A stretch of DNA of 64,000 nucleotides, taken from assembly GCA_048013815.1 (NCBI GenBank), contig CM106586.1, positions 3,844,001-3,908,000 on the forward strand, given 5' to 3'. The notes beneath the pieces are model-generated. The model did not search any database. It saw only the letters and a list, made by a program, of their open reading frames with translations, and was not told the origin of the DNA. Of the stretch, positions 1 through 64,000 are shown piece after piece (within the stretch, counting starts at the first letter, position 1; every line of letters begins with the position of its first letter). The position numbers and the translations under genes are program-made. Source of the DNA: Setoptus koraiensis (taxonomy: Eukaryota; Animalia; Arthropoda).

Positions 1-170
1 CAACGAAAAATGAATGAGTTTTAGAAGAGCAACGACAACAACGTCAATTGCGGAACAAAAAGATTATTACTTTTGACTTTGTTCGACAAAACATTGAATA
101 TTACAACAATAACTAGTATTGCAAGATTGTGGATTGTGTGAATTTGGCCAGCAGCAAATTAATTGGCATC

Positions 171-1027
171 ATGAGTAAAAATCAACAAGAAACAACAGAC
201 TTGGAAGTTATTGGTTGCGGCGATAAACGATGTGAGCCGGCATCAAAAGATTTGCAAGCCACATCAACAAATATTTCGACACAGTCAACGTCAGTGAGCG
301 AGACAATAATGCCATCGCAAGATAATGTGTCGTTGAATGCCGATGCCCCATCTAATAATGCAAACAACGAAGTTTCTTGTATTAATACCAAAAACAAAAA
401 CAATTCTTGTGCTCAAAGAAAGATCAATAATCATCAAAGCAAATCTAGTCAACAGGATCAAGCTCGTGGACAATCACAGGCTAAAGATTACAAACATACT
501 AATAACAGTGTGGCTCGCGGATATCGTGAAATAACCAGTATGCAACCAGAAGAAAACCAACGATTCAACGAACAGTATTCAATGGCCAGTAGTGGCAGCT
601 TAAACAATAGTGCTGCCAGCTCTATTGAGGCAACAAACATGAATTCTTATCCAATTTGTAGTGTAGATAATTGTAACAATGATGATTTAATGCTGGGATA
701 TAGCGACAGTTATATTATAAAAAATAGAAATAGAAGAAATAGAAATAGTAGTATTATTAGAGACATTAGTAATAATAGTAGACAATTAGTATACAGAAAT
801 AATAGTAACAACAACATAACAATCAATAGCGATGAGACACAATCAATCACTACTGCAACAACAGCTTCAAATTCTACCCTCAACAATAGAAGAGATCAAA
901 TGATGAACGACTCTCAACGTCAACTTGACCCTAATAATCCATACCCATTATATGCTCCAATAACATTCTGTTGTTTAGATCAAGTGTCTAAACCTCGCAG
1001 TTGGTGCCTGGCCATCGTCTCTAATAA
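171..1027 (+). CDS. Ca-alpha1T: Cav3 exon 1 (N-terminal cytoplasmic region)
   Basis: First in-frame ATG is at 171, downstream of an in-frame TAG at 114. It ends in the Cav3 motif [30 protein letters not shown] and is followed by ATATCCT. An upstream non-coding exon cannot be excluded. Confidence 0.85.
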
Positions 1028-4000
1028 ATATCCTGCCTATTCAACACACAAACAACAGATTTCTATTTCCGAATCCCACTCACACAAAATCCATGAGAGA
1101 TCCATAACGGGCTAACAAGTAGCGACGACTACGAGGAACCGAGTAAGATATACAAATTAGCAGCTTATATCCGGCATGTACAAATTTGCAGTGGCAAACA
1201 TTCGTATCTCGTATTTCGTATGTCACATCTCGTACCGCATAAAAGTTTTACCTTTTTGTGATTGGTGCGTTTAGAGTTGATATACTTTTCGCCAATTACC
1301 TTTATCTGACAAACGAATGAAAGCACGCGATCGTTATCTTAGTGTGCCTGTCCGCGAGATGGATATCGATTCATCTTTTGTTATCTCTGCATGATTGGTG
1401 CATGTTGAACATACAAAAGTAAGAGTTAGCGGTGAGAATATCTTGTTATAAGTGTGTGTCTTTTTGACCATTGCGATCACAGGTCGCACCCGTTGGGGCC
1501 CCGTCGCTGCCGGGCCGGTCCGGTCCGATTTGGTTTTGCTCGGGCGCGAGTCGCCAGTTTACTGGCTGTGAAACGAATGAGCCAGCTCACTGAAGCTGTT
1601 GATCTTCTGATTGGCTCGCTGTGATTGGCTCGCTGTGATTGGCTCGCCTAGCAACGCCAGTGTTAACGCCAGGGGCCCATTGTACAGTGTTGCCAAATTT
1701 GAAATCGCAGTCACATAGTGCATGTGTATTTGTGTATTTGTGTTGCTCATCACAAATACACATGACGCCACACATAACTGTCGCCGACACGTGATTGCAA
1801 GTCCAACAATGTTGCAGACAAGATACAACGGAGCGCCTCGATGACACACATGATTGTTTGATTTGTTGATTGTGGCTGGCATTTGAAGCAGAAATTATTT
1901 GATTAGCTAGTCGGGAGTCAACTGGCTAACAGCCGACGTGCCACTGTGAAAAGGAGCGTAAAATTAGCACGAAAATGGGGCCCAACTTTTGCAGCCCAGT
2001 TACAAAGTAACGGCTTTGTTGCCGCTGTTGTTGGGCACTGAAACAATGGGTTCGAGCATAACGAGGAGAGCGCATTTCGTCGGATCGGGATCAGTTGTGT
2101 GGCAGGGCGTTTGTAGCGGAGCCCCAATCAATTCAGGCAGGCCATGTTTGCCATTGGTTATGGTCGGGAGCTGTGTCTGGGGCCCGCTCGCCGGCTGGCA
2201 ATGCTTCGTGGGCCGCCGGCGAGCTGTGTGCGCACCTACGGCGGCTCAACTTTAAGTTATTTTTTGACACTCTTGTTAAAAGTGTCACGGTGTGTTCGCG
2301 ATGTCAAAATTGACAACTCACTAACACTGGCTGCGCCAGCCCGTGCCGTTGCAAGTGGCAAGTTGCGAGTTGTGTAAGTTTGCGCGACATTCGGCTACGC
2401 GGCAGCCTCGCCAGCGAACAAGGTGGCTTAAAAAATGTAGTTGTCGGTGGCAAGCGACAAGCGTGTTGGTATCATATACACAAACACCCATTGTGTGTAT
2501 ACTTGTGTTTAGCATAACCAATGAAGCATCAACAAATTGTTGTCGTTGTTGTTGTTGCTGGAATGTTGCGATTGGAGCGGGGCGCAATGTCAGCCATCTA
2601 ACAGGCGGGCCCCATCGCCTGTTAGACGCCTGCCAGATAAGTTGGCTGGCGGGGATAAAAAGCGCGCGCGCGCTCGAGAGACATAAAAAGGCGAACACAA
2701 ACGAGTGCAAATTGCAAACAAGTGGGTACGTTACGTAACAACTCGCCTCCATCGTGTGACATCGTATGTCCGTTACGCAGTACGGCTGTACTCGTGTCAT
2801 CTCGTTGCGTCGTTGCTTTGCTCGTGCCGGCCGACAGTGTCCTTGTCGTGCATGTTGTCGGTGTGCCGGTGTATGTGACACCCCGCGCTGGTGCCCATGT
2901 CTTGCGTGGTCTCGATTGCGCCGTCAGTGGAATGGATTTTAGAATGGCTGTTATGGTTTAGTTGTCGTGGCTGTTTGTCGACGTGGCCAGAGTTGCGCAA
3001 CCATTTATTCACGAGCGGGGCCCCCGCACAACAAGCTCTCGTCAGTGAGCACCTTGCAGCGGGCAGCTTGTAATCACATGTTAATGCGAGTCGCTGGCCG
3101 AACTTGTTGTCGAGCGACTGGCCGCCACATGATGATGATGATTGCGTGGCGCCTCGCAACAGGATATACAGATTATGTGCGGCCGCTGTCCTGGGGCCCG
3201 GCTTTGAGGCCCGCCGGTGGGCAGCGGCCAGTGGGCAGCGGGCAGCGCGCTGGCGGTTGTTAGAGAGCAACAATAACAACAAAGCTGACACCATTGTTGA
3301 ACTTCAACGGAGCGTACATAACTCGTTTTATCCGCTCGCGCTCTCTTACATCATCTTGCTGCTCATGGCTCTTGCTGCTCGTGGCCATAATGCACACTGA
3401 CAACTGCTACTGGCGCTACTTCATAACGGCAAATGTCACCTAAATTTCAATACCTCAAGTGTGTTGGGCGCAACTGTCGCCTTGCGCTGCCAGCGCAAAT
3501 TATATCGCTGTTAGCTGCTGGCTGCCGGCCGCCGGCCGCGGCCCCAAACCGCGTAAATGAATCAAACCGCCACCGCTGCCCATTCTATTATTCTAGCGCT
3601 AGTATTATTCTAGCGCTAGGTAGTTTCATCATCATCATCATTGTTGTCGCCGTGGTCGCCGGACAAGCTGGCAGAGGCTCGCAGCGGGCCGGCACAAGCA
3701 GACTGCGCCCCCGAACTGACAGTGACGCCGACGCCGACACGCACTGACACACCGGCCAGGATAAACGCTGATGATGGCTGCGGCCCACGCCTCGAGCTTC
3801 CTGTTTCTGAGGGCTGCCGGCTCGCGCCCAGCCCGCGTGCGACTAGCGAAAGTGAGCCCCCCCCCCCCCGAAAACATGCGCATCAATCTGGGCAGGCGGA
3901 TTCGGGCAAGATGATGACGTTTTCTTGTGCTGTCGCTACGTCGTGCATCAGCCCTGTCGAGCTCGTTCCCCCGCATCGAGTGCCGCGCCGAGACGCTGCT

Positions 4001-5268
4001 CGTTGCGATGCGGCCAATCTGATAAGTGGGCCCGCCACGCTACGCGCCATGATGAGCGACCGACCACAAAAAACAAGCCAACGCTAATGATCGCCGCCTT
4101 ATCACTTCCTATCCGAGCCGCTGTCTGGCTGGCGCGCTGGCTGGCTGGCATGCACCGAGGGCCCCGAAGTGGCCTGGCGGTGCGCGGTGCATGGTGCAAA
4201 TTCGCTGAGTTGGGGCGCTCGCCGAGCGCAACCAATCAAACGCTTTTTGTGTGTTCGCAAATTAGTATGATCATCATGACACCAGGCTATCGATTAGGTG
4301 ACTAGCTCTGTATACAGCCCAGAGACAGAGACAGCGTATAAACAACAAGCTCGTGTGCGAACAAGTGAAAGTCACATCACTGTCGCTGCTTATTGTTTAA
4401 CAAACACACACACACACTCACGAGTAACGGTACATAGCGACGTTACGTAACGACAATAAACGCTTGTTGTTCAACGCTTCGGCTTGTCGTTGGCCTCAGC
4501 TTGTCGTTGGGCTCAACTCACATTGGCTACGCCAATCAATGTTCACCATCATCAGCGTTGCGTAACCACAGTCGCGGGCCCCATTCACTCTGCAACTGGG
4601 GCCCGAGTTGCGCGGGCAGCGGGGCCCCAGTGGCAGCGGCCCAGAGGAAGTTGTCGTGAGTCGCTTGTTATCTCTAATTAAAACAAATAAATCTAGATAT
4701 ATCTCCAACAGGCGCCACTGTGTGCGCGTGTATCTAGATAAGACTCAGCGCCACAAACTTATCTATCCAGATACACGCTGGCTGCAACTACGTACAATGT
4801 ATTTAAATTAAAGCGGCCGAGTAGCAGCAGCTTAAAACTGGCACTACAACTAAGTGCTTATCTCACTCAGCCAGCAGCACTATTATTAGAAATGGGCCAA
4901 TCATTGGCACTGGCACGCAGTTTAATAGTGGCACCAGTTTAGTTGGCTGGCTTGGCGTTATTTGGCAGCAAAATGGCTGGCCATTTTGCTGCTAACTAAC
5001 GCCACACAAAACAATGGGGCCAACAACTTGTTTTGGCGGCGGCGGCGGCGGCCCCATCAAGCCAGAGCGTGCACATTGATTGGCAATCTTACGCAATAAT
5101 AATAATAATAATAATAGCAACACAGCGACAATAATGACAGCCAAAGCCATGTCGACACGACGCTAATTGTTGTTGTATTTTGTGCCATGTTCTCTCTATC
5201 TCTTTAGCGGCGCCCCTCTGCCGCTTCGTCGTCGTTGTTGTTGCTGTTGTTGTTGTTGTCGTTGTTGC

Positions 5269-5307
<39 letters not shown>

Positions 5308-8300
5308 GGCGCCAGCGACATTAGCTAATATTTTATTTTTATTATTATATACGTATATCCGCCGTTGGTTGCAGCGACATTGCATGGCTTTTTACGTTGT
5401 GAGTGGCTGACATCGTTTGCAGGCCAAACGTTTTGTTGGCCAGGGAGCCCCATGGCAGCGCTGCTGGCGCTGTTAAACGGGTAAATCGGTTAACGGTAGA
5501 TAGGGCCATCAAAATTACATAAAGTATCCGGCTGGCGCTGGCCCGCCTCTTTGGCGCTGGCTGCTTGGCCTATTAATCTCGGCTGATACCGATACCGGTG
5601 CAATAGTGTGGAACGCGGGCCATTGTTGCGCGGACATTGTTGCGCGGACATTGTGCCGCCATGCATCGGGGCCGCCGGGCTCGCTGGCTCATCGGTCAAC
5701 CAACAATTTACTTAGGTTAGTTGTCTTGTGAGCGCGACAACTGTAACTGCTGGTTTTAGCCCATTTGCAACAACAAATGGGCCCCGCGCAATCGGATACA
5801 ACTGCGAACCGGGCGCCATAGTTTGGCCTGGCGAAATTGGCCCCAACAATGGCAGCACCGTCGGCACCGTTGGCCGCAGCTTGGCAAAATTGGCAAAATT
5901 GGGGGGCGCCAACTTAGTTGAACTTGTGCGGCTACGTGCAAATTATTGAACACACGCCATCGATAAGTACACATGCACACACAACGGTATAAAATGGCAT
6001 TATCTGGCCCTGTCCACAGACAGATAAATATGTATTCATTCACTTGCGTGACTGGCCAATGTCAGCACTACCGACTCTCAGTGGTGCCGTCGCAATGTCG
6101 CAACGCAACGGGGCCCCAACCGACACAACGGCGACCGACACAACGGCGACCGACACAACTGCGACAGACGTAACGGCGACAGATATAACGGCAACACGGT
6201 GAGCAGCAATCTGCACATTGGATCTATATGATGGCGATGATGCTGATGGTGATGATATAAAAGTTGCGGATTATGCACACAATGGAGCGGCGGTGATCGA
6301 TGCTACATCAAGTGTAACAAATTATGCCTCCCCTGCATGTTTATTGGTCGCTTGCCGTCTCATTCTCGCTGTCGTCGGTTGTTGCTGGTTGTCGTCGGCT
6401 GTTGCTGGTTGTCGGCGGTTGTTGTCGCTGGTCGTTGGTGTCGTCTGTGGCTTGTCTGCCGAGCAGTCGGCACGGTTAGTCAGTGCCAGACAGTCGGTCG
6501 ACAGTTGGCCAGTGGGGCCTGTTTAGCGGGCCGGACAAGGACAAGTGACGCGTGGGAGTAGGCGCACCGGCGCCAGCAACGCCAACTCTTTGCATCTTTG
6601 CAGATTGTATATTGTGAACCGGCGAAATATACACTCTGCAAACAGTGCGTGCGTGCGTGTGTGTGTGTGTGTGTGTGTGGGTGCCCCGGTCGTCACCTAT
6701 GTAATGTTGCTATTATCATGATAATGGCGCACGCCGAGATGACAAGCAGAGATAGCGTCGCATGAGAGCAACAAGAAGAAGCCCAATAATAACACCGTCA
6801 GACCGGGCTACCTGGAATGCGGCTTCCGAGTAGCAAGGTGAGCCTCGTTGGCCAGCCTTGTCGGCTGTGAACGGGGCCCCAGTTGTGAGTCGCTTGTGAC
6901 GCAGCTTGCCAGCGACGATGGCTCGCAATCACGCTCAATGACTAATGATTGGCCCAATGATTCAATTGGCTGCCGATGAGTGCTGATTGGCAGCTTGCGC
7001 ACCGGCGACACCAAATCAATAATTGATTATGCTGCACAAAATAACAAGTTACAGCGCAGTTTACTGTTTGGCGAGCCAAAAACGGGCGGCCAGCCCCATT
7101 CGCAAGTCGATATTCACAACTTGTGAATCACAAGTTGATATTCACGAGCGCCTCCATTAAATTGCAGCGGCAGCCGCAGCAACGGCAGTTGCGTTTACAA
7201 ATGATGCCAAGCCAATCTAATGATTGCTCGTTGCCTCTCGGACCGGACAGTGGGCGCCCGCGAACCCGCGAATCCGCAAACCCGCAAACCCGCGAACCCG
7301 CGAATCCGCAAACCCGCAAACCCGCGAACCCGCGAACCACCCGGCACACAAAGGCCACTGTGAGGCCCTTTGTGTCGCTGTTGGCGCGGTGCGGCGAGCC
7401 GTTTGGTGGGGCCGCTGTTGCGTCAGTAAGATCGACTGTTACAAATTGAAACGCCTCCGTGTGCGTCGGGGCCAATCATTTGTTGGGGTCAGTAAAATTG
7501 TGCGCTCGTAGGAGTGATTACCCCGGGTCCCGGCTGGCGGCAGCGCCGAGGCTCGCGGCCAAAATGGGCGCACGTGTATCGGTTGATGTGCGATACCGAT
7601 ACAGGTATGCATATGCCTGCGAATGTAAGGTATGCATGCGTTCACACTGTGCACCTCACAGGTAGCAAGCTTGATGGTTGAGCGCGAGCGAGCATCGCCA
7701 GATAACCTGGCACCGGAGCATTAAAAAGCGCAAGACCACAGAGGCAAGACGATTGTGCGTGTTCATCATTGTGTTATTATTTAAATTATCCAGAGCTCAT
7801 CATATAACGGGCTGCGAGAGCTACCATCAGCGCAATAGGGGCCCCTTGGCTGGCTGGCTGGCCGGCCGAGAATAAAATGAGACGAGACAAGATTTGATGC
7901 AATGAGATGGCTGCTCTCTGCTGCCGGTCGGTCTTGGTTTGGTTGGCAAGCCGGCGAGATAGGGTGATACGAGACGTAACGAGAACGAGAACAGGTGCGC
8001 CAAGTAGTAGTGCGTGGGGGCGCCCAACGCGACACTGGCTTCCATTATCAGTTTGTGAATAGACGACGGGCACAGAATAGAATAGGACAAGGTTGCGCCA
8101 TTGTGGCTCCATTATGACGTTGCGCCAGCTAAACGGATAATACACCATTTAATACGAGCGCCACCTTGCCTCGGCCGGTTCCCCCGGCTCGGCTAAGTGT
8201 GTGTGTGTGTGTGTCGCCATTTGAGCGTCGCCGACTCCTCGCAACGTCGTGCCAGCAACTTCTTTTGCTGACGGGCGGGCGGGCGTGCGCGCCAGCTAGC

Positions 8301-11300
8301 CGGCCATGCCTGGCTAGCTTGCCAGCGAGCGGGGCCCCCCGCCCACAGGCAAGCTCGTAAAGGGGCTCCAGCGGCCAAATATCCATGGTAATAGTGCTGT
8401 TATTTAACATTGTGCAACAACGGATGTTTGCCGTTGCAATTCTTATTTAAATTTGTTGTTGTCGCGCGCACTATTTTGCAGTTTCTAACACAACTCGGCG
8501 CCAAAAGTGAGCCAGCCCCCATTTCGGCTGGCACACTTTCCGACAGGCCGCCGTCAGCTGAGTTTTCAACACTGAAATTCGCAACACTGGCCATTCCGAC
8601 AGCCAGCATTCCGACGGTGTGAATGTGTACGCCCACGCCGTGTAACAGTTGAACGGTTTGTTGTTGTTGCAGTCGTTGCAGTCGGGGGCTCACCTTTTAT
8701 CGTGTATCATTGTGCACCAATCTGGGCTGTTTGCGACCCGACGTTTGTGCGCCAACTCTCACCAGCCTTGCCAGTGTCGGGCGGCCCGGCAAGCCGCCGT
8801 CTGACGCCCGTTCGCCCGCCAGGTGAGTGTGTGGCACCCGAACGGGGCGCCATTGGGCCGTGGCTAAAGAATTTGTGTCGCGGCCTCAAGAGTCGCTGGC
8901 ATAACACACCACAATGTCGCTGGAAAACGGCAACATACAGCCGACGGCTCAACATTTTCATGCCTCATGACGCATGAGCCATTTATATCGCGAGCGGCGC
9001 TTGCATTCCGGCGGCGCGTTACCATTGGGCCCCAGCGCTTGCCGCACACGCACGCCAGGCCCAAAGTGGCGGGCCCGACAGTCACCTGACGGCCGAATTG
9101 TCTTCTGTTTGCCGGCCTAACCAAGTAGAAGATATTAGCCGACAGCAGCTAATCTGTGTCTCTGGCGCCTCTGCCGGCTATTACTGGCAGCATTATTATT
9201 TTTATTATGGCTCGATTGTCGATTATTGTTTGGGTGCGCGCCGATTGCATCACCTGGCCACTGGGCCATTGTTTGGGCCGTTATCACTCGTGGGTTTGGC
9301 CCGCTGGCTGCGACAACGACACCGCCAACAACAACGACAACACCAACACAAACAGCGGTCACTCTAAAGCTTATGCAAATCGTTTGCCCGCTTCACCCGT
9401 TCGCGCCCGGCGCCCCGCGCCGCAATATGTCGATTTGTGCGATTTGCGCGGATCGGCGGGATTCATTGTTGTGCTTGGTTGCTGGCATCGCCATTGTTGC
9501 CACTTCTCTCTGGCATATCTCAAGTGATGCGTACACCAGCAGCCGATGCTGATGATCGGCCAGCTCTGCGCCATTTATCCCATGGCGGCGCCAGCTTAGC
9601 TTGTTGGGCCGAACACGAGACAGATTTTTATTTCGCTTCTCTGGCCATCGGATTGAATTTAGCGCAACAATAACAATATGCAGCTCATCGATACTGTACG
9701 GGACACCGCTAGCGCGAGATTTCGTTAGAGCGGAATTCAGTTGCAGCGGATTTCTGTTGCAGCGGAATTCTGTTGGTGCGGAATTCTGTTGGCGCGGAAT
9801 TCTGTTGGCGCGGAATTCTATTGGAGCGGAATTCTGCTGGAGAGGGATGGGGCGCGCATTAGCGGAGCGTAGCCAGTCACCGTCAGCTGTGGCCCGTAGC
9901 CCATGCAAAGCAGATTATACGCAACACAACAAGCATGATGGCTCGTTGGACAACAACAATCATTAACCACACACCACTTACGTAACACCAGCGTTACGCA
10001 ACAGCCAGCCAGCCAGCCAGACTCGATATTACAGCGCGCTGTCTGTCTGGCTGGCTAGACCGTAAAAAGCCGTGCAAAGCGGAAATAGGCTAAATGAAGC
10101 AGAGAATCATTAGTGGCAGTGGTGTGGCTCGCGAGCTAAGCAAGCTCGCATCATCTGTGCAGAGGGGGCATCATATATACGCGCAACTTTGATACAAATT
10201 TCATCTCTTTCTTGTTGTCGATCATTGCATGTTGCAAACAAATTCGCACAAGTACGCACAATCCGTTTTAATTTCCATTGGTGCCCTTTCTACTGCTGTC
10301 AATGTCTAGTTTGCACGCCATTGGCGCTCGCTCAGCTCGCGGCTGCCTCGAGTCGAGTCGCCCCGATCGCGCCACTCGTATGGGGCCGTTCGTATGGGGC
10401 CGTTCGGGTCGGCCCATTCGGATCGAGCGCCCAAACGACGGCGCCAACTGGCGCCGCTGGCACGGTTGACACAGCGGGCACAGTTCACAGTGTGAGCGAG
10501 CGTTCGTGTGACCGTTGGGGCCAGCGTTTGGGGCGTTCGGGGCATTTGGGCAGTTCGGGCGTTGGCGGCGTCCGGGCGTCCGGCGCGACAAGCCGCAGCG
10601 GCGGCAATGGTGTTGTTTATCGCACTTCATTGGCCCACTCATTGGCCCACCTGACGCAATAAGAATATTGTAGAGCGAGGATTAGCTGACCAATGGTTGC
10701 GGGCTCGCTCGCTTGGCGAGTTGCCACGCGACAAACAGCGCGCGCAAAACAACAGCTCGTTTCGGCTTGTTGTGTGGCTATCGTCTTGCCAATTGGAGCC
10801 CCTCACTGGGGGCCACTCTGTTTGTTTCAAAACCATTCAAGCGAACAACACAAATCGAATTAGCCCGAGCGAGGGGCGCGCCACTCAAGCGGCCCAACGA
10901 CGCCAAGCGACAAGCCAACTCGCTGGGCACTAATTCTGGCCAGCCAGTTGGCTCGCTGGCCGCTTACATCATGTAAGTAGCATGTGAGGCCCGCTTGCGG
11001 GCGCCAGTGAGACCCGCGTGTAGGTGTGTTTACCTCCATTCATCATTTATCATCCATGGATCTGCGGCCAGCGGTCAGCCTATAGGCCCGCTGGCCAGAG
11101 CCAACTGGCGCCACTAGCCGCTCGCTGCTCGCTGGTGGCGCTCGCAACCGGAAGGGGGAAGGCAGCTCTCTGTTTATTGTCTTACATGTTGCAATCAACT
11201 TAACGCTTGCGCGAGCCACTCTGTGCAAGCTAACTGTTCTTGATATACTGATTGTTGTCGGTGTTGTTGTCGCCGCTGTTGGGGTTGTTGGCGTTGTTGC

Positions 11301-14300
11301 TGGTGTGAGGCCGTTCTTTTGTTTCGCGGTTCCTGGCGCGTCGGGAGTCGCGCGTCGGGAGTCGGGCAAACTGTGTGTGTGTGTGTGTGTGTGCGTGTGC
11401 GGCCGCTAACTGGCGGCCAGCGGGCGCCGCTTGAGAGAATTCAACTGCTGCCGACCCAATTGAGTTGTTGCCTCTCATTCAATTTGCAATTTATAAGTTT
11501 GAGCAGGCCCCGGCGCGCGCACCGTTAAGACACACACACACAATAGCCTGCGTGGCCTCGCCACAATCTAGATGTGGCTGACCTTATTATGGGGCCCGTT
11601 TGCGAGCCCCACTTTGTGTGCGTGTGTGCGAGCTGGGGGCAGCCCCAAGTTGCGCAGCAGCTTATGTTTGGCCAGTTGGGGCCAGTCGGGGCCAGTCGGG
11701 GCCGGTCGGGGGTGGGCAGGCCAGTAATTATATGTATAATGTTGTTGCTGTTAGATAAATCATGATTGAACGTATCAACAACTCAATTTGAGGCCCGCCA
11801 GCGCGCCGTCGTTTGGATTCTGTGCGGGGCTCGCTCTGTTTATGTGCCCTCTGTTTACATGCCCTCTGCTCACCAGCCCCTGCGGCTTACATGCCCGCCC
11901 TGTGGGGCCCGATTGTTCGGCCCACACCCCGACGCTCAGCCGATGTTCGCCACGGTCGTTATAGCGTCGTTGTGTGCCAGACCAATACCGAGACCGCAAC
12001 CGATTGCCCGAGCGCCGGACTGGCTGTCGCGCTAGCAGCTTTGCGGCCAGCAAGCGGCCCCCATTGTTACACCATTACTCGGGTCCGTTAGTGGCCCCGG
12101 AAGCTGGGCCGCTGTTTGATGGGCACGGCTGTTTGACGCAACAACAGCAATAACGCACTGTCTTGCTACAATTGCCGCTGTTGCTGTTGTTGCGGTTCGT
12201 GGCACACGAGCAATAATGGTTTAGCGGACGCATTTTGCACCGTCATCACCTTGAAATAATAATTAGTGGAGTCCCCGTGTCAAAAAAGATAAGTTGGTCG
12301 GCCATTACAATGCAGTGGGGCGACATGCATGCCGGGCATATGCAAATAAACTTTGACGCAGCGACAATAGTGCGACTGGACCAACTGGACGAGCCAACGC
12401 AAACACAATCAATGCCGCTCGCGTTGCGACAATCGCAAAGCCACTCAATTGAGTTGGCCACTCGGTCAATGTGGGGCCCACATTGAGCGTGCTTAAGTGT
12501 TTTTATGTGTAGCTCCATGTGGCCGCAAATCCGGCAAATCGCGAGCTAGCTAGCCGGCCGGCCGGCCGGCACAGCGAAGCAACGCGACAGCCAGATAAAT
12601 TGTGCAAAACAAACGACAATCAAGTGCCAGTATACTTGTGTTTCAAATCAGTTACTACTTCAGCCATGTTGACAATTTGATAAAAATACACACTCAAATG
12701 AACTGACCACCGCGGAGAGCTTTCGTGCGACTTTGCGACAATTTATGTTTCGGTTTGTGTGTGTGTGTGTGTGTTTAGTTGGCGCGACAACAAGATATGC
12801 GACACTTTGCGACACCATTTGTAACTGTCTCGTTATTTGTAGCGAACGTGGCGGGGGCGATTTGTGGCGCGGCTAAACTGTGCCGCCCGGCTGACTGGCT
12901 GGCTGGCTGGCTGACTGGCAAAAACATCGCAGAGCAAACATTGGAGGGGCTTTCATGGTTGCTGTTGTTGTCGTTGTTTTGCTGTTTATTGTTACCACAA
13001 TGGATAGTGGACGTAACTCTTCTCTTGTCGCGCCACCCAATACAAATCTCGTCATCGCCACAACGGCAGCGCCAACGACAGCGACAGCACCAACAAGGGG
13101 GCATAAATGTGTGCTTGTGACACATATAACTAACAACTGATGAATTGAGCCAACGAGCAAACAAGCGCCCAAACAGATAGCTGACCAGCGAGCGGCCAGT
13201 GGCGGCCAGTTTGGCCAAACTAACCGCCACTGGCGACTTATTGTGCGTTAAAATCACCACCAGTAACACAGCTACACCGAACAACAACAACAAATCAAAA
13301 TAAACTATGAAACCATAAACGGACACACAAAAGATGGATTTCTCGCTAAGGGGCCCCACATAAAAGCGCCTGGGCCACGCCAAAGGTATTGCGCCAAAGG
13401 CTGGCGAATGTAGCGGGCCTGTAGGCTGCACGAGCCGCGACTCGTGTAACACGAGCACACGAGCCGTCACAAAGTGAAAAGTGTCCTAAATGCGATGGCT
13501 CGAACACAAACACAATCGCCCTATCGTCCACTATTGGCAATTTATTTTGGCCAGCATAATTTTGGCTGGTTAGCAGTTATTTAAGACCGAGCGAAATCAT
13601 TTAGTGACCAGGCCATTAAACAATGACGCCACAGCCGCATAAATAACGCCCTCTAGCATTATTAACTACTATTCGGGGCCCACTATTTACAGTTGGCCCC
13701 GGCAAGCGGCGCTGGTCAGTTCAGCTAACTGGTCGGACTGCTCAAGCTCTAATCATTAGCTTAACTCGCTCATTGAATAAATAGCGGTCAGCGGCATGGA
13801 GGAATGCGCCCAAAAATAGAGCCGCTTATGCTGTCTACCGGGCGGCTAGGATTGATGGTCTGTTTCGTTAAGCCACTGACTTACTTTGGTGCTTTGCACT
13901 CTACCCGTCTCTGTATCTCTGTCTACTAGACAGTGTCTAGGTGCAATGCATCGGGTGCAGATTGCAACATAAAACAACACTTACAAGGGTCAATCTCTGC
14001 TCGACGCCAACGCTAACGAATGCTCGTCGCGAGGGATCACAACCCCTCGTTAAGTAGCCCTTGATCTGGCGAGCCCGCCAGCGAGTGCCCAGTGACATGG
14101 GGCCGCACTGGGCCCCAAATCACACACATACAGACGAACGCTATGGCACACAAATACTATCACACTCTATACTCGCTGGCAATGTGAGCGAGGCAAACAT
14201 GGCACTATTGCATTTCATCCGGTGCAGGTTGCTGTGTATATTTACTTTCGGCAATCGGTTGCAAGCAAAACATATACTTTCACGGTGAGAGGGTGAAAGG

Positions 14301-17300
14301 GTGAAAGTTTCAGCTTGTGCCCATTATCGCGTTCGCCACAACGACAATTATCTCGCTGTTATGTGTCGCCGATGAACAGTTGAAACTTGGTAAAAATCAT
14401 AGGTCAGTGTGATCTCTATGCCAGTGATTGCTCGACTGCTAAAAATATTATTGGTTGCCTTTGATGACCACATTGCCCTGTGTACTAGTGTACTACTACT
14501 AGTTAAGAACGGTGCTTGGCACTGTTCGGCCCCATTTGAGCCAGCCGTATGATACTGGCAACCGCGATCGTGTCATTCAACTGTCACCTGTGGTCGGTGG
14601 CTATTGTTTTGCTGCTGATATTTGCATACTAACTTCACTGATGAGACCGTTCATCATGTGAATCGTTTCAATAATCACTACCTATGCATAGCTATCGATC
14701 GATACGTGCACAATGGCCAGCCGATTCTCAACTCGTGCCCAGTGAATATTGAACAGATAATATTGATCCGGTACTATCCACAGCATCTAGGCTGCGCTCG
14801 CCACAAACCCACTAAAAGTTGTTTGCGTAAGCCCACCAGTGGGACCTTTGCAACGGTTTGCAAAAGCAAAGCAAAGAATTCGCTCAACTCTGGCCAGCAC
14901 ACAGCAACCATGCCAGGTATGGTCTATCCAAAACATGATAATCTGTCAGAATGATCATGTCTATCAGTATGTTCGCGCTGACAAGTGGGCCAGAGCGTAT
15001 TGTCGTGTGGCCGCTGGGTAGCTTTTGTACCAGTGGCAGACAAGTAGTGGGAGTTGGGGTTTTATCCTCGCTCTATCAAGAATCTGCACACTCGCAATGC
15101 ACACAACAAAGCAAAACAAAACACTAGCAAATGTCAAAATCATGCACATATGTATATCCAATGCCATTATTGAAACTGTCAGTTTGCCATCAGACATACA
15201 TAAAAAATCACTTAAATGAACGCTCGATCATAGCTACAGGCCCTACAAAACAATGAGATTTCATACTCAAGAACCCAACACACAAGCCGCTGGATATATC
15301 AAGATAGCCGAGGCAGGATATGGCCAAATGGCTCGATTTGTATTAAACACAATCGATAGCGCATTTGTTTGTAGCTCTCGAATGAAAACTGCCACGAAAA
15401 CTAACAAGAGGTTTTCAACTTTCGCGTCCGTCTAGTCCATTTGCTTGCATAATTCACTGGAACGAGAGAAACAAAATCAAATGCAAACATATACAGTGTG
15501 GGTCTTCCCTTGGGTACGAGCCTGTCATCAGAATGGTGAATAATACTCGCTAATCCGCGCGTTATGCAAACTACAAATGCGAATTGCATTTATCCGCTTG
15601 TGAGCACACACATTTGTGGGCCCCTTTTGGCCTCGTTTGCGTCCCCCCGTTGGCCATATAGTATTTGCTTATACATGTGGTATGGCTTATGTAGCTGGCT
15701 AATACCGATGGCCAGTTGAATATGGTCATATTTTCATTTCAGCGGCCTGGGCGCTCCAGCAATCCAAAGTCGTCATTATCATTGGCGGCGTGCATATCGC
15801 TGCTGGCCAATGCAAGTATCGATGAGCCACCGAAATCTTGCAATTAAATTAGCTTAGTGACTTTACTATCATGCCACAACATGCACTGCATGGTGGATTG
15901 GTCACCCTGTCATTGTGGTGTACGTGTTATACGAGGCATGAAATTTGCCCTGACACCTGATTTATTTTTGCCTGACCAACTTTTATTCCTGTGTTCGTTT
16001 GGCCACTGGGCCCGGGAGCCCCCTGTTAAGGGGACGGCCTGTTAAGAGAGACGCTCAGCGACGGCTGGTCACTCAGAGATAATCAGTTTGTGATGGGCGT
16101 CTTTTTCATTCATTTTGCTACGAGGGATATAAGAGGTTTGCGAGGTTTTTGTCAGAGGGCAGAGGATGTTGCAAGCGACGCTCTGAGTCGGATAGACTAT
16201 CCGGCCAAGCAAATGGCGCCAAACAGGCGCTAGAAAGTAATCTGGCCTTAACTGTTCAGGAGGAGTTGTAAAATTTACGACTTTTTGAGTTTATACTGGA
16301 GCCTAAGCACGACAATATATTATATTGTTTTATCTTTCTTCGATCTGGCCATCCTATAATTTGTTGGGTGCGTGTGTCGCATTTTGCTAAATTCACGCAG
16401 ACACTCACAAGAATAAGTGATTGTTCTCCTGAGAGGACACAAAGAAACATATTCGAGGTCTCGTCTCTGATAGAATACTGAACAACGGATCCAGTCGGCA
16501 TCTAGACCGCGCCACGATGAACTTGCGCGCCGGTGTTGGCGGGCCCCAAAGTGGCTCTCATCACCGGCAGCCGCTGTATCGGTGTGTGTGTGTGTGTGAA
16601 ATTTTTGAATACCGTCAGTTGTAGCCGGCGAACGAGCTGGTGCCCAGAACTGGCGCCCGCAACTGGCTACCTCGGTGCAGCCGGCCTCTATCCAGCGAAT
16701 CTAGTTCAGGTTTTATTTTGGGTGAACTAGTTTAGTATTTGGTAATCATTGTGTGTCCTATACCAGGTGAATCGTGTTTAGTTGCGTGTGTATGTGTGTG
16801 TGTGTGATTTCGAGTGGATAGCCTCCGATGGCTGTCGTTGAGACTGACGTTTATGTGTGTGTGACTGTGTTTGCAACTAGTCGCCAGTTGGGCCAGATAG
16901 ACGAGATAGGCCGGTCTGAGAAACGTTGAGAGCTTTATAAGTAGCATTATCTAGAATGGCAAGTCGTTGCCGCGAGAGGAAGGCGGCATTAAATCATTTG
17001 ACATTTTCAACCTACTACCAGACGCGGTACCAGACGCCGCACCAGACGCGCCACCAGACGCAGCACCAGAAATGAGGGGGGAGCAAGACTCGGCAACTAG
17101 GAGACAGGCTGTTACAGTTGCGTTGATATCTGATTCGCACTTACCTCTCGCGCTCTCGCTCTCCCTCTATGTGATGAGTGGTGATTTAGAGTCCGCCAAT
17201 GTTCTTTTCGACGGTTTTGTTTTAACTGTTGTTCAACTCAACTAGCTGAAATTTCCAATTTGATTAATGCCTGCTTTATAAGTTTGCTCTCTTGTTTTCT

Positions 17301-20300
17301 GGCACTCACTTAGATAACACCACTAATGTTGTCGTGCGTTCGGTCTAACGAGCCAGCCAGCCTGCCAGACAACCAACCAATAGTAGCTGCGCTATGGCCA
17401 GATGTATTTCACCACTTACATGCCATGACAATATTGGGGGAGTGAGAGCTGGGGCCTCCTTCTCTCTCTCTCTCTCCCTTGCGCTCGCTCTCATCTCATC
17501 CGAAAACAACGGCACGTCTACCACAATAATAGCAGGTGTAAACAAAGCAAGCATCTTTCTTTTTCTGCCATACTATGCACGAGTTTGTATGCTGGGCACA
17601 CACGTACACTCAATCCTGTTTAGATCGGCAAGCAAGGAACAGCTTGCCAAGTTAAATGGTTGCTCCGGTAGTCGCCTGACTGAATAGCACGTGAAATAGC
17701 ACGTCTTCCACATTCACTCTTTGAATACAATCCATTAACTAATATGTTAGGTAACGGTTGACGGCACGGCACCAATTGGTTTTGATTGGTCCCAGGCTTG
17801 ATTGTCCTAGTTGTCTCCCACAAAACCTTCAATGAATTGGACATTCAATAGACATTTCTTCTGCCAGGTCCAGCATAAGCACATTGCCCACCATGGAGCG
17901 CCACTATGGCCTACTCAGCTAAAGCTCCAACATTGCGTGAGACCTAAATTGTGCATAATCAATTCCCAATTCCCCTTTCTGAACAGTGATTAAGGTTTTG
18001 CGTGGCTTGCAACATCCTAGCAAACAATGATTTGAATGGATTAGTCCTCTCAGAAGGGTACGTTATCGCTGCCACGTCTTCATCATACCAATATACATCG
18101 CAACATCTGATCGATAAAATTATGATTGCTGTAATGAACCAATGGCTCTGATCGAGCAGCATTCTTGATTCGGTTCTCGATAAATCAATTCTTATGAATT
18201 TCATCTACTTCCTGTCCGAATTTTCGCGTTCGAATGTTCAATTGGAGGAGTAAATCAATGAATGACGCGCTTGCTGGTCTATTCGATGCACGAAAAAATT
18301 CGAAGCAATTCCTAGAACAGCTTATCTTGTTATCTAGTTAAGACTCTATCTATAGTGCAGTGGGTAGTAGTAATTTGAATTTTCAGCATCATCCCAATAA
18401 TTATATTTACTTGTTATTCGCAAAGTTTCCAACTCCTCGCAGCTCGTACTGTTCTCGTGTACTGTTCTATAAAATAGTATTCAGATCAGCCTCAAAACAA
18501 GTCCACTTTCTCCCCGCTCTTGATTAGATTACAGCTATTGCAATGTAGCTCGACCCTCACACGTTCATGGACGAACCTACGTTGATAGATCTCATCTGAT
18601 CTAAACTAGAACAAGCACTACCTTATAAATGAAGATTAGCAATCTTGAGTGATGCCCACAGTCATGGCTTGCCGGCTTGCAAGACAGACAATTAAATTAC
18701 AATCAGTATTAATACAAGATCTGGAATGGTTCTAGCTAGATATTGTTATTTTGACAAATGTACAATTGCACAATTTGTTGTATAGATCAAGATCATACCA
18801 GATAGCTCTTTCCGCCATGAACTCAGAAAACTTGAGTGCCCCGAATTCATGCACTAAACCAATTAATTAAATTGCTCAGCAAGCATAAATTGCATATAGT
18901 TGCTGGTTGAACTGACCTAGATATGCCTAATTGATGCAACTGATGCATCTAATTGAGCAAGTCAGACGTTCTCTTACTGACAAGTTTCGAGGCAGCCAAT
19001 CTTCGAATAGTAATAACAATGGTGAGGCAACACACACATGGTTGTCACCATGTGTGTTCGTCTTCTATAGTGACATCGATGTCGTGAAGAGTTGAATACG
19101 TCGAAGACTGTATAATCTACGTATGCTCTTTTTTCCCAGTTCGTGACACTTGAATCTGATGTCCAATCAGCATGATATGAGGCAGCATTCGTTGATTATC
19201 TAATTCGACTGATATGCCAATATTCTTCGAATTAGTCCAAATCAGTGAGATGCCATCTTGGTTAATCATCGCCATTTATAGTCATAACGCTGGGTTGTAG
19301 CGATGCTTGCCAAATATTTACCTTTTTCGTGCGACTTTAGAGCTGTTACCCATCGTGGCCGAACGGCATCTACTAAAGTTGGCTTAAAGATCATGTCTAG
19401 TTATGAAATGAAATATCGCTCCACCATTTAAGATAACATCATTGTGTGAAAGCAAAGCAACCATATGATTTGGAAAACAAATGCAGATCTCTTTATCTTA
19501 AACAATATACCAGCAGCATATTGTGCCACCTATTCCATATGTAAGTTTCCTACGAAATTCTCTCTTGCTTGTGATAATCATTAAGTCTGGTCTTGTTGTT
19601 TGGATTCTTTATTAACGTCCACCCTGGTCTCATAATAGGAAATTTCGTCGACCCATTGCCGGCACGATATTTAGCTAAATCACAAAAGCTAATCTCAATC
19701 TGCTATCTCTCACTTAAGAAGATGAACCGAACTTGCTTTAGCTTTGAGCCTGGAGGCTAAAATCAATCTAATTCTAAATGGAGCAAAACCATTGTTCGTT
19801 CTTTGTTGTTATGTCGCCAATGTTGTCCAAGATGACAACCATCATTGCCGCCGAAGCCATTATTTTATGACAAAGACAATCTTGATCATTCTTCATTGTT
19901 GAACTACCCTTCCTGCCAAGTCGAGAAATTCATGATAGAGTGAGAGTAACTCAGTGTAGGCTACCCCTCTATTTATAATGGATGTCTCCATGAAATTCCA
20001 TCTATTCTAGTGCTCCATCGAATAACTTTGTTGAGTTACTTAAAGTTTCAGAGCTAACAGTCATCTAACTCTCTACAATCTGGACCATTTCTTGTACTAG
20101 CTTAAGCGTTATAGAAGACACGCGTCGAAAGTTATTATATGTCCCAGTTTCCAGCAAATATCTAGTAACATCTTCCTCAGTTAGTGTCCAACGTGTCCGA
20201 AGAGCTAACATGATTACCATTGTGGTATCCACTGAGCTAGTGAAAATTTAGTTTGGTTAGTGAGTGGTCAGATTACAAGAGAACTAGATCTACTAGATTT

Positions 20301-23300
20301 GATTGATGACATTTCAATCGCTAGTTATCATATCCGTGATGTCAGACTATTGAATTATTTCAGAACTACGCCACTACACATGTAATATCTGTTAATGTTG
20401 TTTCAGCATCTCTTAGTTGGTAGTAATTTGAATTGTATGTTTCATTGGTGCTGATCCAATCGTATGCAGACTATGAGAACATTCGTTCTGGCGTGATTAG
20501 TTTCGATATTCTGAAGATGCTCCCTGCTGATCTATCTTATGTTCGGCTCGAATGGCAATGGTATGGGAGAGGGTTCATTTTTTTCCGCTAACACATTCGA
20601 ATTGGGATGAGCATAAGCTGAACTGATTTAGCTTAGTGACGAACGTTTAAACGTACAGTCTAAAGTATAATCTCTTGTTTGTGATACAGACAAATAATTG
20701 AATTTAATCCTTATCTGCACAAAGCTTCTATCTATAGTCAATATGATGGACGATATGGCGAGCCCCTAGGCTTGATTTATGAATACGATGTATTATCTGT
20801 CGCAAAAGAGTATCAACCTAGAATGTTTTAAAATGCTAGTTACAGGACGAATTTAGCCCGCGCACCAATCCTGTAACAACTATTTAGAAACATCCAGAAA
20901 AACTATGCATGGTAAAACAATCTCTTCAGTAACAACAGATGATTTATCATGTAATACTTATCAACTGGATTTAAATGCTCATTGTAAACATTATTTTGGG
21001 CCGCTTTGGTGAGCCGTTAGTTTGTTCATATGTTACAAAACATTAATCGAGCTACATTTACTGGCATTTATGATCATTATGTGCACGTGCATCATTCTAT
21101 TGTTATTCATTGATCTCTGGATATTTCCTGATATTGTTTTGAGGTACGAAATTGTCGCGAGATCCGCTTTGACTGACAGACGAGCGTCTGGCTGGCTTAT
21201 CTATTTGATGCCGCGGGCCTCTTACAATGTTAGCCTTTGCGGACTTTTCTTGACAAGCAGCAACTTTTTTTTTGCCGAGCTTGGTAGCTGCACCACTGCA
21301 TTGCATGCCTGCTATTTATGATATGCATAATAGATGGTCTTTAGGACAAATTGATATATGTCTTATCTCCTTTGTTGGCCCATTAGAAATGTTAGCACTA
21401 GTTGCCATTGGACATGCTAGGGCACTACCATGTGAAATACTGTTTCTAGCGGGCATTGTATGGGAGAAAAGTAAATAAGATACAATATAATATTCAGTTA
21501 TGGTGAATTATGATTCATGATAGACGTTGCCAGATATTAAACAGTGAGGAAATAAATCAATATTGGTTCGCTCTGTGATTTGTCTACCCAATTAGTATTG
21601 TGTGTATTGCATGACGAGATGCGCGTTTTATCCAGCGGCGACCGTTGCAATCGATCAGCGATGTCGATCGCCGGAATCGATGTCAACCATTCCAACTCTT
21701 GTCCCTATTGACTGCGCCACCGATTTGTGGTGGCTGTTTCCCCCAGCGCCCACCTTACAGTGTGTCTGCGTAACGTGCCTACTCAATGGCACGATCCGGG
21801 GGACAGAACTTTACTGCGTGCGCGACACTGCTTGAATAATTTAATGTCATTTGTAAATATAAGCTGCAATTTGTTATCTACAATAATTCGTGTGCTGCGT
21901 ACACTCATGTTGTGCAGTGCGCGCACTTGTATTAGCGTATCCCCCCCCCCTGTGTTACGCCAATATAAACTCGCTCGCCCATCATTGATATCTCTTGACC
22001 TTGCCCCCCTCCCTTGCCCCTTCCCTTGCCCCTTACCCATTTGCCCGTTCACCCTTTGCCCATCCGTCAATATGAAAACGTTGTCATATCAAAAATGTTT
22101 GAGGCGACCATTGCCCAAATTATTTTCCTTGACCTTCTCTTCTATTTTCAATATTCTTCTCGCCCGATGTATCAATTATCTTAATTACTATTGCTTGCGA
22201 CCAACACGTGGTTTGAGCGAATCTCAATGATTGCCATCTTAATTAATTGCATCACATTAGGATTGTATCAACCTTGTGCTGACGACTATTGCATATCCAA
22301 CAGGTAAGCGCAATCAAGTCTATTCAACGATGATGCCAGTCATTCATCTATTAATTGACCATTAATCAAACTACATTCGTATCCATTGAAAATGACCCAT
22401 CTCAAACCACCAAAAGGTGTCAACTGCTAAAGTCCTTCGACCACGTGATATTCATATTCTTTCTAATGGAAATGCTCGTAAAAATGATAGCTATGGGCAT
22501 ATCCAACGCTCCACAAGCCTACCTGGCCGATTATTGGAACAGATTGGACTTTTTTATTGTGATAGCCGGCGGACTAGAGTATACACTTGACATCGGAAAT
22601 GTTAATTTATCTGCCATTAGAACTGTTAGAGTTTTACGACCATTGAGAGCCATCAATAGGATTCCAAGTGAGTCCCAAGACACCAAATTTCATCCACACT
22701 CTTCATTCTTTTTGCACTGGTACTTTCTATTTAAAACTCAACTTCCATTTCGTCTCTTTATAGGTATGAGGATACTGGTTACCCTCTTATTAGACACGCT
22801 ACCCATGTTAGGCAATGTTCTTTTACTGTGTTTTTTTGTCTTTTTCATCTTCGGTGAGCATCAACTATACAATCCTATAATCATCCTTCAAAAAAAAAAC
22901 TCTTAAAGATAGATTAGGTTAAACATAACTATATTTAATCACAGGTATTATTGGAGTCCAACTTTGGTCGGGTCTTCTAAGGCAACGGTGCTTCATCAAG
23001 CTTCCCTTCAACATGACCAAGCCAAGCTATGTGCCAGCCTACTATCATCTACCTAACAGTGATAAAGAATACCTATGTAGTACTGCCAAAGATAATGGTC
23101 TTCATCGGTGCCAGGATTTAGCGCCTTTGCGCTCAAGTGATACCAACACCTTCTGCCAAATACCTCTACCCCAAGACTGGAGACCATCTCAGAAACCTTC
23201 CAAAATCAAAGAGCCAATCTATAGTGATTACTACGGAGAGAAACCTCCACCTTATGATCTAGTTCCTGGGGATGAAGGGAGTCCATTCTTAGTGTCTCAA

Positions 23301-26300
23301 CTTTCTCCTCTGATTGCTCAATCAGTATATCAGCCAGCCTTCGCACCGTGGAATCATGATTCATTGCCAACCATCAGAAATAAGAGAAGCTCCGTACAAT
23401 CAACATTTGGATCAAAACATGTTATTAACGACTCGGAAATTCTTCAAAATACTTCTCACTCTCAAGGCAGAGACACATTTCCTGTTAACGTCACAAGTTT
23501 ACCAAATCACCCAAAACATTCCCACAAAAGATTCCATCATAGACGTTTGCACAACTCGCACAAAATGAATGAGGCAGACGATATCAAGCTCTCCAATAGC
23601 ACTAATGCTACTTCAGGTGGACAAACATTGAGGAAAAAGCTGTTATTTGACTCCAATAAATCTAAAAAAATGATTGAAACCAACGAAAATAGTGATGAAT
23701 TCAACAAGAAAATCAACCAAAAGATCGACCAAAGAAAACAGCAGGCCTCTCTGATAGTAAAAACGAAGGCTAAAAAATCATGTATCAACTGGAACCAGTT
23801 TTACACAGAGTGTAAGGCTGGCAATAATAACCCGTTCCAAGGTACAATATCGTTCGACAATGTCGGCATGGCATGGACTACAATATTCTTGGTGATAAGC
23901 TTAGAGGGGTGGTCGGACATAATGTACCTACTTCAAGATATACATTCATTTTGGGTTTGGACGTATTTTGTCCTGCTCATAGTGATCGGTTCTTTCTTCA
24001 TGATTAATCTATGCCTTGTTGTCATTGCCACCCAATTTTCAGCTACCAAGAAACGTGAGATGGAAAGAATGCGCCAGGAGCGCCTAAAGTTTTCTTCCAC
24101 TTCAACATTAACTGCTGGTAGCGAATCAGCTAACTGTTATACTGAGATCGTAAAATATTTAGCTCATCTTTTGCGACATGCTAAACGTAATTTCATTAAT
24201 TGGCTCATAATGAGGAAGAAGCGCAAGATTCGCAAAGAGAGATCTAAGTTGCGACGAGAGCAACGTCTAGAGCAACGTCGAAAATCTGCTGGACAACGAG
24301 CCAGTGATAAAGAGCATGAGTCGATGAAAAAGCACCGCGAAAGTAGCAGAATTTATGATGCAGCATCAAGCACTCGTCAAAAGAGAGACGGGTCAACGAG
24401 GGGATCGACTAACCTATCACCTCGGATTGAATATAGTCAATCTATACCATCTGAGCAACTTCTGCGCCAATCAGTCAGCGAGGCACGATCGCCTGTGAAT
24501 TCAGATCTCGTCCTTGCCAATGCCATATCATCAACTTCATCCCTAGTAGTATCACATTCTAAAACTAATCCGACTCCCGTTTCGCTTGAGGAACTAGAAC
24601 ATTGTGAATGTTATAAGTACAAAAACTTAATGCCAGTTCAGAGAAGTACTTCCAATTCCGAAGATATGTCACGAACGAAAGTAGCCATCGAATGTGTGGC
24701 AACAGATCCAAGTTTTATTCCGAAATCCAAATCTTCTGTTCTTGTGTCAGAGACAGCATCGTCAGTTGATGCAATGAATGATCATATAAACAAAGGTGCC
24801 GACAATTTAAAAACTTCTAATATAAAACATACAGAGAACTCTGCACAACAGATATCCTTAGAAATTAACCAATCTCGATCTAATTCAAAATTGTCAAGTT
24901 CGCACGACTCAAGACCGAACCATCGAGTTAATCAGACCCACCTGATCATCCAGACTGCCAAAAAGCGTGTCCATCTAAACAAAAATGGTCGTAAGCTGAT
25001 GGGGAACTCATTGTCCTCTTCACCCCCATCATCTTTTTCATCATCCAGTTCTGTGAGCTCCTCAGCTAGCACTTCCTCATCAACTCCGAGATCAATTCTA
25101 TCCGTTGCTACTGTCATTGAAACCGAGAACAATGGAAATAGAATTGAGAATCGCGATATGAAAATAGCAATTCCCAAGGCAAATGATCCAGGTGCAATCA
25201 CACACAATACGACCGGAAATCGTCTTGTGCCAACTTCTAGTCAAGAGTTGCAGAACTACGATAACCAGATATTATACCATAACAATATACAGAATAAAGG
25301 ACATCCGAATAAAACTTCAAATCACAAAACCGCTTCGAGAGAAGCGAATGATGCCTCGAGCAATGATGTTGGGACTTCAACGTTAGCCACAGTGTGTGTT
25401 CATCAACAAAATGTTGTATCGAAATCTGAAAAGTCTACAAATGTTACACCCACAGCTAAAGAGTGTTTACACCCGACACAATTGTTAGAAGAACAATCTA
25501 AGATTCCCTTTCCATGCTGTCAGTCCGAACGCAAAACTACAACTCAAAGTAATACCAACTTGATACAAGTTGATCAGTTGGTTAACAAAGAAAATGATAA
25601 ATTCAGCATCAAAGAACAGGGGGTTCAGATTAACACAGATAAAAAAGAAGCTATAGACACTCATAAGGCTGAAAAAGATGATCATCAGTCTGCTGAATCT
25701 CAAATGGTCAATGATCAAGACGATTTTTCGGTAACCGTTGAGGGTTTTCACAATAAAAAGCTCGTCAAGGCATGCGATATCGACCTGGTCGAAGGGCTGG
25801 ATGCAGGGGATGACTTACCTACTATCGATAGAAAGAACAAAAAAATTAGAAAGAAGCCTTGCGGATCAAACTCAATGTGCCAAAAGCACTATGCTTCTGA
25901 ACCGTTGGAGCCTAGTTCAAAGAAAACAGAGAATAAAAAACCAATCTCAATTATCTCTCAACAGGATCAGGGGCTTTCCAAAGAACTTCAGTGCGCTAAT
26001 AAGATTCCCGATGAAATTGCTTCCATAAATAGACACATCTTCAGTCAAGTAAATGTCGATGAACGTGCACGATCCACGGAAAATAGAGACACCCCTTCCG
26101 AGAGCTTACAACAATCTGGCATCAATAATGATGCACATATACAATCATGTAAGTCATCGAGGATTGTTTTTGAACCATCTTGCAGCAGTAGAAATGATAA
26201 CTCCAACCAACAAGGAACATTTCATGGTGATAACGGGATGCAAATTGGTCAACCAGATAATAATAATGGTAATAATGGTGATAAGTTTAATCCACCCAAT

Positions 26301-29300
26301 ATACGCTCAAGAGATACCTCAAAGAGACAGTCAGCGAGCGTTTCAAGAAACAGTGAAATCAGACGTAAGAGTCTACACGATCTGGATGATATTGAAATTG
26401 TCTTTTGGCCAAAAATTTTGACCGGCAACCATTCAATCAATCAATGCTGCGGGAAGAGCATAGAATCTATCAGGCTACTAGTTGATCACAGATATTTTCA
26501 GCGCCTTATTCTGTTAGCCATTTTGATCAACACCATTTCTATGGGTATCGAGTATCACAATCAACCTGAACAGCTTACGGAGACTGTAGAAATAAGTAAT
26601 ATTGTATTTGCGTGCCTTTTCTTGATAGAAATGGTCCTCAAATTATTGGCTCATGGGTTCTATGATTACATCATTGATGGTTTCAATTGTTTCGATGGTT
26701 GCATCGTTCTTCTTAGCGTGCTTGAATTATTTGAAACCTCTGGCTCCGGTCTGTCCGTACTAAGAACATTTAGACTTTTGAGGATCTTGAAACTTGTGCG
26801 TTTTATGCCCGCACTCAAGAGGCAATTAATCATCATGTTGAGAACGATTGACAATGTTGCGGTTTTCTTTGCACTTTTAGTATTATTTATATTCATATTT
26901 AGTATATTGGGTATGAACTTGTTCGGCTGTAAATTCTGTGATCAACTCCCTGATGGCACAACACGATGCGACAGGAAAAATTTCGACTCACTACTATGGA
27001 GTTTAGTAACTGTTTTTCAAATACTCACTCAGGAGGATTGGAATGTATGTATACAATGTCCTATTTGCTTCAATGCCCAATAATCAGATTGATATTCTTC
27101 AATAATTTAATGATCACTGTACTCATATCTGCAGGTTGTATTGTTCAATGGAATGGAGAAAACATCGCATTGGGCTGCACTATATTTTGTTGTCCTTATG
27201 ACATTTGGTAACTATGTGCTATTCAACCTATTGGTAGCTATATTGGTGGAGGGGTTCTCACAAGAGGTATTTATAAGATCCTATAAGCCTGACAACCACA
27301 TTAAAATAGATTACTCACTCTAACACGATTTACTATTGATGCTACTGCCACTTTGATTGTTTTACCCAAACAACGATATGAATATATTCATTTAGGACGA
27401 TCTGAAAGTTTCCTCGAGTTCCAACTACACTCTAAAAGATCAAAGCAACCAGAGCCAAACAGGAAAACAGACACAACAAAAGCGTAACCTGAAGAATGAT
27501 CCTTCAAACAATAGTATCATGCAAGCTATTTCCGGGAGAAAGATGATTGATCCTGAAACAAAATCAGTAATCTCAGACAATTATATCAATGATAAAGTTG
27601 GAAATAAGATATTATTGCCAAAATCTTCGTTAAATGGCAGGGATAACAAGCGCATTCTTCACAGTGTTACTTCTCGCGATGAGACTACCATTGAACAACC
27701 TATGCTGAGGAAGGCTGGTGGTCACACAAGAGCAACGAAACAAGCTAGTTATGGATCAAAGTCATCTAGCCAAATCCGATCAGTTTCTGTTGATCTGGAT
27801 ATGGTCATTGATACTGATAACCAAGCGAACAAATACCTCGATTACTATCAACGGAATATCGAACTCACCCAGAACAACGACAACAGAGGTGAAATCAAGG
27901 GCGAAACAGGAGGTGCTTCAAATACCATGAATTGTTCCATCACTGGTGGAAATAATCCAGCTCAGAAGCGCTTGATATATTTCTACGATAGCAGGGATAA
28001 TATTGAAGAAGGTTAGTCTCACTATAATATATATATTTTATTGATAAAATTACCGTGTTGAGTTGTTCACCGTTTAAGAGTCTTTTCCCTCTCTCTTTCC
28101 ACCAATCTTATAACAGAAATCGAATTTCTAGTAAAATCACTTCAGTCTAACTCATATACGGCCTCTGCTGAGTTGAGGCAACAAAATAGTAAGGGTTGCT
28201 TACAGAACGCTCTCGGCCTGCAAGATTCAACGCGAAATACACCGTTTGCCGTTGCTGCCGTCATTGGTCTACCAATGCCCAATCATGAATTCCAGATGAA
28301 ATCAGATATCTATGTTGATAGAAGATATCATCCTCCAACGATTGTTGCACGTCCGGCGGAAACGTACAGAGGGAAGTGCTCATCCATACCAGATGCAAAG
28401 TCGTGTTTAGATGAAAAGAATGACCATCAACGAAGGTTGTCTGAAAATATTGATAAAAATTTTTTGCTATGTGATCAACCTAAAGATAAATCACGAGTGG
28501 ATTACAACTTCAAAGTTCAGTCTCAATGGTCATCGACACCATGCATCTTAACTGAGTCCAGTATAAACGCTATGCGACTTCATCATGCCTATAAAAATCA
28601 CTATCCTCGCCAATCGGGTCAGCTTAAGTTACTCAAAGGTAAGTTGAAAATAACTATAGTCCATCGACATAGACCAAACATGTAAGTTCGTACGAAAGCT
28701 GACGTTTCATTTGGTCGCTTAAAACATCAAATCACTATAGGTTTTACACGATTTGATGAATCGTGTTCTAGGGTAGATGATCACGGCTATCGTCGAACGC
28801 TCGCGAACTTCCTAGGACATTCTTGTTTAGGTGGATGCCAAGGAAATGGTTCAAGTAGATGTGGACTTTGTCTCCTCTACAAGCCAATCTGCAGGTTCCA
28901 ATTCGGAAAAGCATCATCTCAATCACCCTATTCGTTTACTCTCCCGGATCAGGCAGTGCATCAGCTCAACAATCATGGTAAAAAAAATCATCGATTGCAG
29001 GAAGTTATCAAATCAAACGAAAAGTTCTTGCAAGCGATGTCGAGGCGAGAGGAAAGAGTAAAGAGGGCAAAAATTGCGGCAACTATCAATAACTCGTATG
29101 ACTTTCTTCCAACAAGTAGAGCATTGGCCATAAGACGAGGATCCAGTGCTGTGCTTTCAAGATTGCGCCTCATTCGTCCATCAATTGAATCTATTCTCCC
29201 CACACCCATATCAATGACAGATTCCAGTCGTAACTTCTCCAATACATCACCTCTAAACAAACCGATACTTATGACATCTAGCGTGAGTCGATCGGAAAAT

Positions 29301-32153
29301 ATGGTTGTTCTGGAGTTGGATGAACCCCACGATTCAAAACAGAAAGACAAGCTACTTTCAGAAAATAATTCTGTGTCTGATATGACAGATCAACAAGCCT
29401 CCAACAATGGGGTTGAATATCTCAGGGTTGACCAGAGACCTCTAGGTACTGATAATCGAACTCCATCGATGGGACGCTTCTCCATAACAAGTATATCGGG
29501 TCTCCGATTATCTAGAAATTCTTTAGTAGTGTCCGAAAATACAGATCTCACAGGTAATCAACATGACAGACGTCCCTCTTCTTCAATGCTTGCTCAGCTT
29601 ATAGCGGGCGAACGGGGAATGGGCAGACCCAGTGTGATTGGTTGGTTCCAAGGAAAGAATTCAGCCAGAAGCTCTAATGTTACTCAAACAAGCAAGACTT
29701 GCTCCACAGTAGTTACCGAGAGAGGTACAGCTCTACACTATTTAATGTCAACACGGAGAAGAAGTTTTTCAGGCCCATTCACATGGTTAGAACGCAATCA
29801 CAAAAATAAGAATGATTTATTATTACCTCATGTCTCTCGATATGACAGGATTCAACTCAAACCAAAATCAAAAAAGGAGACCAAGATTCACTCATCTGAT
29901 TATCACAGTGTTAACAACAAACGTGTTTATAAATTGGAGGCGAAGGGTTTCCAGACAACACTTAACGGAGTGTTCTACGTTGTTGCTAAAGACCCTCTCC
30001 GTCAAACAAATAATCAAAGTTTTGAAGGGCCTAGGAAATTCACCGACGAAAATAGCCTTCTAGTTGACAACTATAACGAAGAGGGCTCCCTCGATAATCA
30101 TTCTTCGTTCTTCTATAGCTCGGATGATGAGATGGCGACTGGATTAGAACGCCCTCGTTCGCGCAGCGACAAGACTAGATCAACTAAAAGGACATTCTTA
30201 AAATATTTTCAATGGAATAATTGGATGATCAAGAGAAGAAACTATTCTCTTTTCTTCTTTTCACCCGAGAACAAGTTGCGTAGATTTTGCCTAAGTGTCA
30301 CTAACAGAAGAGAATTCGATTACTTCGTACTATTCTTCATTTCCATGAACTGTGTCACACTTGCCATGGAAAGACCAAAGATACCACCTTACAGCAAAGA
30401 GAGAGAATTTCTGACTATTGCAAACTACTATTTTACATTCTTATTCACATTGGAGATGGCACTAAAAGTTATAGCCAAAGGTCTTTACTATGGCCGTGAT
30501 GCCTACCTCAGCGATAGTTGGAATATCATGGATGGAACGTTGGTCGGTTTCTCTTTGTTCGACTTGCTGCTATCAATTGTAGCAGATAGAAGTCCTAGGA
30601 TATTCGCCATACTCAGAGTATTCAGGCTGCTGAGATCTCTGAGACCACTGAGGGTCATAAATAGACTGATGGGTCTGAAGCTGGTGGTGCAGACTCTGCT
30701 CTTATCCCTGCGACCAATCGGAAATATTGTGCTCATCTGTTGCACTTTCTTCATTATCTTTGGTATTTTAGGTGTACAGTTATTCAAGGGTACATTCTAT
30801 TATTGCGATGGACCAATGCCACTTGAGATAATGAAGCATGTCAAAACTAGAGCTGACTGTCTTGCCGACCCTCGGAATAGATGGATTAATCGAAAATATA
30901 ACTTCGACAATCTTGGGCAAGCATTAATGGCCTTGTTTGTACTTTCTTCGAAGGATGGTTGGGTCAACATTATGTACACAGGCTTGGATGCGGTCGGTGT
31001 GGATAAACAGCCGATCGAGAATCACAATGAATGGAGACTCTTGTATTTTATATCATTCTTACTGCTAGTAGCCTTTTTTGTACTCAACATGTTTGTAGGT
31101 GTAGTTGTGGAGAACTTTCATAGATGCCGAAAGGAACAAGAGATGGAAGAAAAGGCGAGAAGAGCAGAGAAACGACAACGGAAGTTGGACAAAAGAAGAA
31201 GAAGACTGCGAGAGCCCCCCTATTATTCGAACTATGGGCCAGCTAGATCGCTCCTTCACAAGTGGGTCACAGGTGGTTATTTTGATCTCTTCATAGCAGC
31301 TGTGATAGGGTTTAATGTTGTTTTCATGTCATTGGAATACTACCAAATGCCAGCTGAGCTCATCAACGTCCTGAAGATATCTAATTATATATTTACAGTA
31401 GCCTTCATATTGGAGGCAGCCATAAAATCAACGGCTTTGGGCGCAAGACGTTACCTGAAGGACAGATGGAATCAACTCGACGTTATAATAGTTACCCTAT
31501 CTATTTTCGGCATTGTACTAGAGGAGATGGACTCCTTTACTCTGCCTATCAACCCAACATTGCTCAGAGTTTTGAGAGTGATGAGGATTGCACGAGTACT
31601 GAAACTTTTGAAGATGGCCAAAGGTATCCGCGCTTTGTTGGACACAGTAATGCAAGCGTTGCCTCAAGTAGGAAATCTGGGACTACTATTCTTCCTACTG
31701 TTTTTTATATTTGCTGCACTTGGCGTTGAACTATTCGGACGATTAGAATGCAACGACGATTATCCTTGCTCTGGTCTTATGGAACAACATGCTCATTTTC
31801 AGAATTTTGGTTTAGCATTTTTGACTTTATTTAGAGTAGCCACAGGGGACAACTGGAATGGTATTATGAAGGACACCTTGAGGGACAAGTGCGATCCGTC
31901 CAGCAATTGCTTGAAGAATTGCTGTGTTTCACAGTTAATTGCACCTTTGTATTTCGTGATTTTTGTATTGTTAGCACAATTTGTTCTCGTCAACGTAGTG
32001 GTAGCAGTCCTCATGAAACACCTAGAGGAATCTCACCACGAGATGGAGATAGACGAAGAATACGAGCTCGACAAACAGCTGGGAGAAGAGCTGGAGGCTA
32101 AAAAATTGGCGCTTATGGAATCCTTGGAGAGAAGAAACTTGTACTTTGTCTAG
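171..32153 (+). CDS. Ca-alpha1T: T-type voltage-gated calcium channel alpha-1 subunit (Cav3), 9 exons, 3358 aa
   Basis: Exons 171-1027, 22208-22303, 22417-22667, 22764-22853, 22945-27044, 27135-27266, 27396-28011, 28117-28638 and 28741-32153 sum to 10077 nt (3359 codons) with all phases consistent. Four S4 segments are present. Pore residues SLEGW/TQEDW/SKDGW/TGDNW give EEDD, diagnostic of Cav3. Gating-brake helix KKREMERM...[11 protein letters not shown] lies in the I-II linker. Confidence 0.95.
5232..5306. repeat. (GTT)n-rich microsatellite
   Basis: About 25 imperfect GTT/GCT/GTC triplets, near an (AAT)n run at about 5095-5113. Confidence 0.9.
7258..7337. repeat. 8-bp tandem repeat CCGCRAAY x10
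   Basis: Ten units read directly, ordered GAAC,GAAT,AAAC,AAAC twice, then GAAC,GAAC. Confidence 0.9.
9729..9840. repeat. 16-bp minisatellite NGCGGAATTCTGTTGG x7
   Basis: Seven contiguous 16-nt units with no spacers. Confidence 0.9.
17017..17070. repeat. 12-bp tandem repeat ACCAGACGCnnn x4.5
   Basis: ACCAGA recurs at 17017, 17029, 17041, 17053 and 17065. Confidence 0.85.
22945..27044 (+). CDS. Ca-alpha1T: Cav3 exon 5 (domain I pore to domain II pore)
   Basis: Acceptor cacag|GT at 22944/5 and donor AAT|gtatgt at 27044/5. Encodes [16 protein letters not shown] through LTQEDWN. Confidence 0.92.
28741..32153 (+). CDS. Ca-alpha1T: Cav3 last exon (II-III linker, domains III and IV, short C-tail)
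   Basis: Acceptor ctatag|GT at 28740/1, open frame into ORF 28956-32153, with complete domains III and IV. Confidence 0.92.
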
Positions 32154-32203
32154 AGAATCATTCCGTAGAATAAAATACCAAGGTGACTGTCATCATTCCA
32201 GTT

Positions 32204-32983
32204 CTACGTTTTAGTGAACGCTGGTTCGGTCAATAGTGTCCTCATAGCTTCGTTCTGTTCTTTAAAATGTTCGTTGAAGCACATAGCATGCGAGGATTGT
32301 GAAAATCGGAACAAGGGAGCTCGCGCTGGTTGAGTTTCATTGATATCATTAGTCAACTCGGGTATTTCTGGTGTTTTATTAAGTAGTCCGAGACTTTCAA
32401 ATATCATAGATCTATCAGTGGACGGATCATTTGATTTGAGTTCCTCCATGAGCCATTTGTATATTTCCTCTCTTTTAGTTTCCAGTTCAGCTCGAACCTC
32501 TTTTAGGCAATCTACTTCGCTAAAATTATCATCAATATACTTTTGTTTCTCCACAAGTAGCTTTGTGGCCACGAGGAAATCTTTTTTGCTTATATGATCG
32601 TTAACTTTGATAGGTACTTTGAGTAGTTCGTCCACTTCATTCAATAATTGCAGAACCTTTTCATTTGTTTGTGATTCTTCGTTCAATCTTTTAAGATCTT
32701 CCAATCTACACAATAGTAGATTTTGGCAATCCTGTAGGTGTTTCTTTGCTTGCGATAGGCGTTCTTTGGAAGATCTCAGATTAGATGTGATCTTGCTGAA
32801 AGCTTGCATTACCATTGTTAGATCCTTGTGATGAATTAATACTAATTTGTTGAGTTTGTCGTCGCTCGCTTTGAGGCGCTCTTCTAGTTGATTCTTGATA
32901 TGGTCCCTCTCAACATCGTCTTTGCTTGCAGTGAGGTTTTTGATAACTGACATAAGCAGACCAGACTTAATTTGTTCCTCCAT
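32204..32983 (-). CDS. Sec8: Exocyst component 4 (Sec8)-like, miniature 259 aa, intronless
   Basis: SGLLMSVIKNLTASKDDVERD...LLLCRLEDLKRL...KVPIKV...KKDFLVATKLL resembles the EXOC4 N-terminus ([21 protein letters not shown]...MLLHCKRDELRKL). C-terminal LFRFSQSSHAMCFNEHFKEQ resembles the mid-protein [20 protein letters not shown] block (recalled, not aligned). Confidence 0.85.
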   Translation of the reverse strand: MEEQIKSGLLMSVIKNLTASKDDVERDHIKNQLEERLKASDDKLNKLVLIHHKDLTMVMQAFSKITSNLRSSKERLSQAKKHLQDCQNLLLCRLEDLKRLNEESQTNEKVLQLLNEVDELLKVPIKVNDHISKKDFLVATKLLVEKQKYIDDNFSEVDCLKEVRAELETKREEIYKWLMEELKSNDPSTDRSMIFESLGLLNKTPEIPELTNDINETQPARAPLFRFSQSSHAMCFNEHFKEQNEAMRTLLTEPAFTKT

Positions 32984-33975
32984 TGTGGTTGAGACCTCAG
33001 CTTAACTCTAATTTCTTTGGTTAGTATGGTGGCGTAGCCCTGTGCACAGAGGTACACAATGACAACAATAGTATGCTGACAAAATTTGACGATGTGTAAA
33101 TATCAATGTACTATGTAGGTGTAGACATAGCAGTTGAACAAAATGTCGTCGATTTCTATTATTAATCTACTCCCCTCGAGTGCAACTTTATTATCATATA
33201 GAGCAGTACATGGTCGTATAGGATGTGTTTCTCGAGCATTGGTGTCAATTCAATTCAATTGTGCATTGTGTTAGGTTTTTCCAACGTGTCCATCTTTGTT
33301 TATAAAAAGATCCGCGAGGGCAGCGCTGCATGAGAGTTTAGTGTTGAGATGATCTGCGAGCCAACAGTGATACAAGCTGCACGACCGTACCACAAATCAG
33401 GAACTGCACACGTACATTCGGTGTAAGGCGTGAAATCAGAAAAAAAGAAACATTCAATGGAACACTCTGTGGCTGCACTTCGCAATTCTTTTGCTTTGCC
33501 AGCGCCTCTGGTGATTCATTTTGTAAACCGGTATGGATATATTAGAAAAATCTAACACAACTGTATGCAACTGCTGCAGAGCAAAGTGCAAAGAGTTACT
33601 CAATTTTGAATCAGCTGTGCGATATTATCAGATTTGCACGTTTCTGCGATTGCATCGCAACAAATGGTGGTGTAGTTGCACTGTGTGTGAGTGTGTGTAG
33701 CACTGTAGAAGCGACACCAAAAATAAAAGAACGGCCGTTACCCTCATCGTAATGTGCTTTAGCTATAGAGAGGGAGAGAGTAGATTAACACTAATAGCAA
33801 CCAACAGTTGAATTTTTTTCTTTGTTCAATTGCGTTCCATATACACTCAATTGTACAACGCCATCAGATTTGTAGGGATCTACTTACCATCATCGGTATA
33901 TAAACAGATATATAGTTTAAAAAAACTATATAAGAAAGTATAACTGTGTAATTGAAGAACAAGAAACAAAATTGA

Positions 33976-34770
33976 ATGTTTATGGAGGAACAAATTAAAT
34001 TTTACGAGGAACTCGAACAACGATACAATGATGCGCGCGAACAATTATTCAGTATCAAACGGGCGCTAGATTCTTATGATGAAATAATGAAGCAATATGA
34101 CCAACAAATTAATGAAAATCTTGCCATACAAAATATAACAAACGACGAAAGGAAACGCGCCATACTACTAGATTCATTTGACAAATTGGTAGTCAAATAT
34201 GAGAAATTCAGAACAAGACGCAATAATACCGAATTGGAATATAAAAATATTTGCAATTATAAGATACAAACCGAAAGTGATTTAAACTCAATGAAAACAC
34301 AAATAGCCAATTTGAAAAAGTTACAAGACATAACACACACTTCCACCGATAGATTAGAATCTGTTTACGATTATGATGTCGAGACAATTAATTTCCTAAA
34401 TGAAGGCAACTGGAATCTTGGCATATCATGCGATCGAACATTAGCCGAATCACTATTGGGCTGTTTTCCTAGTGGCACATTCCTAGTTCGAGCTTCTAAA
34501 ACAAAACCGGACTCATTTGCGTTGTCTGTCGTGGCCAATTCTAAAGTCCAACATTGTCTAATAGACAAAATCAGTGACGGATATTGTTTTCATCCGTCGG
34601 GCCCTCAACACAGTACTTATCCCTCACTATGTTCATTAGTTATGGAATACAGGCACAAGTCTTTGTTGAAACATCACCCCCAATTGAATACAAGTCTCAT
34701 TTATCCTGTGCTCTCACAAATTAGGAAAAATCAACCAAATGATAATATAGGAAGAGATGTATACCCTTAG
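33976..34770 (+). CDS. Pi3K21B: Class IA PI3K regulatory subunit-like (iSH2 coiled coil plus C-terminal SH2), 264 aa
   Basis: About 125-aa coiled coil (IKRALDSYDEIMK...ESDLNSMK) followed by an SH2 domain: W...DRTLAESLLGCFPSGTFLVRAS...FALSVVANSKVQHCLI...YPSLCSLVMEYRHKSLLKHHPQLNTSLIYPV. Confidence 0.8.
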   Translation: MFMEEQIKFYEELEQRYNDAREQLFSIKRALDSYDEIMKQYDQQINENLAIQNITNDERKRAILLDSFDKLVVKYEKFRTRRNNTELEYKNICNYKIQTESDLNSMKTQIANLKKLQDITHTSTDRLESVYDYDVETINFLNEGNWNLGISCDRTLAESLLGCFPSGTFLVRASKTKPDSFALSVVANSKVQHCLIDKISDGYCFHPSGPQHSTYPSLCSLVMEYRHKSLLKHHPQLNTSLIYPVLSQIRKNQPNDNIGRDVYP

Positions 34771-35352
34771 TGATAGGAATCATAACTACCAATGCCTCCT
34801 AGTTTCTCCTAGTTGAACTACAGCGCCTAGTCTCAACATTAATTATTCAATTAAGATGCTCTTTTATGATTAACAAGACGGTTTTGTAACAATATTTTTA
34901 CCCGGATGTAAGTTTTATGAAATTCACGCTTTAGATTAAGGCTGGCCCGTACCACGTGTATTCTCTTCTAGTGTCTATAGAAGCTCATTTTAGCAATCTA
35001 ATATTGATAAAATTTCCGCGCGATGTTAACTGTCTATCATCCATGACTGGTATAAAAATTACTAAATTGTTGTCGTCGTCTCACCAAGTGCGAATACTCA
35101 TTTCCCTCCAAGCACTTTGATCGCACCTGATTACATACTCTCATGAGTATTTTATCTAGATCATTATCTTCCATTGGTTAGCTCACTCAGCTTACTAGAT
35201 TTTCCGTTTAAATCTCGTCTAGATCACGCTTATTTTTCTTGCAATAACAACTTAGAACATCTTGACATCAGCTAATTAGACATCGCGAGGCTGTCGGAAC
35301 CTAATATCATCATCTAATTATAATACTAATATAAGCTCTGGTCAAACTCAAG

Positions 35353-35571
35353 ATGCAATTATCATCAATTGTTGCTTCGATATTCGTAGTTTCTGCCGTA
35401 ACATTATCAGTATGGCAAATCTTCTCTCATCTGAATCATTTCTCCAAGCCTTATCTGCAGAAATACACTGTGAGAATACTATTGATGGTGCCAATATACT
35501 CAATCAATGCTTGGGTGGCCCTCACTCTACCAAGTTTCGGAATTTATTTAGATACTGTGCGTGAATGCTAT
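35353..35571 (+). CDS. TMEM184: TMEM184 family (OST-alpha-like) protein, 5' part only, cut by assembly gap
   Basis: FVVSAVTLSVWQIFSHLNHFSKPYLQKYTVRILLMVPIYSINAW...IYLDTVRECY is the typical TMEM184 N-terminus. It runs into Ns at 35572. Confidence 0.85.
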
Positions 35572-36071
35572 NNNNNNNNNNNNNNNNNNNNNNNNNNNNN
35601 NNNNNNNNNNNNNNNNNNNNNNNNNNNNNNNNNNNNNNNNNNNNNNNNNNNNNNNNNNNNNNNNNNNNNNNNNNNNNNNNNNNNNNNNNNNNNNNNNNNN
35701 NNNNNNNNNNNNNNNNNNNNNNNNNNNNNNNNNNNNNNNNNNNNNNNNNNNNNNNNNNNNNNNNNNNNNNNNNNNNNNNNNNNNNNNNNNNNNNNNNNNN
35801 NNNNNNNNNNNNNNNNNNNNNNNNNNNNNNNNNNNNNNNNNNNNNNNNNNNNNNNNNNNNNNNNNNNNNNNNNNNNNNNNNNNNNNNNNNNNNNNNNNNN
35901 NNNNNNNNNNNNNNNNNNNNNNNNNNNNNNNNNNNNNNNNNNNNNNNNNNNNNNNNNNNNNNNNNNNNNNNNNNNNNNNNNNNNNNNNNNNNNNNNNNNN
36001 NNNNNNNNNNNNNNNNNNNNNNNNNNNNNNNNNNNNNNNNNNNNNNNNNNNNNNNNNNNNNNNNNNNNNNN
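35572..36071. other. Assembly gap (500 N)
   Basis: Exactly 500 Ns, probably a nominal scaffold gap of unknown true size. Confidence 0.99.
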
Positions 36072-37411
36072 GTCAACAGAGCGCTAATAAAGAATCTCAT
36101 CTCGATATACCGCACAAAAGCAGTGTTTTAAACAAAAAGAAGATAGCAAACTGTCTGTTGAATAGCTTGAAGACTTATACGGGTGATTCGAAGACGAACA
36201 AAAGTTTCGCTCACCAAAAAAGTAACACCGTCAATGTCAATGCGATATGGCCGGTGAATAAACAGCACATTAAGTTTAACTCGGGACTATTCTTCGTTTT
36301 ATTGTCTAGTAGTTTGCTAGTAACCTTACTGGGACAAATAAGCGTTGATTGTGAGCCTCAGCGTTTTCAAGCCAACAGGCCTGCGCGACAGATTGATTGT
36401 CAGTAAGTATGATAGAAACTATGAAGTCATTAACCATCATGGGTATTTTGATCGACTCTCATCCTACTTCATTATTCTCTCATTTAATTATACTATAAAT
36501 TCTCAGGAAGTTTGTTTTCGCACCAGGTTGTCGGGGTATAAGCGCGAAAAGGTCATCGCGTGAAGACCAACCGAAGACTCTCATGGATATGGTGGAAGCC
36601 CTACCATCTTCGTCATCTCGTTCGTTCAACCCGAGAGTTTCATCTAGTTATCATCAGGTATTCATTCCTCCTGATGCATTATCAGGGGAGTTTCAGGAGC
36701 CTCAATTCTATCCTAGACCACTGTTTCGCTTTCCATCAACCTGGAATCAAGTTTAACGCAAGCCTAGATCACATAGAACTCGAGATGGCTACACTAGTCT
36801 CACAAAGTGAGCATAGGAAACCTATTCATCAAGAGGAAGAATGCTTGTAATTCAAAACATGTTCGAGAGCCCTACTGATGTCACTCATCAGTTATCGCAA
36901 CGAGAGTTTGGAGATGGTGCTCTCATATATCAGATTATTCAGAATTAAAGACGAAGCGAGCGATGTACATAAGTTATTTCAGTATCATATAAAGCACGGT
37001 TAACTCAGGGTGTGTTCCTTACATGAAAACAAAGATTAAACATTGGAGGTAGTAGAAGGTTGGGAATTGAACCAAGATGGTAACAAATGGCACCATTTGT
37101 TCATAAATTGAGACTGGATATCGTAAAACAAACAGAGGAGACATATGGTAATGTAACAACCACAAATAGTTGTTTAATTGAAAGAATAAATAGTGTCAAG
37201 ATCGATGAGGTGAGCAAATTTGGTGAATTCGACTGTTTGCCGTCACGACACTAAATTTAATTTTGCTTCAGTTTCTCAGTTTCTAGACTATTAAATTATT
37301 CTTGCACTTTTGAAGCGATGAGAGACAACCCTTATAAATCCAGCATTGAAGTTGCTGTCTGAATATTGCTTGACTACTGAACAACTAGATGCTTAGTTAC
37401 TTAGAACCATC

Positions 37412-37589
37412 ATGCCGGTAGAAATGGTCTATACTCGTGGTTTAAACCACACGGACCTTCTGCCCTTTCCCTCCATTATCGGAATGAAGGAACGAGAGAC
37501 TTTCTGCTAGAGTATAAACCATTTCTACCGTTTCCGCCAAATGGAAGAAACGGCAGAAAGTGGTTTAAACCACTGAGTTTCCGTCGGCA
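37412..37589. mobile_element. Small inverted-repeat element (MITE-like)
   Basis: 21-bp IR with 1 mismatch at 37416-37436 and 37510-37530, palindrome GTGGTTTAAACCAC at 37437 and 37560, and outer TGCCG..GAAA/TTTC..CGGCA ends. Confidence 0.4.
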
Positions 37590-38252
37590 CACTACTTCGA
37601 ACTACTGTTTAACTTGAATGTAATCAAGTGAGGGTTCTTGTCGCCGATGAAAAGGTTCCACTCTAGATATAGATCGATTTCTTTTAGTTCCTTTATTCCA
37701 GCTATTCAGACATAAACAAGCAACAATCGAATATCGTCAATATTGAAGGCAAGACTCCCAATGATTCACTAACTCCGAGGCTACAAAATTTTCGGATTAT
37801 GTGACGTTTTTGCAAACTATAGATGGCGCAACGGGTTACCACGCCCATCTATTTTGATGTGTCAATCTGCTTGTTTATTCATTTCTCAGCATAACAGATG
37901 ATACATTAAATATACATATCATAGAATATTATTACTCTATTGAGAAAATGATAAGTTATTTATAGAAAATGCTCAAGAGTTAACTGGAGCAATCGGATTT
38001 AGCTGGACAACTTGGTTAAGAAACTGTTACTTACAATTCTCGAATATTAAGAGCGTCGCGAGAACTAACTTTGATTGCTACGATCACATATGGCCATATA
38101 TCAATATTTTCTCCCATATGCTAAGAATTGTATGCATACAGTTTGTAGTCCAGCCTAAATCAGATCGAATCATCGATAAGTTTCTGCCAATCCATTTATT
38201 TACTTAATTAGACTAGATCTGAGTCACATTATAGTCATAAATTATCGCCAGA

Positions 38253-40691
38253 ATGGACTCCTACTCATCAGATTCGAGTCACTCTACTTTCGCTAACACC
38301 GGCAATAGTTTCATATCAGGAACCTCAGCCTCTTTAGAGAGTTTCGTTTCATCGGGTGTCAATGAATTTAATACCAGTAGCGACTTGAAACAAATGTTAG
38401 AATCGAACAGAGATGATGTCAAATTGGAAGCAATGAAATGTATCACCACTATGACGGCAAAAGGCAAGATGACATTACCTAGAAGTCTATTTCCACATAT
38501 CGTCAAGAATGTTTCTTCAAAAAATGCTGAATTGAGGAAATTGGTCTACTTATATCTAACCAGCTTTGGCGACCAAGAGCCTGACATGGCCCTTCTATCT
38601 ATCGCCAGTATTCAAAAGTCTCTGAAGAATCCCAACCCCCTTGTTCGATCATCAGCTCTAAGAGTGCTCACTTCTATGAGGTTGAATATTTTATCAGTAA
38701 TACTTGTAGCAACAATTAAGAATGCTGTTAATGACTTATCGCCTTATGTTAAGAAGACAGTGGCTCACGCAATAGTTAAAATCTACAGGTTAGATCCAAA
38801 CCTGAAAGATGAGTTAGTGGAATATATTCAAAGGCTACTTAACGATAAGAATAGCATGGTTATAAGCTCGGCTGTTGTGGCCTTCGAAGTAGTGTGCCCT
38901 GAGAAGCTCGAGATGATACACAAGCATTATAGAAAATTTTGTTCATTGCTGGCTGACTGTAGCGAATGGGGTCAAGTGATACTGTTAAACTTACTTATGC
39001 GTTACGCGAGGGGGCAATTCTTGGATCCTAACTGTTCGCCAGATGCAACAGGAAGTGATGATATACTACCACTAGACCAGGATCACAGACTATTGTTGAG
39101 ATCTGCAAAACCATTGTTACAGTCTCATAATTCGGCAGTTGTTTTAGCTGTGGTACAATTGTATTTGACTGCGGCGCCTCACAATGAAATCCGATCAACT
39201 ATCGTACGACCGCTCATACGACTTTTACATTCACATAGAGAGATACAGTTGATCATATTGAGTCTTTTGGAAGATCTAACATCAAAGCAACCAGACTTAG
39301 ACCATGGAAAACAAGATAAATCAAAATCAAATGCTGATGTCGAACATCAAGACTCAACGAAAGATCAACTTTCTGAAATAGTTGTGTCGTCCCTATCTGA
39401 AAAAGATGAAGATAACGGCACCACCGATGGGAATAATCTACTCGAGTCTGCGGAAAACAATGACGATGATGGGGGTACCAGCGATGATGAAAAGGCAGTT
39501 AAGTTCTCTTATAAAGATATGTTCCAGCCTTATTTGAAATCTTTTTTCATCAAACCCACTGACTGTACTCTAGTGAGAATATTGAAATTGCGAATTCTTA
39601 CCAATCTCAGCTCGTCAGCAAACATATCCTTGGTTCTTCGCGAGTTGCAAGCATACATCGTGAATTATGTTGATGACGAAGATTTTATATCGGCCACCGT
39701 CCAAGCAATAGGAACATGTGCCTCAACAATAAAGGAAGTCGCTCCTGTGTGTTTGAATGGGCTCACCTCATTATTATCGAACAAAAACGAAATTATTGTT
39801 TCCGAGGCTATAGTTGTGTTGAGATCCCAGATAATAAACAAGGATGACAATGATACTACAGCATCAACAATCATTAAGCAAGTGACAAAATTGTTGCCCA
39901 ACATAACAACACCTCAAGCGAGAGCCACTATAGTATGGATACTTGGCGAATATTGCAATAAGAACGTAAGGGCGGCCAAATGTGCACCGAACGTTCTGAG
40001 ACAAGTAGCTAAGAGTTTTTGCAACGAAGATAGCATTGTCAAATTACAAGCACTAAATCTTGCCGCTAAACTACTTCTATCAATAGATAAAGAAGAAAAG
40101 AAAGACTTACATGAAAAGATAACTTTGTTGTCCAACTACATATTCAGTCTAGCAAAATATGACCTCAACTATGACGTTCGAGATCGTGGAAGGTTCCTTA
40201 AACAGTTGATATCCGATGAGAAACTGAGCCAGAGAATATTAGTTGATCAGTGTCAATTGAAAAAACACAATTCCATCTCGAGTGGTACATCTAAATCACG
40301 TTTATTTTTCGCTAATGGACAGACGTCATCAAAAAGCAATCGGGTAAACGACTTTACTCCGGGCACCCTCTCACATTTCGTTGACCATATGCTGCCAGGG
40401 TATCAACCTTTGCCAGAATATCCGACTGAACAGCCAGACACAACAGTGAGACTTACCACCATCGCGCAAAGCCAACTGGGTAGCAGCCTCATCACAAATG
40501 AGGACAACAAGAGTGGCACCGGTGCTAAGGTGTCTGGGGATGGTCGAATAGTTGATAATCATCAAATAGAGATCAGCTCTGAGAGCGAGGATGACGATGA
40601 AGATGAGAGTGAGTGCGAGTATGAGGAGGTAGACGAAGAGGAAGAAATTGAGGTTACCGATGAAGAGGAGAGTAACCCTCAAATCAAGTAA
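38253..40691 (+). CDS. AP3B: AP-3 complex subunit beta (ruby/AP3B-like), 812 aa, intronless, no ear domain
   Basis: DLKQMLESNRDDVKLEAMK, LFPHIVKNVSSKNAELRKLVYLYL, EWGQVILLNLLMRYARGQF, LDQDHRLLLR, YDLNYDVRDRGRF and GTLSHFVDHMLPGYQPLPEYP are AP3-beta trunk motifs. It ends after the acidic hinge. Confidence 0.93.
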   Translation: MDSYSSDSSHSTFANTGNSFISGTSASLESFVSSGVNEFNTSSDLKQMLESNRDDVKLEAMKCITTMTAKGKMTLPRSLFPHIVKNVSSKNAELRKLVYLYLTSFGDQEPDMALLSIASIQKSLKNPNPLVRSSALRVLTSMRLNILSVILVATIKNAVNDLSPYVKKTVAHAIVKIYRLDPNLKDELVEYIQRLLNDKNSMVISSAVVAFEVVCPEKLEMIHKHYRKFCSLLADCSEWGQVILLNLLMRYARGQFLDPNCSPDATGSDDILPLDQDHRLLLRSAKPLLQSHNSAVVLAVVQLYLTAAPHNEIRSTIVRPLIRLLHSHREIQLIILSLLEDLTSKQPDLDHGKQDKSKSNADVEHQDSTKDQLSEIVVSSLSEKDEDNGTTDGNNLLESAENNDDDGGTSDDEKAVKFSYKDMFQPYLKSFFIKPTDCTLVRILKLRILTNLSSSANISLVLRELQAYIVNYVDDEDFISATVQAIGTCASTIKEVAPVCLNGLTSLLSNKNEIIVSEAIVVLRSQIINKDDNDTTASTIIKQVTKLLPNITTPQARATIVWILGEYCNKNVRAAKCAPNVLRQVAKSFCNEDSIVKLQALNLAAKLLLSIDKEEKKDLHEKITLLSNYIFSLAKYDLNYDVRDRGRFLKQLISDEKLSQRILVDQCQLKKHNSISSGTSKSRLFFANGQTSSKSNRVNDFTPGTLSHFVDHMLPGYQPLPEYPTEQPDTTVRLTTIAQSQLGSSLITNEDNKSGTGAKVSGDGRIVDNHQIEISSESEDDDEDESECEYEEVDEEEEIEVTDEEESNPQIK

Positions 40692-41256
40692 TATAATAAT
40701 AATAATAATGATCTTGTAACAGATACAGTCCAAATAAATATCATGATCAAGTAGATTTGCCAATAGTATAAGCTGGTGTCGTTTTATTTTGAATTTACCC
40801 TGTTACCATAGTACGCACTCGTATCGCTAGTGCAGAAGATTTTTGTAGGACCGGCAACTGGATGATTTTCTTGAGAAGAAATTTTCGCAAATTTATTCGA
40901 AAAAATGCTGCAGAATGTGCATTACTTGACGCACTAAATAAGAAATTAATGGGAAAATGTAGTCATCGCCCTGTTCATTGCGATAGCACAGTGATGCCTA
41001 ATCTATGATGTTACAAAAACAATGTACTAAATATCTGACGGTTTATTGTTGCAATGTTATCCATACTTTTGGTTCGTGTGAAAACAACACGCGTTTCAGC
41101 AACGCGTGAGACCAAATACCTTTGTATGTGTTAGCGTTAACTATTCATTGCAGTAATTTTTGTTATTATTATTAAACACATCTATTGTTAGGCGCATTAT
41201 TGGCAAAATAATTTATGCCACCGAAAAACACCTGTAGACATAATTAACAAATTAAT

Positions 41257-41973
41257 ATGCACAACGTTGATCCGAATACTCGCGACCAAGAGGTACAAAT
41301 GGAGCGGATCGAGGAAGAAGATTACGATAGTAACAGTATTACCATAGATAGCAACGATTTAGTGTCTCCAACACCCATAGCGCAGCATCATCGCAGAACA
41401 CCCAATTTCAAACGTTGTCACATATGGGATCATTATTATCCAGGTGATCAGACTCCTAAGGGTAATCATAGGGCTGCAACTTGCAAATACTGTGGTCAAA
41501 ACTACAGAAGAGGCAAACCAGACCTACTTATTAATCATCTCAAGAATAGATGTCAGCATGCAGACAGAGAGGTTAAATTGCTTATAAGTAGCTATGACAC
41601 GAGTAGTCCTCGTAGAAGGCCATCAGGCAGCCAAGGGGAGGTTGCTGTTGCAGAGCCGCAGTTAAAAAACGGTAAGAAAAAATCCACCAAATTGGTTGCA
41701 AGTCCATTCACAGGAGGTTCAACAGGCGATCGCAAAGATTTCACGAATGCTAGCGCAAAAGAAGAAGAATACTGGAAGCTGAAGTATAACAACGAAAAGG
41801 AATATCATGAACTCAGAATGAAAATCCTCAAAAACGAACTTTCTCTGCTAGACGAGAAAAGAAACTCCATAGAGATGGCTCTGGCGAAAAAACTGGAGGT
41901 CGCCGATAAAGAGAAGGAATTCTATGAAGTTCGATTGAAAATGTTGGAGAAAGGAGTGAAATCAGATGAATGA
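41257..41973 (+). CDS. BED-type zinc finger protein with C-terminal coiled coil, 238 aa
   Basis: IWDHY...ATCKYCGQ...LLINHLKNRC fits a BED finger (W, CxxC, H...C). The C-terminal part is K/E-rich and helical, with no transposase catalytic domain. Confidence 0.75.
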   Translation: MHNVDPNTRDQEVQMERIEEEDYDSNSITIDSNDLVSPTPIAQHHRRTPNFKRCHIWDHYYPGDQTPKGNHRAATCKYCGQNYRRGKPDLLINHLKNRCQHADREVKLLISSYDTSSPRRRPSGSQGEVAVAEPQLKNGKKKSTKLVASPFTGGSTGDRKDFTNASAKEEEYWKLKYNNEKEYHELRMKILKNELSLLDEKRNSIEMALAKKLEVADKEKEFYEVRLKMLEKGVKSDE

Positions 41974-42143
41974 TAAAATACAAATTAATGATAAAATATC
42001 AATTAATAATGGAATAAAATCGATATTTGCGTAATATTTCATGATTTTAAAATTCAAGCTCATATATGTTATTGTCACGCATCGTTTAAAATTTGAATTC
42101 GTTCCATTTGCCATCCAGTTCTTCAGTTATCGGATTATTTAAA

Positions 42144-44717
42144 TTAAAGGTAATGCAATAAGTTGTCCAAATTAACATGAGGCAACGTGTGGAGACTTTC
42201 TCCAACCAAATAGGCTAACTTGTGGGCGTACTGGCATGGAGCTGGTACACGCACTGTACCGGTCCAGTTGAAATACAAATGGCACAATTTATAGGCTAGC
42301 ATCTGCTGGTGCATTGGCTTCAACCCGGTTGTATCCTCTATCACATTGTACATGGTGGGACAGACGGTTCCCTGGCGAGTCAATTGACTGACGAGGTAAA
42401 AGTCGTATCTTGCTTGTCGTGTTACTACCGAGTCCACGACAGTTCCAGGCGGAGGGTTTTGAGGTGGAGCATTGTCTCCACTGATCATGAAGAATTTTGT
42501 TCCAATACGTTTGGTTACTATGATAACAGAGAGTGTGATTTTGGCACCTTCATCACCCAACGAGCGCAATTTCTTTTTGATGGACTTAAGCTCGATGTTG
42601 AAAACGTGGTCCAATTGTCCCTCGCTGACAGCATCTCTGTAGAGGAATATTTTCGATGGTAAACACTTGTTGAGTGAACTCCATTTCTTCACAGCCTCAA
42701 GAAGATTGTTTGCCAAGTTGACTGATAGCTCTTCCAGCTTGTCGTGGTTGTCTGCTTTGGACCACCAGCGGGTCATGGAGTGATTCATTGAGGCACAAAA
42801 GGCGCCGACTGTACGACCACGAGTTGCGGTGTCATGATAGGCGTCGTAGCCACATACCATTGTTTGCTTGGCAGGAATCACTAATGTCCAAGGCTCACCT
42901 CCAATCTTACAGGCCATTTGTATGGCTATCTTTTGGCAGGCCGAGTTGGACTTTCGATCGTCGGACATCAATTTGGCGGTGAAACATTGAGATGGAATGC
43001 CACGCTCGACAGAAAGTACTTTCTTGATGGCATCATAACGTTCCTTGTTGGTATTAGGTAACAGGCACAGTGCAATTGTGGTAGTATCAGGCAGGTTACG
43101 ACAAGCAGATACATATGTTCCAACTCTATCGTCTGGTAGTCTAATGAGATCCACATTTTCAGGCTTGAGCTGTATGCCTATTTGATTCAGGCTGCGACCC
43201 ATCATCTGCTGTATAGGTGTTAATAATTCGGCGTTTGGCCTACTAATGAGGAAAGCCATTTTAGGCAAATTGGGCACTTCAAGTAACGATGCGCCTCTCA
43301 GTGTTTTATCGAAACTTCCGGGCGGGTCACATTTGGGCCATTTTGTAGGGTCTTGACCTTTCATGTTGCCCCAGCATACTGCTTCTGGTGCCATTTGTCT
43401 TCCTTCAACTTGCATGATGTCTTTTTCGTAGCTGTAGTTCCATCTGGTACATTCCTGTTTCACGAATTCGTTGCTATTAAGTTGGCCTAAAAATATCCTG
43501 AGATTTTTGGCCCTGTCTGCTGGGCTCACTTGCGAATGTTTAATCATATCCATTTTGAGCCGGTTGTCATTCCTTTGCTCAAGTGTTAATCCGGTTAAGT
43601 GACACAATTCTGGTACCAGATGTATTGTTCGTTCGCCAGATTGATCTTGTTCGATTTCTCGCTGTCTGCGCAAAGCATTATCAGGCTTGGCCACAACTAG
43701 TGGTTGCCTTTGGTCGTTGATAGGGGCATTGGGATAGGTTCGCCTGTAATATTCTATGTATGACTGTTCCACTCCTTCTCTATTGGTGAAAGTAGATTCT
43801 GGCCTGAGGTCAAATCTGAAATCTTCAACACGGTATGTTTTGTTGTTGTACTTGGTTATAACAGTACAACCAGTGAGCTCACTTCTTACGTTGGCCTGGA
43901 AATTTGTGGCGTCTCGTCGGAATATATTCTGCATCATTCTCAGCAGGGTCGTATCTTGAATTATTTTGTGAACTGAGTCCAAGTTCATGAGTATGCCCCC
44001 GTCATGTCTACTAGCGGCCGTTCGATAACCACCCACTATACTCATCTGGTGATTTCCGGGCAGTTGTGTGCTTAGTTCGTCGTGATAAAAGTCCCGTCGC
44101 AATTGGAAATAGCCCATTCTTCTGAGAAAGTTTCTCATGGCCGTGTTGTACATGCGTAACATCTCGAATGCGCCCCAATCAACTTTGCCAGTCTTCTTAA
44201 TGATAATGTTAACCTGACTCTGGTCGCTTGGATGAACGGCGGTCACTGTTGTGACGTCATTGGGCAACGAAGTGGACGATTTCAGATCTGAGGCACCGTC
44301 AAAGATAACTTTGCCCGAGAAGATGCTCTGTGTTGCCTCTCTCACCATTTGGCCTCTCAATCTGGTATTTTCTACATTTGGCTCAAAGTCTACTCTGTAC
44401 TGTTGAACTTCTGCGGCCGCTGGCAGGTTAATCTTGACGTAATTGGTTAAAAATTTAAGCGGTCTTCCCTGGGTTCCTTGCAGTTCTGTGATGCCGCCGG
44501 GAATTGTTCTTAGCTCGGTGTTTCTGTAGCCGCCGCGGCCTCTCACCAGTGTGCCGGCCTCGCCAGTGGCGCTGCCGGTGCCGCTGCCAGTGCCTGAGCC
44601 GCTACCACTTTCGCTGCTGCTTCCGTCGCCCTGTAGCCGGGGAGGGTTCAGTCGTGACTTTATGCCACCCTCTGGCACATCTTTCGGCGGAATTTCACCC
44701 CTGCCTCGTCCAGTCAT
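42144..44717 (-). CDS. piwi: PIWI-clade Argonaute (Piwi/Aubergine-like), 857 aa, intronless
   Basis: N-terminal GRGRG/RGRGG, GTQGRPLKFLTNY, PAZ (VITKYNNKTYRVED, HLVPELCHLTGLT), MID-PIWI (KIAIQMACKIGGEPW, VCGYDAYHD, YRDAVSEGQ, RVPAPCQYAHKLAYLVGE, LHYL*). Confidence 0.95.
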   Translation of the reverse strand: MTGRGRGEIPPKDVPEGGIKSRLNPPRLQGDGSSSESGSGSGTGSGTGSATGEAGTLVRGRGGYRNTELRTIPGGITELQGTQGRPLKFLTNYVKINLPAAAEVQQYRVDFEPNVENTRLRGQMVREATQSIFSGKVIFDGASDLKSSTSLPNDVTTVTAVHPSDQSQVNIIIKKTGKVDWGAFEMLRMYNTAMRNFLRRMGYFQLRRDFYHDELSTQLPGNHQMSIVGGYRTAASRHDGGILMNLDSVHKIIQDTTLLRMMQNIFRRDATNFQANVRSELTGCTVITKYNNKTYRVEDFRFDLRPESTFTNREGVEQSYIEYYRRTYPNAPINDQRQPLVVAKPDNALRRQREIEQDQSGERTIHLVPELCHLTGLTLEQRNDNRLKMDMIKHSQVSPADRAKNLRIFLGQLNSNEFVKQECTRWNYSYEKDIMQVEGRQMAPEAVCWGNMKGQDPTKWPKCDPPGSFDKTLRGASLLEVPNLPKMAFLISRPNAELLTPIQQMMGRSLNQIGIQLKPENVDLIRLPDDRVGTYVSACRNLPDTTTIALCLLPNTNKERYDAIKKVLSVERGIPSQCFTAKLMSDDRKSNSACQKIAIQMACKIGGEPWTLVIPAKQTMVCGYDAYHDTATRGRTVGAFCASMNHSMTRWWSKADNHDKLEELSVNLANNLLEAVKKWSSLNKCLPSKIFLYRDAVSEGQLDHVFNIELKSIKKKLRSLGDEGAKITLSVIIVTKRIGTKFFMISGDNAPPQNPPPGTVVDSVVTRQARYDFYLVSQLTRQGTVCPTMYNVIEDTTGLKPMHQQMLAYKLCHLYFNWTGTVRVPAPCQYAHKLAYLVGESLHTLPHVNLDNLLHYL

Positions 44718-47700
44718 TGTGGTTGTTATATAATGTTTTGATGTGTTGGTTTGTGTTTAAAGCAGCGGCTGGTAGTTTTGTCTTTGTCGTTGGTTTTGCC
44801 TAGGTCGTGGTTAGACGCGTCAGTCCGAGATCGAGTTCAATAATGATTTCAACAGTGTCCACAAGTTTCACTCACATGTAAACCTGTCTGCATTAGCATA
44901 GTTGTGCGCACGCGTGAACCGAGTACCCCCTGCATCACAGGCCTTGCCAATGCTAAATTTAGCGAGACAAAGACATGACAACACCGTTGTGTTATCAAGT
45001 GTCCGGACACAGGGGGCAAAAACTGATGCCTGCCCTCACATTTTATTTGCGGCAATTTGTGCGCGTGTTGCGCTTGCCACGCCCGTCCAACGAGCTGCTA
45101 ATTTCTGCAATTCCATTGACACTGTCAGCCGCATAGAATTAATGGCAAAAATGGCGGTTTGTGATGTGGCACGCACCATTGACGCGCGCAACAACAAGCA
45201 TGTTTGTTGATATGGTGAGTCAGCGTTAAATTGTGCATGCCTGTGCTGTGCACACAAACACTATTTAGCGTGAATAGCATTGACGCGCCACGAGCTCGAC
45301 CTGGTGGCCATTGTACTGCAACGATTGTAGACTGCAATGATTGTACACTGTACAATCATTGTAGTGGTCAGTGCGGATATCGATTTAATCACACGATTTT
45401 AATCACAATTGGCGTCCATCTTTGATACAATGACACGCAAGATTAATTTGCTTTGTGCCCGTATCATTTGAATGCGATTTTGATCTCACGCAAATAATGA
45501 TGTATAAGTTCAACTCAAAATGGCGGCCTCCCAGTGTCCGCCGTAGTGCTGAGATTGGGCAAAAGTTCAACGGGTTGTTGCTGTTGCCAGCAAATCGCCT
45601 GACCGCTCGTTACACCGACCGCTTGACCCATTGCCCATAGAATGCGTGTTGCTGGGGGCCACAGAACTAGCCTGGTGGCGGCCACTTGCACACTCACCGA
45701 TTTGCAAACACTAGCACTTGTTAGTGTTTGCTCTCTGACTCACTACCTGTGCCGGTCGCCCCGCCGGATACTGACCAATTTCGGACTGATCAAGCGCCAA
45801 GTTGAAATTGGTCAGTATTCGTTCCTTGCAAATTGGTGGCCAGTTGCAGTGTCGTGACTAGAAAACAAGCACCTGAACTCTTGTATCGGGCGCATTCTCG
45901 CTCGGCATTGGACCAAAATCTCGAAATTTCTAAATCTCCGCTACCAAACTGTCCAATGGCCAAAATCCTACTTACTCTTGACCATGATCTCGAGAGGCGC
46001 GTGCAGATAAATAGAAATCTCTGCGAGATGATTGAACGTGAAGTAGCGACTTGTGCACGAATTCTCACTGGGCTAAGATATTTTATATACATTTTGTGTT
46101 TGTTGGGCACGTGGCATCTACCCACCATTGGATATTATTATGATGAAGATAGCATGATTAAGACTATGGTACCAAAATGCCACTTTGGCACTCATCGCAC
46201 CATTATGATGCTGACCAGTGATTAAATGAATTCGGCATTCCATACATTCGAGGTTTTGCTTGTTTTACTGCATGCATGATGGCATTTCGAAATTCTCAGC
46301 CTCTCAAGGTTTTGGGCGTTCGGACTTGCGGAACTCGGAAATGTCGGATTTTTGAGATTCTCTCGATTGAACAGTCGGCTCTCTTCGATTGCCACCTAGC
46401 CGAGCTTCAGCGAAGCTCGTCAGTAATCAGGCTGTTGATCACAAGATCAACTGTTGATCAAAACCAAGAGGGCCTGTCACCAAATAGAGTGAAACAGAGT
46501 GAACGCATTTCTGCCATACCGACTGCTCGTCGGCTCGTCCTGACGGCATACACACATCGGCAATTAGTTGTTGATAGCTATCGATAACGGTATGCTCTGA
46601 CAGTATGTTCGTGTGACATCATTTTATATAAGATTTTACGATACATATAAAGCGGGTAGATATTTTCATTAATTGCGAGCGTAGCAGCATTAATTGAGCG
46701 AACGCGCGTGATCTAGCGGCATTCGTGTTTTGTTTGCATCTCTCTTCAATGATCTGTTGTTGTCGTCGCGTTAATTTATTATTATTATTATTATTTATTA
46801 TTGCCTTAAGGTCCCCTGATCGCGTTTGCAGTCATATGATGTTTTAAACTGTAAACAATTGCTTTTACAAGATACTCGCTGACAATACTCGCGAGTTTCA
46901 AGAGAAAGTAAGCCCAATATACATTCCCTCTCACAGTATTAGATATGCCCGCTCACTGCATTAGATATACCCCCCGACTGTATTAGATATGCCCCTTACT
47001 GTATTAGGCGGCTTACTATGTGGCCAGAACTTGTGATTTGTATGATCAACTGATCAATTTGTTGTTGTCAATGTGTCAAGGGATACATACAATAAAGAGA
47101 GACTTTGTTTGGATTGATCACACGGGAAATGAAATGGAACAATCAAGTCTTACCGTCACCATATATATATATTTATATCACAATATATGCGCTGCCATAA
47201 TTGCAACCACAACTATACGGATCCATGTGCCACGACGCGATATAAACAAGCACTCGAGAGATTTTTGCCCTAGTACACACAATAGAGTCTTTTGAATAGA
47301 GAGAGAGAGAGAAATATTTATAAGATCACCATTACCATTGTGTCTTGCCACTACTGCTGTTGCCAACCCTACTAGATTGCTACAACTATCTGGCGAGCCA
47401 ATCAGTAATGGTACAATAATAATGATGTGCCACCATTGCATCCGATGGTGCATCCAATCAACAGCCTGAAAGATGTTGATGTATCGGTGATGTATCGGTG
47501 ATATATTGGTGATATGCTGGCAATATGTCGCCGATCATATATTGGGTTTGGCTAGGGAAGTATCCCATGAAAACATGTTACGTGTTTGTGCGGAGATACT
47601 GTAACTAATTGATATCTGTGAGCCATCAGTAATGTGACTAGAGAGCTCAATGAATTTTTTAAACGTCATTTATTTACTGGGTAGACGTTAGTTGCGACAA

Positions 47701-48151
47701 AACAACGCTTATATACGCTCATCATGTATATAAGTGAACCATTTCTATAAGATCGCTCAATCGATACTTTTTGGTAAAATTTCTGTTCAATTAGCACCAC
47801 CTATTGTTAGTTCAAACGCAAATATTCCAGCAGAAAGCACTAATCAACAAATAGAAAAAATATCAAACATTGTTGGCCGCTATAAAAGAAGTCGACGTGA
47901 TCATAGGAAACCTTTTTTTGTCTTTTTCATCCCGACTAAGGGCTAATATGAGATTATATTTCAATCGATTGCACTGCACCATTGGCCGCCACAAACAATT
48001 ATAACAGATAACTAACCATTAATTAGTTAGAGAATTCAATCAAGCCAATTCAAGTACTCAAATTAGCTTACTTACTGTTTTTATATATTTTTTCATTGAA
48101 AGTTCAAAATTGCATGCACTATTTTGCATCTATTAAACCTGCCAGTATAGA

Positions 48152-51100
48152 ATGAAACCATTGATTAATAATTTAGAAAAGTCGCCAATTGATGCTAGCA
48201 ACAACAGTTTAGATGGCAACGAACTAGCAGCTTGTGATTTGATTGATACTGCTTGCAAAAAACTGAGCCTATCATCGAAATATCGCCAACAACAATCGCC
48301 CGATCAATTCAATTTAATTTCGAACAGCACCAACAGATTGTTGCCAATTGATCACAACCAGCAACAACAAAATGGATGCCAGCAGCAGCACCAGGTAATA
48401 AGGAAAAGCAGCTTATTCTCGACTACCTCGACAAACTTGGCAAACTACGCTTTAGGGAGCAACACATTGTCAACAACAGGCAAACCTGGTCGTATCTATC
48501 AGCAGCATCAACTTGACACCAACAAGCCTCTGATTGACGAGAAGAGCAAATTAATTTATCACGATGAGGACGCCGGTGAGTGGTTTCATTGATTAGTCTC
48601 AGTTTGATTTGCATCGAAAGTGTAACTTTTCAATTAATTTTTACTAATGCATTAAACGTTGATGCTGCACCATTACACAGGCTATTTTCCCATTAGATAC
48701 ATCATTATCTTGATGTCTACATTGGCCACCTTTGTTAGCTACACAATAAGAGTCAATATGTCCGTAAGTTACCCATCCAAGCGAACCATGTCGCACAATG
48801 CTGCTAGTGAGTATATTGAGATTAGATAATCATATCGGAAAACTATAAATCTATTTATCCCTCTATGTCTAGGTGACACTCGTTGCAATGGTTGGCACTG
48901 GACGAATTGACGCTGAATCTGAATTGCAATTGAGCCACTCAGAAATCTCAGAATCGATGATAATATCTTCTCAAAGTAGCAAAAATTTGACTCATGAGAG
49001 TGCAAACTCTAAATTGATATCATTAACTAGTGAAAAAACAGACGTGAGTATTCATTTTGAAGTTACGAAAGCTCAGTCTCTCGGTTGTCACTCTAATAAC
49101 ATCAATTGTCTGTCCCTCTAATCGATTTTTGTGATTGATTTTATGCAAATCCATGGCTTAGTCAATTTCGAACAATCTCGATTGGTCCGAATCAATTCAA
49201 GGCGTAGCCTTAGGCGCCTTCTATTGGGGCTTTATACTTACCCATGTTTTAGGTGGGCAACTAGCCAATATATTTAGCGCACGTATAATTTGTGCCTGCT
49301 CCATATTAACGGCTTCTCTACTGACATTAATATTACCTATGGCGGCCAATTTTAGTGTCTACTCAGTGATACTATTGCGAATGATCACTGGTCTCTGTTT
49401 AGTGAGTATAGTTTGACAATTGTACTTACTCATGGTTTAAAACAATACTATTGTTATGTAACTGTAATGTTATATCTCTTTCTTTGATGCCTTCAAAAAC
49501 AAACAAAAAAAAAACAATCCAACAAAAGGGTATCGTCGCGCCCGCTCTATACACTCTAAGTTCCCGGTGGGTACCCCAAAACGAGCGTAGTACAGCCATC
49601 GCTATCAGAATGATTGGTGGCAATATGGGCGCGGTAAGTGAATCAATTTTGTTTCTTTGCTCGATGGATTTCATGAATGCTCCGATTATCATACTTACAC
49701 TCATACTTCTCCCCCTATTTGATATATTATTTGACCTCATGCAAAGTAGGTTGGCGCCATGTCAATATCAGGCTACTTATCCGATCTAATAAGTTGGGAG
49801 TCGGTAAGTTCTGCTGCTTTTAGCTCTAGATACCGGTTTTAAGGTTTTATTTTAGCTTGTTTCTACTTGAGGCGACTGATGGATTCAATGATAATGAACA
49901 TATTATCAAGTTTTGATCATTGTTGCTCAAAAGAATACTTGTAATCGCTATCTTGTTGGTCTTGTTGTTGCCTCAATTTTCCACCAGAAGATCAAATAGT
50001 TGCTCGATAATTGTTTACCTGTTCAACTGTCAACGAATAGGCCAAAACGAGGCCAAATTTAAGAATTGGGACAAGAGAGCGAGAGAGCGGAAGAGAGAGA
50101 GAGAGAAAGGGACTCTATCATCGATGTCTTATGGGTGGAATCGCCTCAAGATTGTTATCCTCTGTTTCCTTGCAGATCGCTCCTTCCTTTTGAGAAGTGT
50201 AGCTTGGTCAAGTAGAGACATTGATGGAGAACAATACAACCGGTGCAAAACAGCCAACTTAATCTAAAATACAGAATTATCTCAATAGTTCACATCACTA
50301 AACTATAGTATTTTCTTATTTTAAGCTGCTAATCCATGCCAATGAAAAAAATTTTTACAATAACAATAATAATTATTATCCATGCAAGTAAAACAAATAT
50401 ATATATACATATCTATATGAAGTATGTGTTTGTTGTAGATAAAGTCATAATAAGTAGGTGGGGAAACCAGACGATTGAGAGGAACAATTGCATCATCATT
50501 AGTAATTAGTTAGAGAGATTCTTTTTGACATGTAAATATGTAAAAAGGATTGATGCAGTTGGAATCAACACATCGGACTTGGCCAACCAGACGAAACATG
50601 ATTGAAACAATGCCAGCCAAAATACAAATGAATACACTGTAAATGTAACTGGTATTATATATTGGATCACAACAATTCAACACACCACAATATAATAAGC
50701 TTTGCATAATCAGCAAGAGAACTGTACTTTTACGATAAATATGATTAATCAATGATGTATGATTAAAGAGCCCATTCAATATCAATCGATATCAATGTGA
50801 TCATTTCAATCAACTGCTAATCAATATTATAATATGTAAATGTATCAGCATCAGTTAACCTGATTGTTACTGTTTAGCTAATGACATCATCAACAACAAC
50901 TACCAAAGACAAAGGCAACAAAAGCAGGCAACAACAACAACGACAAACAGACAAGACAAGATCTAATGACGCAATTATGTAGTGGACAATTAATTAATTA
51001 ATTTTTCTTTTAATCGGCCATGCTCACTAACAAGCTTGCTGTTAGTGAGCACGACGATGTGACGAAAAAAAGTTTTCTTTCCATCGTCATATGATGCGTC

Positions 51101-52586
51101 AACTGGCGATAGTGATATAGTGATTGATGCAAACCACTAACCAGAATTTTATTTTTTAATCTTAATCTCAAATTATCCTTCTCAACGTCATGATTATTAT
51201 CTCTGATAATCATGCTGACTGCCAACCATTATCTGAATAACGTCCCATTCACTGTCCATGATAATTGTTTAAACTGACGCTCATTCAACCAAACGCACAC
51301 ACAGGTATTTTATGTGATTGGAATTTTCGGTTGCATAATATTTCTTCTATGGATTTATTTGGTGTCTGACTCGCCTCAACAACACAATTGGATTGGAGCA
51401 AAAGAATTGAAATTCATTCAAGCCAACACAGATTGCATAAGCTCAAGCCAGGCCAAGAGCATTAAAATGGACTGGTTTGCCATGCTGACTTCGTCACAAT
51501 TATGGGCAGTGGCTATAGCAAAATTTTGCGGATCTTGGGGCAATTTGATGCTAATGCAAAAATTGCCCACTTATCTCGAAACAGTTCTAGAAATGCCCAT
51601 AGGTAGAAATGGGCTCGTCAATGCATTAGTGTACATATCAATGAGTATATCGCTGTTTGTTTTTGGATGTTTGTCTGATTATGTTTGCACTAAACAGCCG
51701 AGATCTCAGCGCACAACCACAAGGGTTTTGTTTGAGTTGATAGCTCTTTTGGGGCCGGCCATTTGTTTGGCGTTTGTGCCATTTTGTGGCCAAAACCAAG
51801 ACGCTGTCATAACTCTGTTGATTGTTGCGATGGTCTTGTACGGCATGACAGCGGGCGGCGACAATCCCATTGTTGTCGAGATAGCGCCAGATTTTCCAGG
51901 TGAGTTGTTTAGAAAATGATGATGAGCGATTGATTTCGATGGCTTATTTCAATCGATCGAAAATTACTAATCAATCAATTCTTGTCACCACCATCATGCG
52001 CCAGGTACCCTGTACGGAGTGACGAACGCCATAGCTTCCATTCCCGGCTTCATGGCGCCCATAATTGTTGGCTTCATGCTGGATTCTGATGTAAGTGTAT
52101 ATGTTGTCGCATGTTTCAAACTTGCCAACCAGTTGTCTTATCCATTCATCTAATCACCGATTATCTTTTTTAATTTTGTGTCAATGTTAATAGGCGAACA
52201 GTAATCAACATCAGTGGAGCATGATATTTTTTATTACGTCAGGCATATATGCGTTGGGCGCGATAGCATTTATGCTAATGGCCAATGCCGATGTTCAACC
52301 TTGGGGCGTAGCGGATTTTCGCAAGAAAGAGTTGCTACAACGAAAGCCGCTGGAAAATCAATGCTGCTATTATGACGACTGTGAAAGTGGTACAGATAAG
52401 CAAAGTTTGTTAGATGAAGAGGCAAACAATTTAGCTTTAAATAGAAATCACTCGCAACAGCAAATTATGAATGCCAACAATAGAAGAATTAGTAGATTCG
52501 AAAATAGCATTAATTTGTTGGAGCAACATCATTTTAATTTTGGTTCATTTAATCAAGACAGTAGCATGCGAGTGAGAAATATCTAA
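48152..52586 (+). CDS. SLC17 family MFS anion transporter (sialin/phosphate cotransporter-like), 9 exons, 716 aa
   Basis: Exons 48152-48575, 48681-48763, 48873-49043, 49162-49401, 49529-49633, 49750-49803, 51305-51899, 52005-52090 and 52194-52586 total 2151 nt, all GT-AG and in phase. Motifs include RVNMSVTLVAM, DWSESIQGVALGAFYWG, RWVPQNERS, DSPQQH, EIAPDFPGTLYGVTN and ADVQPW. Confidence 0.88.
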
Positions 52587-54082
52587 GCAACTATGACATA
52601 ACAGTGCATCTTATAAGACGATATATGTCTTATTACTCGAGATACTTGAGATCAATTAGCGTCACACAAAAAAGTAGCGACGAAATAAGCAACAGAAACA
52701 CCTAATAGACATAGTGGAGAGATAGCTAGAGTAACGCGAAAGTTATCAGCTTTTTTTAACACAATTGGCACACAATTCTTTAACATGACGTATAACATGC
52801 TTACATTTATATATATATCTCTTTTCTTCTAATTTAACTCTCAATTCTTCTACATCATACTGATCTAATCAAATCTCTTCTAAAATATTGAAAACTAAAT
52901 TATTATCATTATTGTTATTTTGCAGAAAGATCAAATAAAGAATCCGTTCCAATGCGGCCCCATAATCAGCATTCTTTCGCATTTGTGCGTTCGCAATAAG
53001 TGCGTGCATTCATCACCACGAGAGACAATTGGATAAGCTTGTGATTAATGGAATTCTTTTCGCGAACATTGCCAACAAACTCGTCTTCTTATTCGTTTGT
53101 TCAGTTTCGATTCACGAACGGTCGAACATGCAGTCGTCATCGACAACATGACACGAAAGGTGTCGCTCATCGGCGAGTTAAAGAGAGGTGAAACATCGGA
53201 TACTGTCCACTGATCTGCTGATATAAGTAATGTGATTATTTTTTGACTATTGAAGTAGCTCCAACGAGCTCCGTCGGAGCTACTAATTGAGTGCAGCGAT
53301 CATGGGTGAAGTGGCTGAGGTTTTTGTGAACCCCATCACGTAATGGCAGCAAGAGACTCGGCCGATTAGGCGAGATACCGGCGCTAACAAATGGTTGTCA
53401 TTTAGTGATTTATTATGTTTGTGAGAGTGATCATGTGCCATCATTTGGTATCACATGATAGAATCACCAATCAAGAACAAATAAGCAACAGTGGTAGTGG
53501 CAACGGTCTTGTCAGATGGGTGCTGTTGATCTGTGGCAAACAAATAATATACTAATAATAATATGCACAATAACAAGAAATAACAACAAGAAATATCGTG
53601 ATTCAAGAGATGGTAAGAGCACAGTTGCAGTTGCAACAGTTAATTTGTCTAATTGGATCAATACAATTAGACAAATTAGTGCCTGGATTCCTCAATCCAC
53701 AAACATTATGCGACATTTGATTGCACATGTAAACACTTGTAATTGAACGCATCGACATACGAATGATTGACTGATCTAGTCTGATTGATCAGACAGTTGC
53801 CAAGACAGCAACAGTTAGTCTATCGAGTGACAGCAGATGACAAGTTGCTGCCAAAATAAATACAAGGACGCCAAGTTATCTGATGTCTTATTCTAATATC
53901 ATCATGAGGATACCATAGATAATAATATTGTCGTACTACTGCACTCTCGGATAATCGCATCTAGCTCGACAAAACGTATATTAAGATTTTGAGATCCAAG
54001 CGTCACAAAAACATGTCTTGTTGTCAGTTGAGAAGGCAACCGAATCTCTATAACCTCTAGCCAGAGAAAGGTAAATATTCTA

Positions 54083-54552
54083 ACAAGGAAACCTTCCTTT
54101 GCCCGACACGCCGATCAACCTGCCATGTAGCTGGTTGAACTCGGCTGTTTCTGGGGAGCAAGAAAACACTATTCATTCTCCCGGAAAATCCCGGTACAAC
54201 TATGCGAGAATCGATGTTGTTTTTTTTCTGTCCAGATCGATCTATAGAGACGATAACAAGTCCAAGAAAGTACCTCACATGCTTGTAATCGTGATTCGAA
54301 TCTCTCATATAATTAGAGTGTGATCGTTCGATTTTCGGGCGCTTTTTGAAGCGTTCGCGCACTTCTTTGGAGCATAACCGAAGGGTTCAATTTATTGACA
54401 ACATAAATTAACAATGAGTATTAGATTTCGCAGAGTTGTACCGGGATTTTCCAGGAAAATAAATAATGTTTTCTTGCTCTCCATAAACAGCCGGGTTCAA
54501 CCAGCTACATGGCATGTAGATCGGCGTGTCATGGTTAGGAAGGTTTCCTTGT
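54083..54552. repeat. ~130-bp inverted repeat pair (54083-54212 / 54422-54552)
   Basis: The arms align with few mismatches and translate QGNLP..DTPI..PCSWLN.AV.GEQEN.I..PGKSRYN on opposite strands, with a spacer of about 210 nt. Confidence 0.85.
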
Positions 54553-54555
54553 AAG

Positions 54556-55107
54556 CCACCACACTGTTCTTTTGCCATTGCATACTCGTTGACGACATCA
54601 GTAATTTGTGGATCATTAGCCATTTTTTCATGAGATATAGCATCTCCTGCCTTAAGAATATTCTCGAGACCCTTGAGGGCTACATTTACCATCTTGTTGT
54701 CCTTTATTCCAAGTAGGGCGTATAAAGCTTGTATCGATCCAACATCAACAAGGTATTTAATTTGTTCTGCTGAGCCACCCTTCATTGCATTAATTATGGC
54801 CCTTGCGGCCTCTTTGCGTGTCCTAATCTCAGCTCTATTGATAATGTCAATTAACGCACGTAGGAAGAAGACCAGCATCTATGACAGATTGTATCTGAGT
54901 TCTGTTGCCTGCCGTTATATTTGACACAATCCAGCAAGCTTTTTTCCTGCGCAAGTCTATTTTTGAATTTAAAAGCATACCTAGATGTGGTATGGCGTTA
55001 CAATTAACGATGACTTGAATTTGATGATCTTCTCCAGCTACAATTTTACCGACAGCTCCAAGTGCGGCTAATACGACAGGCTGTGATTGATGCATTAGTA
55101 GGCCCAC
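54556..55107 (-). pseudogene. Importin-alpha (KPNA1/5/6-like) fragment, ARM repeats, frameshifted
   Basis: LLMHQ..VVLAALGAVGKIVAGEDHQIQVIVNCNAIPHL..KKACWIVSNITAGNRTQIQSVIDAG, then a frameshift near 54860, then AEIRTRKEAARAIINAMKGGSAEQIKYLV..VALKGLENIL. The N-terminal IBB and early ARM repeats are missing. Confidence 0.85.
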
Positions 55108-55364
55108 TAACAAGGTAAACCTCATTGGGGGGACACCCGAATACGCCCAACTATGGCTTTTTTGGATTCCCCAGATCAAACTGAGCAAGAATACACCTAA
55201 AGGAAACGCACGTTTTTAGTACTTTTTGCAATTGAGTATTGAATTTTATTTTATCCTCTAGAATGACTTATTCATCCACTCATCTATAAGGAACCATTTG
55301 ATATATTATTCGTATTTTCAGTCACCATATTACTCGAGGAAATATTATTCATCCATCGGACGAA

Positions 55365-55529
55365 ATGGCTGATGAAGTTATGGCAATTCAGTCGACGACT
55401 GTAGCAGCAGAGAGGATTTTCTCCATCGCTGGTCTAGTGAACACTCCGAGGAGAAATCGTTTGTGCCCAGAGAGCTTCAGTTCCAACATCCTGCTCAAAT
55501 TGTGGATGAAATATCTCTCGAAACAATAA
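55365..55529 (+). mobile_element. hAT transposase C-terminal dimerisation domain remnant
   Basis: MADEVMAIQSTTVAAERIFSIAGLVNTPRRNRLCPESF matches the hAT signature (AIPATSVASERxFS.AG....RRNRL.P). It is below the ORF-track cutoff. Confidence 0.85.
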
Positions 55530-55544
55530 ACTGCAGCAACAATG

Positions 55545-55782
55545 ACATCCAACATCCAACATCCAACATCCAACATCCAACATCCAACATCCAACATCCA
55601 ACATCCAACATCCAACATCCAACATCCAACATCCAACATCCAACATCCAACATCCAACATCCAACATCCAACATCCAACATCCAACATCCAACATCCAAC
55701 ATCCAACATCCAACATCCAACATCCAACATCCAACATCCAACATCCAACATCCAACATCCAACATCCAACATCCAACATCCA
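55545..55782. repeat. Perfect heptamer array (ACATCCA)x34
   Basis: 238 nt with no interruptions seen. Confidence 0.97.
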
Positions 55783-55844
55783 GCAGCAAACAAACAACAG
55801 CAAACAGACAGCTAACTAAATAAGAAAAAAGCCAACAAAATTTT

Positions 55845-56080
55845 GGTTATAGTGCAGAATAGCGCCACACTCCGATTTCGATAAAACTTCATACATGGGA
55901 CCCGTAGGGCCCCCTGACAACAGTTTGACTAGTCCGGAAGTGCGGAAACTTCCGGTTCCGGTTTTACATGAAATTCAAGATACAGGCTTAAAACTCGATA
56001 TGCAGCTAGGTCAAAGTATGGAGAGCACACTGGCATCATTTACAGAATTATTCAACTTCCGGTTCTCAAGATATTCGAAC
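55845..56080 (+). mobile_element. Merlin-family terminal repeat (solo left end)
   Basis: Starts GGTTAT and aligns with the TIRs at 59512/60713 and 61080: CCGATT.C.A..AAACTTCA, a hairpin, then TCCGGAAGTGCGGAAA. Positions 55941-56080 also align with the reverse complement of 61490-61630. Confidence 0.65.
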
Positions 56081-58100
56081 AAATCTCCGTGTAGGACATG
56101 AACCCGCCGTAGTAAATGAATTGCAGTCACTTGAGCGGAGGGTAGAGGGCGTAGCCCTCTGTTTTTGGTTATCGTACTTATTATCCGACTGCTGGAGGTG
56201 GCTGGTTCTGACGATGAGAATAACACTCCGCGTCGGAACAATAAGCCACCCGGTTGGAACCGGTTCAGGGTGACGGCTACGAGAGCGCGTCGAACGTGCC
56301 GTCTCCTTAACTGCTCGATCGACTGCGTCATATTTACGAGCATATCATGCAGATAATCGATCAAATCCACCAACCGATCCACCATCAACAACCAAAGACA
56401 AAAAGCCACCATCAAGGAAGGGTAAGCGCAGTACCAAATCCTCACGTTTTGGCTCTCAAATGAGCCCAAATTTTGAATTGATGATGGACGGTCTCATGGA
56501 GAGATTATTACGCGCGTGTAATAAATAAGCTAGACTGCGGTAGAATTTAATGTATATATGGGATATTTATTTATTTAATCGTAAGACAGAAATGCCTTTA
56601 TCTCCCTGTGTGCTCTCCTTTTATAGGGAGTGACGCAGCACTCGAGCACACAGGGGGAGGTGAGTGTAGTGCCTTACAACATCCCCGAACTTAGAGGAGT
56701 ATCAATCACTCCTGTGATTTGTCCGTGTTGGGAAATGATGCTTTTTTGGGTATCGGGGTTGGCGGGCGGATTTCAGTGTCACCTTTGGTCCGTGCGTCGT
56801 CCGTTTCCGGGGTCGCCCCCTCTCCATCTCCTTCTACTGGCGTTTTGTCAACTTTTGATTCGTCTTTAGCATCATCACTTTCTCCTGATGGGGAGTTGGG
56901 TGGTGGGTTGCTGTGTTCGTCACTGCTAAATTCATCGCAAAACCCGTAGGGGCACAGTAGGCGATGGATTTCACTGTGGCGGTCACGGTGACAAACTGCA
57001 CGTTGTCGTCGCAACTTGTCATGGATACGTTTTCGGGTTTCTTCATTAACGGTCTCTTGTTTCACAATATCCTAATTAAATTCGTCAGCCATTTTAATAT
57101 TCGTTGTTAACGTGGTTGGTTGAACGATGAAATTTTAGACGGGTCGTGGGCTGTTGATAGTTAATATAAAATATCGTGTAAATATGTATGATTATGGGCA
57201 TAGGTATAAATAGGAGGGTGCGACCTCCTATTGATAGTCAGTCACGACTAGCACTACTAACAAGGTAAACCTCTATAGTGTGACACTCAGATTGACTTGA
57301 CTATAGCTTTTCTGAACTCTCCAGATTGAGAGCTAAAAGAATACGTTGTTGGTTGGTTTATCTTACGTTGTAAGATAAATTACACGCGCACAAATCGACT
57401 CAGCTCTTGGGCTGACAAGGCAAGTCTGTCCAGCATCAGTGATATGATCGTGATACTGTTATGTCTTCTACTCCAAAATCCAAACATTTCAAGAAATAAT
57501 TCCTCACTGAAGCAAACTTCTTCGTATTTTCAAAGAATTCTCCATGGCAGACCAAAATATCCAACAAGGTAACCTAGTTAGGTGGTAGTGTCAGAATGGG
57601 ATGGCACTAGCCTATCTGTTTCCGGCTGGTCGAGCTGAGCACGAATACACATTCCCATGCCCGTTTTCGTCTCTCTCTTGCTCTGATTCTGGCAGTTAAT
57701 TGTTCAGAAATCGCTGTTTGCGTTGTTTTCGTCGCCTCTTCAAAAGTATGCTCCACAAGGCTTCGTGTTGTTCTTCTCGGTCTGAATTTGCTAAAGGCAC
57801 ATTTATGGACGTCCTTCTTCTCTGATTTTCTTTTGTTTTGCCAATAATAATAATAACCGCACCAGCAGCAATCTGAATATTGATGCCAGAGTAAATTCTT
57901 ATACATGCAATTTTCATACATTGCTTTGGCCTTTTCTTCCTTGTTAAGTGGCAGCATTTGCATACAGTTTTCCCAATCGACTTTTTCTCTTACTTTTCTT
58001 CATATACATCTCTTCTTTATACTCTTCCTTTTCTTTTCATTTCATTACAACTCAGTACTCAACATTGTACATCTCACATTACTGATTAATTACTGTTTAT

Positions 58101-58850
58101 TCAAATAACAGTGACGTTATTATCTTCATCTTCTTCCATTGCACGTTCTCGCATTCTTGCTTTTCGCTTCGGACACTCCAATCTCCAATGTCCGAATTCT
58201 TTACAGTACATACATTGGTTCTTCGCCACTCTTTCTCTCGAGGTCCCTGCTCTACTATACATGGCCATACTCTCATTACTCTCTTCGCTAAATCTCTTCA
58301 ACATTGACTCTTCAGCAATCAATTGTGGTTTCAAATTGACCAGAGTCTGCTCGCTTTCCCGCATCGCGTTCCATCGTGAGATAAAACTTGAATACGGACT
58401 GGGCAGACCAGTCACCACACGTGCTGCTACCATCGAATCTGCAATTTCTATGCCAACGTTTCTTAATTGCTCTGACATTGTTGTTGCTTTTCTTATGTGA
58501 GCTTCCATCGGTTCGTTGTATTCCATTTTCAATGTGAAGAATTCACTTTGTAATGTCATTTTGTTCGCTCTGGACTTGTTGGCATGTACGCTTTTGAGCT
58601 CTTCCCATATTTCTTTGGAAGTGTTGAGATGTATCACTTGCTCTGCATGATCATCATCCAGACTGGCCAGTATCCAAGCCCTGGCTTTCTTGTCTTTCTT
58701 TAACCAATCTTCTCTTTGCGCTGCTGCAGTTGGTGGCCCCTCAGTAAGTACTTGATCAATGTCTTTGGCCATTAACACTGCCTCTACTTACGCTCTCCAT
58801 ACATTGTACTTCTGACCATCGAATTTTCTTATCGTATATTTCTCTTCCAT
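58101..58850 (-). mobile_element. Ty1/copia retrotransposon gag pseudogene
   Basis: MEEKYTIRKFDGQKYNVWRA*VEAVLMAKD (in-frame TAA at 58788-58790), WLKKDKKARAWILASL, SKEIWEEL, VVTGLPSPYSSF and CCHC knuckle CMYCKEFGHWRLEC. No pol was recognised. Confidence 0.88.
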
Positions 58851-59013
58851 ACTGAATGCTTCGTTAATTACTCTGTTAGCTGGGTTACTTGTCAGATGTT
58901 GCGGTACTTGTGGTGGATTCAGTTCGTTCTTTACTTCAGGCAACATTTACATGCGCTACTTTATACTTTACACTACTTTATACTTTAGGCTAGTGGCTTT
59001 TGGCTGTTAACCT

Positions 59014-59213
59014 ATAAGAATTGAGTTGAATTCGACACATTTACTTTTACCATCTAAACTCTACAGTTGTCAATGTACAACTGTCGATAATTTTATTCAC
59101 AATCAACATAAGTACAAATGAGTAAAATCACTACAATCAAGTAAAATGTCATTGCAATGTCAATGATGACTCAAAGATAGCATAGCTCACATTACAGTGG
59201 GTGGATTACAACA
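59014..59213 (-). mobile_element. Candidate copia 5' LTR with PBS-like sequence
   Basis: On the minus strand it starts TGTTG and is followed by (TA)GGTTAACAGCC, loosely like the copia PBS GGTTATGGGCCC. No second LTR was found. Confidence 0.35.
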
Positions 59214-59284
59214 TAATATTATTTTGCTTTCCAACACAGACCTTTTAAATTTTTGTGTGATTCAAATGGATTTTATTGCGTAAA

Positions 59285-60830
59285 TTAGTGATGATATGAT
59301 CGGTTTCTCGGTTGTTCAGACACATCGCACATTAATTGAGATGGACTCTCAACATGCATTGTGAAGTCATGAGATATTTGGTGAAAATGCGATCTGGATA
59401 GAAAATGATCCAGGCATATCGTTTCACCGCAGTGTGCACAAAGCATGAAGTGAACGTTTTCGCATTTTACGCAGTATAGAGGCTTGCCTTCAAAATGGAA
59501 GTTGATCTTTTGGTTATTGTATCTAACACGTACCACGCCCAATTTGGGTATTTTGGGTATTTTTGGGTAGGGTATTGTACCCTGATACCCGAACGGGTAT
59601 TCCGGAAGTGCGGAAATTCTTCGTTACCGAGATACCCGAGGTACCGCATTGTGGGTATTTTAGGGTATTTGAGGGTATATTGACGGTACAATCGGTCGTA
59701 CCCACCCGCACGGACATCGGGTAGGGTACTGAGGTCTCCACACCGAGGGTAGATCATTCTTATGAGCCACAGGAAATGAATAAAAGCGGTCAAACTGAAG
59801 AGGCGTGGCTTGTGCGCGCGGCGCGGAGTGCAACTGCGCCCGCAGATAGTCAGACCACCCACCGAGTCCTAGCGCACGGGACGCATACCCAGAGGATCGA
59901 ATCAGCCTGGAGAGCACTTCGGCGGAAATTCAGTTCAGGCGGGATCAAGATCGACGACATTAGCCAGCACATGACTGAATACATGTGGCGCCGCCAATGT
60001 ATACGCACAGGAATTGATCCGTTCGTGGCACTAATAGATCTGATGAAGAACAATAATCAATAAAGGGTATACCCCCATATTTTAACGGTTGATCAATCAT
60101 AGAGGCGCTGGATCATCGACGGGATTCTGAGCACGCACTGCGGGGCTGCGCCGCGGCACCGAGGTGTGCGGGTAGGCCTTCGGCCTACCCGCATAGGCCG
60201 GCCTACCGTCCACGCCGTCGGCCTTCGGCCGACGGCGGGACGATTGACGGCCTGCCTCGTGACGGCCCTACGGGCCGTCCCGCATCCCGGGAAAGGATTG
60301 TTTCCCGTGGGCTGGGGGTCGAGTGGGCGGGGCCCGCGATCGGGCCGGGTTCCGTTCGACCTCGTTTTCAAGTTGCAAGCTTGGACAAACAAATATGCCA
60401 AACAGAGTACCCGATTCGCGTTGATTCTCGGACCGGAAGTGCTAGATATGGAAAACAACGAATATCTCAAGATCGGGTTGTTGAATTTCGTTCTTTCTGC
60501 TGTCATCACTAATAGTGAATTGTAAGCTGTGTGATCATACCAAAATTTATGGTCTAGAACCCTTGTGAGGCCGATAAAACTGATTTTTCGATATCTCCGG
60601 AAGTAAAAATTTCCGCACTTCCGGACTATCATATTTGTATTTGGGGGCCCCTTCGGGGCCCCTTTGTGAAGTTTCGTTGGAATCGGGCTTGGTACGTGTT
60701 AGATACAACACCCGATCTTTTCGACTGTATCGGGTTTCTCATTCATCGACATTTCATCCGGGCTATAGTTTGGGTCTGTTTTGTGCCAGTCGACATTTTT
60801 TTCATCATGGGTCCGCTGCCTGCGGGGTTG
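59285..60830 (-). mobile_element. DNA-transposase C-terminal Cys-rich remnant (pogo/DDE_1-like), split by the Merlin insertion
   Basis: Removing 59512-60713 and one TSD gives a continuous frame: VDWHKTDPNYSPDEMSMNEKPDTVEK|INFHFEGKPLYCVKCENVHFMLCAHCGETICLDHFL. The family assignment is from memory. Confidence 0.5.
59512..60713 (+). mobile_element. Merlin (IS1595/ISXO2-like) DNA transposon, non-autonomous deletion derivative
   Basis: 8-bp TSD GATCTTTT at 59504-59511 and 60714-60721. Termini are GG...CC with a perfect 19-bp IR (59517-59535 / 60690-60708) and an inner 16-bp IR (59601-59616 / 60610-60625). The internal ORF remnant GTHTQRIESAWRALRRK...HMTEYMWRR...DPFVALI lies at about 59870-60063. 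Confidence 0.88.
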
Positions 60831-61079
60831 ATATTAACTTCGTAATCGTCGTCAGACATTCGAGACACTGGCCTCACCTCGCTTTCACTCTCGGATGAAG
60901 TGGAGGGTGGTTGGCCTCGTATTTTGTGATAGACCTCTCGAGCTTTTTTCATATCTTCTGAATGTTTCGATCTCTGCGACATCATTTTGTTCACAGTCGG
61001 GCTTTGTGAGCTGTTTGGCTTCAAGCTCAGGTCCCATCACCATAACAGATGTGCCCAACAGACGGCTGAAGGCGTTGCG

Positions 61080-61700
61080 GGGTGTTGTAGCGATTAGTGC
61101 CCCGCCCCAATTTCGATGGAACTTCCGGTACGGGTTCATATTGACCCCAATAGACTAGAAAAGTGTCCGGAAGTGCAGAAACTTCCAGAGGCCACCACAT
61201 CTCCATATCCATCACGCTCCCGCGACGACTACGTGCGACCGGAACCCTTCGGATCGGGTTGATGGGTGCTTCGGGTCTTGTCCTCAGCCCTCCGCTCACA
61301 TGACTGCTATCCGTACACGACCGTTAGTGGGAGAACGGACTGTTCACCGTGAACCTGAATCTCCAACTGTGAGAATCTCGAGAACCCGAAGTAGCGCACG
61401 CTTGTGTGTTGATCAGTATGGGCCTCTACAGGGACTATTTGCTCGTGCGCGCGGATATTCCGTCCTGTCAACGCCCTCGCGGCGGATTTTGCCGAACATC
61501 TCTTGAACCGGAATTTGTACAAACTAGAAATAGGCTGTATCGTACTCTGCATGCTATGATCTCTATGAATAGAGAGTTTCAACTCTCTACCTCAATTTTT
61601 TTGTAAAACCTGAACCGGAAGTTTCCGCGCTCCCAGACCACCGAGCTTATTGTTTTTGGACCTTGTGTGAAGTATCGGTCAGGGTGAAGGCATTTTGACC
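61080..61700 (+). mobile_element. Second Merlin-family element or MITE, degenerate
   Basis: Left end GGGTGTTGTAG...TCCGGAAGTGCAGAAACTTCC (61080-61186) and a decayed inverted end (AACCGGAAGTTTCCGCG at about 61614, GTGAAGTATCG at about 61667). No TSD was found. Confidence 0.55.
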
Positions 61701-61716
61701 AAAGCACGATCAGGGG

Positions 61717-61863
61717 ATTATGTGGGCGATCAACAGCGGCGAATGGCCCAAGTCTTCGGAAGACCGTCCAGATGTGGTAGAAAATCTGATGCAAAGGTCG
61801 TGGGCGGATGGGCCCACAACCAGGCCCTCCATGAATGATACTGTTGAAGAAATAAAGATAAAG
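61717..61863 (+). pseudogene. TAK1/MAP3K7-like kinase C-lobe fragment
   Basis: IMWAINSGEWP...RPDVVENLMQRSWADGPTTRPSMNDTVEEIK resembles TAK1 IMWAVHNGTRP...[28 protein letters not shown]. The rest of the kinase is absent. Confidence 0.65.
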
Positions 61864-64000
61864 ATATCCGATGCGCGAGTTGACAGTGATCGCAATCCGG
61901 CCGAGTTTCGGTGTTGCCTCGACACAAAACTCAAAATGGATTGAAAAATGTTGACAAATTAGATTTTGGTGGTTTGTTACAGGATGGCCAATGGATGTAT
62001 TACATTCCGCCGATATTTTTTCCTCCAATGTGTTATTTCCAAAACTTATTAGCTGCCAAGAAATCACACAATTGGCGCAAACATACCAGCGGACATACAA
62101 AACAGCCAGCTGGATGCCATAGGAATTGTTTTATATCATGGGAACAGCAGCAACAGTATTAACGGCAACCCTAGTTTCACTTTAGCTGACATATAGGAAT
62201 GGAAAATTTCAATTCAACGTGAGCGATTAATCGGCGAAAGGATTGGCACTTGTCAATTGATTGTAGGCCCGAATAACCTTGACTATCTCATGAGTGGCAT
62301 TTAATTGAAATCAAAAGCCCAATTCCATGGTCACAAATACCTCGGCTGCAACAGATTGGCCACGGTTGGGTGCATCGTCGCAAAATCATCACCATGAACT
62401 GTTCACAATGTCATTCAGTTCGGATAAAGAGCAAAATTTATACCTCAAACACGATGAACTTGACTCTTTATGAAATATCCTGCAAGCAAATCGGTTGATA
62501 TAATTAATTATCACATATAAGCATGCCTTTTGCAGCCAACAAATGATTCTATTCAAAATGAACTTTTCAATGGAATCATTCTTGCTAATGTTGTGTCTCA
62601 TCGCTTGCGAACAAAACATAAATAGGAAACCTGTTGATGGTTTTGTGTTTTGCTGCAACTTTATCCGAGCAATAGCGTCATGTGAGATTGAAACTGTCAC
62701 GATTGCCATGTGTCTGTAGTCACACTGCTGAATGTCACCTGAATGTCAGCGCCTCATCCTAGTGACAACTACATCGTGTGTTATGAAAATCGCTTTGATA
62801 ATAATTGAAATATATTTTGTCACACATCGGCATTGCTGAGAGGCCCTGAAACAAACAAATTAATAACCACTCTGCCCACCATCTACACGCAACTAAAAGC
62901 CATTTTTCTCCAGTATTTCACTGGCAGTTAGTGCCAATTTAGTGACTAATGGCAGGGCATGTCATCGGAACGAGTTGTGGTTCATGACGAAACCACCATG
63001 AAATATTGCTTACCTGGTTCGTTCGTAAACTGGTCTGAATGTACGTTGGCAAGACGTTATTGTTTGTCAAGATTGAGAGATGTTTTGCACGCTTCGTTGC
63101 GCAATTAGCTATTTAAATCAGCCTGACTCAGGCGTACGCATCTTGCCACACTTGGACATTGTTCATTGCAGCGGAAATGACTCAATGCGACTTAAATTAT
63201 TTCTTTTTGGTCGAAATGTTTGCTTCATTTGCAAATTGAACATATGCGAGCAAGGACCAAATATCGTCGGCATCATTCGCATCGTGTCTAAATTACAAAA
63301 GCCGGACTATTGTCATCAGAGCTCTGGTTTACCAATGGCCAAATTGTTTTGTGAATTACATCAACAGATCACCGTCACATCGTTAGTGTCGCGAACCAAT
63401 CGCAATTCAGAAAGGTAACGACAACTATGATCCAGCACATAAGCACACTTGTAATATATCTGTTTATAGTGATCATAATTAATCATCAATGCATGATTAA
63501 AGTGTTTATGTTAAATATCAGAGTGTTACGTAAATTTAATTTTCATCATCATGGCATCAACAGGTTGGCCGAAATGGCACGAACAAGCAAGCTTAGGAAG
63601 CCAAGCTCCCGGTCAAGACTGACAAGAATACGGCGGCCGGGCGGAGGCCATTTCGATGCGACGGCGCTGAAATTGTATTCGGCCACCAAAGTGACATCGT
63701 TAATTGGTAATAGCACTTTTGCTACAAACACTGTAAACTTTTTTGCTGACCTGAGAAGCAAATTGCCTAGAGCGGATGATTTATTTACGCAGCCATTCGT
63801 AAAAACAATTCTGGATTTCAAGCGCCAATACGTCTAATACAAATTGTTTCATACGTATACGTATACAAAAATATGACAATAACAATACCGATAATATCTC
63901 ACTAATATACACAATAACGTGAACGGATAAACGTTTGTTAGCAATCACGATAAGCTATGATAATTGACTAACTCTTAATAATAAATCAAGCAAGCAAATA

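Follow-up and report, generated by a model that had tools for sequence, protein, structure and literature searches.

A probable ancestral U12-type AT-AC intron of 21 kb in the Cav3 calcium-channel gene of a mite

The first coding exon of a calcium-channel gene of Setoptus koraiensis and the continuation of its reading frame lie 21 kb apart. Is the intervening DNA a single intron and, if it is, which spliceosome would remove it? The question has been followed in a window of 64,000 nucleotides, this being the whole stretch of DNA that was analyzed. Judged from its sequence, the gene is the four-domain Cav3 (T-type) calcium channel of an acariform mite. The pore residues are E-E-D-D (motifs LEGW, QEDW, KDGW and GDNW, read from the translations), the best database matches are all T-type alpha-1G/H/I proteins, with identity reaching 77% in domain II, and tblastn with the Cav3 of the oribatid mite Oppia as query covers all the channel domains. 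The assembled model comprises 3358 aa, with a single stop that is terminal. Its coding parts are:

171 to 1027, + strand: coding exon 1 of Cav3, from translation, PDB alignment to Cav3.1/3.2/3.3 and homologous exon-1 ORFs.
22208 to 22303, + strand: exon 2, coding for (K) and 31 residues, the start of segment S1 of domain I.
22417 to 32153, + strand: exons 3-9, between which lie six of the seven small GT-AG introns (90-129 nt).

Exon 1 holds the start codon (an ATG at 171, read from the sequence), a low-complexity N-terminus and a conserved motif of 21 residues. A search with the exon-1 protein finds relatives at up to 79% identity over the conserved end and no closer match. The remaining seven introns are all GT-AG and measure 113, 96, 91, 90, 129, 105 and 102 nt, and domains III and IV are both contained in the last exon (28741-32153). 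An earlier note on this DNA had read both features correctly, but its description of an otherwise intron-stripped gene does not stand, since Cav3 keeps these seven small introns. Two of the five neighboring genes that it called intronless, AP-3 beta (812 aa) and Piwi (857 aa), each consist of one ORF; the others are short ORFs, possibly incomplete.

Translation that continues past exon 1 without splicing meets a stop at 1113-1115, as had been noted. The last codon of exon 1 is split after two bases, making the intron phase 2. What follows begins with ATATCCTG (1028-1035) and ends with AC (22206-22207); joining 1027 to 22208 generates AA|G, a lysine codon, and restores the reading frame. On human Cav3.1 (6kzo, from a PDB search) the last full codon of exon 1 corresponds to Asn80 and the first full codon of exon 2 to Trp82, and in comparison with human Cav3.1-3.3 the spliced protein has no residue missing and none extra at the junction. 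Exactly one residue spans the junction and there is therefore no coding exon missing between exons 1 and 2. The in-frame AT-AC junction with its restored WFE, which the earlier note had proposed, is thus exact against the human structures.

All GT, GC and AT donors in 1000-1115 were paired with all AG and AC acceptors in 22100-22240. Among the pairs enumerated in this way, no GT-AG or GC-AG combination preserves WFE (GT(1017)-AG(22217), for example, does not keep it), and only AT(1028)-AC(22207) reproduces the junction of the orthologues. Between 22104 and 22216 there is no AG dinucleotide. The junction and the intronic elements next to it are:

1028 to 22207, + strand: intron 1, 21,180 nt, AT-AC, very probably U12-type; the sole WFE-preserving junction, with the same position and phase in Oppia, Orussus and a relative's contig (L008).
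1028 to 1036, + strand: putative U12-type 5' splice site ATATCCTGC, matching 7 of the 9 positions of the consensus ATATCCTTT (consensus from PMC6259924).
1037 to 1055, + strand: donor-adjacent intronic block, partly conserved among mites (blastn alignments reach 1053-1055).
22090 to 22133, + strand: conserved block in the 3' part of the intron, with 87% identity to L008 in an alignment of 46 columns, ending in a perfect branch motif.
22134 to 22205, + strand: spacer rich in pyrimidines (69%) that separates the perfect branch motif from the 3' splice site.
22206 to 22207, + strand: 3' splice site, the terminal AC of intron 1 and the only acceptor giving the orthologue junction.

A second in-frame AC is found close to this 3' splice site, at 22200-22201.

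The sequence at 1028-1036 conforms to the donor pattern of U12-type AT-AC introns, /ATATCCTT(T), and the only perfect copy of the U12 branch-site motif, TTCCTTGAC, lies at 22125-22133. Taken by themselves, the numbers of such motifs are at chance level (7 RTATCCTK against 6.8 expected; 1 TTCCTTRAC against 0.94 expected). What exceeds chance is their placement, exactly at both homology breakpoints and on the right strand: the sole TTCCTTRAC of the 64 kb falls, correctly oriented, within 83 nt of the intron's 3' end.

The same intron is present in relatives. In the NCBI model of Oppia nitens Cav3 an intron of ~36 kb, reading ATATCCTTT...TCCTTAAC...AC, occupies the same codon position. Cav3 of the sawfly Orussus abietinus has an AT-AC intron of ~4.5 kb at the same position and in the same phase, and on contig L008, which comes from a plant metagenome, both exons are present and an AT-AC intron of 7,382 nt separates them. 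In the window and in all three of these the intron is phase 2 and lies one codon before the Trp. The comparison with Cav3 orthologues that had been suggested for this locus accordingly bears out the identity of position and, together with the literature (PMC6259924), the premise that sodium- and calcium-channel genes harbor an ancient U12 intron in domain I. All of the 10 exon-1 read-through ORFs of relatives end in SNKYP, that is AA|ATAYCC, and then diverge. The donor at this point is ATATCCT or ATACCCT, the L008 species having the deviant ATACCCT. Between the window and L008, the conserved parts of the intron are the donor block and the branch-site block only.

The motifs stand exactly at the homology breakpoints, the junction is in frame, and relatives conserve these elements but diverge elsewhere in the intron. 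Accordingly, 1028-22207 is very probably the ancestral U12-type AT-AC intron 1 of mite Cav3, lying between the N-terminus and S1 of domain I. From the same observations we infer that splicing occurs, that it is carried out by the minor spliceosome, and which branch site it uses; that spliced transcripts would exist, formed by way of the U11, U12, U4atac and U6atac snRNPs, is supported by analogy with the RNA-seq of the mite Aculops lycopersici. Transcription would run through the whole 21 kb, the U11/U12 di-snRNP would bind the donor AUAUCCU together with a branch site of the UUCCUUGAC type, and U4atac/U6atac.U5 would then join, with ligation of the exons at AA|G. The conserved ATAYCC donor and the perfect branch motif in relatives argue that the lineage would have kept a working minor spliceosome. 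An Rfam search finds no family, and thus no snRNA gene, within the 64-kb window.

The branch motif of U12 introns usually lies ~10-20 nt from the 3' splice site. Here the perfect motif is 74 nt away, with its branch A 75 nt from the end of the intron, well beyond that range and a point against the U12 reading; nearer to the splice site, at a distance of 23 nt, TATCTTAAT (22177-22185) is a weak second candidate that matches only 6 of 9 positions. A constraint on the distance between branch and 3' splice sites of U12 introns has been defined (PMC11347168). Folding of the spacer into an RNA structure is not significant (z-scores of -0.45 and -0.79 in the window), and long-range pairing of the donor-proximal block with the branch-site block is neither significant nor conserved. 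The spacing is 11 nt in Orussus, 27 nt in Oppia and 74 nt in Setoptus koraiensis, and this growth of the distance from insect to oribatid mite to these mites is the element of the locus that is possibly new. A tentative reading, which we regard as possible but not as the probable one, is that the minor spliceosome of intron-poor mites serves one or a few introns, and that intron and machinery may jointly have departed from the canonical rules. The insect orthologue keeps a canonical 11-nt spacer and one relative tolerates an AUACCCU donor. If such co-drift has occurred, the conserved perfect UUCCUUGAC, located 41-74 nt before the AC, would serve as the functional branch site, and the intron would constitute a natural experiment on the choice of 3' splice site by the U12 spliceosome.

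Why is the intron so long? The orthologous introns of relatives measure 7.4 kb (L008), >8.3 kb (another contig, L003), 12.5 kb (Aculops lycopersici) and ~36 kb (Oppia). Its 21-kb size would most simply represent a long 5' intron that has been retained; long 5' introns are a class that resists 3'-biased, cDNA-mediated intron loss and they may hold regulatory DNA. The earlier note had suggested, as a possibility, a rate-limiting regulatory device; on this view the long, slowly spliced U12 intron would be kept as a rate limiter of Cav3 expression. PMC4615840 presents U12 introns as widely discussed slowly spliced regulators, PMC8767276 reports lowered sodium- and calcium-channel expression upon inhibition of minor introns in cardiomyocytes, and the intron is kept, and is long, in several intron-poor mites. 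Nevertheless, we think this explanation rather unlikely. Among relatives the length ranges over a factor of five (7.4 to 36 kb) and the interior lacks conservation, observations that speak against tuning of the length and against any large amount of conserved regulatory content; a survey across eukaryotes favors largely neutral dynamics of minor introns (PMC10639083); and the long introns of the relatives are equally well fitted by neutral retention of 5' introns or by cis-regulatory content.

The interior of the intron has a distinct composition, with shifts near 1.5 kb and between ~13 and 18 kb:

1500 to 13500, no strand assigned: GC-rich (50-59%, compared with ~40% elsewhere) non-coding core, CpG not depleted, with many short tandem duplications; no Pfam or Rfam match and no codon-position signal.

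The intron has no similarity to other parts of the window; within it there are just three short matches, two of them inverted and one direct. Micro-tandem repeats are its only transposon or repeat signal. Its long open frames were considered as coding sequence and rejected: their excess over mononucleotide shuffles mostly vanishes with dinucleotide shuffles, and the ORFs overlap on both strands without a codon-position bias in GC.

Could the 21 kb be other than one simple intron, and contain non-coding or alternative first exons or a nested gene, or be spliced out in several steps? An intron of this length is unusual in this genome, stop-free stretches of at least 100 codons are in marginal excess (42, where dinucleotide shuffles give 33.5 +/- 4.4; p about 0.03), and there are several internal RTATCC sites on the + strand. 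None of these sites has the full RTATCCT motif, however. By protein homology no additional coding residues can be accommodated, none of the 10 longest intron ORFs has a Pfam match, neither Rfam families nor codon-position GC bias are found, and nothing besides the donor-adjacent and branch-site blocks is conserved with L008. A complex intron is accordingly very improbable.

U2-type AT-AC introns are known from sodium-channel genes. Removal by the major spliceosome, with minor splicing lost in the lineage, might be entertained on the grounds that the Acari are very poor in minor introns and that some mites have lost them completely (PMC10639083), that the long, 69% pyrimidine spacer resembles a U2-type polypyrimidine tract, and that the L008 species has its deviant ATACCCT donor. 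The donor of a U2-type AT-AC intron is, however, AT-AAGT-like, resembling GTRAGT except for the A at +1, and such introns have no U12 branch motif (PMC1557818); the ATATCCT found here is not of that kind. A perfect U12 branch motif is kept within the conserved 46-nt block, the ATAYCC donor is kept in all relatives seen, and the orthologous mite intron is treated as U12 in PMC7738191. We consider U2-type removal highly improbable. That the length is an artefact of assembly, with foreign or mis-joined GC-rich DNA placed between two true neighbors, is barely credible: the core is indeed 50-59% GC against about 40% elsewhere, with shifts of composition, but long introns are also present in the independent assemblies of relatives (L008, L003, Oppia and A. 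lycopersici), the L008 intron is likewise GC-rich (61.5%, against 48-53% in its upstream genes), and there are no prokaryote-like ORFs and no Pfam matches in the intron.

Reading 1028-22207 as a U12-type AT-AC intron has a practical side. Gene predictors confined to GT-AG introns would drop the first 285 codons of Cav3 or split the gene in two; its correct annotation requires the AT-AC junction 1027/22208. The locus is also one more case in which, where a lineage has shed nearly all of its minor introns, the D1S1 channel intron is one of the last to remain; its presence can thus quickly indicate that a mite genome has kept the minor spliceosome.

The intron is real, but it is an ordinary example of its kind: the D1S1 U12 intron has already been described for Cav3 and there is a published precedent from a mite. 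Nearly all animal sodium- and calcium-channel genes carry the D1S1 intron at this spot, and it is common to Nav1/2 and Cav1/2/3 (PMC6259924; PMC3634016). Like those, intron 1 of the S. koraiensis gene lies between a disordered N-terminus and the start of IS1, begins with AT at a donor of U12 type, ends with AC and contains the branch motif TTCCTTRAC; its phase is that of both annotated arthropod Cav3 orthologues (Oppia and Orussus). It differs from D1S1 introns elsewhere in that the split codon specifies Lys, where Pro is usual, and in the 74-nt distance of its perfect branch motif from the 3' splice site, a distance that is 11 nt in Orussus and in Oppia 27 nt. The fly lineage has shed most of its minor introns, and an AT-AC U12 intron in Drosophila Ca-alpha1T (CG15589) is one of the 19 that are left (Lin et al. 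2010, PMC2831892). Ca-alpha1T is likewise a T-type channel gene in a lineage losing minor introns, although an insect one. Closest to hand is the acariform mite Aculops lycopersici, for which passages of Greenhalgh et al. 2020 (PMC7738191) describe a single U12 intron, RNA-seq-supported, AT-AC and 12.5 kb long, as intron 1 of a calcium-channel gene (aculy03g00270), with an orthologous intron in Tetranychus urticae and as the only evidence that A. lycopersici retains the minor spliceosome. These passages name the calcium channel without its subtype, and strict orthology of the two genes is accordingly probable rather than established. The S. koraiensis intron is the longer (21.2 kb against 12.5 kb) and its gene has 8 introns, against the 4 listed there; in both cases a long AT-AC U12 first intron resides in a calcium-channel gene of an acariform mite with mostly intronless genes.

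The Cav3 exon-1 ORF is read on the + strand from an ATG at 171 and has a low-complexity N-terminus; left unspliced, it runs into a stop at 1113-1115, just as the earlier note had it. Exon 1 ends with a conserved protein stretch and AA at 1026-1027, after which intron 1 begins with ATATCCTG. At the far end of intron 1, AC at 22206-22207 is followed by G TGG TTT GAG CGA ATC TCA ATG, encoding (K)WFERISM. In PDB sequence searches, the final complete codon of exon 1 falls on Asn80 of human Cav3.1 (6kzo) and the first complete one of exon 2 on Trp82; Cav3.2 and Cav3.3 give equivalent registers. Since a single residue bridges the join, there is no room for a hidden coding exon between them. Every GT, GC or AT donor in 1000-1115 was paired with every AG or AC acceptor in 22100-22240, and only one pair, AT(1028)-AC(22207), reproduces the orthologue junction. 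Conventional splicing fails on the same enumeration: all in-frame GT-AG or GC-AG combinations remove the conserved WFE motif, and the acceptor scan of 22100-22240 finds no AG between 22104 and 22216. The AT-AC intron proposed in the earlier note is thus confirmed by the exact in-frame junction relative to human Cav3 and by the enumeration of splice pairs, and its structural reading as a U12-type intron at the ancient site in domain I segment S1 (D1S1) is supported with high confidence. The acceptor has three clustered ACs (22200-22207), ending at 22201, 22205 and 22207; the first is in frame and might serve as an alternative 3' splice site, adding two residues.

The remaining Cav3 introns were placed by GT-AG rules:

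22304-22416, + strand, intron 2, 113 nt
22668-22763, + strand, intron 3, 96 nt
22854-22944, + strand, intron 4, 91 nt
27045-27134, + strand, intron 5, 90 nt
27267-27395, + strand, intron 6, 129 nt
28012-28116, + strand, intron 7, 105 nt
28639-28740, + strand, intron 8, 102 nt

The nine-exon translation has 3358 residues and one terminal stop, with domains III and IV uninterrupted in the last exon (28741-32153), so that seven short introns and a shared exon for domains III and IV had been accurately described. The pore motifs are E-E-D-D, the best database matches are all T-type channels, and domain II shares 76-77% of its residues with Cav3 from the oribatid mite Oppia nitens and from ticks. 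The model (171-32153) is very long, its N-terminus and I-II linker being large and of low complexity, and it extends just ~60 residues beyond IVS6; a C-terminal exon has possibly been overlooked. The 23 exon-2 bases from the Trp codon (22209-22231) are identical to those of the O. nitens Cav3 locus (L006, 41334-41356), in contrast with ~76% protein identity elsewhere; exonic splicing signals or codon bias may account for this.

Ten homologous exon-1 ORFs in Logan, ENA and JGI contigs end in ...PRSWCL(A/K)IVSNKYP and diverge beyond it. Their KYP encodes AA/ATAYCCN (the slash marking the splice junction), which is a U12 donor read through. The donor is AA/ATATCCT in the related contigs L001 and L003-L005 and AA/ATACCCT in L002 and L008. 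The latter form (L002 10761-10767, L008 5682-5688), which alters the normally invariant +4 position, belongs to one relative in two independent metagenome assemblies. Exon 2 was not found in the 8.3 kb downstream of the L003 donor. L008, labelled as plant metagenome, carries both exons, separated by an AT-AC intron of 7,382 nt and 61.5% GC. The NCBI model of O. nitens Cav3 has an AT-AC intron at the identical codon position and phase, CC/ATATCCTTT ... TCCTTAAC(27 nt)AC/A TGG TTT GAG, of ~36 kb; in the sawfly Orussus abietinus it is CC/ATATCCTTT ... TTCCTTAAC(11 nt)AC/G TGG, of ~4.5 kb. The contigs related to the window originate in soil and plant metagenomes. One Logan contig matches the adjacent AP-3 beta gene at 93% identity, against ~50% for oribatid, trombidiform and astigmatid mite proteins. 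Taken with the domain II identities and the related contigs, this assigns the window to an acariform mite, possibly of a deep-branching lineage living on plants or in soil, such as Eriophyoidea. Upstream of Cav3 exon 1 in three relatives (L001 4297-7240, L002 4969-8173, L003 3032-6969) lie an ELO fatty-acid elongase and, on the opposite strand, a sugar/MFS transporter, each called as a single ORF; the window begins too far downstream to show the pair.

Only three stretches of intron 1 and its flanks align with L008:

Exon-1 end and ~27 intron bases
22090-22133, 87% identity in a 46-column alignment
From 22195 through the final 13 bases of the intron and exon 2 into the sequence beyond

The second stretch terminates in TTCCTTGAC, which matches the U12 branch-site consensus perfectly; no other perfect match occurs in the 64 kb, counting both strands. 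Counts of the donor and branch motifs are by themselves at chance level; what goes beyond chance is their placement at both homology breakpoints and their conservation amid a diverging interior. Some 20 bases after ATATCCT (1037-1055) are partly conserved with L001, L003 and L008 in a pattern like YYCYATTYAACAC, more than U11/U6atac pairing would need. The donor-proximal and branch-proximal conserved blocks showed no significant pairing with each other.

U12 branch sites usually lie roughly 10-20 nt from the 3' splice site. The spacers between branch motif and AC are:

Orussus (insect), 11 nt
Oppia nitens, 27 nt
L008 relative, 41 nt
Window (22125-22207), 74 nt

The window spacer is 69% pyrimidine, its first AC or AG comes only at 22188, and structure prediction finds no significant structure in it. 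A second, weaker branch-like site, TATCTTAAT, lies at 22177-22185, 23 nt before the intron end; either it or TTCCTTGAC may be the functional branch site. A defined branch-to-3' splice-site distance constraint is established for minor introns (PMC11347168).

The open frames in intron 1 are not taken as evidence of coding: they overlap on both strands without codon-position bias, dinucleotide composition largely accounts for how far they outnumber those of shuffled sequence, and the ten longest have no Pfam match. No Rfam family reaches threshold across the whole window. Intron 1 resembles no other part of the window and lacks large internal repeats; it carries short tandem duplications only. 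Its core (~1.5-13.5 kb) has 50-59% GC with CpG at expectation; Cav3 exons have 36-42% GC and the small introns 26-37%. The L008 intron (5682-13063) has ~10 points more GC than its flanking genes; both introns are GC-high, yet their interiors have no sequence in common.

Other features of the window are these:

32204-32983, - strand, 259-aa ORF with the Sec8/exocyst N-terminal domain only, convergent with the Cav3 stop, 50 nt off; it may be truncated or extended through an intron
35000-36000, extremely AT-rich (21% GC), ORFs overlapping in several frames, no Pfam match
58104-58778, - strand, gag ORF of a copia-type LTR retrotransposon
54-62 kb, numerous short minus-strand ORFs around the gag ORF and a GC-rich patch at 60-62 kb; probably a decayed retroelement

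The proposal that the length of intron 1 serves as a rate-limiting device is speculative. Intron length varies five-fold among relatives, with no interior sequence in common, and a retained 5' intron therefore fits better than a tuned element. The main practical consequence of the AT-AC intron is for gene annotation.

The N-terminus/IS1 intron is a rare U12-type AT-AC site kept in Nav1, Nav2, Cav1, Cav2 and Cav3 but not in NALCN (PMC6259924; PMC3634016; PMC10120453), and Drosophila Ca-alpha1T retains its AT-AC U12 intron, one among 19 in the fly (PMC2831892). Acari are reported to be very poor in minor introns overall, and some mites to have lost all of them (PMC10639083). In the eriophyoid mite Aculops lycopersici, 83.7% of whose genes are intronless, a single U12 intron, AT-AC and 12.5 kb long, is intron one of a conserved calcium-channel gene; its splicing is supported by RNA-seq, and one of three U12 introns in Tetranychus urticae is its orthologue (PMC7738191). 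This mite precedent, together with donor and branch motifs kept by purifying selection, suggests that a minor spliceosome is present. Intron 1 is an already published pattern in one more species, since in A. lycopersici the first intron of the calcium-channel gene is likewise long and AT-AC.

Follow-up and report, generated by a model that had tools for sequence, protein, structure and literature searches.

A Sec8 (EXOC4) orthologue that has probably lost about three quarters of its ancestral length in tiny acariform mites

The 64-kb stretch of DNA analysed here (the window) carries a complete, unspliced gene for a 259-aa protein, mini-Sec8, which is probably what remains of Sec8 (EXOC4) in a group of tiny acariform mites, in all likelihood the Eriophyoidea: an orthologue cut down to about one quarter of the ancestral length and kept in that state by selection. 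Judged from the predicted helices, the protein has retained a CorEx helix of about 100 residues, the first bundle's initial three or four helices and a single 28-residue motif. Mini-Sec8 shares with Sec8/EXOC4, a subunit of exocyst subcomplex I, the Sec8_N domain, the long CorEx helix, the start of the first bundle and the mid-protein motif of animal Sec8. However, Sec8/EXOC4 proteins are about 950–1050 aa long, and mini-Sec8 is without approximately 285 internal and 520 C-terminal residues.

The open reading frame had been described in the original prediction as intact and intronless, and this description holds: the ORF has 259 codons from ATG to TAG, and its alignment to relatives is free of internal frame breaks. 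The ORF is on the minus strand (the original prediction named none). Based on a tblastn search with the Sec8 of Dinothrombium tinctorium as the query, there is no Sec8-like sequence in the 64 kb beyond two collinear blocks within this ORF, and neither residues 187–470 nor residues 499–1016 of the query matched anywhere in the window. Introns are scarce in this compact genome, one channel gene having ORFs of 1356 and 1065 codons, and no RNA families were found in the window with Rfam. The parts of the gene are listed in Table 1.

Table 1. Features of the mini-Sec8 gene, in window coordinates
Feature	Position	Strand	Basis
Complete mini-Sec8 ORF, 259 aa, ATG to TAG, intronless	32204..32983	-	ORF list, collinear alignment with 9 same-length relatives, dN/dS
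Sec8 N-terminal homology block	32438..32965	-	Window residues 7-182 vs Dinothrombium Sec8 11-186; tblastn, Sec8_N, yeast 5yfp_D
Predicted single long helix, residues 23-121 (~99 aa), CorEx coiled-coil segment	32621..32917	-	AlphaFold2, pLDDT 84-98
Predicted stub of first CATCHR-type bundle (helices 123-132, 136-153, 158-183, 191-200), remainder deleted	32384..32617	-	AlphaFold2
Poorly conserved linker, residues 201-220, replacing ~285 residues of full-length Sec8	32324..32383	-	pLDDT 31-44, variable alignment columns
Conserved mid-protein Sec8 motif, residues 221-248, PLFRFxxSSHAMCFNEHFKEQ...	32240..32323	-	tblastn vs Dinothrombium 471-498
Lineage-specific 11-residue tail and stop codon	32204..32239	-	Common only to P0001; no non-synonymous change
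Gap to stop codon of convergent T-type-channel-like ORF (28956-32153, +)	32154..32203	.	50 bp; same arrangement in L003

The N-terminal block identifies the protein as Sec8. Residues 30–129 match the Pfam Sec8_N domain (PF04048) with 48.6 bits, compared to a cut-off of 26.8 (E 1e-12), and the best named full-length relative in a profile search, the Sec8 of D. tinctorium (RWS04217.1, P0013, 1016 aa), aligns over its residues 11–186 with window positions 32965–32438 at 51% identity (E 2.5e-40). The expectation that residues 1–185 would resemble the EXOC4 N-terminus is thus borne out. Among solved structures, only yeast Sec8 (5yfp_D) is significantly similar in sequence, over its residues 88–229 (E 8e-5). 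Other CATCHR N-terminal coiled coils (Vps54_N, EXOC6/Sec15_N, Dor1/COG8 and COG4_N) give weaker Pfam matches over the same residues; these N-termini are long helices of the same kind and form the core bundles of tethering complexes. The other CATCHR families score 38.7, 31.1 and 15.8 bits compared to the 48.6 bits of Sec8_N, and the mid-protein motif was seen solely among proteins retrieved as Sec8 relatives, the only set scanned for it. A look-alike search (Atlas) returned nothing but generic CATCHR N-terminal clusters.

When 1.84 billion representatives were searched with a profile built from the short proteins, 499 relatives were retrieved. On local rescoring, many full-length Sec8 proteins were matched twice, once at the N-terminus (profile positions 1–182) and once at about residue 430–500 (profile positions 215–250). 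Twenty-five columns between residues 15 and 118 (Dinothrombium numbering) are invariant across the long, short and super-short forms; these columns include leucines 87, 94 and 101, spaced seven residues apart, and hold from the 1016-aa form to the 167-aa form.

The second block is a conserved motif from the middle of animal Sec8. Residues 471–498 of the Dinothrombium protein match window positions 32323–32240 at 57% identity (E 3e-5), and a profile of the mini-Sec8 C-terminal block matches 78 Sec8 proteins of at least 850 aa, at a median relative position of 0.43. The motif consists of a stretch of basic residues and then PLF[KR]F[DE]xSSHA[IM]S[ML]NxYL[RQ]EQ, and is present in Sec8 from a nemertean, an echinoderm, a hemichordate, amphioxus, an ascidian, a tick, a pseudoscorpion and vertebrates. 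It is nearly invariant among the short Sec8 forms, and could not be detected in yeast Sec8 with a sequence profile searched against the PDB. A 13-letter block that the original prediction had placed near residue 480 of the human protein proves to be real, in that turtle EXOC4 carries a corresponding 22-letter stretch and the median position agrees. Beyond the motif, approximately 520 residues of the CATCHR rod are gone and mini-Sec8 has no Pfam match to Sec8_C (PF20652); in total about 74% of a 1016-aa Sec8 is absent, close to the ‘roughly 70%’ first estimated.

The AlphaFold2 model of mini-Sec8 (m0d3c3be3f855) has a mean pLDDT of 80.8. CorEx coiled coils are 67–115 aa long, and four of them hold each exocyst module together (PMC11555703); the predicted helix of mini-Sec8, residues 23–121, fits within this published range. 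After the bundle stub, the model has a disordered linker at residues 204–228 and a helix at residues 231–252 that lies over the motif. A model of Dinothrombium Sec8 residues 1–540 begins with a comparable arrangement, a long helix at 27–125 and bundle helices to residue 208, and continues with helices from 270 to 424 and disorder from 421 to 484. The next helix, 486–503, covers the C-terminal part of the motif, which thus follows a long disordered stretch and is modelled with only moderate confidence. Approximately residues 113–425 of the Dinothrombium model align to the rods of Exo84, Exo70, Cog5 and Munc13 with Z scores of 8–10, values that the comparison tool itself treats as suggestive at most for helical bundles. 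In a Foldseek search of the mini-Sec8 model against the PDB, no match reached E ≤ 0.001, which is unsurprising for a model dominated by a single very long helix; Exo84 C-terminal domains (2d2s) were matched with a probability of 0.99 over 85 columns and an E value of 0.63.

The short gene is under strong purifying selection. Its 94%-identical orthologue (L003:849–1628) differs at 95 of 780 bases, with a dS of 0.80 and a dN of 0.027, so that the comparison with a relative called for in the original prediction yields a dN/dS of 0.034; from residue 220 to residue 259 there are only synonymous changes. One part of the original interpretation, that the protein reflects a selected internal deletion and not random decay, is well supported by this ratio, by the synonymous-only tail and by the two-block layout found in a clade of 15 sequences; the other part, a minimal exocyst, is a conjecture. 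For comparison, the AP-3 beta encoded in the same window is 51% identical to that of Dinothrombium, a value equal to that of the mini-Sec8 N-terminal block. The best named matches of AP-3 beta, at approximately 50%, are from the acariform mites Oppiella, Medioppia, Dinothrombium, Leptotrombidium and Tetranychus, and further relatives are 62–68% identical.

The end of the gene is a true end. The stops of the relatives are TAG, TAA or TGA at different offsets, and there is no common GT donor. In both the window and L003, the convergent T-type-channel gene ends 50 bp past the Sec8 stop, and the 50-bp gap leaves no room for adjacent 3′ exons. The neighbours are different in other species, giving four genomic neighbourhoods in all: a convergent ORF begins 66 bp past the Sec8 stop in L009, a convergent WD40 (WDR55-like) gene lies approximately 30–45 bp past the stop in L004–L008, which derive from runs of one study, and in L001 a small minus-strand ORF lies approximately 110 bp past the stop, with a receptor tyrosine phosphatase gene on the plus strand approximately 0.9 kb downstream. 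In L009, a WD40 gene is found upstream of the 261-aa Sec8 instead. There is no further Sec8-like sequence on the short-form contigs and, in L001, none ahead of the gene 0.9 kb on. More 3′ exons, which the original prediction had named as a result that would overturn it, are thus unlikely, given the channel gene so close to the stop and the differences in neighbours and stop positions among the other species. We did consider a splice donor at the stop, as the ‘LLSK-stop’ ending of L001 holds GTAAG, suggesting a conserved donor and not a true end. This reading was ruled out: the window, L003, L009, L004, L008, L013 and L056 differ in their end codons and stops without sharing a GT, and nothing Sec8-like is found downstream.

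We also examined contigs assembled from sequencing runs. None of the runs on record as RNA covers the locus, and one 246-nt contig inside the ORF comes from a run guessed to be RNA. Contigs of three further runs (X2, X3 and X5) are at least 99% identical to the parts of the region that they span, although the window itself may derive from X2. None of these contigs has a joint in or near the mini-Sec8 ORF; the single joint, 34116→34414, falls in a p85-like gene. For this gene, a PI3K p85-like ORF (window 33976–34770, plus strand), Pfam gives only a single SH2 domain and a weak match to the inter-SH2 region. Across window positions 31907–34950, low-depth, 100%-identical contigs of X5 cover the ORFs and their immediate flanks and skip the intergenic stretch 33168–33879; this pattern would fit RNA, and the run type is not on record.

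Several other features of the window were noted. The AP-3 beta gene (38253–40691, plus strand) encodes 812 aa with only Adaptin_N/HEAT-type domains in Pfam; AP-3 beta is also short in acariform relatives (772–898 aa), compared to approximately 1050–1100 aa with AP3B1_C in most animals. An ORF starting at 35353 is interrupted by a run of N (an assembly gap) at approximately 35565–36085. A zf-BED match at 41257–41973 (plus strand) scores 20.0 bits, just under the Pfam cut-off of 20.6; an intact Argonaute/Piwi gene with PAZ and Piwi domains occupies 42144–44717 (minus strand), and a copia-type gag ORF 58101–58778 (minus strand). Positions 2001–12000 have a G+C content of 51–57%, compared to 38–41% in most of the window, and contain few long ORFs.

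The shortened layout is not peculiar to this genome. A word search returned nine proteins of 245–261 aa, one 94% identical to mini-Sec8 and eight 48–56% identical, all with the same layout. Together with still shorter proteins, these form a clade of 15 species-level sequences (the window and 14 others) with support of 100/100, in which the 94% orthologue is joined by eight proteins of 245–261 aa and five of 165–185 aa. The window-type proteins correspond to Dinothrombium residues 1–186 joined to 471–498. The five super-short proteins (P0011, P0012, P0016, P0031 and P0069) correspond to residues 1–124/131 joined to 471–494, having also lost the bundle stub (about residues 125–200) but kept the CorEx helix. 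Super-short Sec8 genes are those of L004–L008 (for example, L004:272–775 and L008:132–641).

Two longer truncated proteins, on metagenome contigs from mite-like organisms, retain internal sequence. P0022 (447 aa, L056:2181–3524) spans Dinothrombium residues 11–494 in one ORF and then stops, with no Sec8 C-terminal half in the 6 kb downstream, and P0015 (282 aa, L013:328–1176) corresponds to residues 11–185 joined to 435–498. Thus, P0022 retains internal residues 187–434 and P0015 retains 435–470, but all of the shorter relatives keep the CorEx helix and end within a few residues past the same motif. A tree built from the N-terminal block sets the short clade beside acariform Sec8 (split 100/100). 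Within the clade, the window sequence and its 94% relative are the sister group of all other members, among which the 165–185-aa forms are nested; P0022 and P0015 group outside it, with P0014, a protein whose sequence continues beyond residue 186. The AU test does not reject the union of every truncated form in one clade (P = 0.35), and both one origin and several origins of truncation are compatible with the tree and with this test. The proteins of 447 aa and 282 aa could represent either intermediate stages or independent truncations at the same point.

If mini-Sec8 were an extra copy, the genome would hold a full-length Sec8 at another locus, and the short version might be a regulator, a competitor for the CorEx bundle or a specialised isoform turned gene. 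We consider this unlikely. Our search of this genome covered the 64-kb window, and full-length mite Sec8 proteins do exist in the databases (P0010, as well as P0018, a single ORF of 1044 aa on a contig of 3.7 kb), as does P0014, the close relative of the 282-aa P0015. However, P0018, P0010 and P0014 come from other samples than the short forms, and the profile search over 1.84 billion representatives yielded only short proteins inside the clade. Moreover, a scan of metagenome contigs for exact patterns of two near-invariant C-terminal peptides, which had no positive control, found 41 Sec8 loci, and not one of them was from the metagenomes of a sister species in which the 247-aa form occurs (on contigs of 14–16 kb). 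The N-terminal block has also evolved no faster than the housekeeping AP-3 beta, and both this rate and the low dN/dS are as expected for a sole essential copy.

A second explanation, to which we give a low probability, is that mini-Sec8 has left the exocyst, the complex being degenerate or lost, and that the helix and motif are kept for another tethering or coiled-coil partnership. In its favour, at least 75% of the protein can be dispensed with, some species retaining only the helix and the motif, and the Vps54_N and Sec15_N matches mark the region as a generic CATCHR N-terminal coiled coil. Drastic changes to the exocyst occur mainly in parasites; the octamer is usually kept, and its total loss is rare and tends toward parasitic organisms (PMC11555703). 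Against it, the CorEx region has approximately 50% identity to canonical Sec8 with its core positions conserved, which is most easily explained if the partners of the helix are unchanged. We know of no report that the whole exocyst has been lost in any animal.

It is improbable that the gene has been split, with the C-terminal half of Sec8 encoded separately and joining the complex non-covalently, although the side-by-side packing of exocyst rods suggests that such a split could be tolerated. There is nothing Sec8-like elsewhere in the window or in the 6 kb past the 447-aa form, the exact-peptide scan (again, with no positive control) produced no C-terminal-half locus from the metagenomes of the sister species, and the shrinkage to 165–185 aa fits loss and not partition. 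A word search with the C-terminal half was saturated by ordinary Sec8 proteins. Proteins of 650–745 aa without Sec8_N, which we considered as candidate split genes, are second exons of the ordinary two-exon Sec8 of mites and come from other samples. Finally, an artefact (a break in the assembly, a pseudogene in decay, or an ORF that is merely exon 1 of something longer) is largely refuted and deserves very little credence: gene callers do often report single exons on unspliced contigs, and ordinary mite Sec8 (L011) has a first exon of 303 codons followed by one of 736, but the breakpoints of the short forms at 186 and 498 both miss the intron near residue 300, the stops and close neighbours differ among species without a shared donor, purifying selection extends through the tail, and the contigs of X2, X3 and X5 agree with the window, with the reservation already made for X2.

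Thus, we favour the reading of mini-Sec8 as the Sec8 orthologue itself, and on sequence grounds it would still contribute the Sec8 helix to the CorEx bundle of four helices, shared with Sec3, Sec5 and Sec6, that holds subcomplex I together. This role is suggested by the N-terminal block, which is as conserved as AP-3 beta, and by the invariant core positions. Since none of the reduced forms has lost the motif, it probably provides another essential contact, be it intramolecular or with a partner subunit. The missing rod domains would have carried functions that are not needed in these mites. The reduction may have been stepwise, with the C-terminal half lost first, followed by internal deletions; the 447-aa and 282-aa forms may fit such a course without establishing an order. 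We put forward more tentatively, as a possibility somewhat short of even, that a whole superfamily of animals carries out exocytosis with a Sec8 made of hardly more than the CorEx helix and the 28-residue motif and has no full-length copy, the rod being dispensable for exocyst function in an animal and the overlooked motif, widespread in Metazoa, an essential latch of the exocyst.

No earlier description of mini-Sec8 was found in the literature searched. Word searches of eriophyoid genome papers found no mention of the exocyst or Sec8, and nothing relevant was found in the literature on the exocyst together with eriophyoids, Demodex or genome reduction. The exocyst, which serves the docking of secretory vesicles at the surface of the cell, is viewed as an octamer of long rod subunits that is nearly always whole, but here a core subunit is mostly deleted in an animal lineage. 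If mini-Sec8 is the sole Sec8, then the CorEx helix and a short motif would be the parts still needed, and very small, simplified animals, at least, would be able to live without approximately 75–85% of the protein. The motif in fly, worm and mammalian Sec8, as well as a minimal Sec8 construct, would give exocyst biologists testable targets. For the eriophyoid mites, mini-Sec8 would add a within-protein case to a genome streamlining that has so far been mainly one of intron and gene loss.
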